The position numbers were made by a program, and so were the translations under genes. DNA of 63,838 nucleotides, counting the filler, from Perkinsus chesapeaki ATCC PRA-425 (lineage: Eukaryota > Protista > Perkinsozoa): NCBI GenBank assembly GCA_013115145.1. It is 12 parts of 12 records of this genome, joined end to end, with 100 filler letters (N's around TTAATTAATTAA, not from the genome) between each part and the next. Parts side by side here need not be neighbours in the genome. Positions count along the whole stretch, not along the records: positions 39,387 to 46,031 come from JAAPAO010001069.1; 11 more parts are not named here. One strand, given 5' to 3'. The notes beneath the pieces were generated by a model. That model saw only the letters and a list, made by a program, of their open reading frames with translations. It was not told the DNA's origin and did no database searches. Below, piece by piece: positions 1 through 63,838 of the stretch (within the stretch, counting starts at the first letter, position 1; each line of letters opens with the position of its first letter).

Positions 1-2690
1 GCGTGCGGTACTCCCTTAATCTCTGGAGATTTCACAGCCGCTACATTCGCAAGCTCAATCCGCTTATCATGATCTCGACAGCTTCTTGCTCATTATCGCC
101 GATTTGGACAGCATGAGCACCCACGGCAAAATGAACAGGTGCTCCCTCCACAGGTGCCACTGTACACTTGAGTCTCTTATTACCAATGTCGAACACCTCC
201 CTGATCTGCCATGTCTGAAACACGTAAGTGCGTATCTCTCGTGGACCACGAGTCGTGGTACGTATCCCAAACCATTACTTTCTCTGTGTGCACGCTTTCC
301 CGCAATAGAGAAGGCTCACCCCCACGAATAGAGGAGCATAGCTCTTGAGCCAGCCGGTGTAACGGAGCTGTTGGCACTTTTGGCATATAAACGGCCGACG
401 GGTCTGGGCTGGCCGGTGGGTTCTCTTTATCGTCGTTACTTGTAGATTCTTCAGGCTCCTGGTAGGCTTCAAAATTTGGCTTACTAGCAAAGGCCCCAAA
501 AAGCTTGGAAAAAGCGTCCAAGCAGTTTTTCTCGTTCTCGATGTGGATTCCACTCATAACTCGCTTGCGTAGATTGAATAATGCGTTTTCGCTCGGGTTC
601 AAACTGAAGACACAGTCAAACTGATAGAGGTGTCAGAATATTCGGATACTCGTCAGAATCGTCGGGACGCTCACTGCACATTTTAGCCCTTGGCTCACTT
701 AAGCGTTTCAGGTAGATATTCCACTCCGCTTTGATCAACATACTCAGTTTTTGGGCAGATAAGCTTATCAAATATTATCCCATTATCCTTAAGATGCACA
801 AAAAGTGCTAAATTAGGCTGTACTTTTAGTTCACAATACGTCACCCCATCTTGCTCAGTAGATACTACATCACCATCCTGAATGAAGTATAATACTATTT
901 GGGCAAACAACATAAGGTTCACCTCAAATTTCTCCGTCATTTCATGCATCTCCGTCGCGTGCTTGCTTCTCCCAGGCCCTCTACTCTGGACAGAAGAGAT
1001 CATCATCGAGTAAAATACGATAGTGGTATAGCGCATTTGTTCTGCGATATCGATAAAGCTGTGGGGGGCAAGTTGGAAAGTCGTTACACATCGGGCATTG
1101 CCTGCTGTCGTGCATATTCATTGCACTTGCATGTTGCATTGAAAACAGAGGAGACTGTCTCGCGGCGGAAAGTGTCTCGGGCAGAGCTCCCTCTCAACTC
1201 AGCAAACACATATAATCACTAGAGTGGTGTTCTTAGAGGAGTCAAATGATGAACCAGTAATGGTGTTGTCATCATATAATACTCAGCATCAGCTGTCTTG
1301 AAAAGCTTTTCCTGAGTACTAATCAGTGAGTACTATGATACTTTCATGGGCTTTCAGAAACCCTCCAGAAAAGCCTCCAGAGCTTAAGCCTGCTCATGGA
1401 GCTCTTTCTAAGGACTTCGGAATCCCTTTTTAAGGATTCTTTCTTGATCCCGCGTTGGACGGCCCCTGCCAGCTGCCGAAGCTTCCAGTCTGTGCATTCC
1501 CCTTTGTATCACCCACTGTTTCCAGAGTTCGTTCACCTGACTGCATTATCCAGCGCACTTAGAACACTAACCTGGCTAGAACTTCCTAGAAGGTTTAGTC
1601 GAAGTGCTGGTGCTTGCCATAACAAAGGCTTACCCGGTCTGCCTTCAGCCTCTTAGCCATAAGAAACGCTCGGAAGATCTCATCACAATCGAAGCTCATG
1701 TCCGTTGGAATCACCTGACACCCTCGTTTCAGCAGCTTTGACCGATATACCGGAACTGAAGTATAAGAATTCACTGGCCAAGAATAGACCTCCCTTACCA
1801 CTGAGCCTCTTGTCACAGTCCATAACAGGGACCCCATATAGCTCCTCGGTTGTTATGTCTTCTGGTAGCCTCAGTCCATTGCGATTTGTAAGTGGCGGAC
1901 TGTTGTGGCCATCCGTGCGCTGTTCGGGGCTACCGTCATCGCTGAAAACTTCCGATATGATGCCGCAACGCTGAAAGAGTAATAGGCTATTCACTGATAG
2001 TCCTCGAAAGTTGTGCCTCATCTAGCTGCTTCCTCTCTCTCATGGCGTATACCAGTAACACTCTCAAGACAAATTCGTTGACGTCTCCCTTTACAGAAGT
2101 CCAGCCGCATCGATTCATGAAATGTTCTAACAAGGAGCTCTGTGTTCGCCTAAGACAAGAGATAATAACCAAGTGTCTAACAACAACCCAATCACTGGAC
2201 GAATTCTTTTTCCCAAGGTCGTATATAATATTCACAGTCATCCGGTAGCGGCAAGCCGAGAACGGAGTAGCGCATTCGGTCTAACAACCGAATTGGGGTT
2301 CTGGGTACCTGGAGGGTCAATATACGATCCAAGGAGTTGGTTTGACCTACCAGAACGGCGCATAGGCTGCTCACTGAAGCGGTAGCGTTCCTTCTACTGT
2401 TCCCATCTTCTATTACCATAGCGAGGGCTAGTCGGGAACGCATAGAATTATGTCGTTTGATGCACTGTGTTACGATACTTATTGGATGATACTGAGAATC
2501 ATCGGGCGCTCGCAGCAGTTCGTGAATGCGTTACCCATGGTCGGGAAGGAGTTTTTAAGGTTGGCATCCTGTGACAGCGATGTACCGTCCTGCCTAAATA
2601 GAGCGATGTCAATTCTATAGCGAGTTTGGGCAAACCCTCTTGGTTCAAGCGATTCCTCAGTGCTCGTAGCCTTTCTCTGTGTGCTTTCCT
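1..2690 (-). CDS. Further minus-strand exons, probably the cytoplasmic tail of the giant membrane protein (or a separate hypothetical gene); runs off the window start
   Basis: Chain of minus-strand ORF pieces (2499-2756, 1987-2241, 1683-2021, 1595-1837, 695-1036, 180-602) separated by short GT..AG segments. The donor after ETL-aa|gtgagc (~697) joins in frame to acceptor cag|tttgaacccg (~603). Continuity with the upstream gene is not proven. Confidence 0.4.
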
Positions 2691-2691
2691 G

Positions 2692-5600
2692 CTATTTTCC
2701 GCTTCTGTCCTTTCTCGAATATTGATCTCGTGCTCTATATGGAATAAGTACCTCAATTCGATGTAGACACAAGCTCAAGGAGGCATTCTGAGATTGTCTT
2801 ACTCTATCACAAAGTGTCCTGTGAGAGTTATAAGATGGATGATGTTTAGACAAATCATCAACAGAAATATAGCCGAAATGGTTGTCTTGGATAATGGGAA
2901 CGTTATAACCACTTGGAGCTAAACCGAAACATAGCTGAAGAAGTCCAGAACGCTGAAGAAGTTGGCGTACAGCAATTTGGGTGGCAAATACCATGAGAAG
3001 CGAGCGGAGCTCCAACCTGTCGAGGAGGCGATTTGATCGATCATCAAAAGGACCCATTGAAGCGTGAACGATGCTTGATACACCAGATATCATTGCATAC
3101 CTTAAATGGAACGCTTTCGCTGGGAACTTCACCCGACAAGCTACTCACATAACTAGTTTCGCCTTAATGCCTCCCACCGGCCAGGCGGCTATAAACCCAT
3201 AAACCAGCCCCTGGGCTTTTTTAACTGCTTCCCAATACCAACAACGGTCTTCGTACCCAAGGTATATAAAACCATATCTTCTAAGAAAATGTGTATCGTT
3301 CAGTCGACCGTCGGTTTTTCCGCGACCAAGTATAAGTAACCCCAAAAGAATCGATCCAACGGTCCACAGCAGGAGGCCTGTTGTAGATATCAGTGTTAAA
3401 GTTGAGTGATCGCCAGAATAACAAACCAAGTCGGGATCGGCGACCCATCGCCTAGAGAGCACTTTCGTTCCATTTGGGGTTGGTAACTCGATGATCTCGC
3501 ACTGTAGAATCTCGAGCATTGCGTCAGTTACCGGGCCCCAGATAACAAAGCCAGTGACAATATATATCGGTATCATGTCTTCTAAAAACGCGAGTAGTCG
3601 AGAAGGTAGGTCGATGGGGATATCATCGAAGACGCGCCACAAAGAAATAAACCGGGGCTCGGCATCAAGTGTACGCGCGAAAGCTCCAACCGATAAATGG
3701 TGGGCACGGCCCATCATGTCTGTAGCCCGCGGGGGAGGTTTGCCTACCGACGAGGTCAGCCTGAGCGCAGTGATATGTGGATTGTACATAAGACTTACAT
3801 AGATGTCAAAACATACGCTCGTCGGAGGCCTAGGATTAGCATAGAGAAGATAGTTACAGCAATAACGAGCAACAATGGCAGCGCAACATAAAATGATGCA
3901 CTCATAATGTACCTTATTATCGAGGAAGATGCGGAAGTTGTGTAGAAGGATACCTGGTAGTCTGGTGAGGGAAAAGGCACATTATAGCAGCTTTGGCACT
4001 AAGCACTGGCAGCTCCCCTTTCCAGACCACTATGACACTTAGTATGTTATTAGCCCAAGAAGGTATAAGGATGTCACGTAGAGCCTCGCCAATAGCCAAG
4101 TTCCACTCATACCTGCTTTGTCATTGAGTTTGTGTCAGAATGTTGTCTCACATTTTGATTCGGGTCAAGTCGAACTTGGTGAGGACAGAAAGCGCTAACC
4201 AGAAGTTCAGGGCAATCTTGCATATGACAGAGTGGATCGGGCGCAGGTCCGAAGATGCTGCATCACCGCTGAATTTGCTTATTATTATAATGCCAATAAC
4301 ATATGCTACAAGGTATCTGATAAGACTAAATATTTTCTAAAAGAAGGACTGTCGAAGTGCAAGTGAACTTCCCTATACACGACAAAGCAAGCAAAGGTTG
4401 AATCTCACAGTATGATTATCCACCAGTGAACAGAGCGGTTGCCATCACACTCATCACATTGCGTAGAGGGGGCTGATCGGTGCCACCCGCTGTCGCATGC
4501 CGAGCACATGAGGCTTCGCATACCTGGGGCGCAGTGGCCTCCACGTTTGCCTGACATGCTTCTGAGTAAGCCGGATTGTCCTTTCTCCAGACTCACAAAC
4601 ACTGGATATTCTATCTGTGCTCATTAGGTTTCCGTCGTTATTGAGGTCACTGATTTGACACTCTAGATAAATCGGGTTGTGAGGGGATTCAATTTCGAAA
4701 CCAGCTCCACGATTTCCTGGGCTCCCGCTGTATGGCGGCGTACTGGCCTTCACACCGAAGGTATTATTAACTCTCATTGGGAGCATAGTAAACCTATGGC
4801 GACCAGAGCTAGATTTGAACGCTCGCCTGTGCTACTAACCCTTCGGAAGGTACTGGGAGTTCTCGGCCAGGGCATTCCGCAGGTTGCCGGCCATCTGGCG
4901 ATTCCAATGTCGTACAAGGCTTACAAATGAGCGGAATCATTCTACCAACATCCATACCATTGCCAAACTCAGTTTCGACATCTCGCCAGTAACCTCTAGA
5001 GCAGAAACATCTACAGAGGGTCTCTGCTGACGATGATCGGCTATGAATATTTACGAGTCAGTGCTCCAACTCCCGACTATGTTTTCGCTGTTTAGAGGGC
5101 ATCGATCGGTACAGCCGGTGTTTCCAACGTGAGGCTTCACACCCGACCAGTCACAGGGGGCACATAGTTTCGGTTCGGACTCAACAGCGCTCTCGAGGGC
5201 CATACCTGACATATGGATGGCATTTTGTTAAACAACGGAAGAAAATACCGAACAGGGTCAGAGAGCTGGACGTGTTAGTGCCCGGCGGCAAGAGGAACAT
5301 AGTAGAAGCCCCTCGTAGGGATGTATAGCTCCAGAAACCTATGGTAGTCCAGTAAATGGCGCAAGGTTCTAGCGATGACCTGCACATGTAACTGAAAAAG
5401 GAGATTAAGTCAGGCAGTGTTTTTTTGCCACAGTGTGGCCAACAGACAGGCAGCCAAAGGGCAGATATACCTAGTTAGTGCGATGAGCTCGGCATAGGAC
5501 TCTCCTTCGGCTGTATACCAGTACTCAGCTCGATCCAAAACGACACCAACAACAGCGACAGTTGCAGTAGCTAAAGTCCATGCCCATTCGGCCCCTAAGA

Positions 5601-8600
5601 GCGAATCATCGAATTGAGTGATGCTGGCCTGGTAACCTCCATCTATGTTCCTCACGGTAACAGGTGGCTGGCACTCACCACCTGCAGGGCAGAGCTCTGG
5701 GCGGATGCTTCTTGCAGTTGTTGTGTTGCCAGTAAGTAAGCGGAGCCTCCAATGGTTTCTCGGTAGATGGTAATCAGCCGACATCTGATGCACCGAACTA
5801 CGAGGTTGTACTTCAACCTCGCCCCCGCGTGAAGGCCGACCGTACCAGTCGGCCATCAATGATGCCGAAGCCCCTTATGCACAAGCACTGGGACAGGCTC
5901 GATGCGCCGTCGGCAAGGGTAGTCCTGTGAGCAGGGCAAGGGATCGGTACAGGAGATGCCGTGCGAACTGTTGGATGCGGACTGCAGTAGTGTCCCTTGG
6001 AGCACACGCCACATCCCCCATCCGGCAATCTATAGTATCTTAGGAATGACTTTCATTTCCCACTGGGCTACCAGGCTCACCCTTCTTCACAAACACACAG
6101 TTCTTCTCTATCACTGCCCGTCATCCGGGTAGTTTCAAATTCGCGACCACACGGTGTACACTCGGAATAGTTGCCAAGTAGAGTTTTGTACTCTCCAAGT
6201 GGACATTCTACGCAGTCTGGTCCCAAGGACGGATCGAGACCGGTGCACTCAGGGCAGCGCAGCTTGTAGCCGGGTGAGCATTTGCAATCCGCCAAGGTTG
6301 CTGGCTCTGCAACATCTGGAGTTGTTCCCGGCGGGCATTTTGTATCACCTGCTTGGACGTATGATCGGTAAGGCTCTCGCTGCCTCAAAGATGAGCTCAC
6401 TTGTATATAATTTATTATATAACGCGGCAGCTTCTGCTCTAAGTTGTTCATCGGTGGCTATCCGAGAAGTGAAGGTAAAGTCGGCAAGGCTCATTGTGCT
6501 ATCTGGGCTTTGTGCGGTCTCTACAAACGCCCTTTCCAACGACCTCATCACCAACGAGATGGGTAGGTTTGGTAAGGACTGGAAGTCGGCAACCAAGCTG
6601 AGCCGTATAGACCAAATCGCCGTCGAATCCACGGTCAGCCTCCGTGTGCCAGTGAACGATTTGTCATCGGGCGTGACCGACAGGTCTATCTCAATGCTAT
6701 CAGGTAGTTGCAGTGCTCTCCTAACGGCCCTTCGAAGGAGTTGCACATCTCTCGGTGAGAGAATCGCCCCACCGATAATGTCCAAGTAGGCCGTACGTGG
6801 ACACTCGGCAACTCTCCCGGTCCTAGTAGTGTTCAGTGGACAGACGTAGTCTTCGCCTGCGCAGCCTATGCAAGTCATCGTGCCCTGCGCATCGTATGAT
6901 AACCGATAACCGCTGTTACAGTAACAATCTAACTTGGATACCGATCCCGTATCACTAGTAGCATTAGCCATGCAAGACACTTCACATTGGGTGTCGTTCC
7001 CATAGCCAGACTTCCGGAGTCCGCTAGGGCATAGTTGACAAGTACCGGCATTGGCCAAAAATCTCCCAGGCGAGCATACACATTGCCCCGGCATACTAGC
7101 ACCAGGAGTGGCGGTGCCTTGGCCAAGCGGGCACCCGATGGGCGGTAGCTGTCTACCAGGGCACCAATAATCTTGCGGACAGGGAGCACACTCCTGCCGG
7201 TAGAGGTCCCCAGGCGATTGCATATGATAGCCTGCATGACACATGCACCTCTCTCGAATCTTCTTCAGAGGTGCAGCGTAAGAGTTAGGGGGGCACACGA
7301 CTACTTGATCGTATTCATCTGGAACGTTTGCTGGTAGATCAACGAATTCTATAACTCCAGATGGAGATGTGGTACTGTAGCAAATACGGTATAGTCCCGC
7401 TGCTAGGCTTTCCGGTTTCACGACTCTCGCTATAATAACTGAACCGTGCTCATCGTTCCCAGAGTTATATACTTCCAAGGTCATACGCTGCTGGCCGTCA
7501 TTGCAGGGCCCATTGCGTGCCACGAGTGAGATGCTTCGATTGCCGGTCTCACTGTAGAGCGGTGAAATAGTTGCTGACAACGTTAGTTCGCATCTAGTAT
7601 TGGTAGTACAAACGTGCGGGTTGAAGACATGGAGTAAACCAACATCAACTGCGAAGCCCAGCGAGGATTCGCAACTACTATCATGGGCAGCCCCACTGCA
7701 CCAGCATAGGCGATATGATCCCGCAGTGAGAAGGAAGCCATTAGGATCGCCCCACATTAAAGTGTTACCGTTGTCGGTAGTCTTGCCAATAAGGTTGAGG
7801 GTTTGCCATGAAGGTGCAGTTCGGGTAACAGTGCAGGTCTCATTCGAGCGAGTAATGCTGAGGTGGTCCCCGGTGGACAATCCCGTTCCCTTGAATTCGG
7901 TTATGGTACACGGTAACTCTCCCCGAGAGCAAGCGAAACGCTGCTCTGATTGGGCTCCCACAGCCTGTATAGTTCCAGCAAGCTGTTTGTAGTCCTCAGC
8001 CCTACCGGCAGAACAGTTTAGGACGGATCGGGAGTTACACCAGCAAAGCTCGAACTCTCCTATCGCGACAGGAGACAAGCCGTCGAACCTCACCCTAGCG
8101 ACTGAATGACTCTCTCCCAAGTCATGATCAGCTAGGGGCTCAGAAATACCAGCCTTTTCCAAGTCTGTCGCCCACGGAGCACTGTTTTCCAAGTCTGAGG
8201 CTGAACAGGGCCTACCCAGTCGACTGATTCCGAAAAGGTCGCCTTGTCGAAAACCTCGTCCCCGGATTTCGATAACTACGTTGCGAGTGCCTCTCGTGAG
8301 AAGCAGCCCCTTGTTCTTAGATACGTCTGGCCCGATCACCTCAAGGCTACCAACGAGGGCACCGAAGTGGTTTGGCGCTGAACAGTCAGTGACTATAGAG
8401 TCGCGGGCTTCGCTGCACCAACATACAGAATATACTCCAGGGGCTGCGGTAACACCTCCTTCGCCCCACGTGAAAGACGTGCCTTCGTCAGAAGGGTAGC
8501 TCAGACCGGGAATGTCCGAGCCGCCTAGCGGCGGTATTCCGCTGACGGATATGTCAGCTCCGCACTCTGGTAGGATTGCTAAACGGTCCCCTTTCCCGAG

Positions 8601-11600
8601 CCCTACACCAGAGACTCCTTCCAGGGTGAGATTGTTACCAACAGCAACAGGTTCAAAAACATGGTCGGAATAGGGTCCGGAAAACGTTAACTTCCCAGCA
8701 AAGGATCGGAACTCTCGCCCTCCTCTCGCCGTACACGCCATCTTAGAGCTGCACCAGCATAGGCTATAGTTACCTGGTATCACAGCTACGTACCGAGCTA
8801 TACTCCAGCAAAACGATTGACCGTCGGAGCTGGGTTGGGAGATGCCTTGCCAACGGGATCTCTGGTCGCCCACACCCCGAATTCCTTGGGCCAGACCACA
8901 GGAGGGCATGACCGCGAGTGAGTCGCCAGGACCCAGTTTGTAGCCTTTCAAACCCTTCACACAGAGCGGCTTGTCAATAGCAGCATAGAACTCTTGACCC
9001 CTTGATGGCCCTACAATGAGCAGAGATCCAACCTCTACAAGGAAGTGGTCCGGTACGGAGCAGTTTGTGGCTCTGCTATTGCACCAGCAGAGCTTATAAC
9101 GTCCCGGTGAAGCTGTGACCGCAGAGGAATTCTTGAAATCAAATATGCCTCCGGAGGCATCTTCACTTACCCCGTAACTCAGGAGATCTGTCTGTCCCCT
9201 GACGGCTTGACAGTCGACTGCCGGTTCAATAGCAATGAGCTTATCGCCATCATATAGCAGAGCTGGCCTGGCACTTGCTAGGTTTATTGTGCATTGCCAG
9301 CCAGGCGAACACTCAAATTCACTTGATACATTGAAATAGGGCAGCGCCAACGGAGCTGTCCATGGCTTCGATGGGCCTTCTAAGAAGCCTTCCCGGTATA
9401 CCGCATGTGAGCGGACAGCGTAGAAACGATAGGCTTCAGTCCAGTTGCCTTGAGCACCTACTCCCGAGGTGGGATCCCAGTACTGCAGAGTGGCATCCAA
9501 GACGCTATTGAGAACGTGCTCCTCCTCAGTATTAGGCCAGTTATGTAGAGACAGTCTCATGCAATTGACAACAGTGCGCTGCTGACCAAATGATGCCTCG
9601 ATAACGTTTCCCAAGCCCGATAGGTCAACATTGACGGCGGCAACCAATTGGTCACAATAATGATCAGAGTAAAGCTCTACTGATTGGAGCTCGCGGCCTG
9701 CAGAGAAGACGGTATCGTTTTGGCTGTATAAAACAACCCTCCATCTCGTCTTTAGAGCGGGAAGTGTTCGCACCCAAGGGGATGGAGCAGACCAGGGTGA
9801 CGTCTCTTCGTCGATACGACATACTTTTCTCACGCGAAATCTGTATAGTGTATTAGAGAGCAGCTTCGGTACCGAGCAGCTAGCAGAAAGCCCGGAAGAG
9901 TCCATGAGGGGTTCGCATGTAGTGTTGTGGAAATCAGAGAAGTTGTCTCTTTCTACTGAAAGCTCCCAAGCAAGGAAGGATGATCTGCATCCCCTTAGGC
10001 CCGGCTGCCAGCTGACCCTAACCTCGCTAACCGTAGTGTTACCAGCAGTAACCGAGTATGGCGGTGATGCTCTGCTGATACACCGGGAGCTGTTGCTTGT
10101 GGCAATTGAGACCGACGGGGCAGAAACCTGACTGTCAGCCTCAACTACGGTACATAGGCGTGAGACAGAAAAAGTGTACTGAGAGCCGCATTCGAGGGAG
10201 CTCAGTACGACTTCACTCGCTGAGGAATCAGTTAACCGGACGACTTCTTCGCCGTACTCCGAGCTTATGCTTTGGATAGTGATACTCCAAGCAAGAAATT
10301 GACAGTCATTTGGCCGCTTTGGTTCCCAGCCAACGACGACCCGCTGATCGGTGGAATTCGGCAGTAAGGTAGCCGTGACGACCAATGGAGTGTCAGAGCG
10401 GAAAGGCAAAGTGTGCGCAGGCTCGAGCCTTACAGGTTGTATTTCATAGTTACCCGCTGAGTTTAATATTCTAGCATGGACCATTGTGTGTCCCCACGTT
10501 GGTTCAGAGAATACACTCCCGGCTGCCGCGTCGGTGCAGGCGACCTTTAGTCGGAAGACATAGCCTTGGTTGCTGCGGAGGTCCGTTGCCCGACAGTAGC
10601 GGAGACTAGTATCGCCAAGATCAGCACAACCAGACGGTGTATTGTAGCTGAGAACATTGCCAAGAGAATACGGCGAGGCCTCCACGATCCACTGGATCAG
10701 ATGGCAGTCGCCAAGTGCCGGTTGTTGCCAGGAAATGATGAGGCTATCGTTAGACCCATCAGCCACGACAGAGATGTTGCTGGGTGGAGCTGCCGGAATT
10801 GGTGGAGTTGTAGTAGGGGGGTCTGTCCAGTTGCTATAAGGGTTGTATATCGAGCTATCTTTACATATACTAGCGACTCTGAACAGATAATTGGTATTGC
10901 TTCGTAGCCCTTCGGCGAGACAAGAGTAGTTGCCGGGTCCTATGAATGAGACGAGATCACAGCCAGCGACAGTGGTAAGGCCCGAGTCGATTGAGCTTGT
11001 CAATTGTACAGTAAAGCCAATGAGAGCACATGCGACATCGCTTGCCTAAACCTCGCGACAGTTGGTACGGCAAGCGTTCTTGACTTACCGGTGCCTGTTC
11101 CCAAGTGATTTCGATCACCGATGGACTGATAGCTTTTGCTCGCACACGATTGGGAGGCGGAGTGAGTACTCGACATCTTTCGCCCTCAAGAGTTTGTACT
11201 GGGCCAACTACTGAGCTCCAAGGTGAGGTAGCTTCAGGGTCGGAGCATAGTTGGCGGGCACGGAACTCGTACGGAGTACCGCACTCTAGGCTCGTTGCCG
11301 TACCTATCGAACGCTATGTAGTGTCGTAAAATATCTTTTATTGCGAGGTAAGAAGCTCTCACTTTATGACGTACACGATATATCGGACTGTAGACAACCG
11401 GGAGGGAAGAACCATGGCCCGCTATGGTTCCTGGCAGTGTCAGTAACCCGAGCCTGTATTTCCCAGGACCCATCACCGCCGAGCGACGGACAGGATACTG
11501 ATGGCAATGGAATACTCCAACTAAGCTCAACCTGATAGAGCACGATAAGCGTACCACGTTGGGAATGATGGCTCATCCGTGGTAGCATACTCCCTCCCTT

Positions 11601-14284
11601 ACCTCCGTAAATGATACGTCTTTCACTTCTAGAATCGGCGTGGAGGCAATTACTGGCTTTGTGCTGACTATAATAGGTATACTCCACGGGCTAGAGGCCG
11701 ACGCATTCACGCATAAGACTCTAGCACGTAGCTGATATCTCATGGCTGGGATGAGGCCACTCACAGTACAATGGCGCTCACATGGTGATAGGAGAGTGGT
11801 ACGGTTACATCCAATTGCAGGCCTCCAGCCGTCACTCTCGTTGTCGGGCCTTGAGACCTCCACCGACCATGATAAAAACTCACAATCACGCAGGTTGCCG
11901 CTTGGCTGCCACTGGAGCTCTAGTGCGGTAGTGAATCGCTGGACAACTTCCAGACCCGTCGGCGTCAGAGCCCCCAACAGCGGTGTTCTGACTAGCTTTG
12001 TCGGTAAGGAGAATGCGCTCGAGAGAGATTCGTTGGTGCACAACTGGCGGGCTTTAAATCTGTAGACCTTATCCGATAGCAGATCTTTCACACTGCACGA
12101 TAATCCATCGCATAGACGGTACCCAGTCCAACCGGTCTCGCTCTCATGTTGATAAGCGACTTCGACCTGGATAGGATCGCAGTCACCCAGGCCACCGAAC
12201 GTCCAGATTAGTGAGACAGACGTCGATCCAGTCGCATTCACAAATAGTATCCTAGGAGGGAAGGCTTTTCTTATACAGTGCTCCTCTCCAATTGGAGTAG
12301 TAATAGAGACCTCCTCACTGTATCCAGAATTCGCCATGCTATTCGAGCACTCTACTTCGACTCTCATTGAGTACGTAGTGTTACAAGTAAGATGCGTGGC
12401 CGTGCAGTTGGGTTGGTTTGCCGGACTACTACATGCAGTGGACCAATCACTATCAGACGTCCTCGCTGATGCTCGATACTTTGGGCCTACACATTGCCCA
12501 AGCGAACTACCCTGCCACCTTAGTAGGACGGCTGAGGGACCCAAAGCGACCAATACAAGGCCAAAAGGCGCTTCCGCCACAAGAGGGTGAGTTGCGACTG
12601 TATTCGTCTCTGTGCTGAAATGACTGGTTGTGTTTGCTGCAGTACAGACAGCGCGCACCTTAAATACGTACTCAGTGTCGCTATCTAAGCCTGTAGCCGC
12701 ACAGGAATCGTTGCGCGTTGATGTCAAGTTGAAGCACCCTTCTGGAGTGGTCCAGTTCTGGGACAACGTCGATCGTCCTAGTACTTGCCACTCCTTAAAT
12801 TGGCAGCTGCCGAATGACCTCGGAGACAGCCAAAATAAAGCCAGAGTCGTTGTTGATAAAGGCTCAGGGTTGAGGAGCGAAGGAGCTTGGACTCGGAGAG
12901 AAGGAAGCACTATTGGATCACTCCATACTGACCAATAACCGGAGGCTTCCTCGTCTTGGCAATGCGCTCTCACACGGAAGTGATACATCCTTTCAGGTTG
13001 TAAGTTTTGGATCATACATCGTCGAGTATCCAACTTGGTACCACCGTCACATTCGACTTGCCCTTGGCTCAGAGGCAGATCCACCTTGAATTCAACAAGC
13101 CACCTTGAGAACTGACAGTCCTTCAAGTTGCCATCGTGGTACCAGGTTATCTCGATGCTTGAGGGGTTACTCAGAAAAGCCATACGACTTAACATAGGTG
13201 GTCCAGGCCGTCTCGGGCACCTTTCGGATATAGGGGTGATGATAGGGGAAGTTGTCGAGCTCATATTAGAATTAGCTAGTTTATTTGAACACACTTCTTG
13301 CACGGTAAAAACGTAAGTTGTTCCACAGTTCAGGCCCTGGAACACACAGCTGGTGCTCCTCCTATCGCGCAACCCTCCTGAACAAGACCCCCGGTCCGGC
13401 TCTTCCAGCGCACCGCGCCCAGCAGAGAACAATGGTTCCGCAAGGACTTTCCATGACTCGAATAAGCACTCTCCTGGGTGGCCTGGTTCCCATTCAACTT
13501 TCGCCCCGTTCCTTCCCACGAGAGTAGCGTGGGCGCCTGTTGGTGGGGAGGCCGCCACTGGAGGCACAGTAATGAATCTTGATGCTGGGCTGAATTGTGA
13601 CGACATTGATGCATCCTTGCAAACAACACGGACTCGAAATCTGTATTGAGTGTCTCTGGCATGCGTATAAGATACACATGATGTTTGGCAGAGGTTTGTT
13701 AGGCTTGGGGTGTCGCAAGCCCCTGGAGCGCCATGCCAACATGATTCAGTGCCGTTTTGGTATTGAACTTCATAGTGCTTGAATCGACATTTCCCCAAGT
13801 AAGGCAATTCCCAGTTTAGAGCGATAGCTTCAGCTCCCACGAGGTTGGCTGATATGAGTGTCGGCGGTCGTGGACGGGAGGCCAGCTTTCTGAGGATTAC
13901 GCAAAGGTTGAAAGTAGGATAGGAACGAGCAGGAATCTTGCCCACTTGTGTAGGTCTTCTACAGGAGGTTGTGTGGGAATAACCACCACAGTTGCGTTCC
14001 GATCATCCGAGTCCGGATTGTCCTTATTAACCCTGACAGTATGCACTTGAACGCTCGGAGTGCTACCAGTGCTAGTGGACCGAACCTGTCGTCATCTTCC
14101 TCGGAGTTCTGCAGCATCCGATTGGGCCCCTGCAACCGACTGGAAAGTCAACAGAGAGGCTATGAGACTGGATTACGCTGCTGCTAGGGCCTTCATCACT
14201 GGCAGGCTCATAGGTATCACATTGTCCGAGGTGTAGTGCAAATACGAAAACCAAGAACGAGAATTGGAGGCCCTTCTTGACCAT
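2692..14284 (-). CDS. Giant multi-exon surface/receptor-like protein: signal peptide, ~12 FN3 domains, ~5 YxLCWC repeats, GCC2/GCC3-type Cys-rich repeats, multi-pass TM C-terminal region
   Basis: Signal peptide MVKKGLQFSFLVFVFALHLGQC at 14284. FN3 motifs (W...GL..NT.Y.FRVR) in ORFs 11573-13945 and 6345-11003. CP.G.Y...C..C repeats. TM region with CYSGDH...LLWTVG...FLRRYGFIYLGYEDRCWYWEAV (3145-3789), typical of protist large multi-TM proteins. Confidence 0.85.
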
Positions 14285-15059
14285 GATCAGGGCTAAAGAT
14301 CTTTGAATGAATCACGAGCGACTCAACAACACAACATATTATACACAGAAGAGTTTGCAGCGAGTATCAAGGGAGAAGGGAGATGCTGTAGTTATCCGTC
14401 ACTCCCACGCTACGGTTGCAGGCAAGTAGCCGCTGAAGTAAATCGAACTATGTTTGCCAGACCATGCCAAACTCCGCTGTGAGTAGGTAAGCCGATAAGT
14501 AACTCCCACAGCACATGCTGTGATTGACTCTAGGACTTCAAGGTGGGATGTGGATTTTGCGTGCAAGAAAATGCGTTCACAACAATGGCGTGCGCTAATG
14601 GTGACGGGCGCACGCGTGTTCGATTTGTGTGATGAACGGGTTGACATCTTTACGCCAATGAAGGATTTTAAAGTGGTACTCGTTTGGTATTTGCAGTTGT
14701 TCTGGCATGGCTGTTACCGCCTCAGGGGAAGGGCTAGGCCGAACCAGAGAATTAAATAAACATAAGAGTACATCTGCAACTTGGATCGATAAACAATGGA
14801 GACAGGTCCGTTGTGACGCAATGTCACGAACCTAAACTTAGTCAAATATTAACCGAATATTTGAACACGGAGTTATAGATGCTGGAATGAACCTCTGTCC
14901 CCGAAATCGGTACACTAACCAACATAATATTATACTGTAGCATGTGAACAACAAACCTAATAGAAAGGGCTATATGAATGAGATAAACACTCTACTGTGA
15001 TAGCATTTAGCAGTTGTACTTACGTCTTTATGGGAAGCAATACAAACAGAACAAGTACG

Positions 15060-15900
15060 ATAGCTTGATTATGCCGAAAATCACATAACGAAGCGAATGT
15101 AGCTGCACTGAGTGCCTCTTAGCGAACGTCCCGAACCCAGCTCTCTTGTAGCGTACATGTTGTACTGAGCTTTTTCAGATAGTTGATGCCGAGCAGAGGA
15201 TCATAGATGAACATCGCTTTGGGCGAAGATCAAGGAACACCTTCAAATCGAGGTGGTGCACTTCTTCAGAGTCTCACCTAACCTTCACAAATGAGCCACG
15301 ATGAGCCCCTTCAGCTTTCCTGGTCGCGAGTCGACAGTCTATAACGCATTTTATGGAGTCATTAAGGGGCAACGAGAGGGTGCAAAGTGTACTCCACCAG
15401 CAGGTAGCTGGCTTTTGCATGCTATAGGGATGCTTTTCTTCTAGGGAAGTCGAGTTTCGATCCTCTCCGGGACGAACCTCGCTTAGGTGTCAGGCAACTG
15501 TACGGAGCTTACATGACGCAGAAGGTCGGTCCTGTTCCTCGCTACGTCGATCAATGAGTCGCTGGGAAAGGCACCAGCTAGTTTTACGAGATGATTGGCT
15601 CGTAGATTCTCAAGATGATTAAGAATGGACAAGATGAAAGGGGGGCGTGTCGAAGCACGTACCCGGTTGTTAAAGCCTCGCCGCCTCGCCCGATGAGTGG
15701 TCCCGCTCGCGATGAGTAAGTTGCACTGCTGTGGTGAACTCGCATTCATTTCGTATCTTCCTTAAATTCTAATTTCAGATGCCGGCCGAATACGGCGCCT
15801 GCGCAAGCCTCACAAGCTCAGCGGTCAGCTCGTAACGGTCCGCCAACTCGCCGCAGGTCACCGGCGTTGAGGACTCGACCGGACCCTTTGATAATTCATA
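15060..15900 (-). CDS. Possible multi-exon hypothetical gene
   Basis: Coding-like minus-strand segments (PVTCGELADRYELTAELVRLAQ; ORF 15483-15749) with plausible splice sites. No recognisable domain. Confidence 0.25.
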
Positions 15901-16295
15901 CTGTTAGACGCTTCTTAACTGTTTGAATATCTAGTGTATTTTGTGCAGTTCCATGATGCTATCTGTAGACACACCTTACAGCCGCTTACCCCACCTTTAG
16001 TGACGTCAGCACATTCCAAACGGTAGGCCTCGTGAGCCATGGTGCATATGGCTATGATATCTGATGTCAGTCCTCGACCTTCGACAAGTCATGCTGTACG
16101 ATCTAGTCGGAGTGGTAGACTAAGCTCTTAGCTGATTTTTATTAATATTCTACGTTCCATGAGCCGCACTTGCATTCACACATTCCTATCAGTTGTCATT
16201 GGATCTTCCCAACTTGTGTTTCCCTATTAGTTAATTACCCAACGGCTTTCTGACGCATCTCAGACAGGTCTTCGCAGAACTCTAAACAACATTGA

Positions 16296-17790
16296 ATGCC
16301 CAAATCGTGCACTCCTAGCAACGTTATACGAATTACTATATTCCTAAGCCTACTCCTATTACTTCTGCGACTGATGGTGCCGGGAAAGATTAGTAATGAT
16401 ATTTTCCCCCAAGTGCTTGATGACGGAGTGCCCGGCATCCCGTGGCAAGATTCTCGATTGACTATCGAGCAATCCACTTGCGTTGGTGGCCCGGTCCTAG
16501 TTATTATCGTATCCGGGGCCCCCAAGGTGGATAATATCGACGCGGAAGATCAATGCTCATCACAATTTGACATTCATCGTGAGCCGTTCGCGGCACCTGG
16601 GACTTTGACAATCCTGCGATACCTCGAGCGAGTCGCCAAGAATATGGATAGAATAGAAGAATATGTATAAGAATATACTCGCCAAGAATATGTATACTTG
16701 GATTCTGCTCATCGGCGCGACCACAGTGGTTCGTCCGAGCCGATTACTTCACCACGTATCAGCATTGCACCCAGATAGAGTTTACGGCGTTGGAGCACTT
16801 GGAGATGGGAAATGGTTTAAGTACAAATCTATCGTGCCTAGCTTCGCCGCTGGTATACTGCTATCTGCGTACTTTGCCAGGCGCATCGATACCAGTAAGG
16901 GGAAGATATCGAAGGAAGGTTCCAGCTGTCGCAGAGAACACGGCCTTAATCACGAACATTTTTTCGCGGCGTGCCTTCAAAAACACTTTAATACAAACAT
17001 AACCGATGGCAGCTCCTTCCTCGGCTGTTCCTCGTGTGCTACTGAATCTCTAGCAGGAAAATGCCTGCAGCGCAGTAGACATGAGGAGCTTCTCAATAAA
17101 ACTATCTTCACCATTATGACCGATAGTCCGGACGAGTGCCGCACAGCTATGGCAGCCTGGGCTATGCCCGTGAGCAATCGAACGTACGTCTTTACCAAAA
17201 ATGAAGCGAGCATTGTGCGAGCAGGGTGCCCAGAGGCAAAGATCGTTCAAGTACAAGACCATCGTTTCCCTGGCTGGTGGCACAAAAGACCGTATGAGCA
17301 AAGGGTCTTCGTCATCTTAGACTGGATTTCCAAGCAACTCAGCCAAGACGATATAAAGTACATCGTTGGGTTCGATTCTGACACTACTTGGAATCTACAG
17401 TTGTTACCGACCCTTCTGGTGGACATAGAGCCCAACAGAGCTTCCGTTCATGGGTATATGTACAAGGCATGGGACACCATATACCCCACTGGCGGGGCTG
17501 GCATCATACTTACTGTGCCAGCAGTTAATGCGTTAGTGATCGCCGCCACACACGGTGGTACTTGTACAATGGCGAATACGAATTTTGATGTGATGATTGG
17601 TAGGTGTTGTGACGCTGCTGCTGCTTCTAATGTATCCAGAATACATGTTGATGGTATGTGGCAGCAACCTATTCATAGTATCCCTCTGGCTGCTGCTGCT
17701 GCTGCAATAGAGGCTCCGTGGGGGGTACTCACTACACATAAATCAACATACAGTAGATTGAGTGTTCACGACCGTCACCCCTGCCAATAG
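16296..17790 (+). CDS. Type II membrane GT31 (fringe/core-1 beta-1,3-galactosyltransferase-like) glycosyltransferase, with a degenerate first and intact second GT-A-like domain
   Basis: N-terminal TM segment (ITIFLSLLLLLLRL), DxD motif (YIVGFDSDT), YPTGGAGIIL and FDVMIGRCC motifs. The two ORFs are offset at 16632-16692 (see findings). Confidence 0.75.
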
Positions 17791-17965
17791 TAGTGGTGGT
17801 AGTGTGATAATACAGTTCTAGCTGATGACCTTGCTTTTGTGTTATAAGTTATACGCGTTTCAAGTTGTGTAGTAACTATGACGGTAACTCAATACACCGT
17901 AATTAATGAAATAGCAAAATTGACAGTAGTAATTGCAACAACAACAGCATCAGCAGTTCATGGTT

Positions 17966-20900
17966 TTAGCTGTGCTTTGACGATCCCTTGTTCTTGAACA
18001 AGCCGGTAACAGAAGAGAACTTGGTCCAAGCAGACACGCCTGTCTTCGACTGAGTGCTGCTAGACTGCTGTTGGGAATGCCTTCCACTACTCCGACCGCT
18101 GCTGTTCTCCTCGGACTTTGTTGAATTATGTTGATTGCTATGACGATGCTTCGAAGATGACTTCGGCCCACCAGATGAAGATGCCTTAACATAATCACCA
18201 GTAGCCGCAACTCGGACACCCTTTGAATCCTGAACCAACTGGAAACCGCTCCGAGCAAACGCGTCGTTCTCATCTTGCGGATCGAACAGGTGTTTCGGCG
18301 TCAAAGGCCCTGAATACGAGATATTCCATCATACAACCGGCTGTCCTCACCTGTTGTGGCGCTGGAATCAGTGCTCTTTTTGTAAAGCCCAGCAGCAGCA
18401 TCATCATCATCGGGGCGGTGGTGATCTGTAGTACTCGATAATAGAGCAACTGGGGGTCGCAGAGGCCGAGCAGGCGCAACGGGCTTGAACGGCTGAAACT
18501 GCTCGTCAAGATCTTCATCCTCTGGGCAGCTGAATATGCTAGATGACAGCCTTCCACCGCCCTCTCTAGATGACTGTGATTTATCCCTCGAAGAGGAGAA
18601 GGGTGACCCCAGCTGCTGCTGCTGCTGCTTTGGCACGGCTGCCTCTGGTGGCTTGGGCGTTCTTGCGCATTGCTGCTGCTGCTGTGGTGGTGGTGGGCGC
18701 ACCTGATAGTGCTACTATTTAATGCTTCATTCACCGCCTACTTACGGCACTAGTAGGTGGATTAATGCAATCAACGAAAAGGAATCTTGTAAGGTCTGCT
18801 ATTGCTAGCTCGTCTCCATGGTACAAGTCCACCTCGGGATCATTCTGACCTGAGAGATATTTTGCCAATACGAAGCCTAGGGAAGCGCGTACTTAACGTC
18901 TGTTTCCTCGGCTTCTCACACCCCTCTTTACAGCCGCCGCCGCCCTCCACCAAAGTTATACCGTTACACGACAGACATTTTACTTTAAACCCATATACCC
19001 TACCGCTGCCGCCGCCGCCGTCGATGGTAGAGTCACGATAAGGCAACAGCTTAACCGTCCTTATCTCGAAATGCTCCCTTGACACAGCGTTGTATTCCCC
19101 CTTCAACAGCTGCCATAGCAACTGAGGCTGTCTACTCCGCCCAACTAGTAATGCTTCATCCAGAGAATGATGCTCTATCGATAATCCCTCTCCATCACCC
19201 TTCTCTGCCTGAACCTCCAATGCAAAGACACAAGGCGCCCCCGCCTCCTGTGGCTGTAAGGATCCCTCCTCTACTTCACTTGTCAGACTCGTCGCCTGGC
19301 TCCCTATTTCCCCTCTGGGTTGTTGGCAATTCATAATGCCCACCTTATTGAGCCAGGAATCTCCAAGATCCACGCGAAACGTGAGGAACGGTGTCGGTTC
19401 CTCAGAGACGCCCGACCCACTTTCTCCACCATCAAGTGCTCCATGGACGGCTACAAAGGTTATGGTAGTACCGTCCTCCAACGGACCAAATTTATCCCCC
19501 TTCACGAGCAGGCGGCTTTGGTTAATGAATACCGAGTTACCCGACAGGTTGCTGACGTACACCCCCACCATGTGCCGCTGGTCAGTACCGCTGTTGCAAC
19601 GCTCGAATGTGAACACAAGATGATCTCGAGATATTGTAGTCCTCAGAGTTGGCGAGCTGACCAAAGAGTCGAAGAGAGCGACTTGGTGGTTTCTACCAAG
19701 TCGGAGGGGAGGGTATCTACACATTACATCCGAAGCCGTTAATACTCATACCGACATCTCCGCAAAGTGCCGAAAATTCAAGTATAATACTACGGTCCTC
19801 TTACTGTGCAGCAATCCTAGTTGACCTTGGACAATCCTCTCTAACTAACTCTCCTGGCAATTGGCACTTATGCTCCCACTGCATTATGAGAGGAGGCTGA
19901 TGCTGCTGGCTTGGAGAAGGGGACGGCGGTACAGAAGGTGATGACGACGATACCGACGAAGAGGAGGCGTTTTCCTGATGACGGTGGTGTGTTATCTTCC
20001 TTGGACTACTTCCACCCTACCCTAGTCGCATCCCACTGTGTGCATGTCAATGTGAGCAATGTAGCCACCGCCGGAGCCGCCCCCGCTGCCGTTGCTGCGG
20101 CTGCAGAGGTGCTCATCCCGTGTTCTAACTGTTCCTTCGCCGCAGCTGAGGTTGCAGAGCTGGACTCTGTATTGGAGAGGGGCGGCGGTGGAGGCAGATG
20201 AACGCTGCGCTGCGAGGATGATGATGCTCTAGGTGGGGGAGGAGGGGACTGACGACCAGCTTGACGATTGGTAGACTGCTGGTCAATTTGGAACTTGCTA
20301 AACGGTCGGAACGGCTGGGCTGGTGTACTCGGGGAAAGGGCTAAATACACAAAATGAGTAACCGATAAGTACAACAGTTTCTACCGGAAAGGTTATTGCT
20401 CTGACCAGTATGAGGCGGCATAAACAACCCAGGTTGAATATTGAAATGAGCAGCAGCTGGGAATGCTGATGAGGTAGTATTGCCCCCGATCATGAGGGCG
20501 GGAGAGGGCTGCGGTGTCACCGCTGCTTCAGCTGCTGTCAGCATCGCTCTCAATGACTTCACCACTTGGACGAATGTTGGCCTCGATTCCTCTGCCATTG
20601 ATGCACAGCTGAGGGCCAGCTCAGCAAGTTGCTTAGCGACGTTGGGAGGGTATCCAGCTCGAGGGTCCACCATAGATAAACACCGCATAAGATCGCCATT
20701 GAGATGGTTAACCAGGTAAAGTATCTCACCCGGTTTTGGTCCCGGGCACGCCGGTGGAGCGTTGAGCAGCAGTTCCAATAGGACCATGCCGAACGAGTAG
20801 ACCTCAGACGCCTCTGTAACCACTCCTCTTTGAATATAATACCTTATAAAATAAATCAAGAGAATACTAATAACATATCTTACGGGCAGGCATAGCCTAT

Positions 20901-21914
20901 GGTACCGCTGGCTTGTTTGACTTTATGTGATTGTCCGTGACTGAGGCATGCCAGACCAAAGTCTGCCATCTTCGCCGTAGAGTTGCGATCCAATAGAATG
21001 TTAGGTGACTTAATATCTCGGTGGAATACCTAAGAAGAGATGTCTCTGCCGCGGTTCGAGCCTACGACCTTACCTTGGGCTTGGCATTATGGAGATGACT
21101 CAACCCACACGCTGCATCAAGTGCTATAGAGAGTCGTAGCTGCCAAGGGAAGGGGACTCCTGAAGACCACGGCTGGGAATGCAGGATTCTGGTGGTGTGG
21201 ATACCTTCACGGGCACACTTCTGAAGTCGTACACTGACATCGCCACCAGAGAGGCATTCATAGACGAGGAGCCTTTGACTGCCATTGCGAGCAAATCCCA
21301 TCAATATAACCAAGTTAGGATGACGAAATTTGGATAACACTCGCACCTAAGGACAGGGAAGTCCAAGGAGGCTACATTGAACCTTACGCTACATCAGCTT
21401 ATCTACATCATTTTACTAAGTGGATTATTAATAGATTATCGCCGGTCTAGTCGCCTTTAAGAAGTAAACTGGACTTATGTCCACTTACCTCATCCTCGAA
21501 TCCGGCTTCATTAGGTAGATCCACCACCTTAATAGCAACTTCGGTCCCATCCTGTAGGGTTCCCTTGTAGACGCTGCCGTAGCTTCCCGACCCTAACTTG
21601 GCTGATTCGTCAAAGTTGTCAGTGGCTTCAGCCAGTTCGGTATAAGCATACTCCAGAGAGATCTGATTCAGATTACCTAAGAAATTTATAAACCTACTAA
21701 TACACAGTTGAAGCAGCATTACTGTCGGAGTGATAACGTTTCTCGTGGACAGAGGAGGTCCTGGCAACTGAAGATGAACATGAAACGTCCGCCAAGGGGG
21801 ATTGACTAGCCATTCTAGGGGGACTCTCTTGGACAGCTGGTAGACTGTAGAAATGATCCATTTAAACGAGGCACTTAAACGCCTCCTGGCTGAGAGAAAC
21901 GGTATTTTGATCAT
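17966..21914 (-). CDS. TKL-group (IRAK/Pelle/RLK-like) Ser/Thr kinase with two C-terminal FHA domains and a Q/S-rich tail
   Basis: [70 protein letters not shown] across exons. FHA motifs GR..(x)..SR.H..N twice in ORF 18840-19724. Exact start and stop uncertain. Confidence 0.9.
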
Positions 21915-22172
21915 CGCGCCCGTTAACCTATTTCGTATCTTGCACGGTCAACCTAAAGATACCCTTGCTCCAATCAACCTAAGACTCCTCTATCCTTTCT
22001 AATGTGATCCACTATATCATAGTACGCCTTCCCCTCCAATGCCCCATCATTCAGTTTGGAATCAAAAAGCTTAGAAACGTCGCTGTTTATAACTGAGCGA
22101 ATAATTCATTACGGAATAAATTGCCCGCAGCATAATCGTCTATTACTTGTCATATCAAGTTCACTTCGAACT

Positions 22173-23455
22173 ATGATGATGTTGCCTCCCTATAGTCAAG
22201 ACTCATCCTACTCCTCTCTCATGGAGTAAGTCACCATAATTTGCCAAATTCTTACGGGCTCGAAAATCAGGTATCTTCGGCGAATGTTCTATAAGAAGCA
22301 GATGGATTTGGAGTACACTTTCTCACAAATGGTTTACCTTTGTATAGCCCCTAGGAAAGTGTGCCAACTTACTATATACAGGTAATAGTGGGGGGAATGG
22401 GGCTCATGTGATGAAACGGCTATTGGCTTATTATCATATCAGTATGGGGGTTTCTATATTAAATGAGAATGGCAAATTAACGCAAATTAAGAATGTATTA
22501 TCAATGTTAACTATAAGTTATAATAACTAATTATAAACATAAGGTATTATGTGAATAAGGTATATAACAATATTATATACTCTGTAGATAATGGTGTACA
22601 TTATAATATTATATTGGGATACCAGCTACCATACCATTCAATAATCTAATCTTTTAGGCATCAAACAAAGGGTAGATGGTCTCGAGATGATCCAGCATTC
22701 GTTGTCATACAGGTGTTAATTAATACGTAACTAACAGCCATACAGTCTCACAACTACCTCTTACAGATACTATTCTTGGCAGTATCTGGCATTGCCTATG
22801 GAGTGTGCTTTTCTCATACGGTAGTTCAAATTTTAAGGTATTAAGTGTAAATATTATCCCTTATTATCTCTCCAGGGTGTTCCTTATTGGTATAGTAGTT
22901 CACTTCCTACTACTAGGATCTCTAGTTGCGGCTGTGTGTAACTTGGTAGCTAATCGCTATCTGCGGGTGAAGACATTTCAAGGACTGGATCAGGTGATAC
23001 CGACTTTTCCTCCGTAACATTCTGGGGTATACCCCCTTGGTTTTCTCAGAGAGTGCCATTCCTCTACAGTTTCGATGTTCACTGTAATGCCTTCTTCCCC
23101 ACATTTTTGCTCTTGTAAGTTTCATACCATATTTCCCTCAAATCATCTTGTCATAGGTATGTCCTCCAATACTTCCTATTCCCATTATTATTATCCAATA
23201 GAGTTATCTCCTGTATACTTGCCAACATCCTATGTAGTCTAGCATTAATATATTATTCTTATATAACCTGCCTGGGCTACTCAACACTACCATTTATCCG
23301 TAATGCTCAAGTGTTTCTCTATCCAGCTCTAGTGGGATTGGTAATAGCTCTAGCATATCCTACCATAATATCGCTTTCTTCAGGTTGCCGCAGTAGTGTT
23401 TACCGTGATGGGCATCAACCTGAGTGTGAAGTTCTTCCACATTCTAGGTGTCTAG
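22173..23455 (+). CDS. UNC50: UNC-50 family Golgi membrane protein
   Basis: Spliced exons give YLRRMFYKKQMDLEYTFSQMVYL, QTKGRWSRDDPAFVVIQ, LVANRYLR, YSFDVHCNAFFP and YITCLGYSTLPF, all UNC-50 signatures. Stop TAG at 23453-23455. Confidence 0.9.
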
Positions 23456-23556
23456 GTATGAAGGTATCATTACTACCAATAATATAACTGTATCTTTTTT
23501 ACTCTATTTGCTTGGTGTTATTCTTAAGTATATTTTACTCCTATTATCAGTTCACT

Positions 23557-24955
23557 ATGTTAGTTCTTAGTCCCGTCAGTCTCAATAATAACCGTTTCGG
23601 AGGATCGCTGGCTAAGGTGATTTTCATACCACTCCTTCCACAACTTTTCCTCTTTATAGAGATGGTTGGATGTCCGAATGCATGATATGTATGTTCGCCG
23701 AGCTCAACGTGATATGTATCGGAGTAGAGCAGCCTATAAGCTACTTCAAATTGACGACAGGTTTTCGATATTCCGGTAGTAGTAAAGGGGCGATAGTTGT
23801 GGGGGACATTTGCATCGCTCGGCACACCTACCTCGTGCGTAGGAGACTGGATAAAGAGAGCTCTCCCTAATAGTGGTGATGCTCTAGTTAGGGCAGCCTT
23901 TATTAAAGTGGATGCTTAGAAATGTTATTATCGAGTCATTAAAATGGCACTATATGCTTTTAATGAAACAATAGGTCCCGAATATTAACAATGGGAATAT
24001 TCAACGCCGCTTGCCTTCACTTTAGGAAAAACCAGCGGGTAGTTGATCTGGGATGCTACTCTGGCGGATGGTCACAAGTAGCATTGAAGAGAGCCAGAGT
24101 TGGGGAATCAAATAGTGTAGTTGTTGGGGTTGATAAGATACGGATGGATGCATTACAAATGCACACTTTCGTGCAAGGAGATGTAACCTAACTTCACTGA
24201 CAGGCTGGCCTATTGCCGGGGGTTTCAGATTACCGACCCGGCTACTATCGATGCTATTAAGAGAGCTCTAGGAGAGAATAAAAAGGCACATGTTTTACTC
24301 AGCGACATGGCGCCAAATGTCACTGGGAGGAGAGCTGACGACCATTTGGAGATTACAGAGCTCAATATGAAGGTTGGTGCCAGCTGGGCTTGTCCAAAGA
24401 TACGCCGTTGCAGACGTTGGATGTGATGGAGAACGTTCTCGGTATTAAAGGATGGCTTGTAATGAAGACATTCTTCGGGCCGGAGACACAGAAGCTCAGG
24501 ACTTTCCTGGAATCTAGATTTTATAAGGTATGGTATAGAGCTTCCCTAACACTACTCGGCCTACTATTAGGTTCGAGCGTATCGGCCGCATGCCACTCGA
24601 CCGGAATCGAGAGAGGTACCTCTACGGGAGATACGATCCTTGAGTTAGGCATTGCAGGTTTATCTGATTGGCAGTGGATATCGTGGCCGAGGCGTCTCTA
24701 TTGCTTCTGAAGTCAATGAGCGTGCTCGGGTTCGAAAGGAGGGATGGGAACTCGAGCAGCCCGCTAAAGTGATGTTGTTGCTTTGAAGGTGTCCAGCAGC
24801 AGCAATAGTGCTGGTAGGTACGGATACCACAGAATGAAGCTGGTGCGATACGACAGGAAGAGGAGCTTGAGAGGAGAGCTAAGACCTCGGCTGGTGTTAT
24901 GCCAGAGGAGGTTAGTAGCAGACCAAGACGCATGCCACGACAAAAGAAACGATAG
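23557..24955 (+). CDS. MRM2: RrmJ/FtsJ-family 2'-O-ribose rRNA methyltransferase (RlmE/MRM2-like)
   Basis: Exons give YRSRAAYKLLQIDDRF, VVDLGCYSGGWSQV, LLSDMAPNVTG, LVMKTFFG and PESREVYLIG, so the K-D-K-E tetrad is present. Start and last exon uncertain (alternative stop at 24786). Confidence 0.85.
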
Positions 24956-25039
24956 CATGTTTCTGTTTCAATAAGTTTCAGTGCATAAAAGAAGAGCTTT
25001 AGAGTTTCACAGTACTCGGGAATGGACACGACTTTTCTC

Positions 25040-27611
25040 ACTCGCCTGTGGAATTTGATACCGTATCCATGTCAAGTGGGTGCCTAACTGAAATGGGCAC
25101 CGGCCTGAAGGGTTGGGCATCCAGGCCAAGGGTGTGAATTGAATTGCTGACTTTCCATCGTTTACCAAGAATCGATGAGATCGCGTGCACGAGCGATACG
25201 TCAACGTTGCCTGTGTGTTTACAAGGTCGCGGTTTCACGGCGCTGCAATGCCTACCCTTTTTTGAGATTTAGTTAAGGGATCACTTAATTCAGATGTAAG
25301 AAGGCAAAAATGTGATACACGAAAAACGATCTCGGTGGGACTCGAACCCACAATCTTTGGTTCCGAAGACCCAACGCCTTATCCATTAGGCCACGAGACC
25401 ACTGAATTTTGGGTACCTGTCCTATTTGACACCCCGCGCAACAAAAGAAACTGGAGAATCATTCATCGTTTTGCATGTCCCTCCTCACTAGGAGCTTCTC
25501 ATCAAGCACTTCCAATAGTTCGCAGAACTCACGTTGTTCGTGAAGCAGTTGTCGAACCTGAACCTTACGATAGCGATCTATTGCCGCGACACCCACTTGT
25601 CGTATTGTAAGCTCTTCCGCGCTCTCCACCTTTGAACAAATACCCGGTTTGCGATCCCTCAGTAACGGCCGAATGTCCCTATCGAGGACAGTGGCCCAGT
25701 CTAGGCATATGTCCGGGCCCGAGTCCGGGTGGGGAAACCTGAATCAACCTCTCGTGTATCCTTACGAACTCTGAGCTACCCTAGATTCTCGAGAGCCATT
25801 CGGCATTTGATTCGATAATCTTCGGCCTCTTGGCCTGGTTTAAGGCCAGCGATGCTAGTGTGATCAACACTAGTAACAAAGGCCACTGCTGATGTCAGCA
25901 TTGTAAAATAATATCCTTCCTCACCGGAGGACAAACGCTGAGCTGGCCTGAAGCATTAGCGTCGCGATTTCCAGGATAACACTCTTACCTGAAAGCCTGG
26001 ATGAAGTTTATGTTACTTCTGAGCCGAGATGGTCTAGCTTTTATCAACACCCAGATGAGAACGGGAAGTATGTCGTCGGCCGAGCCTCCATCGCTTGACT
26101 CCAGCGTTCTAGTAATTACCCGACATGCATTCAGAAGACACACCAGTTTATCTTTAGGTGCTCGGTACTTAGACTACCGTAAGGGTGATGAAATATAACC
26201 AATACTGAGCTACCAAAAGACTGAGTTGCTTGATTGCCATCTTTAACCCTTCCTCATCGATATCAGGGCCCTCCAAATGCCGGCGTAGATCCATCCAGCT
26301 AAGACCTGCTAGCTTCCTCTCTAGTGCGGTGTCCGCCTGGAACAATATAAAAGTGAGCAGACATTATGCTGTGTACATCTCTATCTCGTTGGTCAATGTC
26401 AAAGAGAAGCCTCCTAGATTCCTGTGGGTCATCAGCCCCATAGCCGATAGGTGCATCCATCTCCAGGATGACAAACTTCTCTAAAGCCTCACAGGCATCA
26501 CGGCGTCTATCATGTCCCGCCTTATCGAGGGGTGATAGGGCCAGAAGGGACGACTGTCAAACGACACATCCTCATTGACGTTCGAATAATGGAACAACAA
26601 CAGAGACTTTAAATTTATATTTTAATACACATAGAGGCAAATACCTAATGTAGCCTCACTTCGAGTGATGATAAGAATTTATGGAGCATTCGGCCGGCCC
26701 TTTCTCTCGAATGTACCCCCTCACGCGGCCACTTCTGTTTTAGGGATGCCACTCTCTCGAACCTGAACGGATTCATACCCACCGGAAAATACTTATAGAA
26801 ATATACACCAGTTTTCGCCCGAGTGCAGGGTGATCATGCAGTAGCTCGAGAAACGCCTTGAAGCCCAGGGGATCTGACGACCATCTGTCAAGCCTAATTG
26901 TCATCAGCCTCACCATTATTAATCTGCTCTGGTTTAAGCTTTGATGCGTCTCCTCCGTCCTCACTAACCCTCCGACCTCTTATCCAGTCTACTGGTTGCT
27001 GTACTTTACCCAGCATACCACTCAACAACCCCCTGCCTGTATCATCTTTATCTGGTGATGCCCCTTCCTGTATCATATCAACACCGGTGACTATAGGGCT
27101 CGAGGCAACAGTAAGATCAACTATTCTAGGTCCAGACTGGGCGACCTCGCATGGCTCCCCTTCTATCTCGTCATCATCAACCTCGTCGGCTAAGATAGCA
27201 TCAACCTTGGATACTGTGCTCGATATGAGAGGTTCGGCATGGGGTGGTGGTGGCAGCGAGGAGGAATAGGATGGCAACGTCATTGAGGCAAGTGATAAGG
27301 GGGTAACACCAAAGCTGATGGTATACGGTGATTACCAAGCCTGGTGTTCATAACAGTGATAAGATCTTCCTGATCTACCACAGGAGCTGTGTTGGCACCA
27401 TTCCTCCTTATCACAGTGGCGTGTAAATTAATAAGCACAGTGAAGGCAGAGGCCGCAAGGAAATTTTGGTCGCTTGTCGCTTGTCGCATCGTAGGTCGCT
27501 TGGTAACCGTAATAAGAAAACCTCAAGCACGCCCGCTCCGGTATCATCCTTCTCCAGCACATCATGATCATTAAGTACACGGACGTTTACAAGTTGAAGC
27601 TTTTTACGCAT
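25040..27611 (-). CDS. Multi-exon hypothetical protein
   Basis: Coding-like minus-strand exons (ORF 26894-27283; EKFVILEMDAPIGYGADDPQESRRLLFD; ADTALERKLAGLSWMDLRRHLEG) with GT-AG boundaries. No domain recognised; extent uncertain. Confidence 0.4.
25327..25400 (-). tRNA. tRNA-Arg (anticodon TCG), with one extra nucleotide in the anticodon stem
   Basis: Reverse complement GGTCTCGTGGCCTAATGGATAAGGCGTTGGGTCTTCGGAACCAAAGATTGTGGGTTCGAGTCCCACCGAGATCG. Acceptor, D and T arms pair; followed by a TTTTT Pol III terminator. Confidence 0.9.
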
Positions 27612-28234
27612 TCCCAGTAATTAATGTTGGTCTACTCCCTTAGCCGACCTTTGATAGTCGTTACATGGTATTCCCCTCGTACAAGGGGATTTCAACTTGT
27701 AAATCATCTCATATTGAGGTCTACGACAACTAACCTAGTCGAGCTAGGAGCTACTTCAAACAGCTACGAAATGATTCGTGTCACGATGGGCATTCAGTGC
27801 TTCCCAATTCGAGGATATAACCGATGACAACTATAACTTTTTCAAATCTATTTACAAAACAGTTGTACAAGGAAGGAATGTCATATCGGGATTCCCGATC
27901 CGGGAATAGAGCCACGAAACTTGCTCCGAAATTGTGGGGGGAAGCGTCACAAGCATTGCTCAGAGCTATCATGCAACGGAGAGATTACAACATATGCTAT
28001 GCACTGTTTACAGCAAGGCCTAACACTAATTCACTGTCAGTGAGCTCTCACAGGCACTGCCGTTGCCCGAAAATAGTCAACTACACAGTGATTGAGTTTA
28101 TGAGTCATAGTATGACTCATACCGTATTACACTATGTCTCACACAATGCGCGTAAATTACGCTATATCCACCTCTATCCTGTATCCCAAACATTTAGCGC
28201 CCTCATTTTGAAGCCCGTCTTGGAGTCTGCCATT

Positions 28235-28236
<2 letters not shown>

Positions 28237-28294
<58 letters not shown>

Positions 28295-28309
28295 GGGGGG
28301 GGGGGGGGG
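28237..28309. other. Poly-G run at contig end, probable sequencing artefact
   Basis: About 73 near-pure G immediately before an N gap, the typical two-colour-chemistry no-signal artefact. Confidence 0.8.
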
Positions 28310-28409
28310 NNNNNNNNNNNNNNNNNNNNNNNNNNNNNNNNNNNNNNNNNNNNTTAATTAATTAANNNNNNNNNNNNNNNNNNNNNNNNNNNNNNNNNNN
28401 NNNNNNNNN
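28310..28409. other. Artificial contig spacer (first of 11)
   Basis: 44 N + TTAATTAATTAA (stops in all six frames) + 44 N. The same 100-bp spacer occurs at 34803, 37724, 39287, 46032, 49198, 50382, 52344, 55114, 56256 and 60879. Confidence 0.95.
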
Positions 28410-28507
28410 TCGCTTCCAACAATAACGAGTCGAGCGGAAGTGGAGGGATCATCATCGCGATTGTCTTGGTTGTTATCATTGTTGCCATTGCATGCTACTT
28501 AATGTAG
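28410..28507 (+). CDS. 3' end of a gene with a C-terminal transmembrane anchor (fragment)
   Basis: ASNNNESSGSGGIIIAIVLVVIIVAIACYLM* at the contig start. Confidence 0.35.
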
Positions 28508-29403
28508 GAGATGTTCCTTCTTTGTTACTTTTATATTGGATCATGCTCTTTCAGGTGGCGTTTCTACAAGCATCGAAGCTTCTCCTTGTCTGCTCTCCGT
28601 TTGCCTACTTTATCGAAACCTCGTAGATTTGCCGGGCGAGAATTGTCAGAGAGTTCTGCCTAACAGTGTATCCTGCCGGGCTAATCTTTTAACACTATTA
28701 TTGACTTCTTTATAATACCATGCATTAATTCATCTTGCCTATATGGTCTTTGCAACATTATCTCAGTCATACTGAGCAACAAGTTGAAATCCTTTATAGT
28801 ATAAAGTAACCTTCATCAAGCCCCTCTGGACTCATTCGTCGTTGTGTTAAAGTTCATGCCATCCTTCAGTCGTGGGCAGCGCCTCAACCCAACCTGTTCT
28901 AGCGGTAACAGTCATTAATATAAATAGGATGATCGATTGCATGCTCGATGAGCATAAGTGGCCCGGAACATTGCCGAGATAAACTGTAGTCTATTTGCAG
29001 CTAAGTGTGACACTTGAGGTAAAGTAATACCATAATAAAGCAGGTTTGCTTGTACACAGGTTTTCTTATATATTTACCCAATGAAGCAATTAATCAATCT
29101 GACTTCTTCTTTTAATGTCACTATAGGAGACGGTTGATGACAACAACTTATCAATTGTTGGTCCCTATTTTCCTGCCGTATTGCGTTTCAGAAGTAGCAA
29201 GATTGTTGGCAAGATGCCGTATATCGCGTTCTTGTCTTGCATTACTACTGTAACTCCACACACTGAATACGATGTAGAGAAGATAACACCGTCATACACT
29301 AAACAATGGTTTCATGCATTCATCTACTTCTTCCGCATTCATATCATCATCGAAACAAGCGTAATAGTCATCCTTTGCAGCTGTTGACAACCATCTCATA
29401 CGA

Positions 29404-32400
29404 TCAATGAGGACGCAGTCCACTATACTGCGCGGCAGGGGCTCTCCGGGAAGCGGCTGAAACTACAATCATACGAGAAGCAACAAGCAACGCTACACAG
29501 CCGTAGCTTCGGAGGACCCCTGGGTGAGTGGTTTCCTCGTGAAGCGTGCAGAACCTGCGGCACAGACCTTCGGCACCTGACCGAGATACTATACCGATAA
29601 CTGTCAGTATTAACTCACTACCTCCTAACGAGACCTTCCGCAAAGCATCGAGAGCCTTGGTTGAAACAAACTTCTTTTTCAAACGTAACCGTCGCAATGA
29701 CCCAGACATGGTCGGCAAGAGCACAGCTATATCTATTACAATCAACACTCAAACGAAGATCATGATTGCTCAACAGACCATTTTCTGAATCCAACACCAA
29801 AGCGTCCGTAGGGATATCTGGAGAGTTGGCAGCGGTCATGTCACATAGTAGGCTATCTGAACCTTCACAGGCAGCTGAGAATTTAACGCCGAGGAGACCA
29901 ACAGTACCTGAGGAAGACACGCGCACAAAAGATGAGGAAGATTTTGCGCCCCCAAGCAAGCATTATGTCCGCGCATCGACCAAGCAGATATTTGATGGAA
30001 GAGCGCCGCACAAACGGAAATAACAAAAGAAATGTGATGAGCCTCTCGCGTGAGTTTCGTATATGAAGCTCGCACCATCTCTATCGGCGAATAGGACACC
30101 ATTGCCTTCCGGCAGGCAAGTCATCGCTGTAACAAACCTTGACGAGGCTTCGATGTATCTGAGAAATAAAGATCCGAACATACTGAGCGGGGAATCTCCC
30201 CGAAAAGAACTAACGCTACATCGGTCTTAATTCTCCTCCATCAACAACCGCCAACACCATCACACCATCGGCCGTATTGCTTCCCAAAAAGAGCCCCTCG
30301 GGGACGCCTCGATCGTTACAACGCCGCTGGCCACTCTTAAGGGGAACTGTCAACTTTACAGTGAAGGCCTTCTCCACTGAGGGACTCACAGAAAGGCCAA
30401 CTTCTTTTTGGTATAGGACAGAGGCGAGTGAAGGCGTGGCCCCACTCCCGGTCAATTTTGGTGACTGTCATGAAATTAATCCGCTCTTTTTTGTCACCAC
30501 CAATCTCCTTCCGCCCTCTCAATAGGTACTGAGGGATACCGAGTCGATCGGTTCACTTCTGTTGCACAAAAACTGTCCCTTTTCGGCCGCCTTACAATTC
30601 TCTGGTGGCTCGAAAATGCTATTAGATCCTCCGAAACGGAGCAAATATTGTCAACTGGTGTGTAAGGGATACCTATCAGGGAGAACTCATCGATGAAGAT
30701 GTAGAAAGATTTACTCATCTTGCACATCAGCTTGAATGATTCTGTCTCAACCAGCAATAGCCGACCGCCGGTGGTCTTTCCTGATGTAATAACGCCACCC
30801 TCGAGAGATAGACATCACTACGAGCCGAGTTGATATTAGAATAGAATCCATCGCCGAAGTGTCCTCTTGACAACTACCACGGGGGCAATTAAGAACAACA
30901 ACAACTCCGAGAAAATTGGCCCAAGTCTAACTTCGCCAACCACGCGCCTATGTGTTTATAGTTGAAATGGCTCAAACTATCCATTTGATATATTCAATCA
31001 CTCTCACCATCGTCCTCGTAACACCCCCGTCTCTCTACTGCAGCTACATTCGCTGAGTTCTTTATACCACTGTTGTTCAACGGCTCAAACCGAGTACCTG
31101 GCGTTCGCATTTAGCTACCACTTACCGCACTTATTGGGACGCAGGACCCCCAGTGAAGTTGATCAATGACTGGCTACCCTTCAATGAGCTCGAAAATGAA
31201 GCTCATCAACAACTCCGACTGGTGGAGACTTTGCTACTCGGAAATGTACCATATTCCCGCGGAGCTCTCGCCAAGTCATGAGCTGATACCGGTGGTCCCC
31301 TATGTTAAAGTACTCCGAAACTAGCTTTAAGCTTTGAAGAGTTTTTTTATAATAAACTAGTAGGTTATTATAATCATATTCTCCCATCTATATAGATTGA
31401 AGAATATACCCCTCGACCGACTTAGCTTACCAACGGCAAAAAACGTCATCTTTTCTGGAACGTTTAATTGGCAAATAGCGGAGCATGTCGGCACTTCTCT
31501 ATTTATGCCATCACCAATTCCTCCAGCCGGGAACGGGATACATCTCTCAACTCGAGCTGGATACCCGGCTGCTGGCTCATTGAGATTTGCTGATTGAAGT
31601 CTGTCGTCAATTGACAAATACAAAAGATTCTCTACCTGCTGGACCGATGCTGCCTGGGTTTATACCGATCTGGGCTATGGACCATCGACCATCACTGGCA
31701 AGGCGACAAAGTCCGAAGGCTTTATTCTTACTAGTGACTTCTAATGAACGACAATAATAGGGAAGTAACTGATATGAGAAGGAATGGAAACCCGAAACCC
31801 GAAGATAGCCCAAAGAATGAACCGTATTGACTTGGCCGCCGGCTTAGACACCATGAATGGTAAGTAATAGATTTCAAGTCAGACGAGAAGCAATACAGAC
31901 TTCTTAAGAGCATTCTGGCTTCATTCAACCATGGCATCTAAAGGCATAGGATATCTAAACTAAATTGGAGATAGAAAAACGTTCCCACATGAGAATTAAG
32001 GACAACGACCGAAGGAGGTCGATATTGAGCGACAAGGCACAGAACGGGGAGTCGAAAAAGCTGGGTGGATCGTGGTAGATTGGTTTTAGCAATTAAGGGG
32101 AGTTCTGCAATCACGTACATAGGAGAAGATCGAACATGGCTCAACCGAAGGAGTAATGTTACCTACCAAATGATGATGTAAATGACCTGCTCAAGCGCTT
32201 CAACTCACCAATCAGTAAATAGGGCTGTTGTTTCTTATCAACAGTGGTAGCCACAATAGCAACACGACCGTCAGGGGCTATCGGCGCCAATAAGTGGGGT
32301 GATAGTCCCAGAGGTAGCGGCTTCACAGTAAATAAGGAAGAAGAAGGCCCACCATCTTCATCTGAATAATAGAGCATATTAGCTGTGCTGTGACGAGCTC

Positions 32401-34619
32401 TATCCACAGCTTTTCCTCACCAGCTGAGATTTGTCATATAAAATTGAAGATTCCCAATACCTCGCACTTGTGCGGATAATGCTAATTTCACAGTCTCACC
32501 AATTATTGTCACACACGCGGCAGTCACCATGGGAGAAGTGGGACAAGTGCAATCCTATCGTAACAAGTTGGGTACTTTCCGGAGCCAACACATCAGTATA
32601 CGGCAACGATTTTATAACGGAAGGCATGATGACTAAATGCCAGAGTTGCAAACGACATACTGTATAGACTCAGTAAAGCGACTTGGGCGACTAAACATCC
32701 GACAGCAAAGTACCACCTACCTTTGTTAACCTTACTGGCATCATCTTGAGCTATGACAGTGATAGAGGAGGTTTTGAACAAAGCAACGGGTATGGTATCG
32801 TTATCGTTGATATTAATAATTTTACCAGGGCACCCTGCAGGGCCGCCTCTAACCTGATAAATAGTAATACAGTAATATATAGCATAATTGAGTGATACCT
32901 ATTGATCTACTGTTAAACAACTTTGAATTCTAGAAATATAGTTCGGCGAATAGATGTTCATCGCCATTCTTTGATGCCTCAAGTGCTTTTGTGAACAGGT
33001 ATGGTTGATAGTAATCAAGATACTAGCTCAGATGAAAACGGGTTATCAGTTCCATATAGAGTAAGTCAACACATCATTTTTCGCCAAGTCGAACTTTAAC
33101 CCTCCAAAAGCCGACACTGCAGTACGAGGAGCGATAGCCTGCTTCAATGCTGCTTTCGTCGAATGGCAACTTCTGGGGTTGAGTTACCCAGCGTACCTGG
33201 GACAGTTGAGTTAGCCCTTGAGAATCCAAATTGAAATAGAGCACGTAGCCATCTCGGCAACCAACGAATACTTTGACTCTATCATCTGAGAAATGACACA
33301 CGAGGTCTCGAGCAAGCGTCTTGATAGAGCGAAAAGTGAAATTAGATTCAGTTGCCAATCAATCATTGAAACGAAACTCGGAAATTCGTAAATCAATCGC
33401 AAGTTTCGTAAAGATATCTTGTACGTAATGTCACCCGCTATCAGCTCTATTATACTAGAACCTTGGATGTGATGAAATACCCGTCCCTTTTCAATTGACA
33501 CTCCTTCAGGAGGAGACATGCAGGTGGTGATGAGGATGATAACTTACTGTGATCTTGATATGGTTTAAAGCATAATGAGTGAGGAATTAAAGGGACTTCA
33601 TCCGCTCCATCTGAGAGAGTAATTTCAGAAAGCGACCGATAAGGGACTACTGAGGGTGTTGAAGTGACTCACTAGAAAGAAGTATCCATTTCGAGCTAAT
33701 CTGCTGAGAGTAAATGAATATATCTAGTTGATCGACGTCTAGGTTGAAACACATCCGCGAGCTCGGATCTTGATGACAAAGAAGAGCAATTATATAGAAT
33801 TCGGATAGATCTACCAACAACGCATATTCCTCAAGTGGACCCGGAGAGGAATTTTTCCGAGGGACCGGAAAAAATACTAATTATTGTCTTGTATTATTGC
33901 GAAGCATGGTGAAATCTGGGAACATTATCATTGTAAAATAGTTGTATCATTAACAAGGAGATATTGATATAAATGCAGGTCGCTATCGAGGTCAGCGACT
34001 TCACCTTGTTTAAGCTCAACAGTCTGTTTAAGTTGTATATTCTTCTTCTCATAAATAACAAATACTTCCAACGTGCCGATGAAGGTACCCACGACTAGTA
34101 TGTCACCATAGGGTTGATGGATGAGCGGCAATGGACAGAATTCGCCTAAGTCGGGAATGCTCTCAACTCTCCTCCGAGGACCCTACATAGCGTGCAGCCA
34201 CTTTTGCCGGAAAGGCTCCGATATTCACAAAGATGCACCAATCTCTGAAAGGGGAAGAAATTCCGTAACGGCTTCAGCGGCAATAATAGTTGAGACGGCG
34301 GAGTCGAGAAAGTGAGAATTTCATAACCGTCCATCGACTTTGTTACACGTACTGTATTAAAGAGTAAAAAATAAAAAGATAAAATTATTTTAAATTTAGT
34401 AAAATCATTTTTCGGGAAATAAAGAAACCAAGCGGAGGATTGCTTAAATCGAAAGTTGCTGTTTACCTCTATAAAGCCTTGAAAGCTGTAAATGAAGATA
34501 TCATCATCACAGGTGAAAGCTGCTATACTGTTTTTGGAGGTGAACGATGCGTTGTCGAATTTGCGACCTTCTTCGGGTACCAGCAATCGTCGTGGTTTGT
34601 CATCGAATGTATCGGTCAC
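29404..34619 (-). CDS. Divergent DDB1/SF3B3/CPSF160-family triple beta-propeller protein, 5'-truncated by the contig end
   Basis: KVFVGCRDGYVLYFNLDSQGLTQLSQVRWVTQPQKL (33074-33358), VKPLPLGLSPHLLA (~32300) and FGSLFLRY...RFVTAMTCLPEGNGVLFADRDG (29963-30181) match MMS1_N and CPSF_A-type motifs in the expected order. Many short introns. Confidence 0.6.
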
Positions 34620-34627
34620 ATACGCCT

Positions 34628-34802
34628 GAGGAGATATAATAAAAAGAAGTTTGATAGGAAATATGTTACTAATAATACGGAGAAGGAGATATGATAGAAA
34701 GGAGTTTGATAGGAAATATGTTACTAGTAATACGGAGGAGGAGATATAATAGAAAGGAGTTTGATAGGAAATATGTTACTAGTGGTACAGAGGAGGAGAT
34801 AT
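34628..34802. repeat. 55-bp tandem minisatellite, ~3.2 copies, cut by the spacer
   Basis: Unit GAGGAGATATAATAGAAAGGAGTTTGATAGGAAATATGTTACTAGTAATACGGAG (with variants) starts at 34628, 34683, 34738 and 34793. Confidence 0.9.
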
Positions 34803-35376
34803 NNNNNNNNNNNNNNNNNNNNNNNNNNNNNNNNNNNNNNNNNNNNTTAATTAATTAANNNNNNNNNNNNNNNNNNNNNNNNNNNNNNNNNNNNNNNNNN
34901 NNGAGCAGTCGAAAATGTGATTTCGTACCACACAGCTTTGGTTTCATTTTACACTTTGCTTATTGTGTGTATTATTATTACAACTGGGACACAATCCCGA
35001 GTCAGTGATATGCTACCCGTGGAGTGACACAATACATGAACAGATTGGATATATAATAATAAGCGATAGTGAAAACCAATGAGGTGTTGAAGTTACAAAT
35101 ACATCTCGTATCTCAGTTATCGTCCGATTAGGCCTCCGAGGTGTCGACGGCAACCCACTTGGCGACCGCTTTACCAATGGCTTCTACGACATACCTGGGA
35201 CGAACGCTCGGTATGAATTAAGGCTCTGTATAAAAAACAAAGGTACATCATACATGTATAAATGTGACAATATAATTATCAAAGGCACGACTCGCTCTAG
35301 AAAACCAGGGTTCGTAGGGCTTATACCCGTGAATATGTCGACTAATGATCATTACGAGAAGGCAAATCTTCGGCAC

Positions 35377-37228
35377 TTACGGAATTGGTCTTCTGCACCA
35401 AGCGCAGTGTGCTTCATCTTTCACCTGACAAATGTAATCGCCGCGTGCTTTCCGACTCCCAAATCGTACCTTCAAAACTTCAAGCCCGGCTCTTCTTTTA
35501 GTGATCGAAGTTGGGTACCAGGGATCAGCATCGCCATTAATCGACAATATGTTTGTGGCCCCATGCAAGCTGCCACCAACATATTCTTGTGTCCCCTTGA
35601 GGGATTCTAGTATCTTAGGATTACGGAAGCCAATCACAAGCGAGCCGGGCACATATGGAGCACTACGTCATCTCTAGACAGGCCAAAGCCTTCCCTGCAA
35701 ACCATCAACCAGAAATCTATCCCGGTTTCTCGTGTATAAAAAGGACATGAGCCTGGCTTGCACTCTATTCGAAGCCCGCGAGAGTAGCACGCGAAGAATT
35801 GATCGAATCTTTGCTCCCATGAGCTTTTTGCATCTCTTAGGCTAAGAGCACAGCAGATCACAATTCAAACCGGGCCCAGTGACATACACCTTAATTAATA
35901 AGTCTATCCTCTTTACTCGGCAAACTCCGGGTTTTGTAGGGCGGTTTGTATTGTAAAGGTCCGCCAGCTTATCAAGCATTGGTTCACTGAAGAGAGAATA
36001 GCTTAACCGAAAGGGATTTCTCTCACCTCCCCTTCGCGAGTCGTTGGCAAATCTTCTTGATGTNNNNNNNNNNNNNNNNNNNNNNNNNNNNNNNNNNNNN
36101 NNNNNNNNNNNNNNNNNNNNNNNNNNNNNNNNNNNNNNNNNNNNNNNNNNNNNNNNNNNNNNCCCGGGCAAGATACGAGACATCAGAGCCGAAAGTCATT
36201 TCCACCAGCTTACAGATCATCTACCAGTTTGAACTTCAACCCAGGTGAAGATAAGACGGCTCCGAGAAAGATGTCGGGATGGTGCACCCGTGCCATTGCA
36301 GCGACAGTCTGAGATGAATGTGTTATTCTGTATTATCATGAAACACATTTAGTTTGTACCCCGGAAGTGCTGCATCCGAAAACGACAATCTTCATATTCG
36401 GAGTCTCTTCCCGTAGTCGACGTCCGAATAAAGCGACATCTTCAACACTTTGCCATATTGTGTGCAATTTTTTCAAAGTCCCAACAGAGAAATCGTCTCT
36501 TGGAAGGCTAGAGCCGGAATACCTTCAAAGGAGCATCCCAGCGTAACAACCCTGATGTGCCTCGCATGTGTACCTTATGTCGAGTAATAATACGCCTGCC
36601 CCAGCTTGGCGTGCCGCGTCCATTACGTCGTATGAATATCTTGGCTCGATAGAAGTAAGACTCACAAACACTAACTGAGAGAAGAGATATCAATCACTGT
36701 TCAAAGCGCCGTGTCTCCTGCCCGAAAATTTGAGCTTTCTGAGGAGTCGCTATGGGCCTACCGGTCTCTCAGCATCGCAAAATCGCCATGAGGCCAAAAA
36801 CTCCTGCTTAAAAACACCACTCTCTCTACCTGGAAGAATCAAGAGTTAAGATGGTACAGTTTTCCAGCTGAGCCACTCAGCGTGAGTGCCACGTTAACGC
36901 CTGGTATAATTTAACAACAATAGCATGCGAAAGACAATAGGATTCTGTGGATAGCAATGCCTTGAAGAAACTACTAAATATCTCCGCCATGCGGGATCCA
37001 CCCACCCTGATGATGATCCACAATTTGCTCAAACTCGAACTTCCTCCAATCCCACTCTGACCGTGCATATCTGAGTTGAATGTATATATGAGAGTTCCAG
37101 GACAAGAGGACGGCGATGATAGCCGTGCCTCCGTACTCACGGCTTGCCAAGTGTGACGGTACACCGGAAGCTGTAAGATGTACCAGTATGAACAGCACGT
37201 AGAAGTAACCCTTGAAAAGATGCGCCAT
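35377..37228 (-). CDS. Secreted serine carboxypeptidase of family S28 (PRCP/TSSP-like), multi-exon, spanning an N gap
   Basis: Signal peptide MAHLFKGYFYVLFILVHLTA; FEQIVDH; QSVEDVALF; IVVFGCSTSG (nucleophile); AAMARVHHPDIFLGAVLSS; TNILSINGDADPW (Asp); AHCAW (His). The 3' end may extend further. Confidence 0.8.
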
Positions 37229-37823
37229 TAATGTTGTCAGTGATACAACTAGATCACCCTGATAACAGTATAGACCGACAAATAAATTTACAAAGAGACG
37301 GCGTACACCAGCTGAAGCGGAGCGAATTACTTAAATATGAATCGTGTCTCCTGCTCAGGAGACTGCGTCTCACGCACCGCAAGTTCACATGTAAATCACG
37401 CAATTCCTGCATATTGCACAGTTGGAATACCGTCGTATTACTGGCTTCTCTCACTTGAGGGTATCAGCCTATTACTTGTCTCCCTCAAAGTCGTACCTTG
37501 CTACCCATGAGCCGGCTCTATACTTCTTGTCTTATTACTACGTTATCCCCAAAGACGCGTTGGCAACGAGATAGTGCATATGCAGTCTTTCAACCCGTCT
37601 TACGTTCAGATAGTGTACGACTGATGAAGTTGTATTTACAAAACATGATCATTTCTGCCCCTACTTGATCTAAGTAGGGGATGATTCGAGTACTTGATCC
37701 ATACTTTTCATTTATACTGTATCNNNNNNNNNNNNNNNNNNNNNNNNNNNNNNNNNNNNNNNNNNNNTTAATTAATTAANNNNNNNNNNNNNNNNNNNNN
37801 NNNNNNNNNNNNNNNNNNNNNNN

Positions 37824-39286
37824 GGATGGTATGCGACCTTCCTATCGCAAAATTGCAACTACGGTGTATCCTCATGTCCGAGACGTTAACCAGCTTGCCG
37901 AGAACTTGATATTGTGGGAGGTGCACCAAGCTGCTGGTCCTTCCGGTGTTACTACTGGTAAAGATGGTGTTAAGGCTGTGAACGACATGGAATCTGGTAC
38001 CATACAGTCATCTTCTGGTTTCAACCCCAATGAGGCTGACTCTGCGACTTCGGGTACGAGCGGGCCTGCTCCTTCAACGGGTGACGACAACTCCGGTCCG
38101 CAAGGTGTACGGGGCAGGAAGCCCATCAAGTGCTGGACGTGTGGAGGACCGCATTTGCGTAGAAACTGTCCACTAGGGCGTTCAGCATCTGGTTCCACCA
38201 CACAACCTGGACAGCATTCTACGGATGATGCGAGTGTTCCCAAGAATAACTTCGAACTGGTCGACGTGCTCGTTGATGAGGAGGACTGTGTGCGTCAACT
38301 GAAGATGGGCGACCCTTTGTTTCAGCTGATTTTAAGAGAAAAGGGTGATTGTGGTGCTCGTGTCGAGTGCCTGTTGGATACTGGTGCTCGAGGCTGTGGT
38401 TACATGTCCCGAAATCTGTATGAGAATTTGAAGTCGGTTAAGGTCATTACTGATAATCTGAATCCTTGTTCTGGCGTACGTTTCGGCAATAACCTGCCCT
38501 GTGGCGCCGATGGCGAGATCACCCTGACTGTTGACGGTTATGGTGAGTTACCTTTTAAAGTTCTGCCAGCCCTAGAGCCAGATGTCATCCTTGGTCTATC
38601 TGCTATGGCTCGTTGTCCCGGTCTTAGGCAGCTACTGCTTGGTTACTTGGCTGATATGCCGAATCTACTTACCTTCCAGATGATCAGACCTGATGACTGC
38701 CGGGTCATTGACTGTTCCTCTGATGCTCTTTTTGTTACTCAAACTGAGGATGGTTGCTTTGAAGTTCATTGTCCTGCTTTTGAACGGGGGCATATCCTTC
38801 CATATGTTGAGGCGCCTAGGCGGCGTAGTCTATGGAAAGCTGAACTGATAAACCGCTGGATAACCGCCGCCAGTAAAGATGGTCGATGGTCCGAGATATC
38901 CCCTGACCAGGCAGTATTTATTTCTGAGGTGGTACTGGTATGTAAAGATCCTTCTATCGGTATTCAGAATCCATCTGGTTTAACCGATGACCAGATTCGC
39001 AAGCAGTATCGTGTTACTTTGGATTGTCGAAGGGTCAACAGTCTCAAGTTGTACGAGCAGTCAACCGGAGAGTACGTGTGGCTTCCGGATAGAGACGTCG
39101 GTGGTGCTTCGTCGGCGGAGGTAACGCAGTCACAAGCTACCGCCTTTTCCTTGCTGACACGTTGGCCTTTAACTTGCCGCAGTGTGTACTTCAAATTGGA
39201 TATATCCGATGCGTTCGGATCTGTGAAGATTGCAAGTGGCTTACGAAGGTTGTTTTGTGTGAAGACATCTGGTGCTTCCGGTTATG
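37824..39286 (+). mobile_element. Ty3/gypsy-order LTR retrotransposon fragment: gag zinc knuckle, protease and RT N-terminus in one frame
   Basis: CWTCGGPHLRRNC knuckle, LLDTGA protease, YRVTLDCRRVN and YFKLDISDAF RT motifs. Both ends cut by spacers. Confidence 0.85.
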
Positions 39287-39386
39287 NNNNNNNNNNNNNN
39301 NNNNNNNNNNNNNNNNNNNNNNNNNNNNNNTTAATTAATTAANNNNNNNNNNNNNNNNNNNNNNNNNNNNNNNNNNNNNNNNNNNN

Positions 39387-39878
39387 TAGTCATAGTCGTA
39401 CCGGTCATAAGACCACCAGTAATAGTAATAGTTGTACCGGTCATAAGACCACCAGTAATGGTCATAGTTGTACCGGTCATGAGACCACTGGTAATAGTCA
39501 TAGTTGTACCAGTCATAAGACCACCAGTAATAGTCATAGTTGTACTGGGCACCATCCACTGGTAATAGTCATAGTTGTACCGGTCACGAGACCACTGGTA
39601 ATAGTCATAGTTGTACCAGTCATAAGACCACCAGTAATAGTAATCGTTGTACTGGGCACAATCCACTGGTAATACTCATAGTTGTACCAGTCATAAGACC
39701 ACCAGTAATAGTAATCGTTGTACTGGGCACAATCCANNNNNNNNNNNNNNNNNNNNNNNNNNNNNNNNNNNNNNNNNNNNNNNNNNNNNNNNNNNNNNNN
39801 NNNNNNNNNNNNNNNNNNNNNNNNNNNNNNNNNNNACTGGTAATACTCATAGTTGTACCAGTCATAAGACCACCAGTA
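39387..39878. repeat. 36/35-bp tandem minisatellite upstream of the helicase-transposase gene
   Basis: Unit TAGTCATAGTTGTACCAGTCATAAGACCACCAGTAA, plus a 35-bp variant (...GTACTGGGCACCATCCACTGGTAA). At least 10 copies, with an internal N gap. Confidence 0.9.
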
Positions 39879-39964
39879 TGGGGCATAGGAGCATAGTAAC
39901 TCAATTTCTTGTTTGTTCCTTATGTCAATTCATTATCAGAATTTTCATTATTTCTTGGACCACT

Positions 39965-42900
39965 ATGGCAAGCCTGCGTGATATGCTCGATGGAGAACAG
40001 CGCCGTACTTTCGATCGTATAACCGACCAAATCCGTGAAGGTCCGCCTGAGCAGAGGTTCCACTATATAACCGGTTTTCCCGGCACTGGCAAATCTTTCT
40101 TAACCAGAGCGATAATCGAAGATCTCGAAGCAGACCACAAAGTCATCGTCTTGTCATGGTATGGACTAGCTGCTCGGAGCCTGGGGGCATCAGCGCAGAC
40201 TGTTATGGCTTATTTTGGACTCACCTTCGCGCAGAGCGGGATTGTTGGTGACAATAGCTACTTACGATCCACGGATGCAACGCAAGCAAAGATGGTGCAG
40301 TATCTGCTCAAACACAAGGCTGGGGAGGTGAAATCTCCCAAGCTAGTTATATTGATTGATGAAGTCGGAGCGTTACATAGTACCGTCTTGGATGCTATGG
40401 CCGGCGCTATACGGGATGCAAGGCAACCTTCTCGGAACGAAGCTGGGGTAGATTTACAGGACGGCCCATTCGGCAATGCAGCTGTTATCCTGATTGGGGA
40501 CCCATGCCAGACGGGCAGAGTATCATTGACGACCAACTCACCAGATTACCCTCCCAATCTTTTTCCGACACAGGAATTCTGGAACTCGAATGCATGGAAC
40601 GAAATGCACCCCACCGTGTACTATTTGAAGACCTTTCATCGAGGCAGTGACGAGGGATACCTAACACTGTTGAGCGAGATAAGATCAGCCCCACGACTCA
40701 ACCCGGGCGTTCCTCAATTCTGCGCCCAGTCCATGACAGTGTTGCAGAGCATCAGAGATCGAGACGGCGGGAAACAGGCACCCAGGTAAGCAGGCATATT
40801 TGCGGGAAGTAAAGATCTAGGTCGTAAACTTTGCTGCGCTGCTTAGCGAGAAGTTGCTACTTGAAGTAGCCTGCTTTGAGATCCGTCAAACGGATCCCGT
40901 TACAGATTATAGTAGAATCATTCGCTGTACCTGAAGGTAAAACGAGCTTATCAACCCAGTCCTTGCGCCTTTAGTGCTTGCGTTCGTCGTATAAGCGGGA
41001 TCATCAAACTGCAGCTTGGCTCCTTGTATCAGGTTCGATCATGTCGTTGTTTGCTTGACTAATGCAGAAGTTGATCAACGTAACAAGGAGTACCTCCGAA
41101 CAATACCTGGTGAAGAGTATCAAATTGAAGCCATTGATACCTGTGGCTCGAAGAAGCCTGCCAGCAATATCGACTACAGGGCGGTATCCAAGCTAGGTTT
41201 TAAAGATAAGGTCGTCTTGAAGGAAGGCTGTAAGGTGATGGCTACAGTGAACAGTAGCGCTCGAGCAGAAAATGAGAAGTACGTCAACGGCTTGATGGGC
41301 AACGTTGTCCGAATCTACTGGGATGCAGAATCTCAGCCGGTGGTAGTCGTCAAATTCGATGGACTGGCAAACAACATTCATGTCAAGCGAGAGACTCTGA
41401 CTGTTCATAATAGTGATGGAAGCGTCCGATTCCAGCGCAGGCAGATACCGCTAGTGGTGAGCTATGCCGCTACTGCTCACAAGCTGGTGGGTTCTACACT
41501 GCCGGGAGTCTGGCTACACTTGCCTGCAAAGCATGGGAGACAAGACGATCTTATCAGGCAGTTCTGGGAGTCGCCTTGGCTTCACGGGCTAATCTATACA
41601 GCACTCAGTCGGGTGGGAAGTAGAGACAATATCCGTGTCTATCCACTAAGGAACACCGAGAACCCCTCCTTGGTGTATCCTATATTTTCTATGAGCCCTT
41701 CAGCACTAGAGTTTGACAAGATGTGCTTGCGTGATGATTGGATAGGAGCCACACAAGCCTTCAGACCCGTCGAAGCCCCTTCGAGCTCGAGCAGCGTGCT
41801 ACGCCCTGGAGTGGTAGATGATGCAGCTATGTCGCTATTGACTGGGCACATCGCAGGCCTAAGAAAAGAAATGGAATGCTGCCAGGCCAAAATGATGCTC
41901 CTACATCATTACACGACTACTCGCCGAAGCTCGGTATCTGGTGAGCCACTGAACCCCGTCTTCTTCTGCGCCCAGAATGCCTCGCTCGCGGCTAAGATTG
42001 ATGAGCTACCGCTCGAAGTCCAAAAGAGGTTCTACGACTTACTTGATGAAAAGCTCAACTTGACGAACCCAGCGCCAACCGGTGATGAGCTCCGAGACTC
42101 GATGTATGAGTTGGCTAGGGGAGTCGCTTCCGCGGCTTCAGCCCAATTTACCAATGAGGATATCCCTGCATCAGCCTCAGGCTCACGAAGATCGGACGTT
42201 GAAGGGAACCTAGTGGATGATGTCGAGGATGACGATGTCTCGGTTGATCGGAACTCTCCCGAAAGCGTATCAAGTGACGGGGAGAACCCACCCAGTAATG
42301 GCATGGATCTTGGTGACGAAGAGCTGTCGGAGAATGCGAGCGAGCCATCCGAGGAGAGTGACGAGTCTTCAGATGAACCATTCGAGATCCCACGTCAGCC
42401 AGATGACCCTCCCGCAAATGAAGCTGAATTTGCAGACGACCCTTTCATAGTGTATGAGGGCAATTTGCTCAACGTGGTGTCTCAGTATCTGAAGGAAAAC
42501 CCACACTATCGATTGGTTAACAGCACCCTGGAAGATCTCAGGAGGGATAGGAAAACCTGCTACCTCGAATGCCGTCGCTCAATCTCCTCTCGGAACGAGG
42601 GAGAAGAACCCACCAAAGGCAGCAAGCCTGATTGGAGATTGTGGCCGACGTTTACATGTCCTCTGAGAAAAGTAAAAGTGCACGGAGACGGCTCGAGATG
42701 CACCTTCTACCCCCTCCGCTCGGCTGGTGCAACATCAGAAGTGTGGCGTTCCCATACTCACTTCCCTGGGACAGAGCGCTGCAGGAGTGCAACGATTCCT
42801 CCTGATGTTATCGATGACTGGATTGTTTCTCTAGCATCCAACCCATGTTTGTCTACGGCTGAGCTCAAAAAGAGTAGCTATCAGAAAAATATGGCCGGTG

Positions 42901-44958
42901 GGTACTCTGCTAGGACAATGGAGTTCATAACTACGAAAGGCCTCGGGAATTATGAAGCAGTCAAGGCTGCCATACGATCCATTAAAGGCTCTCGAGATTG
43001 CGGACTCAGTGTAACTGCTTTTACTCGGGGCTTGCTGGAGATGTCGTGTGGCTCCGAGCGTCTGCGTGGTGAAATATCTGATATTATTAGGGCCTTGGAC
43101 GCTCTTGAATGCGGTACTCACACGAGTGATGAGTTGGAGATTGCTCGCGAAGCAGACCGGTGCTTAGTGCTGGAGAACATCCTATGCACCACAGCACCAG
43201 CCTCGCCCGAGTGTGCCTCCGAGGCTTTGAAGAGCTACTCAGCTGTCATCACTTCGCCACGCATGCTACGAAACCTTCGGTCAATTCAGACCATGGGCAT
43301 CGATGCAACGTTTAACTTGACACACGCAGATTTAGCTTTGGGTATCGTATGTTCTTTGCCAAGGACCTCTACGGCTCAGCCGATAGCAGTTGTGGTTATG
43401 ACTAAGGAGTCCACAGAGTGTCTTCAGCATGCCCTACGTGAACTTAGCAACGCTGCTGCATGTCTTGGGCTCGAAGGGAGTGATCCTCGCGAGGTCGTGA
43501 TGGATGGGAGCTCGGCTATACATGCCGCGGTGATGTCCCACTACAGCGAACTCGGCCATACTCCACCGCAATGTATAAGCTGTTTCTTTCACACTCTTAA
43601 GAGAGCAAAGGAGTGCAAGGCCAAGGCCCGTGTCCCCCCTCCTTTATGGAGGGAAATCAAGAAAGACCTGGACCTTCTCGGATCAGCGTACAGCCGCATC
43701 GACTGGGAACAAATGAGAACTCTTTTCATGCGGAAATGGACAGAAGGCAGGATATTGCCAGAATTGTAGTCGTTTTGAAATCATTTCTTCAGACTATGTG
43801 ATGGACCTTCCGTTAGCAGACCAAGGAGCCATCAGCCGCTTCCTAGAGGAATTCTCTGGCTACTTGGACCCTTCATCATGGCGAAGCAGGTGGTCCCGGA
43901 GCTGTAGCGAAGTGTGTGGGCCTAGAACGAATAATCAAGTGGAACGCTTCAACAAGGAGCTGAAGAAATGCCTCCTACCTTCGCGTTCAAGGCTTTCGCT
44001 CCACGAGTTCGTTACCTTCCTACGAAGTGAAGGCGACTGGGCTGCTATCGCACAGTATGGCCGTGATGATGTTAGGGGGCAACCGAACCAGAAGGTGAAG
44101 GACGAGGCTGCGCAGCACTTTGCACGACAGACGTTCTGTGGGATCCCATCAACTTGGTGCCTGGCTGGTCAAAGTGATTCTGAATGTGCACCTGCGATTG
44201 AGAAGTGGATATTTCTAACGAAGGCTAAAGACTCCACATTACAAGACAAGAGCATGTTGGAGCATATCCAAGAACCTGAGGCACGAGCGAAAAAGTTCCA
44301 TGGAAGTACATACGTATCCCTCAGCGAAGCTCACAGAGTGAAGAAAATGTACTCGATGGTCGGTTACTTGCAGTCAGGAGAGTCCCATTCTCTGCATGAC
44401 TTGTGGTGCACGTGCACTACATGGCTCCGTGAAACGGTTTGTAGCCATACGCTCTGTATACATCATCAAACCAGTGAAGCTGGTTCCCCGGCAAATGATA
44501 TATACTGGAAGACGGCGAATTGCAAGTTCAAGCGACCTAAGCAGCGCAGAACTGGCCAAGGCCAATTCGATGATAACTCGCTGCCTCACAATGCTAGATA
44601 TGGGCTGAACCCTCGTCGCAAAAAGAATGAAGCTGCTTCAACACAACGCAGATCGCGGCGACAGGCTCCTCCACGCGAAACACCGTCTGCATGTCCGAGC
44701 TCCGCTGTTTCTGAGGGGCACACAATAGAGCAGCATGAGCCTGCAGGTAAGGTTTTTGCTTTGGCATCAGTACTACTCATTTCTCACAACTACTGTAAAG
44801 TTCTGATTCAGGTGATCCGAAAGTCACCGTGGCTTTCACGGAAGGGCTCTCTGCGAGTTCCCGCCAACCACCTTTCATTCCTACAGCGGAGGAGGGAGCA
44901 ATGTTCGGTGGAGAGTCTGAAGAGCCGTACAACTCGAATTACACCTCACCGAAAGTAA
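39965..44958 (+). CDS. Pif1-family helicase fused to Mutator/MULE DDE transposase with a zinc-finger DNA-binding region and SWIM finger (~1500 aa after splicing)
   Basis: Helicase: GFPGTGKS (40073), IDEVG (40358), IGDPCQ, YVNGLMG, SYAATAHK, YTALSRV (~41610). Then, without a stop: C..C..HTH finger, GIDATFNL (D 43302), VVMDGSS (D 43503), CFFH (43581), TNNQVERFN (E 43942) and SWIM CTC..CSH (44407-44448). Introns 40786-41032 (GT-AG) and 43747-43792 (GC-AG) restore one frame. The 3' end may include further small exons. Confidence 0.85.
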
Positions 44959-46131
44959 GCCCTGAACTGTCACGCAAGCGGGGGAAGACGTCTTCAGAAT
45001 GCAATTCCTGAACCTCATGTAAATTCGATTCCCATAGCAGTACGGAAGCCCAAACGACGCAGGCGCTTAGATTATAACACCTTGGGAAGAAACGGAACAC
45101 GCACTTATCTGGATGAATCAGGTAATCAAGATCTCTTTATTGTGTTGCATTGTTAACATGTTGCTGGTTGTGATGCACCGATTTCTCTCAGAATCTGAAG
45201 CAAAGTGAATTATGGACTCCGCATTCAAGAGTCGGTACTACTTATGCATGATGAATCGATAAAACGAACTTACAATCCTTTATTCTTGATTTGGGATCAA
45301 TGGCTTTGTTGAGTTTCGAGAAACGCGCAGCGCGTCACGTGCTTATCGACTCCGATGTAGTAGCACCGCTTCGAACAACTTTCAAGTAGATTCTACGTAT
45401 TAGATTATAAGCCGAAGGGTATGCTCTTGCCACAAGAGTCTTGTGCTGCACAAGTTGTGCACAATTTAGACTCTTATCGGGAACCGTTTCATCTATAAGG
45501 CTCTCAGATCAGAGGCTGCTGAACTAACAGTTCAAAACAAGATCTCAGCCGATATAACCTACAGTGTAGGCTGCGATTCAGCCGCTGCATAATCCCAAAT
45601 TTATGCCTGGCGCAGGTGTGCCACTCAAAAACCGCGGGCGTTTCGAACTCGAGCCTTCGTTATTCATATTGTACCAGGTGGATTGAATCCACTAGATTCT
45701 AATAGAATCATTATATCTGCGTCTATTTTCCATATGGACTCTTACAGCAATTCTCTTGCTACTCGATCTTGAATGACACTGTGATACATTGTGGGCGACT
45801 CCTGTATTGCGCAACTCTATGCCAAGTACATTACAAAACCGCCCTGAAGGGCATGTCCTACGAATCACAGGCTGAGTCACAGGCTACGGCCGGGCTGCGG
45901 TCGGGCTACAGTAGCCGTCACGCCCTCGTCACAGTGTGATGCAGCACTTGCGCAGAACTTAACACTCTTGTGCGCCATGATGGCGCAGCCATCAGCAAGC
46001 CACACTCGATACTCTAGCCTAGAATATTCAGNNNNNNNNNNNNNNNNNNNNNNNNNNNNNNNNNNNNNNNNNNNNTTAATTAATTAANNNNNNNNNNNNN
46101 NNNNNNNNNNNNNNNNNNNNNNNNNNNNNNN

Positions 46132-48038
46132 ACTTCAACAGCTGTATTATCGACATGGAAATAGAGTCGGGGAAACTGTCGTCGACCACATAGTTCGAGT
46201 CGATGAACCGCTGAGAAAGCTCGATAGAGAACGAGGCCCTCCAGGCACACTATCGGCAGGCTTGATTCCCTCGTCGAGAAGATATGAACTCGTTGGATAA
46301 GGTCTTGACCGCTCTGGCGTATTATGTATCCACCGGCATGCCTCGCTGCGTCGGTGAAAATGTGGAGCGGCTCGTCGAAATCAAGTAACCTGGGAACTTT
46401 AAACTCATCAATGGGGGTTTCACTAACGAGCCCGTGCCAAGTTCTTATAAGCTCTATCAGGCGCTTGGGACATGAACTAGACCATGTAGCATGTTGTGCA
46501 GCTCGTTCTCGAGACACCAGTGCTTGTGCTGCGTGCTTCAGTGCCAAAGACCATGGTGGAATAGCCGGCGACTCAGAAAGTGAGCCCAAGGTACCAAGAA
46601 GATCCGCAAATGTAGCATTGTCTGAAGGACCTCTCAGCTTGAAGGAGTTCAACTTCTCTTCTGCTAAAGACAAGTAATCACCGTCTGAGATGTACTTCTG
46701 ACCCAGCAGTAAGGTATCGCCATGTAGGATATCTTGCCGCTTTGTCGCCTTCAAGTACAGGTCATAACCCTCACAGAGCCGCTGTAGTTGAGCTTCAGGT
46801 TCTACCACTGGCTTGTCCGAGAAGATCACAATATCGTCCATGTAGGACCACAGTTCATACCCACAATCGTCTATTTGAGCCTTATTGTGCTGAAGAAGCC
46901 ACTGTAAGCAGGTTTCCAATATCCGCGGACAGAAACTAGGGCCATAGGGTAGGCAGTGAAACTCTTCGATTGTTGGCGTCTCTGAGAATGGGGTAGTATT
47001 CACCGTAAATAGGTGCCAATTGCTTGGCAATAGCCACAGGTGCATGTAGGCGTCGGCCAAGTCGTTAACAACCGTATACTTGTAGCATCTCGTTTTATCT
47101 ACTAACATAGATATTAGGACCTGGGCGAAAGGGTCATTTCCAAAGGCAGCACGCAAGTGGCGGTTGAGATGGAGGAATGTGAATACTGGCCGGTATCTTC
47201 TTCCAGATCCTCCGGTTACATACCAACTTGTTGTAGAGGATTCCGTTCCGAGACATCCATGCTGTAGTCTGCCTTCTTCTCGCCAACGTCGGAAACTTCG
47301 TTCAGCTGCAGCTATCTCTTCTGCACCGGCGTTTCGTAAGTTCTTATGAAGCCGTAGGGATCCAAGCTGTTCCGCTCTGCTAGGTGGCTTTATCAGGGCT
47401 GGGTTGACGCCGACAAAGAACCGGCGCTGGCTGGAACCTCCAACTTCATCTCTCTTGGCTGTGACAATATGAAGCTTGTTATTGCTGAGCACTATCTCGT
47501 CCTGTAACCACCCAGAGGGGAGAGCACGCCAATCAGTATGAACAAGAGCTACACCATTAGGGGTCTCGCCTACCCTAGAAGTAGTTGACGTGACGTTCTG
47601 GAACCTTAGAGTAATATTGGCCTTAGTGAGAATGTCCCTACCAAGAATCATGGGAGTGATCATGGGCGAAGCGGCGACGTAGAACTTGCTGGTCAGTTCC
47701 GTACCAGCCAAGGTGAAATTGAGAACAGTGGAGCCGAGTGTATAGAGAGGACTCTTAGCTGCAGTCAGACAATTGAGAGTGTCAGAAACATCAACAGTCT
47801 GATTGGCCGGGAGCCTTGATAAGGTAGATCCGTCAATAATAGAAATAGACGAGCCAGTGTCGAGGAGGGCTTTCAACACTAACGTCGACCCGCAAGCGCT
47901 GACTGAGATGTCTACGATGCAAGAATCTGGGGTGTTAGTGTGGAGACCCTTCAGCCCTGGTTGAATAGTTACGGCAAGTAGAGAAGGCCTTGGTGATGAG
48001 GTAGCCGTATGTGCTTCATCATGGCCTTCTAGTTTCCC
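46132..48038 (-). mobile_element. LTR retrotransposon pol (protease-RT-RNase H), 3'-truncated by the spacer
   Basis: ALLDTGSS, VNDLADAY, LPYGPSFCP, SYMDD, IFTDAARHAGG..EG..VDN. The frame is open from the gag-terminal slippery site. Confidence 0.9.
47982..48038 (-). promoter_or_regulatory. -1 programmed ribosomal frameshift signal (G GGA AAC + downstream hairpin)
   Basis: gag ends caG GGA AAC tag. The -1 frame is stop-free into the protease. AGAAGGCC/GGCCTTCT and TGATGA/TCATCA stems follow. Confidence 0.75.
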
Positions 48039-48979
48039 TGCTGTTTCTCGCGAAGCTCAAGAGCTCTCTTCTTTGTTTGACATTGGTCTTCCGTGTGATT
48101 CCTCTTGACGCAGTACGTGCAGATCGCACCCATAGTTCGGGGATAGTCGTCACGGTAGAAGTTGCTTCTCGTAGGTGATCTTGACCGGCTTCGACCTTGA
48201 TCTCTTCTTTTCTTAAAACATTTTTCTTCTACATGGCCATTGCGCCCACAGTAGTCGCAGGATTGGGCAACTGCACGTATGGCATTGACGATCTCAGGTA
48301 ACCACGAAGGGGGCCGCTCGTCTTCTACAGTCGAAGGAGAACCATTGCTCGTTGTAGTCGTTGATACCGGCAGTGCAGAAGTAGCAGGACCAGAATGAAG
48401 AAATTCAGCATTGGCCATGATCTGGGCCGATACTTCTTGTTCGGTCTCTTCGGATAGGAACGGGTCGGATAGAATAAACTGCGCCTTCTGCACAGCATCC
48501 TGTAAGGACTTAGGGTTAGCGTTCCTGATCTTCCTTGCAAGCGAGAACGAATGCCCCTTTAGTCCACGAATGAAAGCGGTCAGTACCATAGGCTTCATCT
48601 GTTCATCAGTCATATCAGGATAAGCTCGCTTGGCCAGCCTCTTCAAGTCGTTCTGATAGGCTAGCAGTGATTCACCGGAGGGGTCGAAACAACGCCTATG
48701 CAATTTCTCACTGCATTGCATCTGTGTGGCTTGGTTCAGCTTCTTGGAGAGGTTAGCTACCATGTGCGCAAACGTGTCCTTCTCATTGTTGGCCAAGTCG
48801 TCATAGATTATCCAAGCATCACCATGTAGCAGGGGGGGTAGATGCTTGAGCTGTTCGGCGTCGTTCCAACCATTGGCCTGCGCACAAGTCTGAAACTTAC
48901 GCACCCACTGGTCGAAATCTAGCGTGCTCGTTAGCGGGTTGTAGTGTTCCGGGAGAGCGAAGTACAAGTTGGGGTCCAT
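48029..48979 (-). CDS. Retrotransposon Gag with two CCHC zinc knuckles
   Basis: FDQWVRKFQTCAQANGW..LLHGDAW capsid-like region; CDYCGRNGHVEEKC and CTYCVKRNHTEDQC. Confidence 0.9.
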   Translation of the reverse strand: MDPNLYFALPEHYNPLTSTLDFDQWVRKFQTCAQANGWNDAEQLKHLPPLLHGDAWIIYDDLANNEKDTFAHMVANLSKKLNQATQMQCSEKLHRRCFDPSGESLLAYQNDLKRLAKRAYPDMTDEQMKPMVLTAFIRGLKGHSFSLARKIRNANPKSLQDAVQKAQFILSDPFLSEETEQEVSAQIMANAEFLHSGPATSALPVSTTTTSNGSPSTVEDERPPSWLPEIVNAIRAVAQSCDYCGRNGHVEEKCFKKRRDQGRSRSRSPTRSNFYRDDYPRTMGAICTYCVKRNHTEDQCQTKKRALELREKQQGN

Positions 48980-49000
48980 GCTAACAAGGAGCTGCTACTC

Positions 49001-49181
49001 TGTAACAACCAAAAAGGGAACGGGAAAAATATAAACTGGAAAGAAGGCGCGAAAAGTAACAGATAGAGTAGGAGAGTAACAGTATCAGCGCTAAGCTAGA
49101 ACACAATCGTAGACACAACAATCATCTGTGTTAGTAGTCATACGACGCAATATCCCGGAGAGTATGTGAATTGTCGTAACA
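49001..49181 (-). repeat. Candidate 5' LTR (181 bp) of the 46132-48979 element
   Basis: Minus strand begins TGTTAC and ends GTTACA (TG..CA, 5/6 inverted match), 21 nt upstream of the gag ATG. No second copy or canonical PBS is visible. Confidence 0.4.
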
Positions 49182-49320
49182 ATAGTGAGGGTGTGCANNN
49201 NNNNNNNNNNNNNNNNNNNNNNNNNNNNNNNNNNNNNNNNNTTAATTAATTAANNNNNNNNNNNNNNNNNNNNNNNNNNNNNNNNNNNNNNNNNNNNCTA
49301 GACCAATTGGCTCCGCGATT

Positions 49321-50373
49321 GTGGCGGTCATAGAAAAAAGAGGGATGGATTCTCTAGAGATGATAGCATGCATATCAGCTGATGATTGGAAACCCTTACT
49401 CGAGTCAGAAAAGTCAATTATATCCACTCAGCTACAGCCAAGAGTTGCTGAGTCCACTGATAAGGCTGGTGAATCAGCTGACACAGAGAATTCAAGCGGT
49501 GCAACCGGCCCCGGTGAGACCGATGCAACCGGCTCTAGTGAGTCCAAAGAACCGGTACTCGATAGTGGCACTCTCACGCAGCTCAAATGCTATGGAGTTG
49601 CGCTGAGTGGTGAAGCCAAACGATGGCTAAAGATGTCGCACAAAGAGGCGGCAGAGGCAGAGGTCGAAAAGATCAAGGATAGTGACGATGACGCGATGTT
49701 AACGGCCCTCGTCACTGAGCTCACAGCCGAGCTAGGAAGTATCCCTGTTGAGGTTATCCCTCCGGCTAGGGTAGTGAAGCTCTTGAAGAAAGGACCTGCG
49801 TCTTATGTAGAGTTACGGCTGCTAACTGAGGCAGAAGCTAGTAACCCTCAAAAAAAGTTGAAAACCACCACTGCGGGCGTATTGGTGGAGGTCCTCGACG
49901 ACGAAGCAGATGCAGATCCGAAGAAAGCCGGTCAGCCTGGAAAGAACAGGCCCGAGATTTCGATTGGAGATTGGATGGTAGCCTTTCCAAAGTATATGAT
50001 TGCTTTGGCAATGTGCGATAAAGGCTGTCGCGCGAACTTTCCAGGTTTGATTAGGTATCAAACTGAAGTGGGCCGCCTGATTACGAAGGCACACTGGAGA
50101 ATTGTGGCTAATATAGAAAAGCGATTCAGGAGAGATCGCGTCAGAGCACTGGTTGCAACTGGAGTAGATCTCTGGAAATGCTATGCTGATCCCGCTTATA
50201 GTGGTCCCTTCTTCACACAAGCGTTGGCAGAAGAAGTGTTCTCAGATAGGATCAGATTTAGAGGCGGCGAAGAAAGTCGCTCCAGGAAAGGCGGTAAAGG
50301 AAAAGGGAAAGGAAAAGGCGGCAAGAGTTTCGGCAAGACGACCGAATCGGCTGACAATAAGAAATCTCATTAA
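49321..50373 (+). CDS. Gag-like ORF1 of a DIRS/Ngaro (tyrosine-recombinase) retrotransposon
   Basis: ISIGDWMVAFPKYMIAL...GLIRYQTEVGRL...HWRIVANIEKRFRR resembles the W..AF..Y ... Y...I..L ... W..V..YD..FR pattern of DIRS-type gags; basic KGGKGKG tail. No RT or recombinase in this contig. Confidence 0.6.
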   Translation: MAVIEKRGMDSLEMIACISADDWKPLLESEKSIISTQLQPRVAESTDKAGESADTENSSGATGPGETDATGSSESKEPVLDSGTLTQLKCYGVALSGEAKRWLKMSHKEAAEAEVEKIKDSDDDAMLTALVTELTAELGSIPVEVIPPARVVKLLKKGPASYVELRLLTEAEASNPQKKLKTTTAGVLVEVLDDEADADPKKAGQPGKNRPEISIGDWMVAFPKYMIALAMCDKGCRANFPGLIRYQTEVGRLITKAHWRIVANIEKRFRRDRVRALVATGVDLWKCYADPAYSGPFFTQALAEEVFSDRIRFRGGEESRSRKGGKGKGKGKGGKSFGKTTESADNKKSH

Positions 50374-50481
50374 TTTTACTGNNNNNNNNNNNNNNNNNNN
50401 NNNNNNNNNNNNNNNNNNNNNNNNNTTAATTAATTAANNNNNNNNNNNNNNNNNNNNNNNNNNNNNNNNNNNNNNNNNNNN

Positions 50482-52207
50482 GCTGTCTTACCATATAAAT
50501 CGATTAGAGCTTCTTGCATTTGCTCGCTTTATTTTGTGGTTAGCAGATGTTCTTGGTTCACATCCGCCCTCTAATCTTGTCAAGGTTGCTTTATCGTGTG
50601 ATAGTAAGATTGCTTTAACTTGGGTCCGTAATGGTAAAGCATCTTCCAAAAGTATGGAAAGAGTTGCCGTTAAGCGCATGATCAATAACATCAACGAGTT
50701 GTTATGCTCTATATCTGATTTGGGTATTCAGGTAATGTTCAGGAAAGTATCTGGTAAGAGCAATGTTGAAGCTGATCACCTCTCTCGTCTTGCCCAAGAT
50801 TGGAAGATTGAAGATATAGTTACCAACAAGTCGACAAGTTCGGTAGAACGACCTGCTGCTGAAGGTCATGCAGCACACTACGTTAATAGTGTTAATCCTG
50901 TTGGTGATCAACAATTGTGTCAAACCGAAGACTCTGCTTTGGTTAAGGACGACGACAACTTTCCGGTTTGTGATGATCTAAGGAATCGAATCCAAGATGC
51001 TCAGAAGGTCTCACCGTCACTATCTCCAATACTTGACTCTGTTCAAGGAACAATCAAATCAAGTAGTACGACCTCCACCAAGTATCAGCTATATCGTATA
51101 TGTAACGGTATGTTGAATCAGTTGAAGTATCCTCATGGTGATCCTTTAAGTTCCCCAAGACTGGTTGTCTGTGTGCCAACGGATACTCTGGATGGTGCGA
51201 AAGTAGCAGATGAATTGATTGAATCGTATCATGTTAATAATGGCCATATATGTCCTCGCTTTGTAAGATGGCGTATTTCTAGACATTTTATGCTCCCAGA
51301 TATTACTCATAGGACGAAGGTTATATGCCGTAGGTGTGCAACGTGTCAGGCTTCTGCAACGCGACGAGTGTTTACTGAATATGGTGGTCATTTGGATGCT
51401 TCTGCAAAAGGTGTTTGGCGTCATATAAGTACTGATCTGGCTGGTCCCTTACCGTTAAGTAAACCCCATCGTTATGCTTATGCTATGATAGTTATAGATG
51501 ATTTTTCGAAGTTCGTATTTTGGAGAGGACTGAAGACTTGTACAAGTGCTGAGACAACTAGTTCATTGGTTAATCTCTTTGAAGAAGTTGGTATACCGCG
51601 CCAGTTAAGATGTGATAATGGTCCTTCTTATCGTTCCCGACTTTTTCGTAATGCTATGGAAAAACTTGGTGTGGTGGTATCACCGGTAAATCCTTTTGCT
51701 CCATGGAGTAACGGATTGGCAGAGCGAGGTGTTTCGTCTCTGAAGTCTCTTTTTAGAAGAATGTTAGCTGACGGTAACAAGTCCAGTAATTGGGAACATT
51801 TGCTTGCTAAAGCTACTCGAAAGTCAAATACTAAGTTGCTATCTAGTGGTACGTCTCCTTTCCAGTTGTTTTATGGTCGAGAGTTCTTTGACGAGCCAGC
51901 TATGAAGTTAAGGATTGATAATGACCCTTATCAGTTGGATTCTTATAAAGTTGATGATGCTCGAGCTGAGATTCGTGATATATATACTAAAGTGCTAGAA
52001 GATCGAGAGTATGTTCCACGTCCGCGACGTCGACCCGCAGTTGGTAGCACTGTACAGATATATCGTGAAGATAAAGTGGGTAAATCCCACTATGGAGACA
52101 CCAAGTACAACGTTGTGAACTATGATGGGATGACTGCAACTTTAAGACCCATTGATGGTGGAGATGAGAAGTTCGAGCATTCCCGCAATCTACGAGTTTG
52201 CTATTAA
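50482..52207 (+). mobile_element. LTR retrotransposon pol 3' part: RNase H end and integrase
   Basis: SCDSKIALTWV, GKSNVEADHLSR, HHCC finger (HVNNGH..CRRCATC), STDLAGP, RCDNGPSY, NGLAERGV (D,D35E). Confidence 0.92.
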
Positions 52208-52258
52208 TTATCATTTATACTTTTATTTTCTGTATTTTGTATCCTAGTGAGCAGCTGA

Positions 52259-52343
52259 CAGGGGGGCATGTTGTGTGAATTGTGTCATCTTGTCGCTTTT
52301 GTGTGCTAAGCTCTGTCTCCCTAGCTCACGCTACTCAATAAAT
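52259..52343 (+). repeat. Polypurine tract and start of the 3' LTR
   Basis: AGGGGGG followed 2 nt later by TGTTGTG (52269), then AATAAA just before the spacer. Confidence 0.7.
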
Positions 52344-52859
52344 NNNNNNNNNNNNNNNNNNNNNNNNNNNNNNNNNNNNNNNNNNNNTTAATTAATTAAN
52401 NNNNNNNNNNNNNNNNNNNNNNNNNNNNNNNNNNNNNNNNNNNGCTATTTTTCATATTCCGTCTCACAAGCTCCTTCTGACCTTGTGTTCTACGTATGAG
52501 TAAGAATACTGCAACAACATGGATCGCCTAACGCCGGGTAAAACCTCACTACACTCCTGACCACTTTAATTGACTACAAACGGCTTTACCAGACTAGATA
52601 AGTGTATATTGGTTTTACGTCTGAGTGGCGTGGGAAACGTTACACCGGTGCCGAGATGCCCAAGTCTGTGTGAGTCATATGGAGTAACCCACTACTGCAC
52701 ACAAGCAAGGGCGAAACAGGGCAGCTAATCGGCTATGGCAGAGAACTGCAAACAGTCACTGAACTAAACCAGCTTGACTGGTCGACAGTGTAAAGTTAGC
52801 AGTTTCAGGCACACTCCAACGTAAAAACAGAAAAAAATATCAAAGATGTTCACATATGT

Positions 52860-52980
52860 AAAAAGTTGGCGTTCGGCCTTCGGCCGAACTTTCCCGAATC
52901 TTGGCCAAGAACTCATCGGGGATCGAACCCACGACCTTTTGATCTGTAGATGACCTGTTTAACCAACTGCACTAACGCGC
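52860..52980 (-). ncRNA. tRNA-derived Pol III-type unit (pseudo-tRNA or SINE head) with 3' hairpins and T-run
   Basis: A-box-like TAGTGCAGTTGG, B box GGTTCGATCCC, non-pairing acceptor stem, then TCTTGGCCAAGA palindrome, GTTCGGCC-GAA-GGCCGAAC hairpin and TTTTT. Confidence 0.55.
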
Positions 52981-53168
52981 ATCTTCAGATTTGACTCTCT
53001 TTGTCGGATTATGCTTGAAAACGTTGTACCAAACAGCATGCGCTTCACTCCGCATATCTCACTCAATCGGATAATCAACATTTGGGTGATTCCAAGGTTA
53101 TTTATTCTATCTATTATCTCATACCAGGTTTCTAATAGACCCAGCATGTTCTGTGGATGTAACGAGCG

Positions 53169-53411
53169 TGGACGAATTGCTATTGGACGAAAAGATCATG
53201 TACGAAACGCGCATTGTCAGCATATCTTTGCATGAAACAAGCATGAACGAAGCAATCGTGGACGAAACCCTACATGGACGAAACAAATGTGTATGGAACG
53301 AGCACAATCACATTGGACGAAACGATCCTGGATAAACTGCGATTTGGGCGAAACAATCTTGGACGGAACATGCCATGGACGAAACAATAATGGACGAATC
53401 GCGGTACACCC
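53169..53411 (-). repeat. 15-16-bp periodic array of TGGACGAA, probable subterminal repeat of a DNA-transposon end
   Basis: Motif or variant at 53169, 184, 199, 229, 244, 259, 275, 294, 314, 329, 345, 360, 376 and 391, ending in CGCGGTACACCC. Confidence 0.75.
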
Positions 53412-53466
53412 AGCATAGGACCGGCTCGGGATCATCTCGAGTAAGATCACTCCATACAGTGTTGAA

Positions 53467-54874
53467 TCAACACTGTTGATGGTGCTGAGGCGGGCAAAGG
53501 TGTAGCGAACCACGTTCCTTCGGCCGATAGTCCTTCTTAAGATCTCCTGGATCCAGGCTGCGCCAGAGCGGCGATCGTCCGTACCTTGATAGTGGTTCTT
53601 GATACCGATAGATCTTATAACGGCACATAGTGTGCTTACAACCAGGACAGCGATCATAAGCAGTGTTGTCAAATAGATTAGGGGGTCGATACAATCTACC
53701 AGATGTAACACCAGGTAGAGACCGTAGATTAGGGTATGGTCTAAATCGGCCATAACCAGTGGCAGAGGATGAGCTAGAAGATGATGAACGTGATCGGTGG
53801 CTTGTCCGTCTACGGCGAGGAGCGCGTCGAGAACGATGCGAATCTCGTCCAGTATCAGATGAACTTGATGAGTCAGAGGGAGAGCCAGATGGATCACGTC
53901 GTTTTCTTCTAGTTATAGTATTGTCTCTGCGGGGTGGTTGATCACAACCGCGTTGACGTTGAACATGATCTTCACGATGATTAGAACCAGGCTTTGTAGA
54001 TGATGAAACAGAAATAACTTCCCTAGATATATTAGTTTCTATTAGAAACTTTGTAATTGTTGTCCTACTGGGGGACGATACTCAACATTAACGGCTTTGA
54101 TGGGGATGTTGTCCACAGCACGGGTAGATTGTTGAGCTCGTTGGGGATGTTGCATCTGTTGAGTGGTAGATGTCACCACGTTGGTTTTGATAATCGTATC
54201 ATTAGGAGGGTACTGTTGATAGTGTTGATAATCTTGATTAGGACTGGTGTTGTGCTCGATGTGCAGAAAGGTGGGATCACTCACGGACTTCTCGATGATA
54301 CGGGGATGACTTAGGAAGACTCGTCGTAGATGTTCGTCACATAGAATGATGGAGAGTAGTTCTCTATCTCTTATGATGGTTTCCAAATACACGTCGTTGT
54401 ATAGGATGTTATCACTAGCTCGCAAGCTGGATAGGATACTCTGCCCAGACGATGTTCTTGACAGTCCGATGAAGTCATTTGGGGTCGTATTGGATGTTGT
54501 CGAACTTCTTGTGATCCAGTTGGTCTCGTAGAGAGAGGATACCTGGGACGATCGTTGGAACCATCTATGATCATTCGATCCTTTTGAGTTGCAGGGCGTA
54601 CCACTGCACTGGGATGTACTAGATTCTTGGGTTCTCTAGATGTCGAGGGCCTTATAGGGATCGGTCTGGATGGGTGCACAAATCCACGATAGAGGGTGTA
54701 CGTTCCTAACCTACTCTGAAATTCAGAATATTGCGCGATTTTGTGCCAAAAATAGGGCAGGGAGACTTTTTGGGGGTTAGGCCAGCGCAACCAGGTTTTC
54801 ATAATAATATGGTTATGGGAGTATCCAGCCGAAATTTCAGTCCAAAACTCGCTGTAGTTAAGGACTTCTCGCAC
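53467..54874 (-). CDS. Possible hypothetical gene(s) with R/S-rich and Q/P-rich low-complexity segments
   Basis: Overlapping minus-strand ORFs 54371-54874, 54042-54425 and 53467-53694. The exon structure cannot be resolved. Confidence 0.3.
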
Positions 54875-55213
54875 TGAACAGTTTCGACCTCTCTAGATTG
54901 CGCGTACTGTACTGTACAGCGCCCACAGAAATATAGCTAATCGCTTTCCTGCAATGTGCACGAACCCTAATGAGGAAACAGCTGTCACATAAAGCGCGTG
55001 TCTGGCAAAAGCGCTCGCCCTGAAAATCGATTTCTATCTGTGTTAGAAGCCAATTGGGACTCCATATATCCCACTTGCTCTCTTACCCGCACTTGCATGT
55101 CTCTCAGTATTATNNNNNNNNNNNNNNNNNNNNNNNNNNNNNNNNNNNNNNNNNNNNTTAATTAATTAANNNNNNNNNNNNNNNNNNNNNNNNNNNNNNN
55201 NNNNNNNNNNNNN

Positions 55214-56119
55214 ACGGAGATCATGCCATTTTTGGCGCAAACGAGATGCTTCAGACGGATCCAGATACAACGTCAAAAGAGCGGAACGCAACGCACGATA
55301 TCGCCCTTTGAAATGGGCGAAAATGTCCCCTTCAACATCATAATCTTTCTTGGGACCTAGGCGAGCATCTACTCTATTACGAACCTTCTCACTAAGGCTA
55401 TACAACAATAGAAAGTAACACGTAGGTGATCCACTGGAGATGGCACAGTAATCCAATGCACGATCGAAAGAGCTCAAATGAGCACGAATAGATGCGTGAC
55501 TCGTGTGATCAGGGGATATCGCCTTTCCATCATAGATACCCAGCTTCACCACAGCAAGTTCCTGGCGGGCTTCCTTGCGGGCTTCCTGAACTAGGCGGCG
55601 ATTCGAGCCTCCTTGAGACTGATTTCGAGAGACCGAGTTTATCAGATTGTCGTCGTCCTCAGTGTTGTCCTCACGACTCAACCGTGCATCATCATGGGGC
55701 TTGGATTCATCGCACACAAGCTCCCTCGGCTCATTGGAAGGACCAACAGATAAGGCGTTCACCCGTACAGCCAAGGCAGACACCTGGGAAGCCAAATGAC
55801 CAAGAGAATTCTCGATAACTGCTTGAAGACCAGACACACATTGGGCATCCTCCAGTTTGGACTCCTCCTTGTGGCCCTCGGCCACCATCACCGTCGTCCT
55901 CAAAGGAAGAGAATGCGCCCTACTGGCAGCAACATCAGCAGCAGTTCTGAAAGGAACCCTTGCCCCCTCCCTCACTGGAAGAGAGTTTTCAGGAATACCA
56001 AGGGAGTGGAAGTCCCCAGAGTCATCACTTAATTCGTCCTTGTTAGCCTTCTCCACAAGGGCCTCACGACGGACACGACGTTCCCCACGAGCAGAGGTCG
56101 TTGAACTAGCCGATTTCAT
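55214..56119 (-). mobile_element. Retrotransposon Gag-like ORF, 3'-truncated
   Basis: Disordered N-terminus, then KLGIYDG..HLSSFDRAL..LLYSL..LRQKWHDL capsid-like helices. Intronless, at the contig edge. Confidence 0.55.
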
Positions 56120-56780
56120 GGATTCTCGGATGATTGTTTGTGCTTGTGCAAAGCCAACTTCAATAATAACTCAAGTAGATCTGGTTTGGGAGAACGGTTT
56201 CCGCTACGATTAACAGTGATGCCCGAATCAACGGTAAATCACAATAACAACAACTNNNNNNNNNNNNNNNNNNNNNNNNNNNNNNNNNNNNNNNNNNNNT
56301 TAATTAATTAANNNNNNNNNNNNNNNNNNNNNNNNNNNNNNNNNNNNNNNNNNNNCCATCTCAGTCAGCTTCTTCTTGGCTCGAGGGGTGAAATTTAGAC
56401 CATCTGTTGTAGTCAGCCTAACAAGTAGCTTAGGCTCCACAGCAACTATGACTGGCTTAGTTGAGGTGTAGCGTCTTGTGGCTCTAAACCGAGTCTTCCC
56501 AGTGACAACTCTAATACTTCGGGGATGTTTTGGTTACTCGATAGGAAATGGGAGAAATAAAGACTAATGCGAGCACAGGTATCAGGCACAGCGCCCTACA
56601 ACTACCCGAACTATGAATGATTACGGAGTGTTCTTATACACGCAAGCGCATCGCCTAAGCTTAGCGCAGGGCGGCCATGGAGCGCCGCATCGCGCCTGTG
56701 GGCGAAAGGCCTTACTCGCGGAAAACGGGGTCTCGAATGCACGAGCCATCAACAAACAAATAACAACAAAAGAAGGACCA

Positions 56781-59560
56781 CTAACGACTCAACGCGGTCG
56801 TTAGAATTCCTAAGACCAAACTCGCTATCTCGAGGTCTTCAACAAACAGGAGGGGAAGGGGTAGACAGCAGGCGCAGAGCCGCACACTGTGCGGGGCGCA
56901 ACGTCCAGCTGCTGCCCCAGACACTGCAGAGGGAATGCCTCCTGCCTTAACAACACCATCATCGTCCAGCCATAGTGGGACAGCAGCATCATCAGAAATC
57001 CGATGCTCATGAATAATGACCTGATTATTGGCATCTCTGCCTAGGACTAAGCCAATTCTTGGAATAAAACCAGGGAACCTCCAAGTTGGAGGCTCCAACC
57101 GACTAAGGTGTGCATATCAAAAGGATGCAAACCTCGAGAACCCAAAGGTTCCACATCAGATCTCAACTTTCTCGGTTGAGGATCGTAAATAGCATCATCA
57201 AACGTCCTTGACCTTTTTGAAGAGAAATAATGACTGCCTTGAATAGTAGTAATATCTGGATCAGCGGGCATAAATCGCTTGACATGGTCTTTATGGTATA
57301 TTTGAGTTAGTTGTGAGTCATCCAGCTGTATTCATAACAAGCTCGACCAACACCTTGAGACCATTTACCATCTAGCTTATGACTTGGAGACTTTAGGACC
57401 AGCACTCTACAGCCTACATCCAACAAGGGCTCAGAGGCGGTCGTTGTTGTTGACTTAGCATCCCATTTTTGATATTTGGCTCTGGATCGAGTCCATTCAT
57501 CAATCCAAGCACGTAGCTGACGGCTTCGTTTCTTCTTCAAAGCTGCATAGACCGCATCTCTCCTGTAACGATTTTGAAAGCATACAAATTCTTCAATATC
57601 TTTCTCGGAGAGATCGTCAGACGGGCAGAGAAATGACACAAGAGGGAATGAGTGAGGTATACCATACACAACTTCATGGGGAGAGATTCCCAAATCAGGG
57701 TGTACTGTAGTATTAATACGAAGCTGACCAAGAGCTAATACATCATACCAATCTAGACCTTTATGCTCAGAGGGTAGTGGTCTAAGTGTAGAGCCTATGC
57801 GATTCTGCCTTTCGTAAAACCCTCCACTTGCCGGGTGTCTGAGGAGTAAACTCACATGTTATAGAAGAGGCATAGACCATCAAGCAGAACAGATCGCACA
57901 AATTGTGCTCCTTGGTCTGAAACAATGTACTCTGGCGCACGAAAGGTCAAGATAATATTGCGCTCTATTGCAGCAGATGCTACAGCAGCAGTTATAGTGG
58001 CTAAAGGGATCAGAACAGTATACCGACTCAACGGATCAACACATGTCAATATCCATCTAAACCCTCCTTTGCTTTCGTTCAGAGGACCAAATAGGTCTAC
58101 ACCCACAGTACTGAATATTTCAGTAGGACAAAGGTGTGAACCTACAGACTTCGACAATTGAGGTTGCTTGGTTAACTGACAACGTAAACATCCAGAATAA
58201 ATAGCCTTTGTATCTCTGCGCAACCTCGGCCACCAGCAATGACGCCGTAAACGGCGAATAGTATCTTCAAGATTAACATGACCAGAACTGCAATGGAAGT
58301 ACCACGCCACTTGCTTACAAACAGGCGAGCGGTTGAAGATGGCAGAACGAGCCGCAATCGACAGCTCTAGTCAGGATCAAACAATTTGTACAAGACACCT
58401 TCTCGAATGACCAAGCCGGGCATAAAACCTTTCACTGCAGGTGTAATATCACGCTGACTAACTGTGATTCTATCCAAGCGATCTTTAGAAGCAAGAAGCT
58501 CCAATGCTTCAACACATAAAGGATCCTTGGACTGCTCAGAGACAATAAAGCGATGCAATACATCTCGGGGACTAAGAGCCTCTCCACCTTTCCAAGCACG
58601 GAAAGTCTGAAGTTTTACACAGAAGTCAGACAGACAAGGAATACTATTAGATAAAGAATCAGAAACAGATAATGGATAATCATAATCAAATATTTCAATG
58701 GCGTCTGCCGCCAGGTTAGTAGCACGAGTACTCTCCGCTTCTTTTTCAGATGAGAGTGCTTCAAAAGGGTCTTCAAGAGCTGCTACATTCGCGGCGGCTA
58801 CATCATTAATGAGGCGAGAAAATGCATCGGCTTGCTGATTGCGAGAAGCTGAACAGTGAGATGTGCGAACAACAATACCTTTTGCGTTTAGAACATCTAT
58901 AACATCCATGCAGCATTCACGTAATCGCAGTGCGATCACGCATTATCGCACTAAAGCAAGCCATTCTACACCTTTACTATGATGTGGTTTATTATCCAAA
59001 CGACTGATTGCAATATTTGAGTCACTCATAGTAGTAACATGTGATAGAACGGGATAACAGCCTTCGTCTATTGAATGGAGCAAGGACATTAATGACGCGG
59101 CTATACAATACAACTCCCGTCTATTCGCATGCCACGCAATCGCTGTGTTGGTAAAAAGGTGAGTCTGTGCTCCTAACACAATACGAGGACTACTCGTGCA
59201 ATCATATCGAATAGAAGCATAAGCATCTTTCGATGCGTCATGAGATATCAGCATATTAGATGTAGAAGAGTACAGAGGAACCTCATCAGAAGTAAGGCTC
59301 CAAGCAACAGTGGCAGCTTCCAGATGAAATTTTACTAATCTTGCAGTAGGGGTTGACAATAGATCGTCCCAATCTTCAGCCAACTGGCCAGACAACTTAC
59401 GAACAATATCAGCATGACCCGGGGTCATTGACCCCGAGATTGAGCTTCGGGGATAGATTCACACAACCGTAAAAATTTACCTGCTTCAGAGAAAGCTTGA
59501 CGTTTAGTAAATACTTCATTAAAGGCAATTCTTGGTACAGTTCTTGGTAATTTAGTGTAC
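56781..59560 (-). pseudogene. Degenerate LTR retrotransposon pol (RT thumb remnant, RNase H, integrase, C-terminal extension) broken by stops and frameshifts
   Basis: HDASKDAYA..RRELYCI..MSDSNIA (RNase H), NQQADAFSR, HCWWPRL..CLRCQ, GVDLFGP, SDQGAQF and FYERQN spread over at least 5 ORFs. Confidence 0.85.
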
Positions 59561-60048
59561 TGAATGCAAGTGTACCGAGTTTATGGGTACGAGATAATAG
59601 TGAACGTACTTTTGGTGGTCGAACTGCCGATGATCTGAATAGGAGCGAACGAGCTGACTGTGTACGTGTTTCAAGCAATCGAGTTGAGTATGAACGTGAT
59701 TTATGGAGATTGAACATTAAGTGTACGTGTTTTATGTGTACCAATCGTTAACATCCCCATGCTCAAGCCCTTCCATTTCGGCAGCAAATTTGACTGCTTG
59801 TAAAGCAGCTCGGGCAACTGTTATAACGTCATCAGTAGAGCTTGCTGCCCATCGCTGCATCTTGCTTCTAGTGGCTGACACAACCTTCCGAAAAGATGGA
59901 CCGTCATTACACTCAAGGTTGAACCTTTGGAACTCCAAGGCTATGTCCAGGCCGTCAATAGCTTCCGACTCGACTTCTGAATACTTCAACTGTCCCAGAA
60001 CGAATCCTGCATCGGGTACCATTTTGTAGGGTTTGATAAGCAGTTAAG

Positions 60049-60108
60049 GGACTAGTAGTGAGACTCTCACTACTAGTCCTACTTCCCCTCTCACTGTGAG
60101 AGGGGAAG
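60049..60108. repeat. Two adjacent perfect palindromes, each with a 1-nt centre
   Basis: GGACTAGTAGTGAGA-C-TCTCACTACTAGTCC (15-bp arms, 60049-60079) and CTTCCCCTCTCAC-T-GTGAGAGGGGAAG (13-bp arms, 60082-60108). Confidence 0.95.
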
Positions 60109-61335
60109 AGGAGTCGCACTGGTGTAAGTCAAGTTAGAGATAAATGAAAGCAGCGCTTAACCCCCAAGGGAGCCATTTGCACCGACTTAGCTATGCGCAT
60201 GACGTACAACTACGCACAAGCATATCAACAAATAAACTAAGTCAGACACAAAACTAACAAGTTGAACTGAACTCAGTTCTTTCCCACTCGAGAACAATAA
60301 AAACCTCTCTAGAGGAGCCATTACTTATAACTATTCGGCTGCTACAGGGGGTGGCATACTCCCGAGGTGACATGTTCATGCGTGGCAATGCGACTTTCTT
60401 TCACAAAAGTAACGAAAGATTCTCAATTAAGGTTCATCACGAAGCAATGTGTAATGTTCCCTACTTCTTTGCTTACCCTATTTACACTTTTATGTGGTTG
60501 GCCGAAGCTGCATCTGCTTCAAGTATCCGCCGAGGACTTGCATGCAGCGTGCCTGGAGCGGTCCCCTTCTATATCGCATGAAGGAGTTTGGGTGCTCCTA
60601 GCTTTCCATGAGCCAACTGTCCATTGCTGTCACATCCCATCTGGTACATTACCAGATCGCTGGGAGATTTACAGCATCGCTTGCTATCTTTCACCAGTGT
60701 ACTCAACTTTAACTTGGATTCTAAGATAGTCCACTATCGCTCCATCTCTCCTCAGCCTTGTCATTTGTTCGCCGCCCCGGACTGTTCCTGGAGCAGGATG
60801 GTCACGCTCAAACAACACGCATGCGCATAGAGTGCGGGGACGATCACATCTGAGACTACGAAGCTGATCCCAGCAATANNNNNNNNNNNNNNNNNNNNNN
60901 NNNNNNNNNNNNNNNNNNNNNNTTAATTAATTAANNNNNNNNNNNNNNNNNNNNNNNNNNNNNNNNNNNNNNNNNNNNACATTTTTAGCCCCCAATTGAG
61001 ATTCTGTTTGGGCTTGTATATCACTATTATTCTCTAATGTCTCCTACGTCTGGTGTTAATGGTCACGATGCGAGTGGTGAAGGTGGAGTTGGGCAACATA
61101 GTGTTTATGCATGCAACTGTATAATCTGCATAGCTATGACGCTCATCGCAACTACTTACAATACTGGGAATACCTTCTCGGTTCTCAGCATTGCCGTATG
61201 TCTGAATGTAGAGGATAGGCATAAAAGCACGCTTACAATAGGCATAGCTTACTCCGAGAAAACTTGACATTCATTATTCAAGTATATGACGAATCGTCAT
61301 TGATGATGATGACTAGTTAATCAGCTATTGGAATG

Positions 61336-62397
61336 TTACACTTTTGATTTTGTATATCCAATCCGTTTAGCCTTAGGGTTGAAGTAGAAGTAATTTCCCA
61401 AGAACGCAGGCATGCCGAACAAATTGACATCATCGAACCTAATGCGTAAGAGGCAATCATTGTCTCGATATTCCAAGACCAAAGCTTCAGGGGATACTTC
61501 CAGAGCGACTTCCTCGCCTTGCATCCCTTCCACGGTGAAATACAGCGATGGCACATTCTCAGCGTCCGAGCAAGAGATAATAAAATCAGATCCTTCCTCT
61601 CGAATCGAAAACTTCTTCTTCCCAGTTTTCTGGAGGAAGCCAAGCACTCGGGCCTTCCACTTTTTATTAATGCAGATAACAGCGCTCCCCGTGTCAAAAG
61701 CTGCGGGAGACTTCATCTTGATTAGGTACTTAGGATCATCCCCTACTTGCAGACCATGCAGCTGCACAAACTGCCCAACATCCTTAACAATTTTGAAGAA
61801 CTTCAGTGGGCCCTCTTGTTTGGATGGATCTTCGCCCCCGAGGATGATTTCACCGGAGGCGAACCTTTCTCCATTGAAGTAGATTGAGAAAGACTCGTCC
61901 TTGATGATCTTCTTAGCAGCCAATTGTTGGGCTATAGACAAATTTTTAGTAGAAGCGCGCAAGCCCAACGATGCCCAGATCTCTTCCGGAGCTTGGTTGA
62001 AACCAGCAACCAAACCAATGTCTACTTGGGTAGATAATCCCTGACCAAGATAAAGATTACCAGCGTGGGGGAAGATTGAAACGCAAGTGTCATCTGCGAA
62101 GCAGAGTTTCTTCGTTGGGCCTTCCTCGCAAGGTGGTGAACATTCATAACAACCGAAGACAAGATCATCACAGTTTTGGCCAACGTCTTCAAACCACTTC
62201 CTCCAGACGAGAAATACAGGTGGGGCTCCGCTGTCAACCAGGCACGATACTTCTTGACCATCAACCTTCAACCTTGCTAAGGGTAATGGATAAATATCAT
62301 GAAGCTTAGTTAACTCAGAGTAAACCTCTATCTTGACCAACTGAGCACTGCCTAGTAGCATAGAGGCGGCATACCTATAGAACCCTTGCGCAGACAT
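61336..62397 (-). CDS. Pepsin-like (family A1) aspartic protease, single exon
   Basis: Two catalytic motifs LVDSGA and FDTGS; IILGG; LFGMPAFLGNYFYFNPKAKRIGY terminal strand pattern. 353 aa uninterrupted. Confidence 0.88.
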   Translation of the reverse strand: MSAQGFYRYAASMLLGSAQLVKIEVYSELTKLHDIYPLPLARLKVDGQEVSCLVDSGAPPVFLVWRKWFEDVGQNCDDLVFGCYECSPPCEEGPTKKLCFADDTCVSIFPHAGNLYLGQGLSTQVDIGLVAGFNQAPEEIWASLGLRASTKNLSIAQQLAAKKIIKDESFSIYFNGERFASGEIILGGEDPSKQEGPLKFFKIVKDVGQFVQLHGLQVGDDPKYLIKMKSPAAFDTGSAVICINKKWKARVLGFLQKTGKKKFSIREEGSDFIISCSDAENVPSLYFTVEGMQGEEVALEVSPEALVLEYRDNDCLLRIRFDDVNLFGMPAFLGNYFYFNPKAKRIGYTKSKV

Positions 62398-62789
62398 GGG
62401 AGTATTGCTGTGGTTGTTCCCTTAACAGATCTTGTGATTCACAACCGCGACTGCCACGACGTCACGAGAAGACAACGCTGTGCTTCACCCAGTCGTAACG
62501 ATGCCCTTGGTCACCTTAAGGCACCTTTTCCGCGCTTGTAGCGTGTTTAGATCTACTGCAGTGCATCCCGGTGAGAGTTTCTGACTGAGAACATAGCTAC
62601 TAGATAATTTCAGTTATACTCAGTTATACTGAGATCTACTCACCGAATGTGGTTATGTCTCTTTTCATGCTTTCCGTATAGTGAACACTAATTCACACGA
62701 TCGAAACGTCTGAACTCCGAGTTTGGGCGCCGTGGACGTCTGTCAGTCGCGTACAGGCATCGTTTAAGAGTCACGATACCACCAAACCA

Positions 62790-63060
62790 CAAACGAGAGG
62801 AGCTGTCAGTTGCACCAGAATTCTACCCCTTGTGTGCGGCCCGGCGCCTTCCGTTTACTCCTTTGCCTTCTGTTTGTTGAAGGCATGAAGATGGCCACTC
62901 GCCATTGGAGAGGCCGACTTAGGTTATTCTGGCGGCGTCGCAAGGTAATCGTTGGTCTCGCATCCATTTCTATCCGTTCGTTGAGGACTCGTTGACTCAA
63001 GCCCGTTTTTCCGCAAACGTCCTTTCGACCGCAGGAGCGATGCGCCGCGCCATGATTGTG
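62790..63060 (+). mobile_element. Relic 3' end of a retrotransposon related to the 56781-59560 element
   Basis: VCGPAPSVYSFAFCLLKA here versus VCGSAPAVYPFPSCLLKT at ~56830-56890 (-). 29/34-nt match between 63021-63054 and the reverse complement of 56676-56709. Confidence 0.6.
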
Positions 63061-63838
63061 ATAAGCCGAGCCGTTCACAGTTTAGCTAGTTGTAGGCAAG
63101 TGAATACTGACTCCGTGTGAAATGCGCTTCTGCCATGAAAATGTACAGTACCTTCACCAGAAGTTTTTTTGTTGTACGCACTGCATAGTATGCAGTGCAT
63201 ACTACGCAGCCAGCACATCTGTGCGAGCTTAACATTGACAAATTATTGCCAAACTGTCGACGGTCATATAATTATCAGGTTCTCGATCACCCATGCAAGC
63301 ATTATGCTTGAAGCATACTGCCTACAGCCCCCATCATACCAAATTGCTATTAGCATACCGTCTCATAGAATCTGGCAAGCCCTTTCGATTGGTATATATT
63401 ACATCATTAAACTCGATGAATATGGAGAGCTACGTGAAGTGGATCCTTATTTCGTATACAGTGTATACTATACACTCTGTGAACTCCCGTCCTATCGATC
63501 CGAAGGAGGAGGGGAATCTGGTTGCAACGAGCAATTTTGGCCGAACGCCTACGCGGGCGTTTCCAAGAGATTGCCTCCTTCTTGCTTACTTCGTGCAATC
63601 CAGCTAAAACTGGTCTATTTCAAAATAGATACGAAAATCATATAATCTGAAATTGACACCCAAAGTTCTCGTCGATTTTTCCGAGGACAGCGCGCTCGTG
63701 TGAAGGTTAGCCATTAAGCAGGTAAGAATCTTACCGTAAGAGAAACCTTTTCCATCTTGCCAGACTCGAGCTTCGAGGAGAACGTGAAGCCGCATGATCC
63801 ATTGTTTATTAACATGTCACATGTAACATCATTTTTGT

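Follow-up and report, generated by a model that had tools for sequence, protein, structure and literature searches.

The Perkinsus chesapeaki contig JAAPAO010001069.1 appears to carry the internal, apparently full-length coding part of a Mutator (MuDR/MULE) transposon whose transposase is fused at its N terminus to a Pif1 helicase that would serve as an accessory of transposition; we give this reading a probability of roughly 85%. P. chesapeaki is a protist parasitic on clams, and the contig lies, over its whole 6.6 kb, at positions 39387-46031 of the window, that is, of the entire 63,838-nucleotide (nt) stretch of DNA analysed here. It holds a single multi-exon gene, with an exon model that remains stop-free over at least 1544 codons and was self-consistent in a tblastn search against the contig. 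Read from its N terminus, the encoded protein begins with a Pif1 helicase, continues through an acidic linker and a FAR1/WRKY-like zinc finger, and closes with a MULE D-D-CxxH-E core followed by a SWIM finger. All exons, introns and protein motifs given below are on the plus strand.

Gene structure and the two enzymatic halves

Exon 1 (39965-40785), whose 3′ end agrees with the NCBI model P0001, encodes the N-terminal RecA domain of Pif1 (Pfam PIF1, PF05970; 53.1 bits, above the cut-off of 25.9; 4e-14). The preliminary description of this locus had assigned Walker A and Walker B to an upstream exon, and both were located there (GFPGTGKS, 40073-40096; LIDEVG, 40352-40369), together with motif III (GDPCQ, 40496-40510). 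Counted from the ATG, the Pfam match begins at residue 7-8; directly upstream lies a 36-nt tandem array (39387-39888; at least 8 copies of 86-100% identity) that ends approximately 75 nt before the ATG and encloses a 100-N assembly gap (39737-39835). Intron 1 (40786-41032; 247 nt, phase 2, GT-AG, cag/GTAAGC...TATCAG/g) has a junction (APR/F[DE]H) that is also present in relatives at loci L001, L003, L005 and L010. Exon 2 (41033-43746; 904 codons in an open frame) extends from the C-terminal half of the helicase, with YVNGLMG (41280-41300), motif V with TAHK (41469-41492) and motif VI with YTALSRV (41595-41615), through to the MULE CxxH. The stop-free frame proposed earlier at 41016-43769 was recovered with its 917 codons and all of its named motifs, but exon 2 itself starts at 41033 rather than 41016, because intron 1 ends at 41032.

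A PDB sequence search returned Pif1 helicases as its only matches (E = 7e-13), and the ESM Atlas yielded Pif1-only clusters alone (scores of 0.78), which we treat as leads at best. Across the family, GTGKS, DE, PFG..GDxxQ, HK..G and YxxLSR are kept and align with stand-alone Pif1; the exon 1 motifs are conserved in 15 members, and the canonical SQG of motif V is missing from most members. Judged from sequence, the helicase is an intact-looking SF1B enzyme of the Pif1 family, approximately 500 residues long.

The linker (~41700-42500, with an acidic stretch at ~42216-42242) leads to a FAR1/WRKY-like zinc-finger DNA-binding domain (42558-42770) with the Cys/His finger parts CYLEC (42558-42572), TCPLRKVKV (42654-42680) and HTH (42750-42770), followed in the same exon by MULE D1 ((G)IDATF, 43296-43313), D2 (VMDG(S), 43497-43511) and CxxH (CFFH, 43581-43592). 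In the long ORF, residues 761-862 matched Pfam MULE (PF10551) with 36.4 bits (cut-off 27.6; E = 7e-9), and the same profile matched seven relatives; both domains are thus detected by profile searches above their cut-offs. The D-D-CxxH-E signature is present (GIDATF, VMDGS, CFFH, TNNQVERFN), with its columns kept in up to 16 members, and its catalytic E is reached only when intron 2 (43747-43792, GC-AG) is spliced. Exon 3 (43793-44746) then supplies this E within TNNQVERFN (43927-43953), a SWIM-type CxC..CxH finger (44407-44448) and a basic NLS-like tract (44530-44550); the columns of the E and of the finger are conserved across the family, and the exon 3 region is continuous in the P. olseni protein P0005. 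Both TNNQVE and a SWIM finger had been noted in this exon: the former was found, and the latter holds as a conserved pattern (CxC-x9-CxH), by which alone we identify it, but not as a Pfam domain, the Pfam SWIM model giving no match to the window gene. SWIM zinc fingers are frequent in MULE transposases without being obligatory, and several relatives are named SWIM-type in UniRef. An AF2 model of the DNA-binding domain and catalytic core reached a pLDDT of 86.8, and Foldseek retrieved FRS10 (4e-13), FAR1, FHY3, Kluyveromyces lactis alpha3, ZSWIM9, ZSWIM3 and ZSWIM1, FB-NOF, and the IS256-type transposases IS406 and IS1081, with low TM scores (0.2-0.3) that reflect the multidomain nature of the model. 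Searched against PDB sequences, the transposase half gave no match. The predicted transposase is a complete one of the MULE type, with an RNase-H-fold core.

The break between exons 2 and 3 was first taken for a frameshift, which was rejected because the alignment shows a conserved intron at the same position, common to eight copies. In the window copy, this intron 2 (46 nt, phase 1) has a GC donor (aag/GCAGGA...TTCTTCAG/ac), for which two DNA data sets contain no alternative base; the corresponding site has a GT donor in L001, L002, L003, L005, L007 and L010, and the length of 46 nt recurs in L001 (P. marinus). Because its donor is GC where all relatives have GT, the window copy may be crippled: with intron 2 left unspliced, translation would terminate at 43767-43769, and the catalytic E and SWIM finger would be lost. 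The NCBI model P0001 (1185 aa) misses intron 2 and stops at 43769, and therefore lacks both features. Sequencing-run searches and read alignment identified no RNA contig on the gene, the matching contigs being DNA only. Further downstream, we tentatively place intron 3 (44747-44811; 65 nt, cag/GTAAGG...ATTCAG/g), on removal of which the frame stays open, and exon 4 (44812-44955), defined by its reading frame; more small 3′ exons are possible up to ~45250. The 3′ region (44956-46031) has no recognizable coding sequence or inverted repeat and ends short of the right end of the element.

Relatives across Perkinsus

Divergent copies of the fusion, 27-60% identical, occur in P. chesapeaki, P. marinus and P. 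olseni. In the window copy, one uninterrupted exon holds helicase motifs IV-VI together with the DDE core, and L001, L003 and L005 each encode them in a single ORF (930-960 codons); in all, at least five divergent copies other than the window copy, from the three species, have helicase and transposase in one exon, and the helicase-linker-transposase order is constant in all subfamilies. The family amounts to approximately 50 clusters at 50% identity, of which the named ones are all from Perkinsus, and its range takes in Perkinsus and one further sequencing run. At least five subfamilies are seen in the tree, each drawn from two to three Perkinsus species, and copy number per genome is low, at about one to two members per species in each subfamily. 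The Walker A K, DE, GDxxQ, HK..G and YxxLSR of the helicase are kept together with the D, D, CxxH, E and CxC..CxH of the transposase in members that are 24-45% identical; as read from these alignments, selection acts on both domains. At the protein level even the closest copies share only 57-58% identity, a divergence at which synonymous sites would be saturated.

The same fusion is also encoded by a distant metagenomic ORF of 1168 codons (P0089). When P0089 and a metagenomic OTU-MULE, P0157, were used in word-based homologue searches, each gave self-matches only.

Element ends and alternative origins

Where relatives lie on long contigs, they are bounded by long terminal inverted repeats (TIRs), from 115 nt to approximately 1.5 kb. 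The preliminary description had raised such ends and target site duplications (TSDs) as features to be sought among copies; the ends were found in three relatives, two of which have perfect 9-bp TSDs; a 9-bp TSD is a hallmark of Mutator, the superfamily range being 8-11 bp. L008 is a 7.35-kb element with TIRs of approximately 115 nt (98% identity) and the TSD CCTTCACAC, and L005 is a 15.0-kb element with TIRs of 570-579 nt (98-99% identity) and the TSD CTGTTAAAG. The third, L010 (10.45 kb), has TIRs of 1.2-1.5 kb made from tandem arrays, plus a 110-nt end, and no detectable TSD. The outermost 6 nt of the element ends are imperfect. Long TIRs combined with 9-bp TSDs indicate that these relatives move by DDE cut-and-paste. 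In L008, the left TIR adjoins helicase motif II, making this copy an internal-deletion derivative; its deletion is the pattern left by interrupted gap repair.

The window contig stops within its tandem array, and its own TIRs and TSD lie off the contig; its membership of the mobile class is therefore assigned by homology and by the shared 5′ tandem-array architecture. A TIR search in the window contig, L001, L003 and L007 gave nothing beyond chance, and the window contig contains no inverted match to the 5′ array. Arrays just upstream of the ATG also occur in L003 (87 nt), L005 (32 nt, over 3.5 kb) and L010 (151-153 nt), in the last of which they form part of the TIR, and we take the 36-nt array as the probable inner, repeat-laden section of the element's left end. 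In two DNA data sets, words from the array have 10-30 times the depth of the unique part. On the 3′ side, an independent Logan contig extends only ~670 nt further before it breaks. A 63-nt inverted pair in L002 (82% identity) was tried as a TIR and set aside, being without a TSD.

An old Pif1-MULE chimera could instead have been taken into a cellular function, such as programmed rearrangement or repair, the window copy then being one paralogue of a domesticated host gene family. MULE transposases have been domesticated elsewhere, as in FHY3/FAR1, K. lactis alpha3 and ciliate MULE-derived genes, and a host role would accommodate the low copy number, the two to three species per subfamily (compatible with vertical descent), the retention of catalytic residues in both domains over deep divergence, the conserved intron positions, and the several loci without TIRs, as well as the L001 copy, which sits between ordinary genes. 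However, near-identical long TIRs with perfect 9-bp TSDs at two members and a TIR-bounded deletion derivative (L008) speak for mobility, and truncation or fragmentation affects many copies (L002 and L007 at the 5′ end, L001 at the 3′ end, L003 with a second, inverted fragment). Gene neighbourhoods differ at every locus, in place of the single conserved syntenic copy by which a domesticated gene was to be recognized, and the copies lie in repeat-rich contigs that break assemblies. We therefore regard domestication as unlikely; between the two origins first put forward, a domesticated chimera and a DDE transposon lineage with a captured Pif1, the recurrent fusion, the TIRs and the 9-bp TSDs support the latter.

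Less probable again is a local accident in which the helicase of a decayed Helitron came to lie beside or inside a MULE. According to PMC8788227, the Pif1-like helicases of eukaryotic mobile elements are otherwise known from Helitrons. However, a Pfam profile search detected no Rep, HUH or Helitron_like_N domain in the window gene, there is no Rep or HUH in the 7-15-kb elements, and neither the window contig nor the 15-kb L005 element contains another long ORF. The helicase starts at the ATG, N-terminal to the DDE domain and with no Rep before it, as originally noted, and domain order is the same in every subfamily. The 90 best non-family helicase matches are Pif1 proteins that stand alone and carry HTH_40 or HRDC domains; Helitron_like_N occurs in none of them (0/90). 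The ends of the relatives also differ from those of Helitrons, elements that lack TIRs and a TSD, insert between A and T, and have a 3′ hairpin. An assembly or annotation artefact, joining neighbouring genes or unrelated sequences, is effectively refuted. The contig is admittedly short, with the 100-N gap and repeat ends, and the NCBI model is demonstrably imperfect; but the junction lies inside the 904-codon exon, far from the gap, contigs of two DNA runs (possibly the source data) span 39850-45800 unbroken and without differences, and the fusion also appears in three independently assembled species and in P0089. A mis-join at ~41800-42450, the point of doubt named at the outset, is excluded by the same single-exon fusion in the divergent copies.

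Known systems and the possible role of the helicase

The Perkinsus family has in common with Mutator/MuDR (MuDR MURA, Muta1, Hop and Jittery; FHY3/FAR1, ZSWIM and alpha3) the MULE domain with D-D-CxxH-E, an intron-containing gene, an N-terminal FAR1/WRKY-like finger, a C-terminal SWIM pattern and, in the relatives of the window copy, long TIRs with 9-bp TSDs. It adds the N-terminal Pif1 (~500 residues) and a linker of ~250 residues, and its TIRs can consist of tandem arrays of up to 1.5 kb. Muta1 uses a CxxH-type mechanism in which a hairpin forms on the flanking DNA (PMC5499845), and a eukaryote-wide survey of MULEs makes no mention of a helicase (PMC6446971). Accessory enzymes were likewise added to the MULE transposase in KI-MULE (ULP1 protease) and in P0157, which has the DNA-binding domain, DDE core and SWIM finger in common with the Perkinsus family at 29% identity and nests near it in the tree; there, however, the accessory domain is a cysteine protease, whereas here it is a helicase.

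Helitrons resemble the family in having a Pif1-family SF1B helicase in the transposition protein (RepHel), which to our knowledge is the setting in which such helicases are known from eukaryotic transposons. They differ in that the Perkinsus protein has no HUH Rep, carries its helicase N-terminally rather than downstream of Rep, uses a DDE RNase-H fold as its catalytic nuclease, and has stand-alone Pif1 proteins as its nearest helicases. AcademH and KolobokH realize the same concept, a cut-and-paste DDE lineage with a helicase added to the transposase gene; their helicases are SF2 enzymes (DEAD/Helicase_C, RecQ; PMC10799480, PMC9587614), their hosts are animals and fungi, the KolobokH helicase is found downstream from the transposase domain, and the Kolobok TSD is TTAA (4 bp). 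In contrast, the Perkinsus family has an SF1B Pif1, placed upstream, in a Mutator with 9-bp TSDs and an alveolate host. We know of no reported test of what the helicase does in AcademH or KolobokH. We could not find an earlier description of a helicase-carrying Mutator lineage in the literature, although a Repbase consensus entry may exist. A Mutator with a tethered Pif1 would mean that DDE superfamilies have recruited helicases three times independently, this being the first case with a helicase of the Helitron type.

In the mechanism that we propose, the single gene would make a complete MULE transposase joined through the acidic linker to an N-terminal Pif1, and the tethered helicase would be, we infer, an ATP-driven accessory of transposition. 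Pif1 acts in break-induced replication (BIR), and in the role that we prefer the helicase would drive long-tract, recombination-coupled repair synthesis across the donor-site double-strand gap; a 7-15-kb repeat-laden element would be restored from a sister or homologous copy, rendering transposition effectively replicative. A second possible role would be to unwind the long, tandem-repeat-rich ends for synapsis. It is conceivable, if rather doubtful, that the fused Pif1 changes DDE movement itself, through tethered BIR-like gap copying or strand displacement from a nicked end, converting cut-and-paste into an effectively replicative process; were this so, the family would parallel, as a eukaryotic DDE system, the Rep-plus-Pif1 logic of Helitrons, and the distant metagenomic fusion P0089 suggests that more than one origin of it is conceivable. 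Yeast assays for MULE transposition exist, and the family could offer a tractable system for the contribution of a helicase to cut-and-paste, in donor-gap repair, long structured ends and target choice. On the practical side, NCBI models of the family genes are truncated or split, and elements with arrays explain some of the assembly breaks in Perkinsus genomes.

The gene in the window and its two halves

Positions 39387–46031 are one whole P. chesapeaki contig of 6645 bp, in which, outside a 5′ array, G+C is about 50% and three long ORFs, all on the same strand, predominate. In the database, the contig best matches the protein annotated on it, FOL47_000414 (P0001, 1185 aa), for which Pfam PIF1 and MULE are precomputed. 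The Pif1, finger and MULE motifs listed in the preliminary description were all found at the positions reported, and Pfam detected both domains, PIF1 on the first ORF at 53.1 bits (cut-off 25.9) and MULE on the 917-codon ORF at 36.4 bits (cut-off 27.6). Exon 1 (39965–40785, plus strand) encodes the start of the helicase, with the match beginning 7–8 residues downstream of the ATG as had been described, and a GT–AG intron that agrees with the NCBI model links it to exon 2 (41033–43746, plus strand). Exon 2 holds the helicase C-terminal motifs and the DDE core without interruption, which confirms the proposed in-frame fusion. No Rep precedes the helicase, again as described: neither a Rep nor an HUH domain was found, and upstream lies only a tandem array.

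The 917-codon ORF is separated from the ORF encoding TNNQVE and the SWIM finger by a phase 1 intron, which in the alignment occupies the identical codon position in the P. marinus and P. olseni copies and is 46 nt long in both the window copy and the P. marinus copy. A frameshift between the two ORFs was rejected because the aligned copies have an intron exactly there. Splicing out this intron and a probable third intron in silico yielded 1544 codons with zero stops. Because the NCBI model P0001 overlooks the 46-nt intron and terminates at 43769, neither the catalytic E nor the SWIM finger is part of it. The donor of this intron (43747–43748) is GC in the window copy (aag/GCAGGA), whereas it is GT in six of six other copies from three species; the window copy has either a rare GC–AG intron or a T-to-C change that kills splicing and truncates the transposase before the catalytic E. 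A search of sequencing runs for the window gene listed no RNA run, and the two RNA contig sets of P. chesapeaki gave no match to it. Contigs of two DNA runs, possibly the source data themselves, covered 39850–45800 in a single piece with zero differences.

Among family members only 24–45% identical, the helicase keeps the Walker A lysine, the Walker B DE, the PFGG..GDxxQ signature region, motif V HK..G and motif VI YxxLSR, and the transposase keeps both catalytic D residues (DxTFN and DGS), C[YF]FH, TNNxVE[RK]FN and the CxC..CxH finger. Both halves thus look functional and under selection. Compared with PDB sequences, the helicase half matched Pif1 helicases only (human, yeast and bacterial; E down to 7e-13). 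For the other half, an AlphaFold model of P0001 residues 700–1185, computed from a family alignment of 22 sequences (mean pLDDT 86.8), was compared with Swiss-Prot by Foldseek and matched FAR1-related proteins, FAR1, FHY3, K. lactis alpha3, ZSWIM9/3/1, the Drosophila FB-NOF protein and IS256-type bacterial transposases. Because the alignments begin within the FAR1 DNA-binding region, the feature previously described simply as a C..C..HxH finger, is the usual MULE zinc-finger DNA-binding domain, and the partner of the helicase is predicted to be a complete MULE transposase.

A fusion shared by three Perkinsus species

A full-library HMMER search returned about 50 clusters (50% identity) of clear relatives. 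All clusters with a named source belong to P. chesapeaki, P. olseni or P. marinus, and the others stem from one sequencing run and one metagenome; the family proteins are already public, under automatic names. When the clusters were mapped on the window gene model, many of their gene models ran from helicase through linker to transposase, and tblastn on fetched loci recovered the same order of parts at 27–60% identity in P. marinus (L001, L003), P. olseni (L002, L005, L010) and P. chesapeaki (L004, L007, L008) and in one further locus (L009), with single ORFs of 930–960 codons spanning the junction. Since divergent loci keep the order of parts and single ORFs cross the junction, both an assembly mis-join, a possibility raised in the preliminary description, and two separate genes are excluded; the Pif1–MULE fusion is a trait of the lineage rather than an accident. 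The tree divides into five or more subfamilies. Each of them is represented in two or three Perkinsus species, which places the diversification before the origin of those species. Gene neighbourhoods differ at each locus.

Element ends, duplications and tandem arrays

The window contig contains no significant inverted match and does not reach the element ends. Terminal inverted repeats (TIRs) and target-site duplications, suggested earlier as features to seek among copies, were found in relatives. In P. chesapeaki, locus L008 holds a 7.35-kb element between a 109-nt inverted match (98%), and in P. olseni, locus L005 holds a 15.0-kb element between an inverted match of 564 nt at 99%, or 579 nt at 98% by the repeat tool. 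Immediately outside the terminal bases stand perfect 9-bp direct repeats, CCTTCACAC in L008 and CTGTTAAAG in L005, and in both elements six imperfect terminal bases precede the perfect part of the TIR. The chance match of a given 9-mer is about 4e-6, and chance is negligible because two independent elements share one geometry. Nine base pairs is the typical Mutator target duplication, and the reported range is 8–11 bp (PMC6446971). These ends support the reading of the family as a DDE transposon lineage that carries a Pif1 helicase. The outermost six bases are mismatched between the two ends of each element, with GCATAG versus GCATCC in L008 (5558–5563 and 12906–12911) and GCTTAC versus GGCCAG in L005 (2696–2701 and 17724–17729), the remaining TIR being 98–99% identical.

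At the ends of a third element, of 10.45 kb in P. olseni (L010, full-length protein P0190), a 110-nt inverted segment leads into inverted arrays of 151–153-nt repeats, 1.2–1.5 kb in total. A target duplication was looked for at these ends and was not found. The gene adjoining the right end (18207–26535), with faint zf-CCHC and aspartic-protease matches, is likely to be an LTR retroelement, and its presence could account for the missing duplication.

Several copies are incomplete. In L008 the left repeat adjoins helicase motif II and Walker A is deleted. Interrupted gap repair leaves internal deletions in cut-and-paste elements, as is established for Mutator, and the loss of Walker A would be a deletion of this kind. 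The L002 and L007 copies are 5′-truncated, and the L001 copy lacks its 3′ part. In L003, a helicase-only fragment of a second member (6–1938, minus strand) faces the full-length copy of P. marinus (8372–13093) head-to-head, 6 kb away, with ACA microsatellites and 268/295-nt tandem repeats between them.

In every full-length copy a tandem array stops 75–220 nt 5′ of the start codon, and the units are unrelated in sequence: 36 nt in the window copy (39387–39888, the 5′ 500 bases, broken by a 100-N gap), 87 nt in L003 (7716–8154), 32 nt over 3.5 kb in L005 (4318–7864) and 151–153 nt in L010 (8699–9777), where the array belongs to the TIR. An independent Logan contig of the window locus breaks off within the array at one end and about 670 nt beyond 46031 at the other; we infer that it breaks as expected if an inverted array copy lies past 46031. 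Intron 1 is also filled with tandem arrays in L001 (10198–10865; 43-nt unit, 15.6 copies) and L010 (10833–12117; 52/135-nt units), and in L005 it contains a 182-nt inverted pair (8944–9125 and 9202–9383), possibly a small nested element. In the P. olseni copy nearest the window copy, the C terminus of the protein (P0005; L002 6774–7065) is a Cys/His-rich tail with a faint PHD-like match (E 0.9), whereas the window copy ends in short exons and a basic tract.

Possible role and source of the helicase

Transposition in the Mutator superfamily is DDE cut-and-paste, and the Perkinsus relatives bear TIRs and produce 9-bp duplications. CxxH-type MULE transposases excise via hairpins on the flanking DNA, as is reported for Muta1. 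The tethered, motif-intact Pif1 domain would act as an accessory of transposition. Because Pif1 has a known role in break-induced replication, we favour a model in which it would promote long-tract recombination-coupled synthesis, refilling the donor gap from a sister or homologous copy, as would fit long, repeat-laden elements of a polyploid, mostly clonal protist. The main alternative is that Pif1 would instead unwind the long structured ends.

Helicase-encoding lineages of DDE superfamilies exist, namely AcademH and KolobokH (PMC10799480 and PMC9587614); these carry SF2 helicases and belong to superfamilies other than Mutator, whereas the Perkinsus family combines Pif1 with MULE. Pif1-like helicases of eukaryotic transposons have been described for Helitrons (PMC8788227), in a paper that mentions neither MULE, Mutator nor DDE. 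A eukaryote-wide MULE survey (PMC6446971) mentions neither helicases nor alveolates, and the Oxytricha genome paper only counts P. marinus MULE-domain proteins (n = 21). In the full-text papers searched, a set that does not include Repbase entries, we found no description of a Pif1–MULE element.

The best non-family matches of the helicase were stand-alone Pif1 helicases at 24–30% identity, several of them bearing the HTH_40 or HRDC domains that are characteristic of prokaryotic Pif1, and Helitron_like_N was found in 0 of the 90 non-family helicase matches scanned. As the nearest helicases stand alone and lack Helitron_like_N, these matches hint weakly at a source other than a Helitron. In metagenome 3300059473, one 1168-codon ORF (P0089) encodes a canonical Pif1 and then a MULE core. 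It aligns with the Perkinsus family in the DDE core only, at about 24% identity, and would thus be a relative that split off very long ago or else a fusion that arose a second time, independently. That sample also yielded P0157, in which an OTU protease takes the place of the helicase. P0157 shares 29% identity with the Perkinsus family over the DNA-binding domain, DDE core and SWIM finger, and in the tree it is nested close to that family. A single organism, with AT-rich coding sequence, carries both P0089 and P0157/P0021 of this JGI metagenome.
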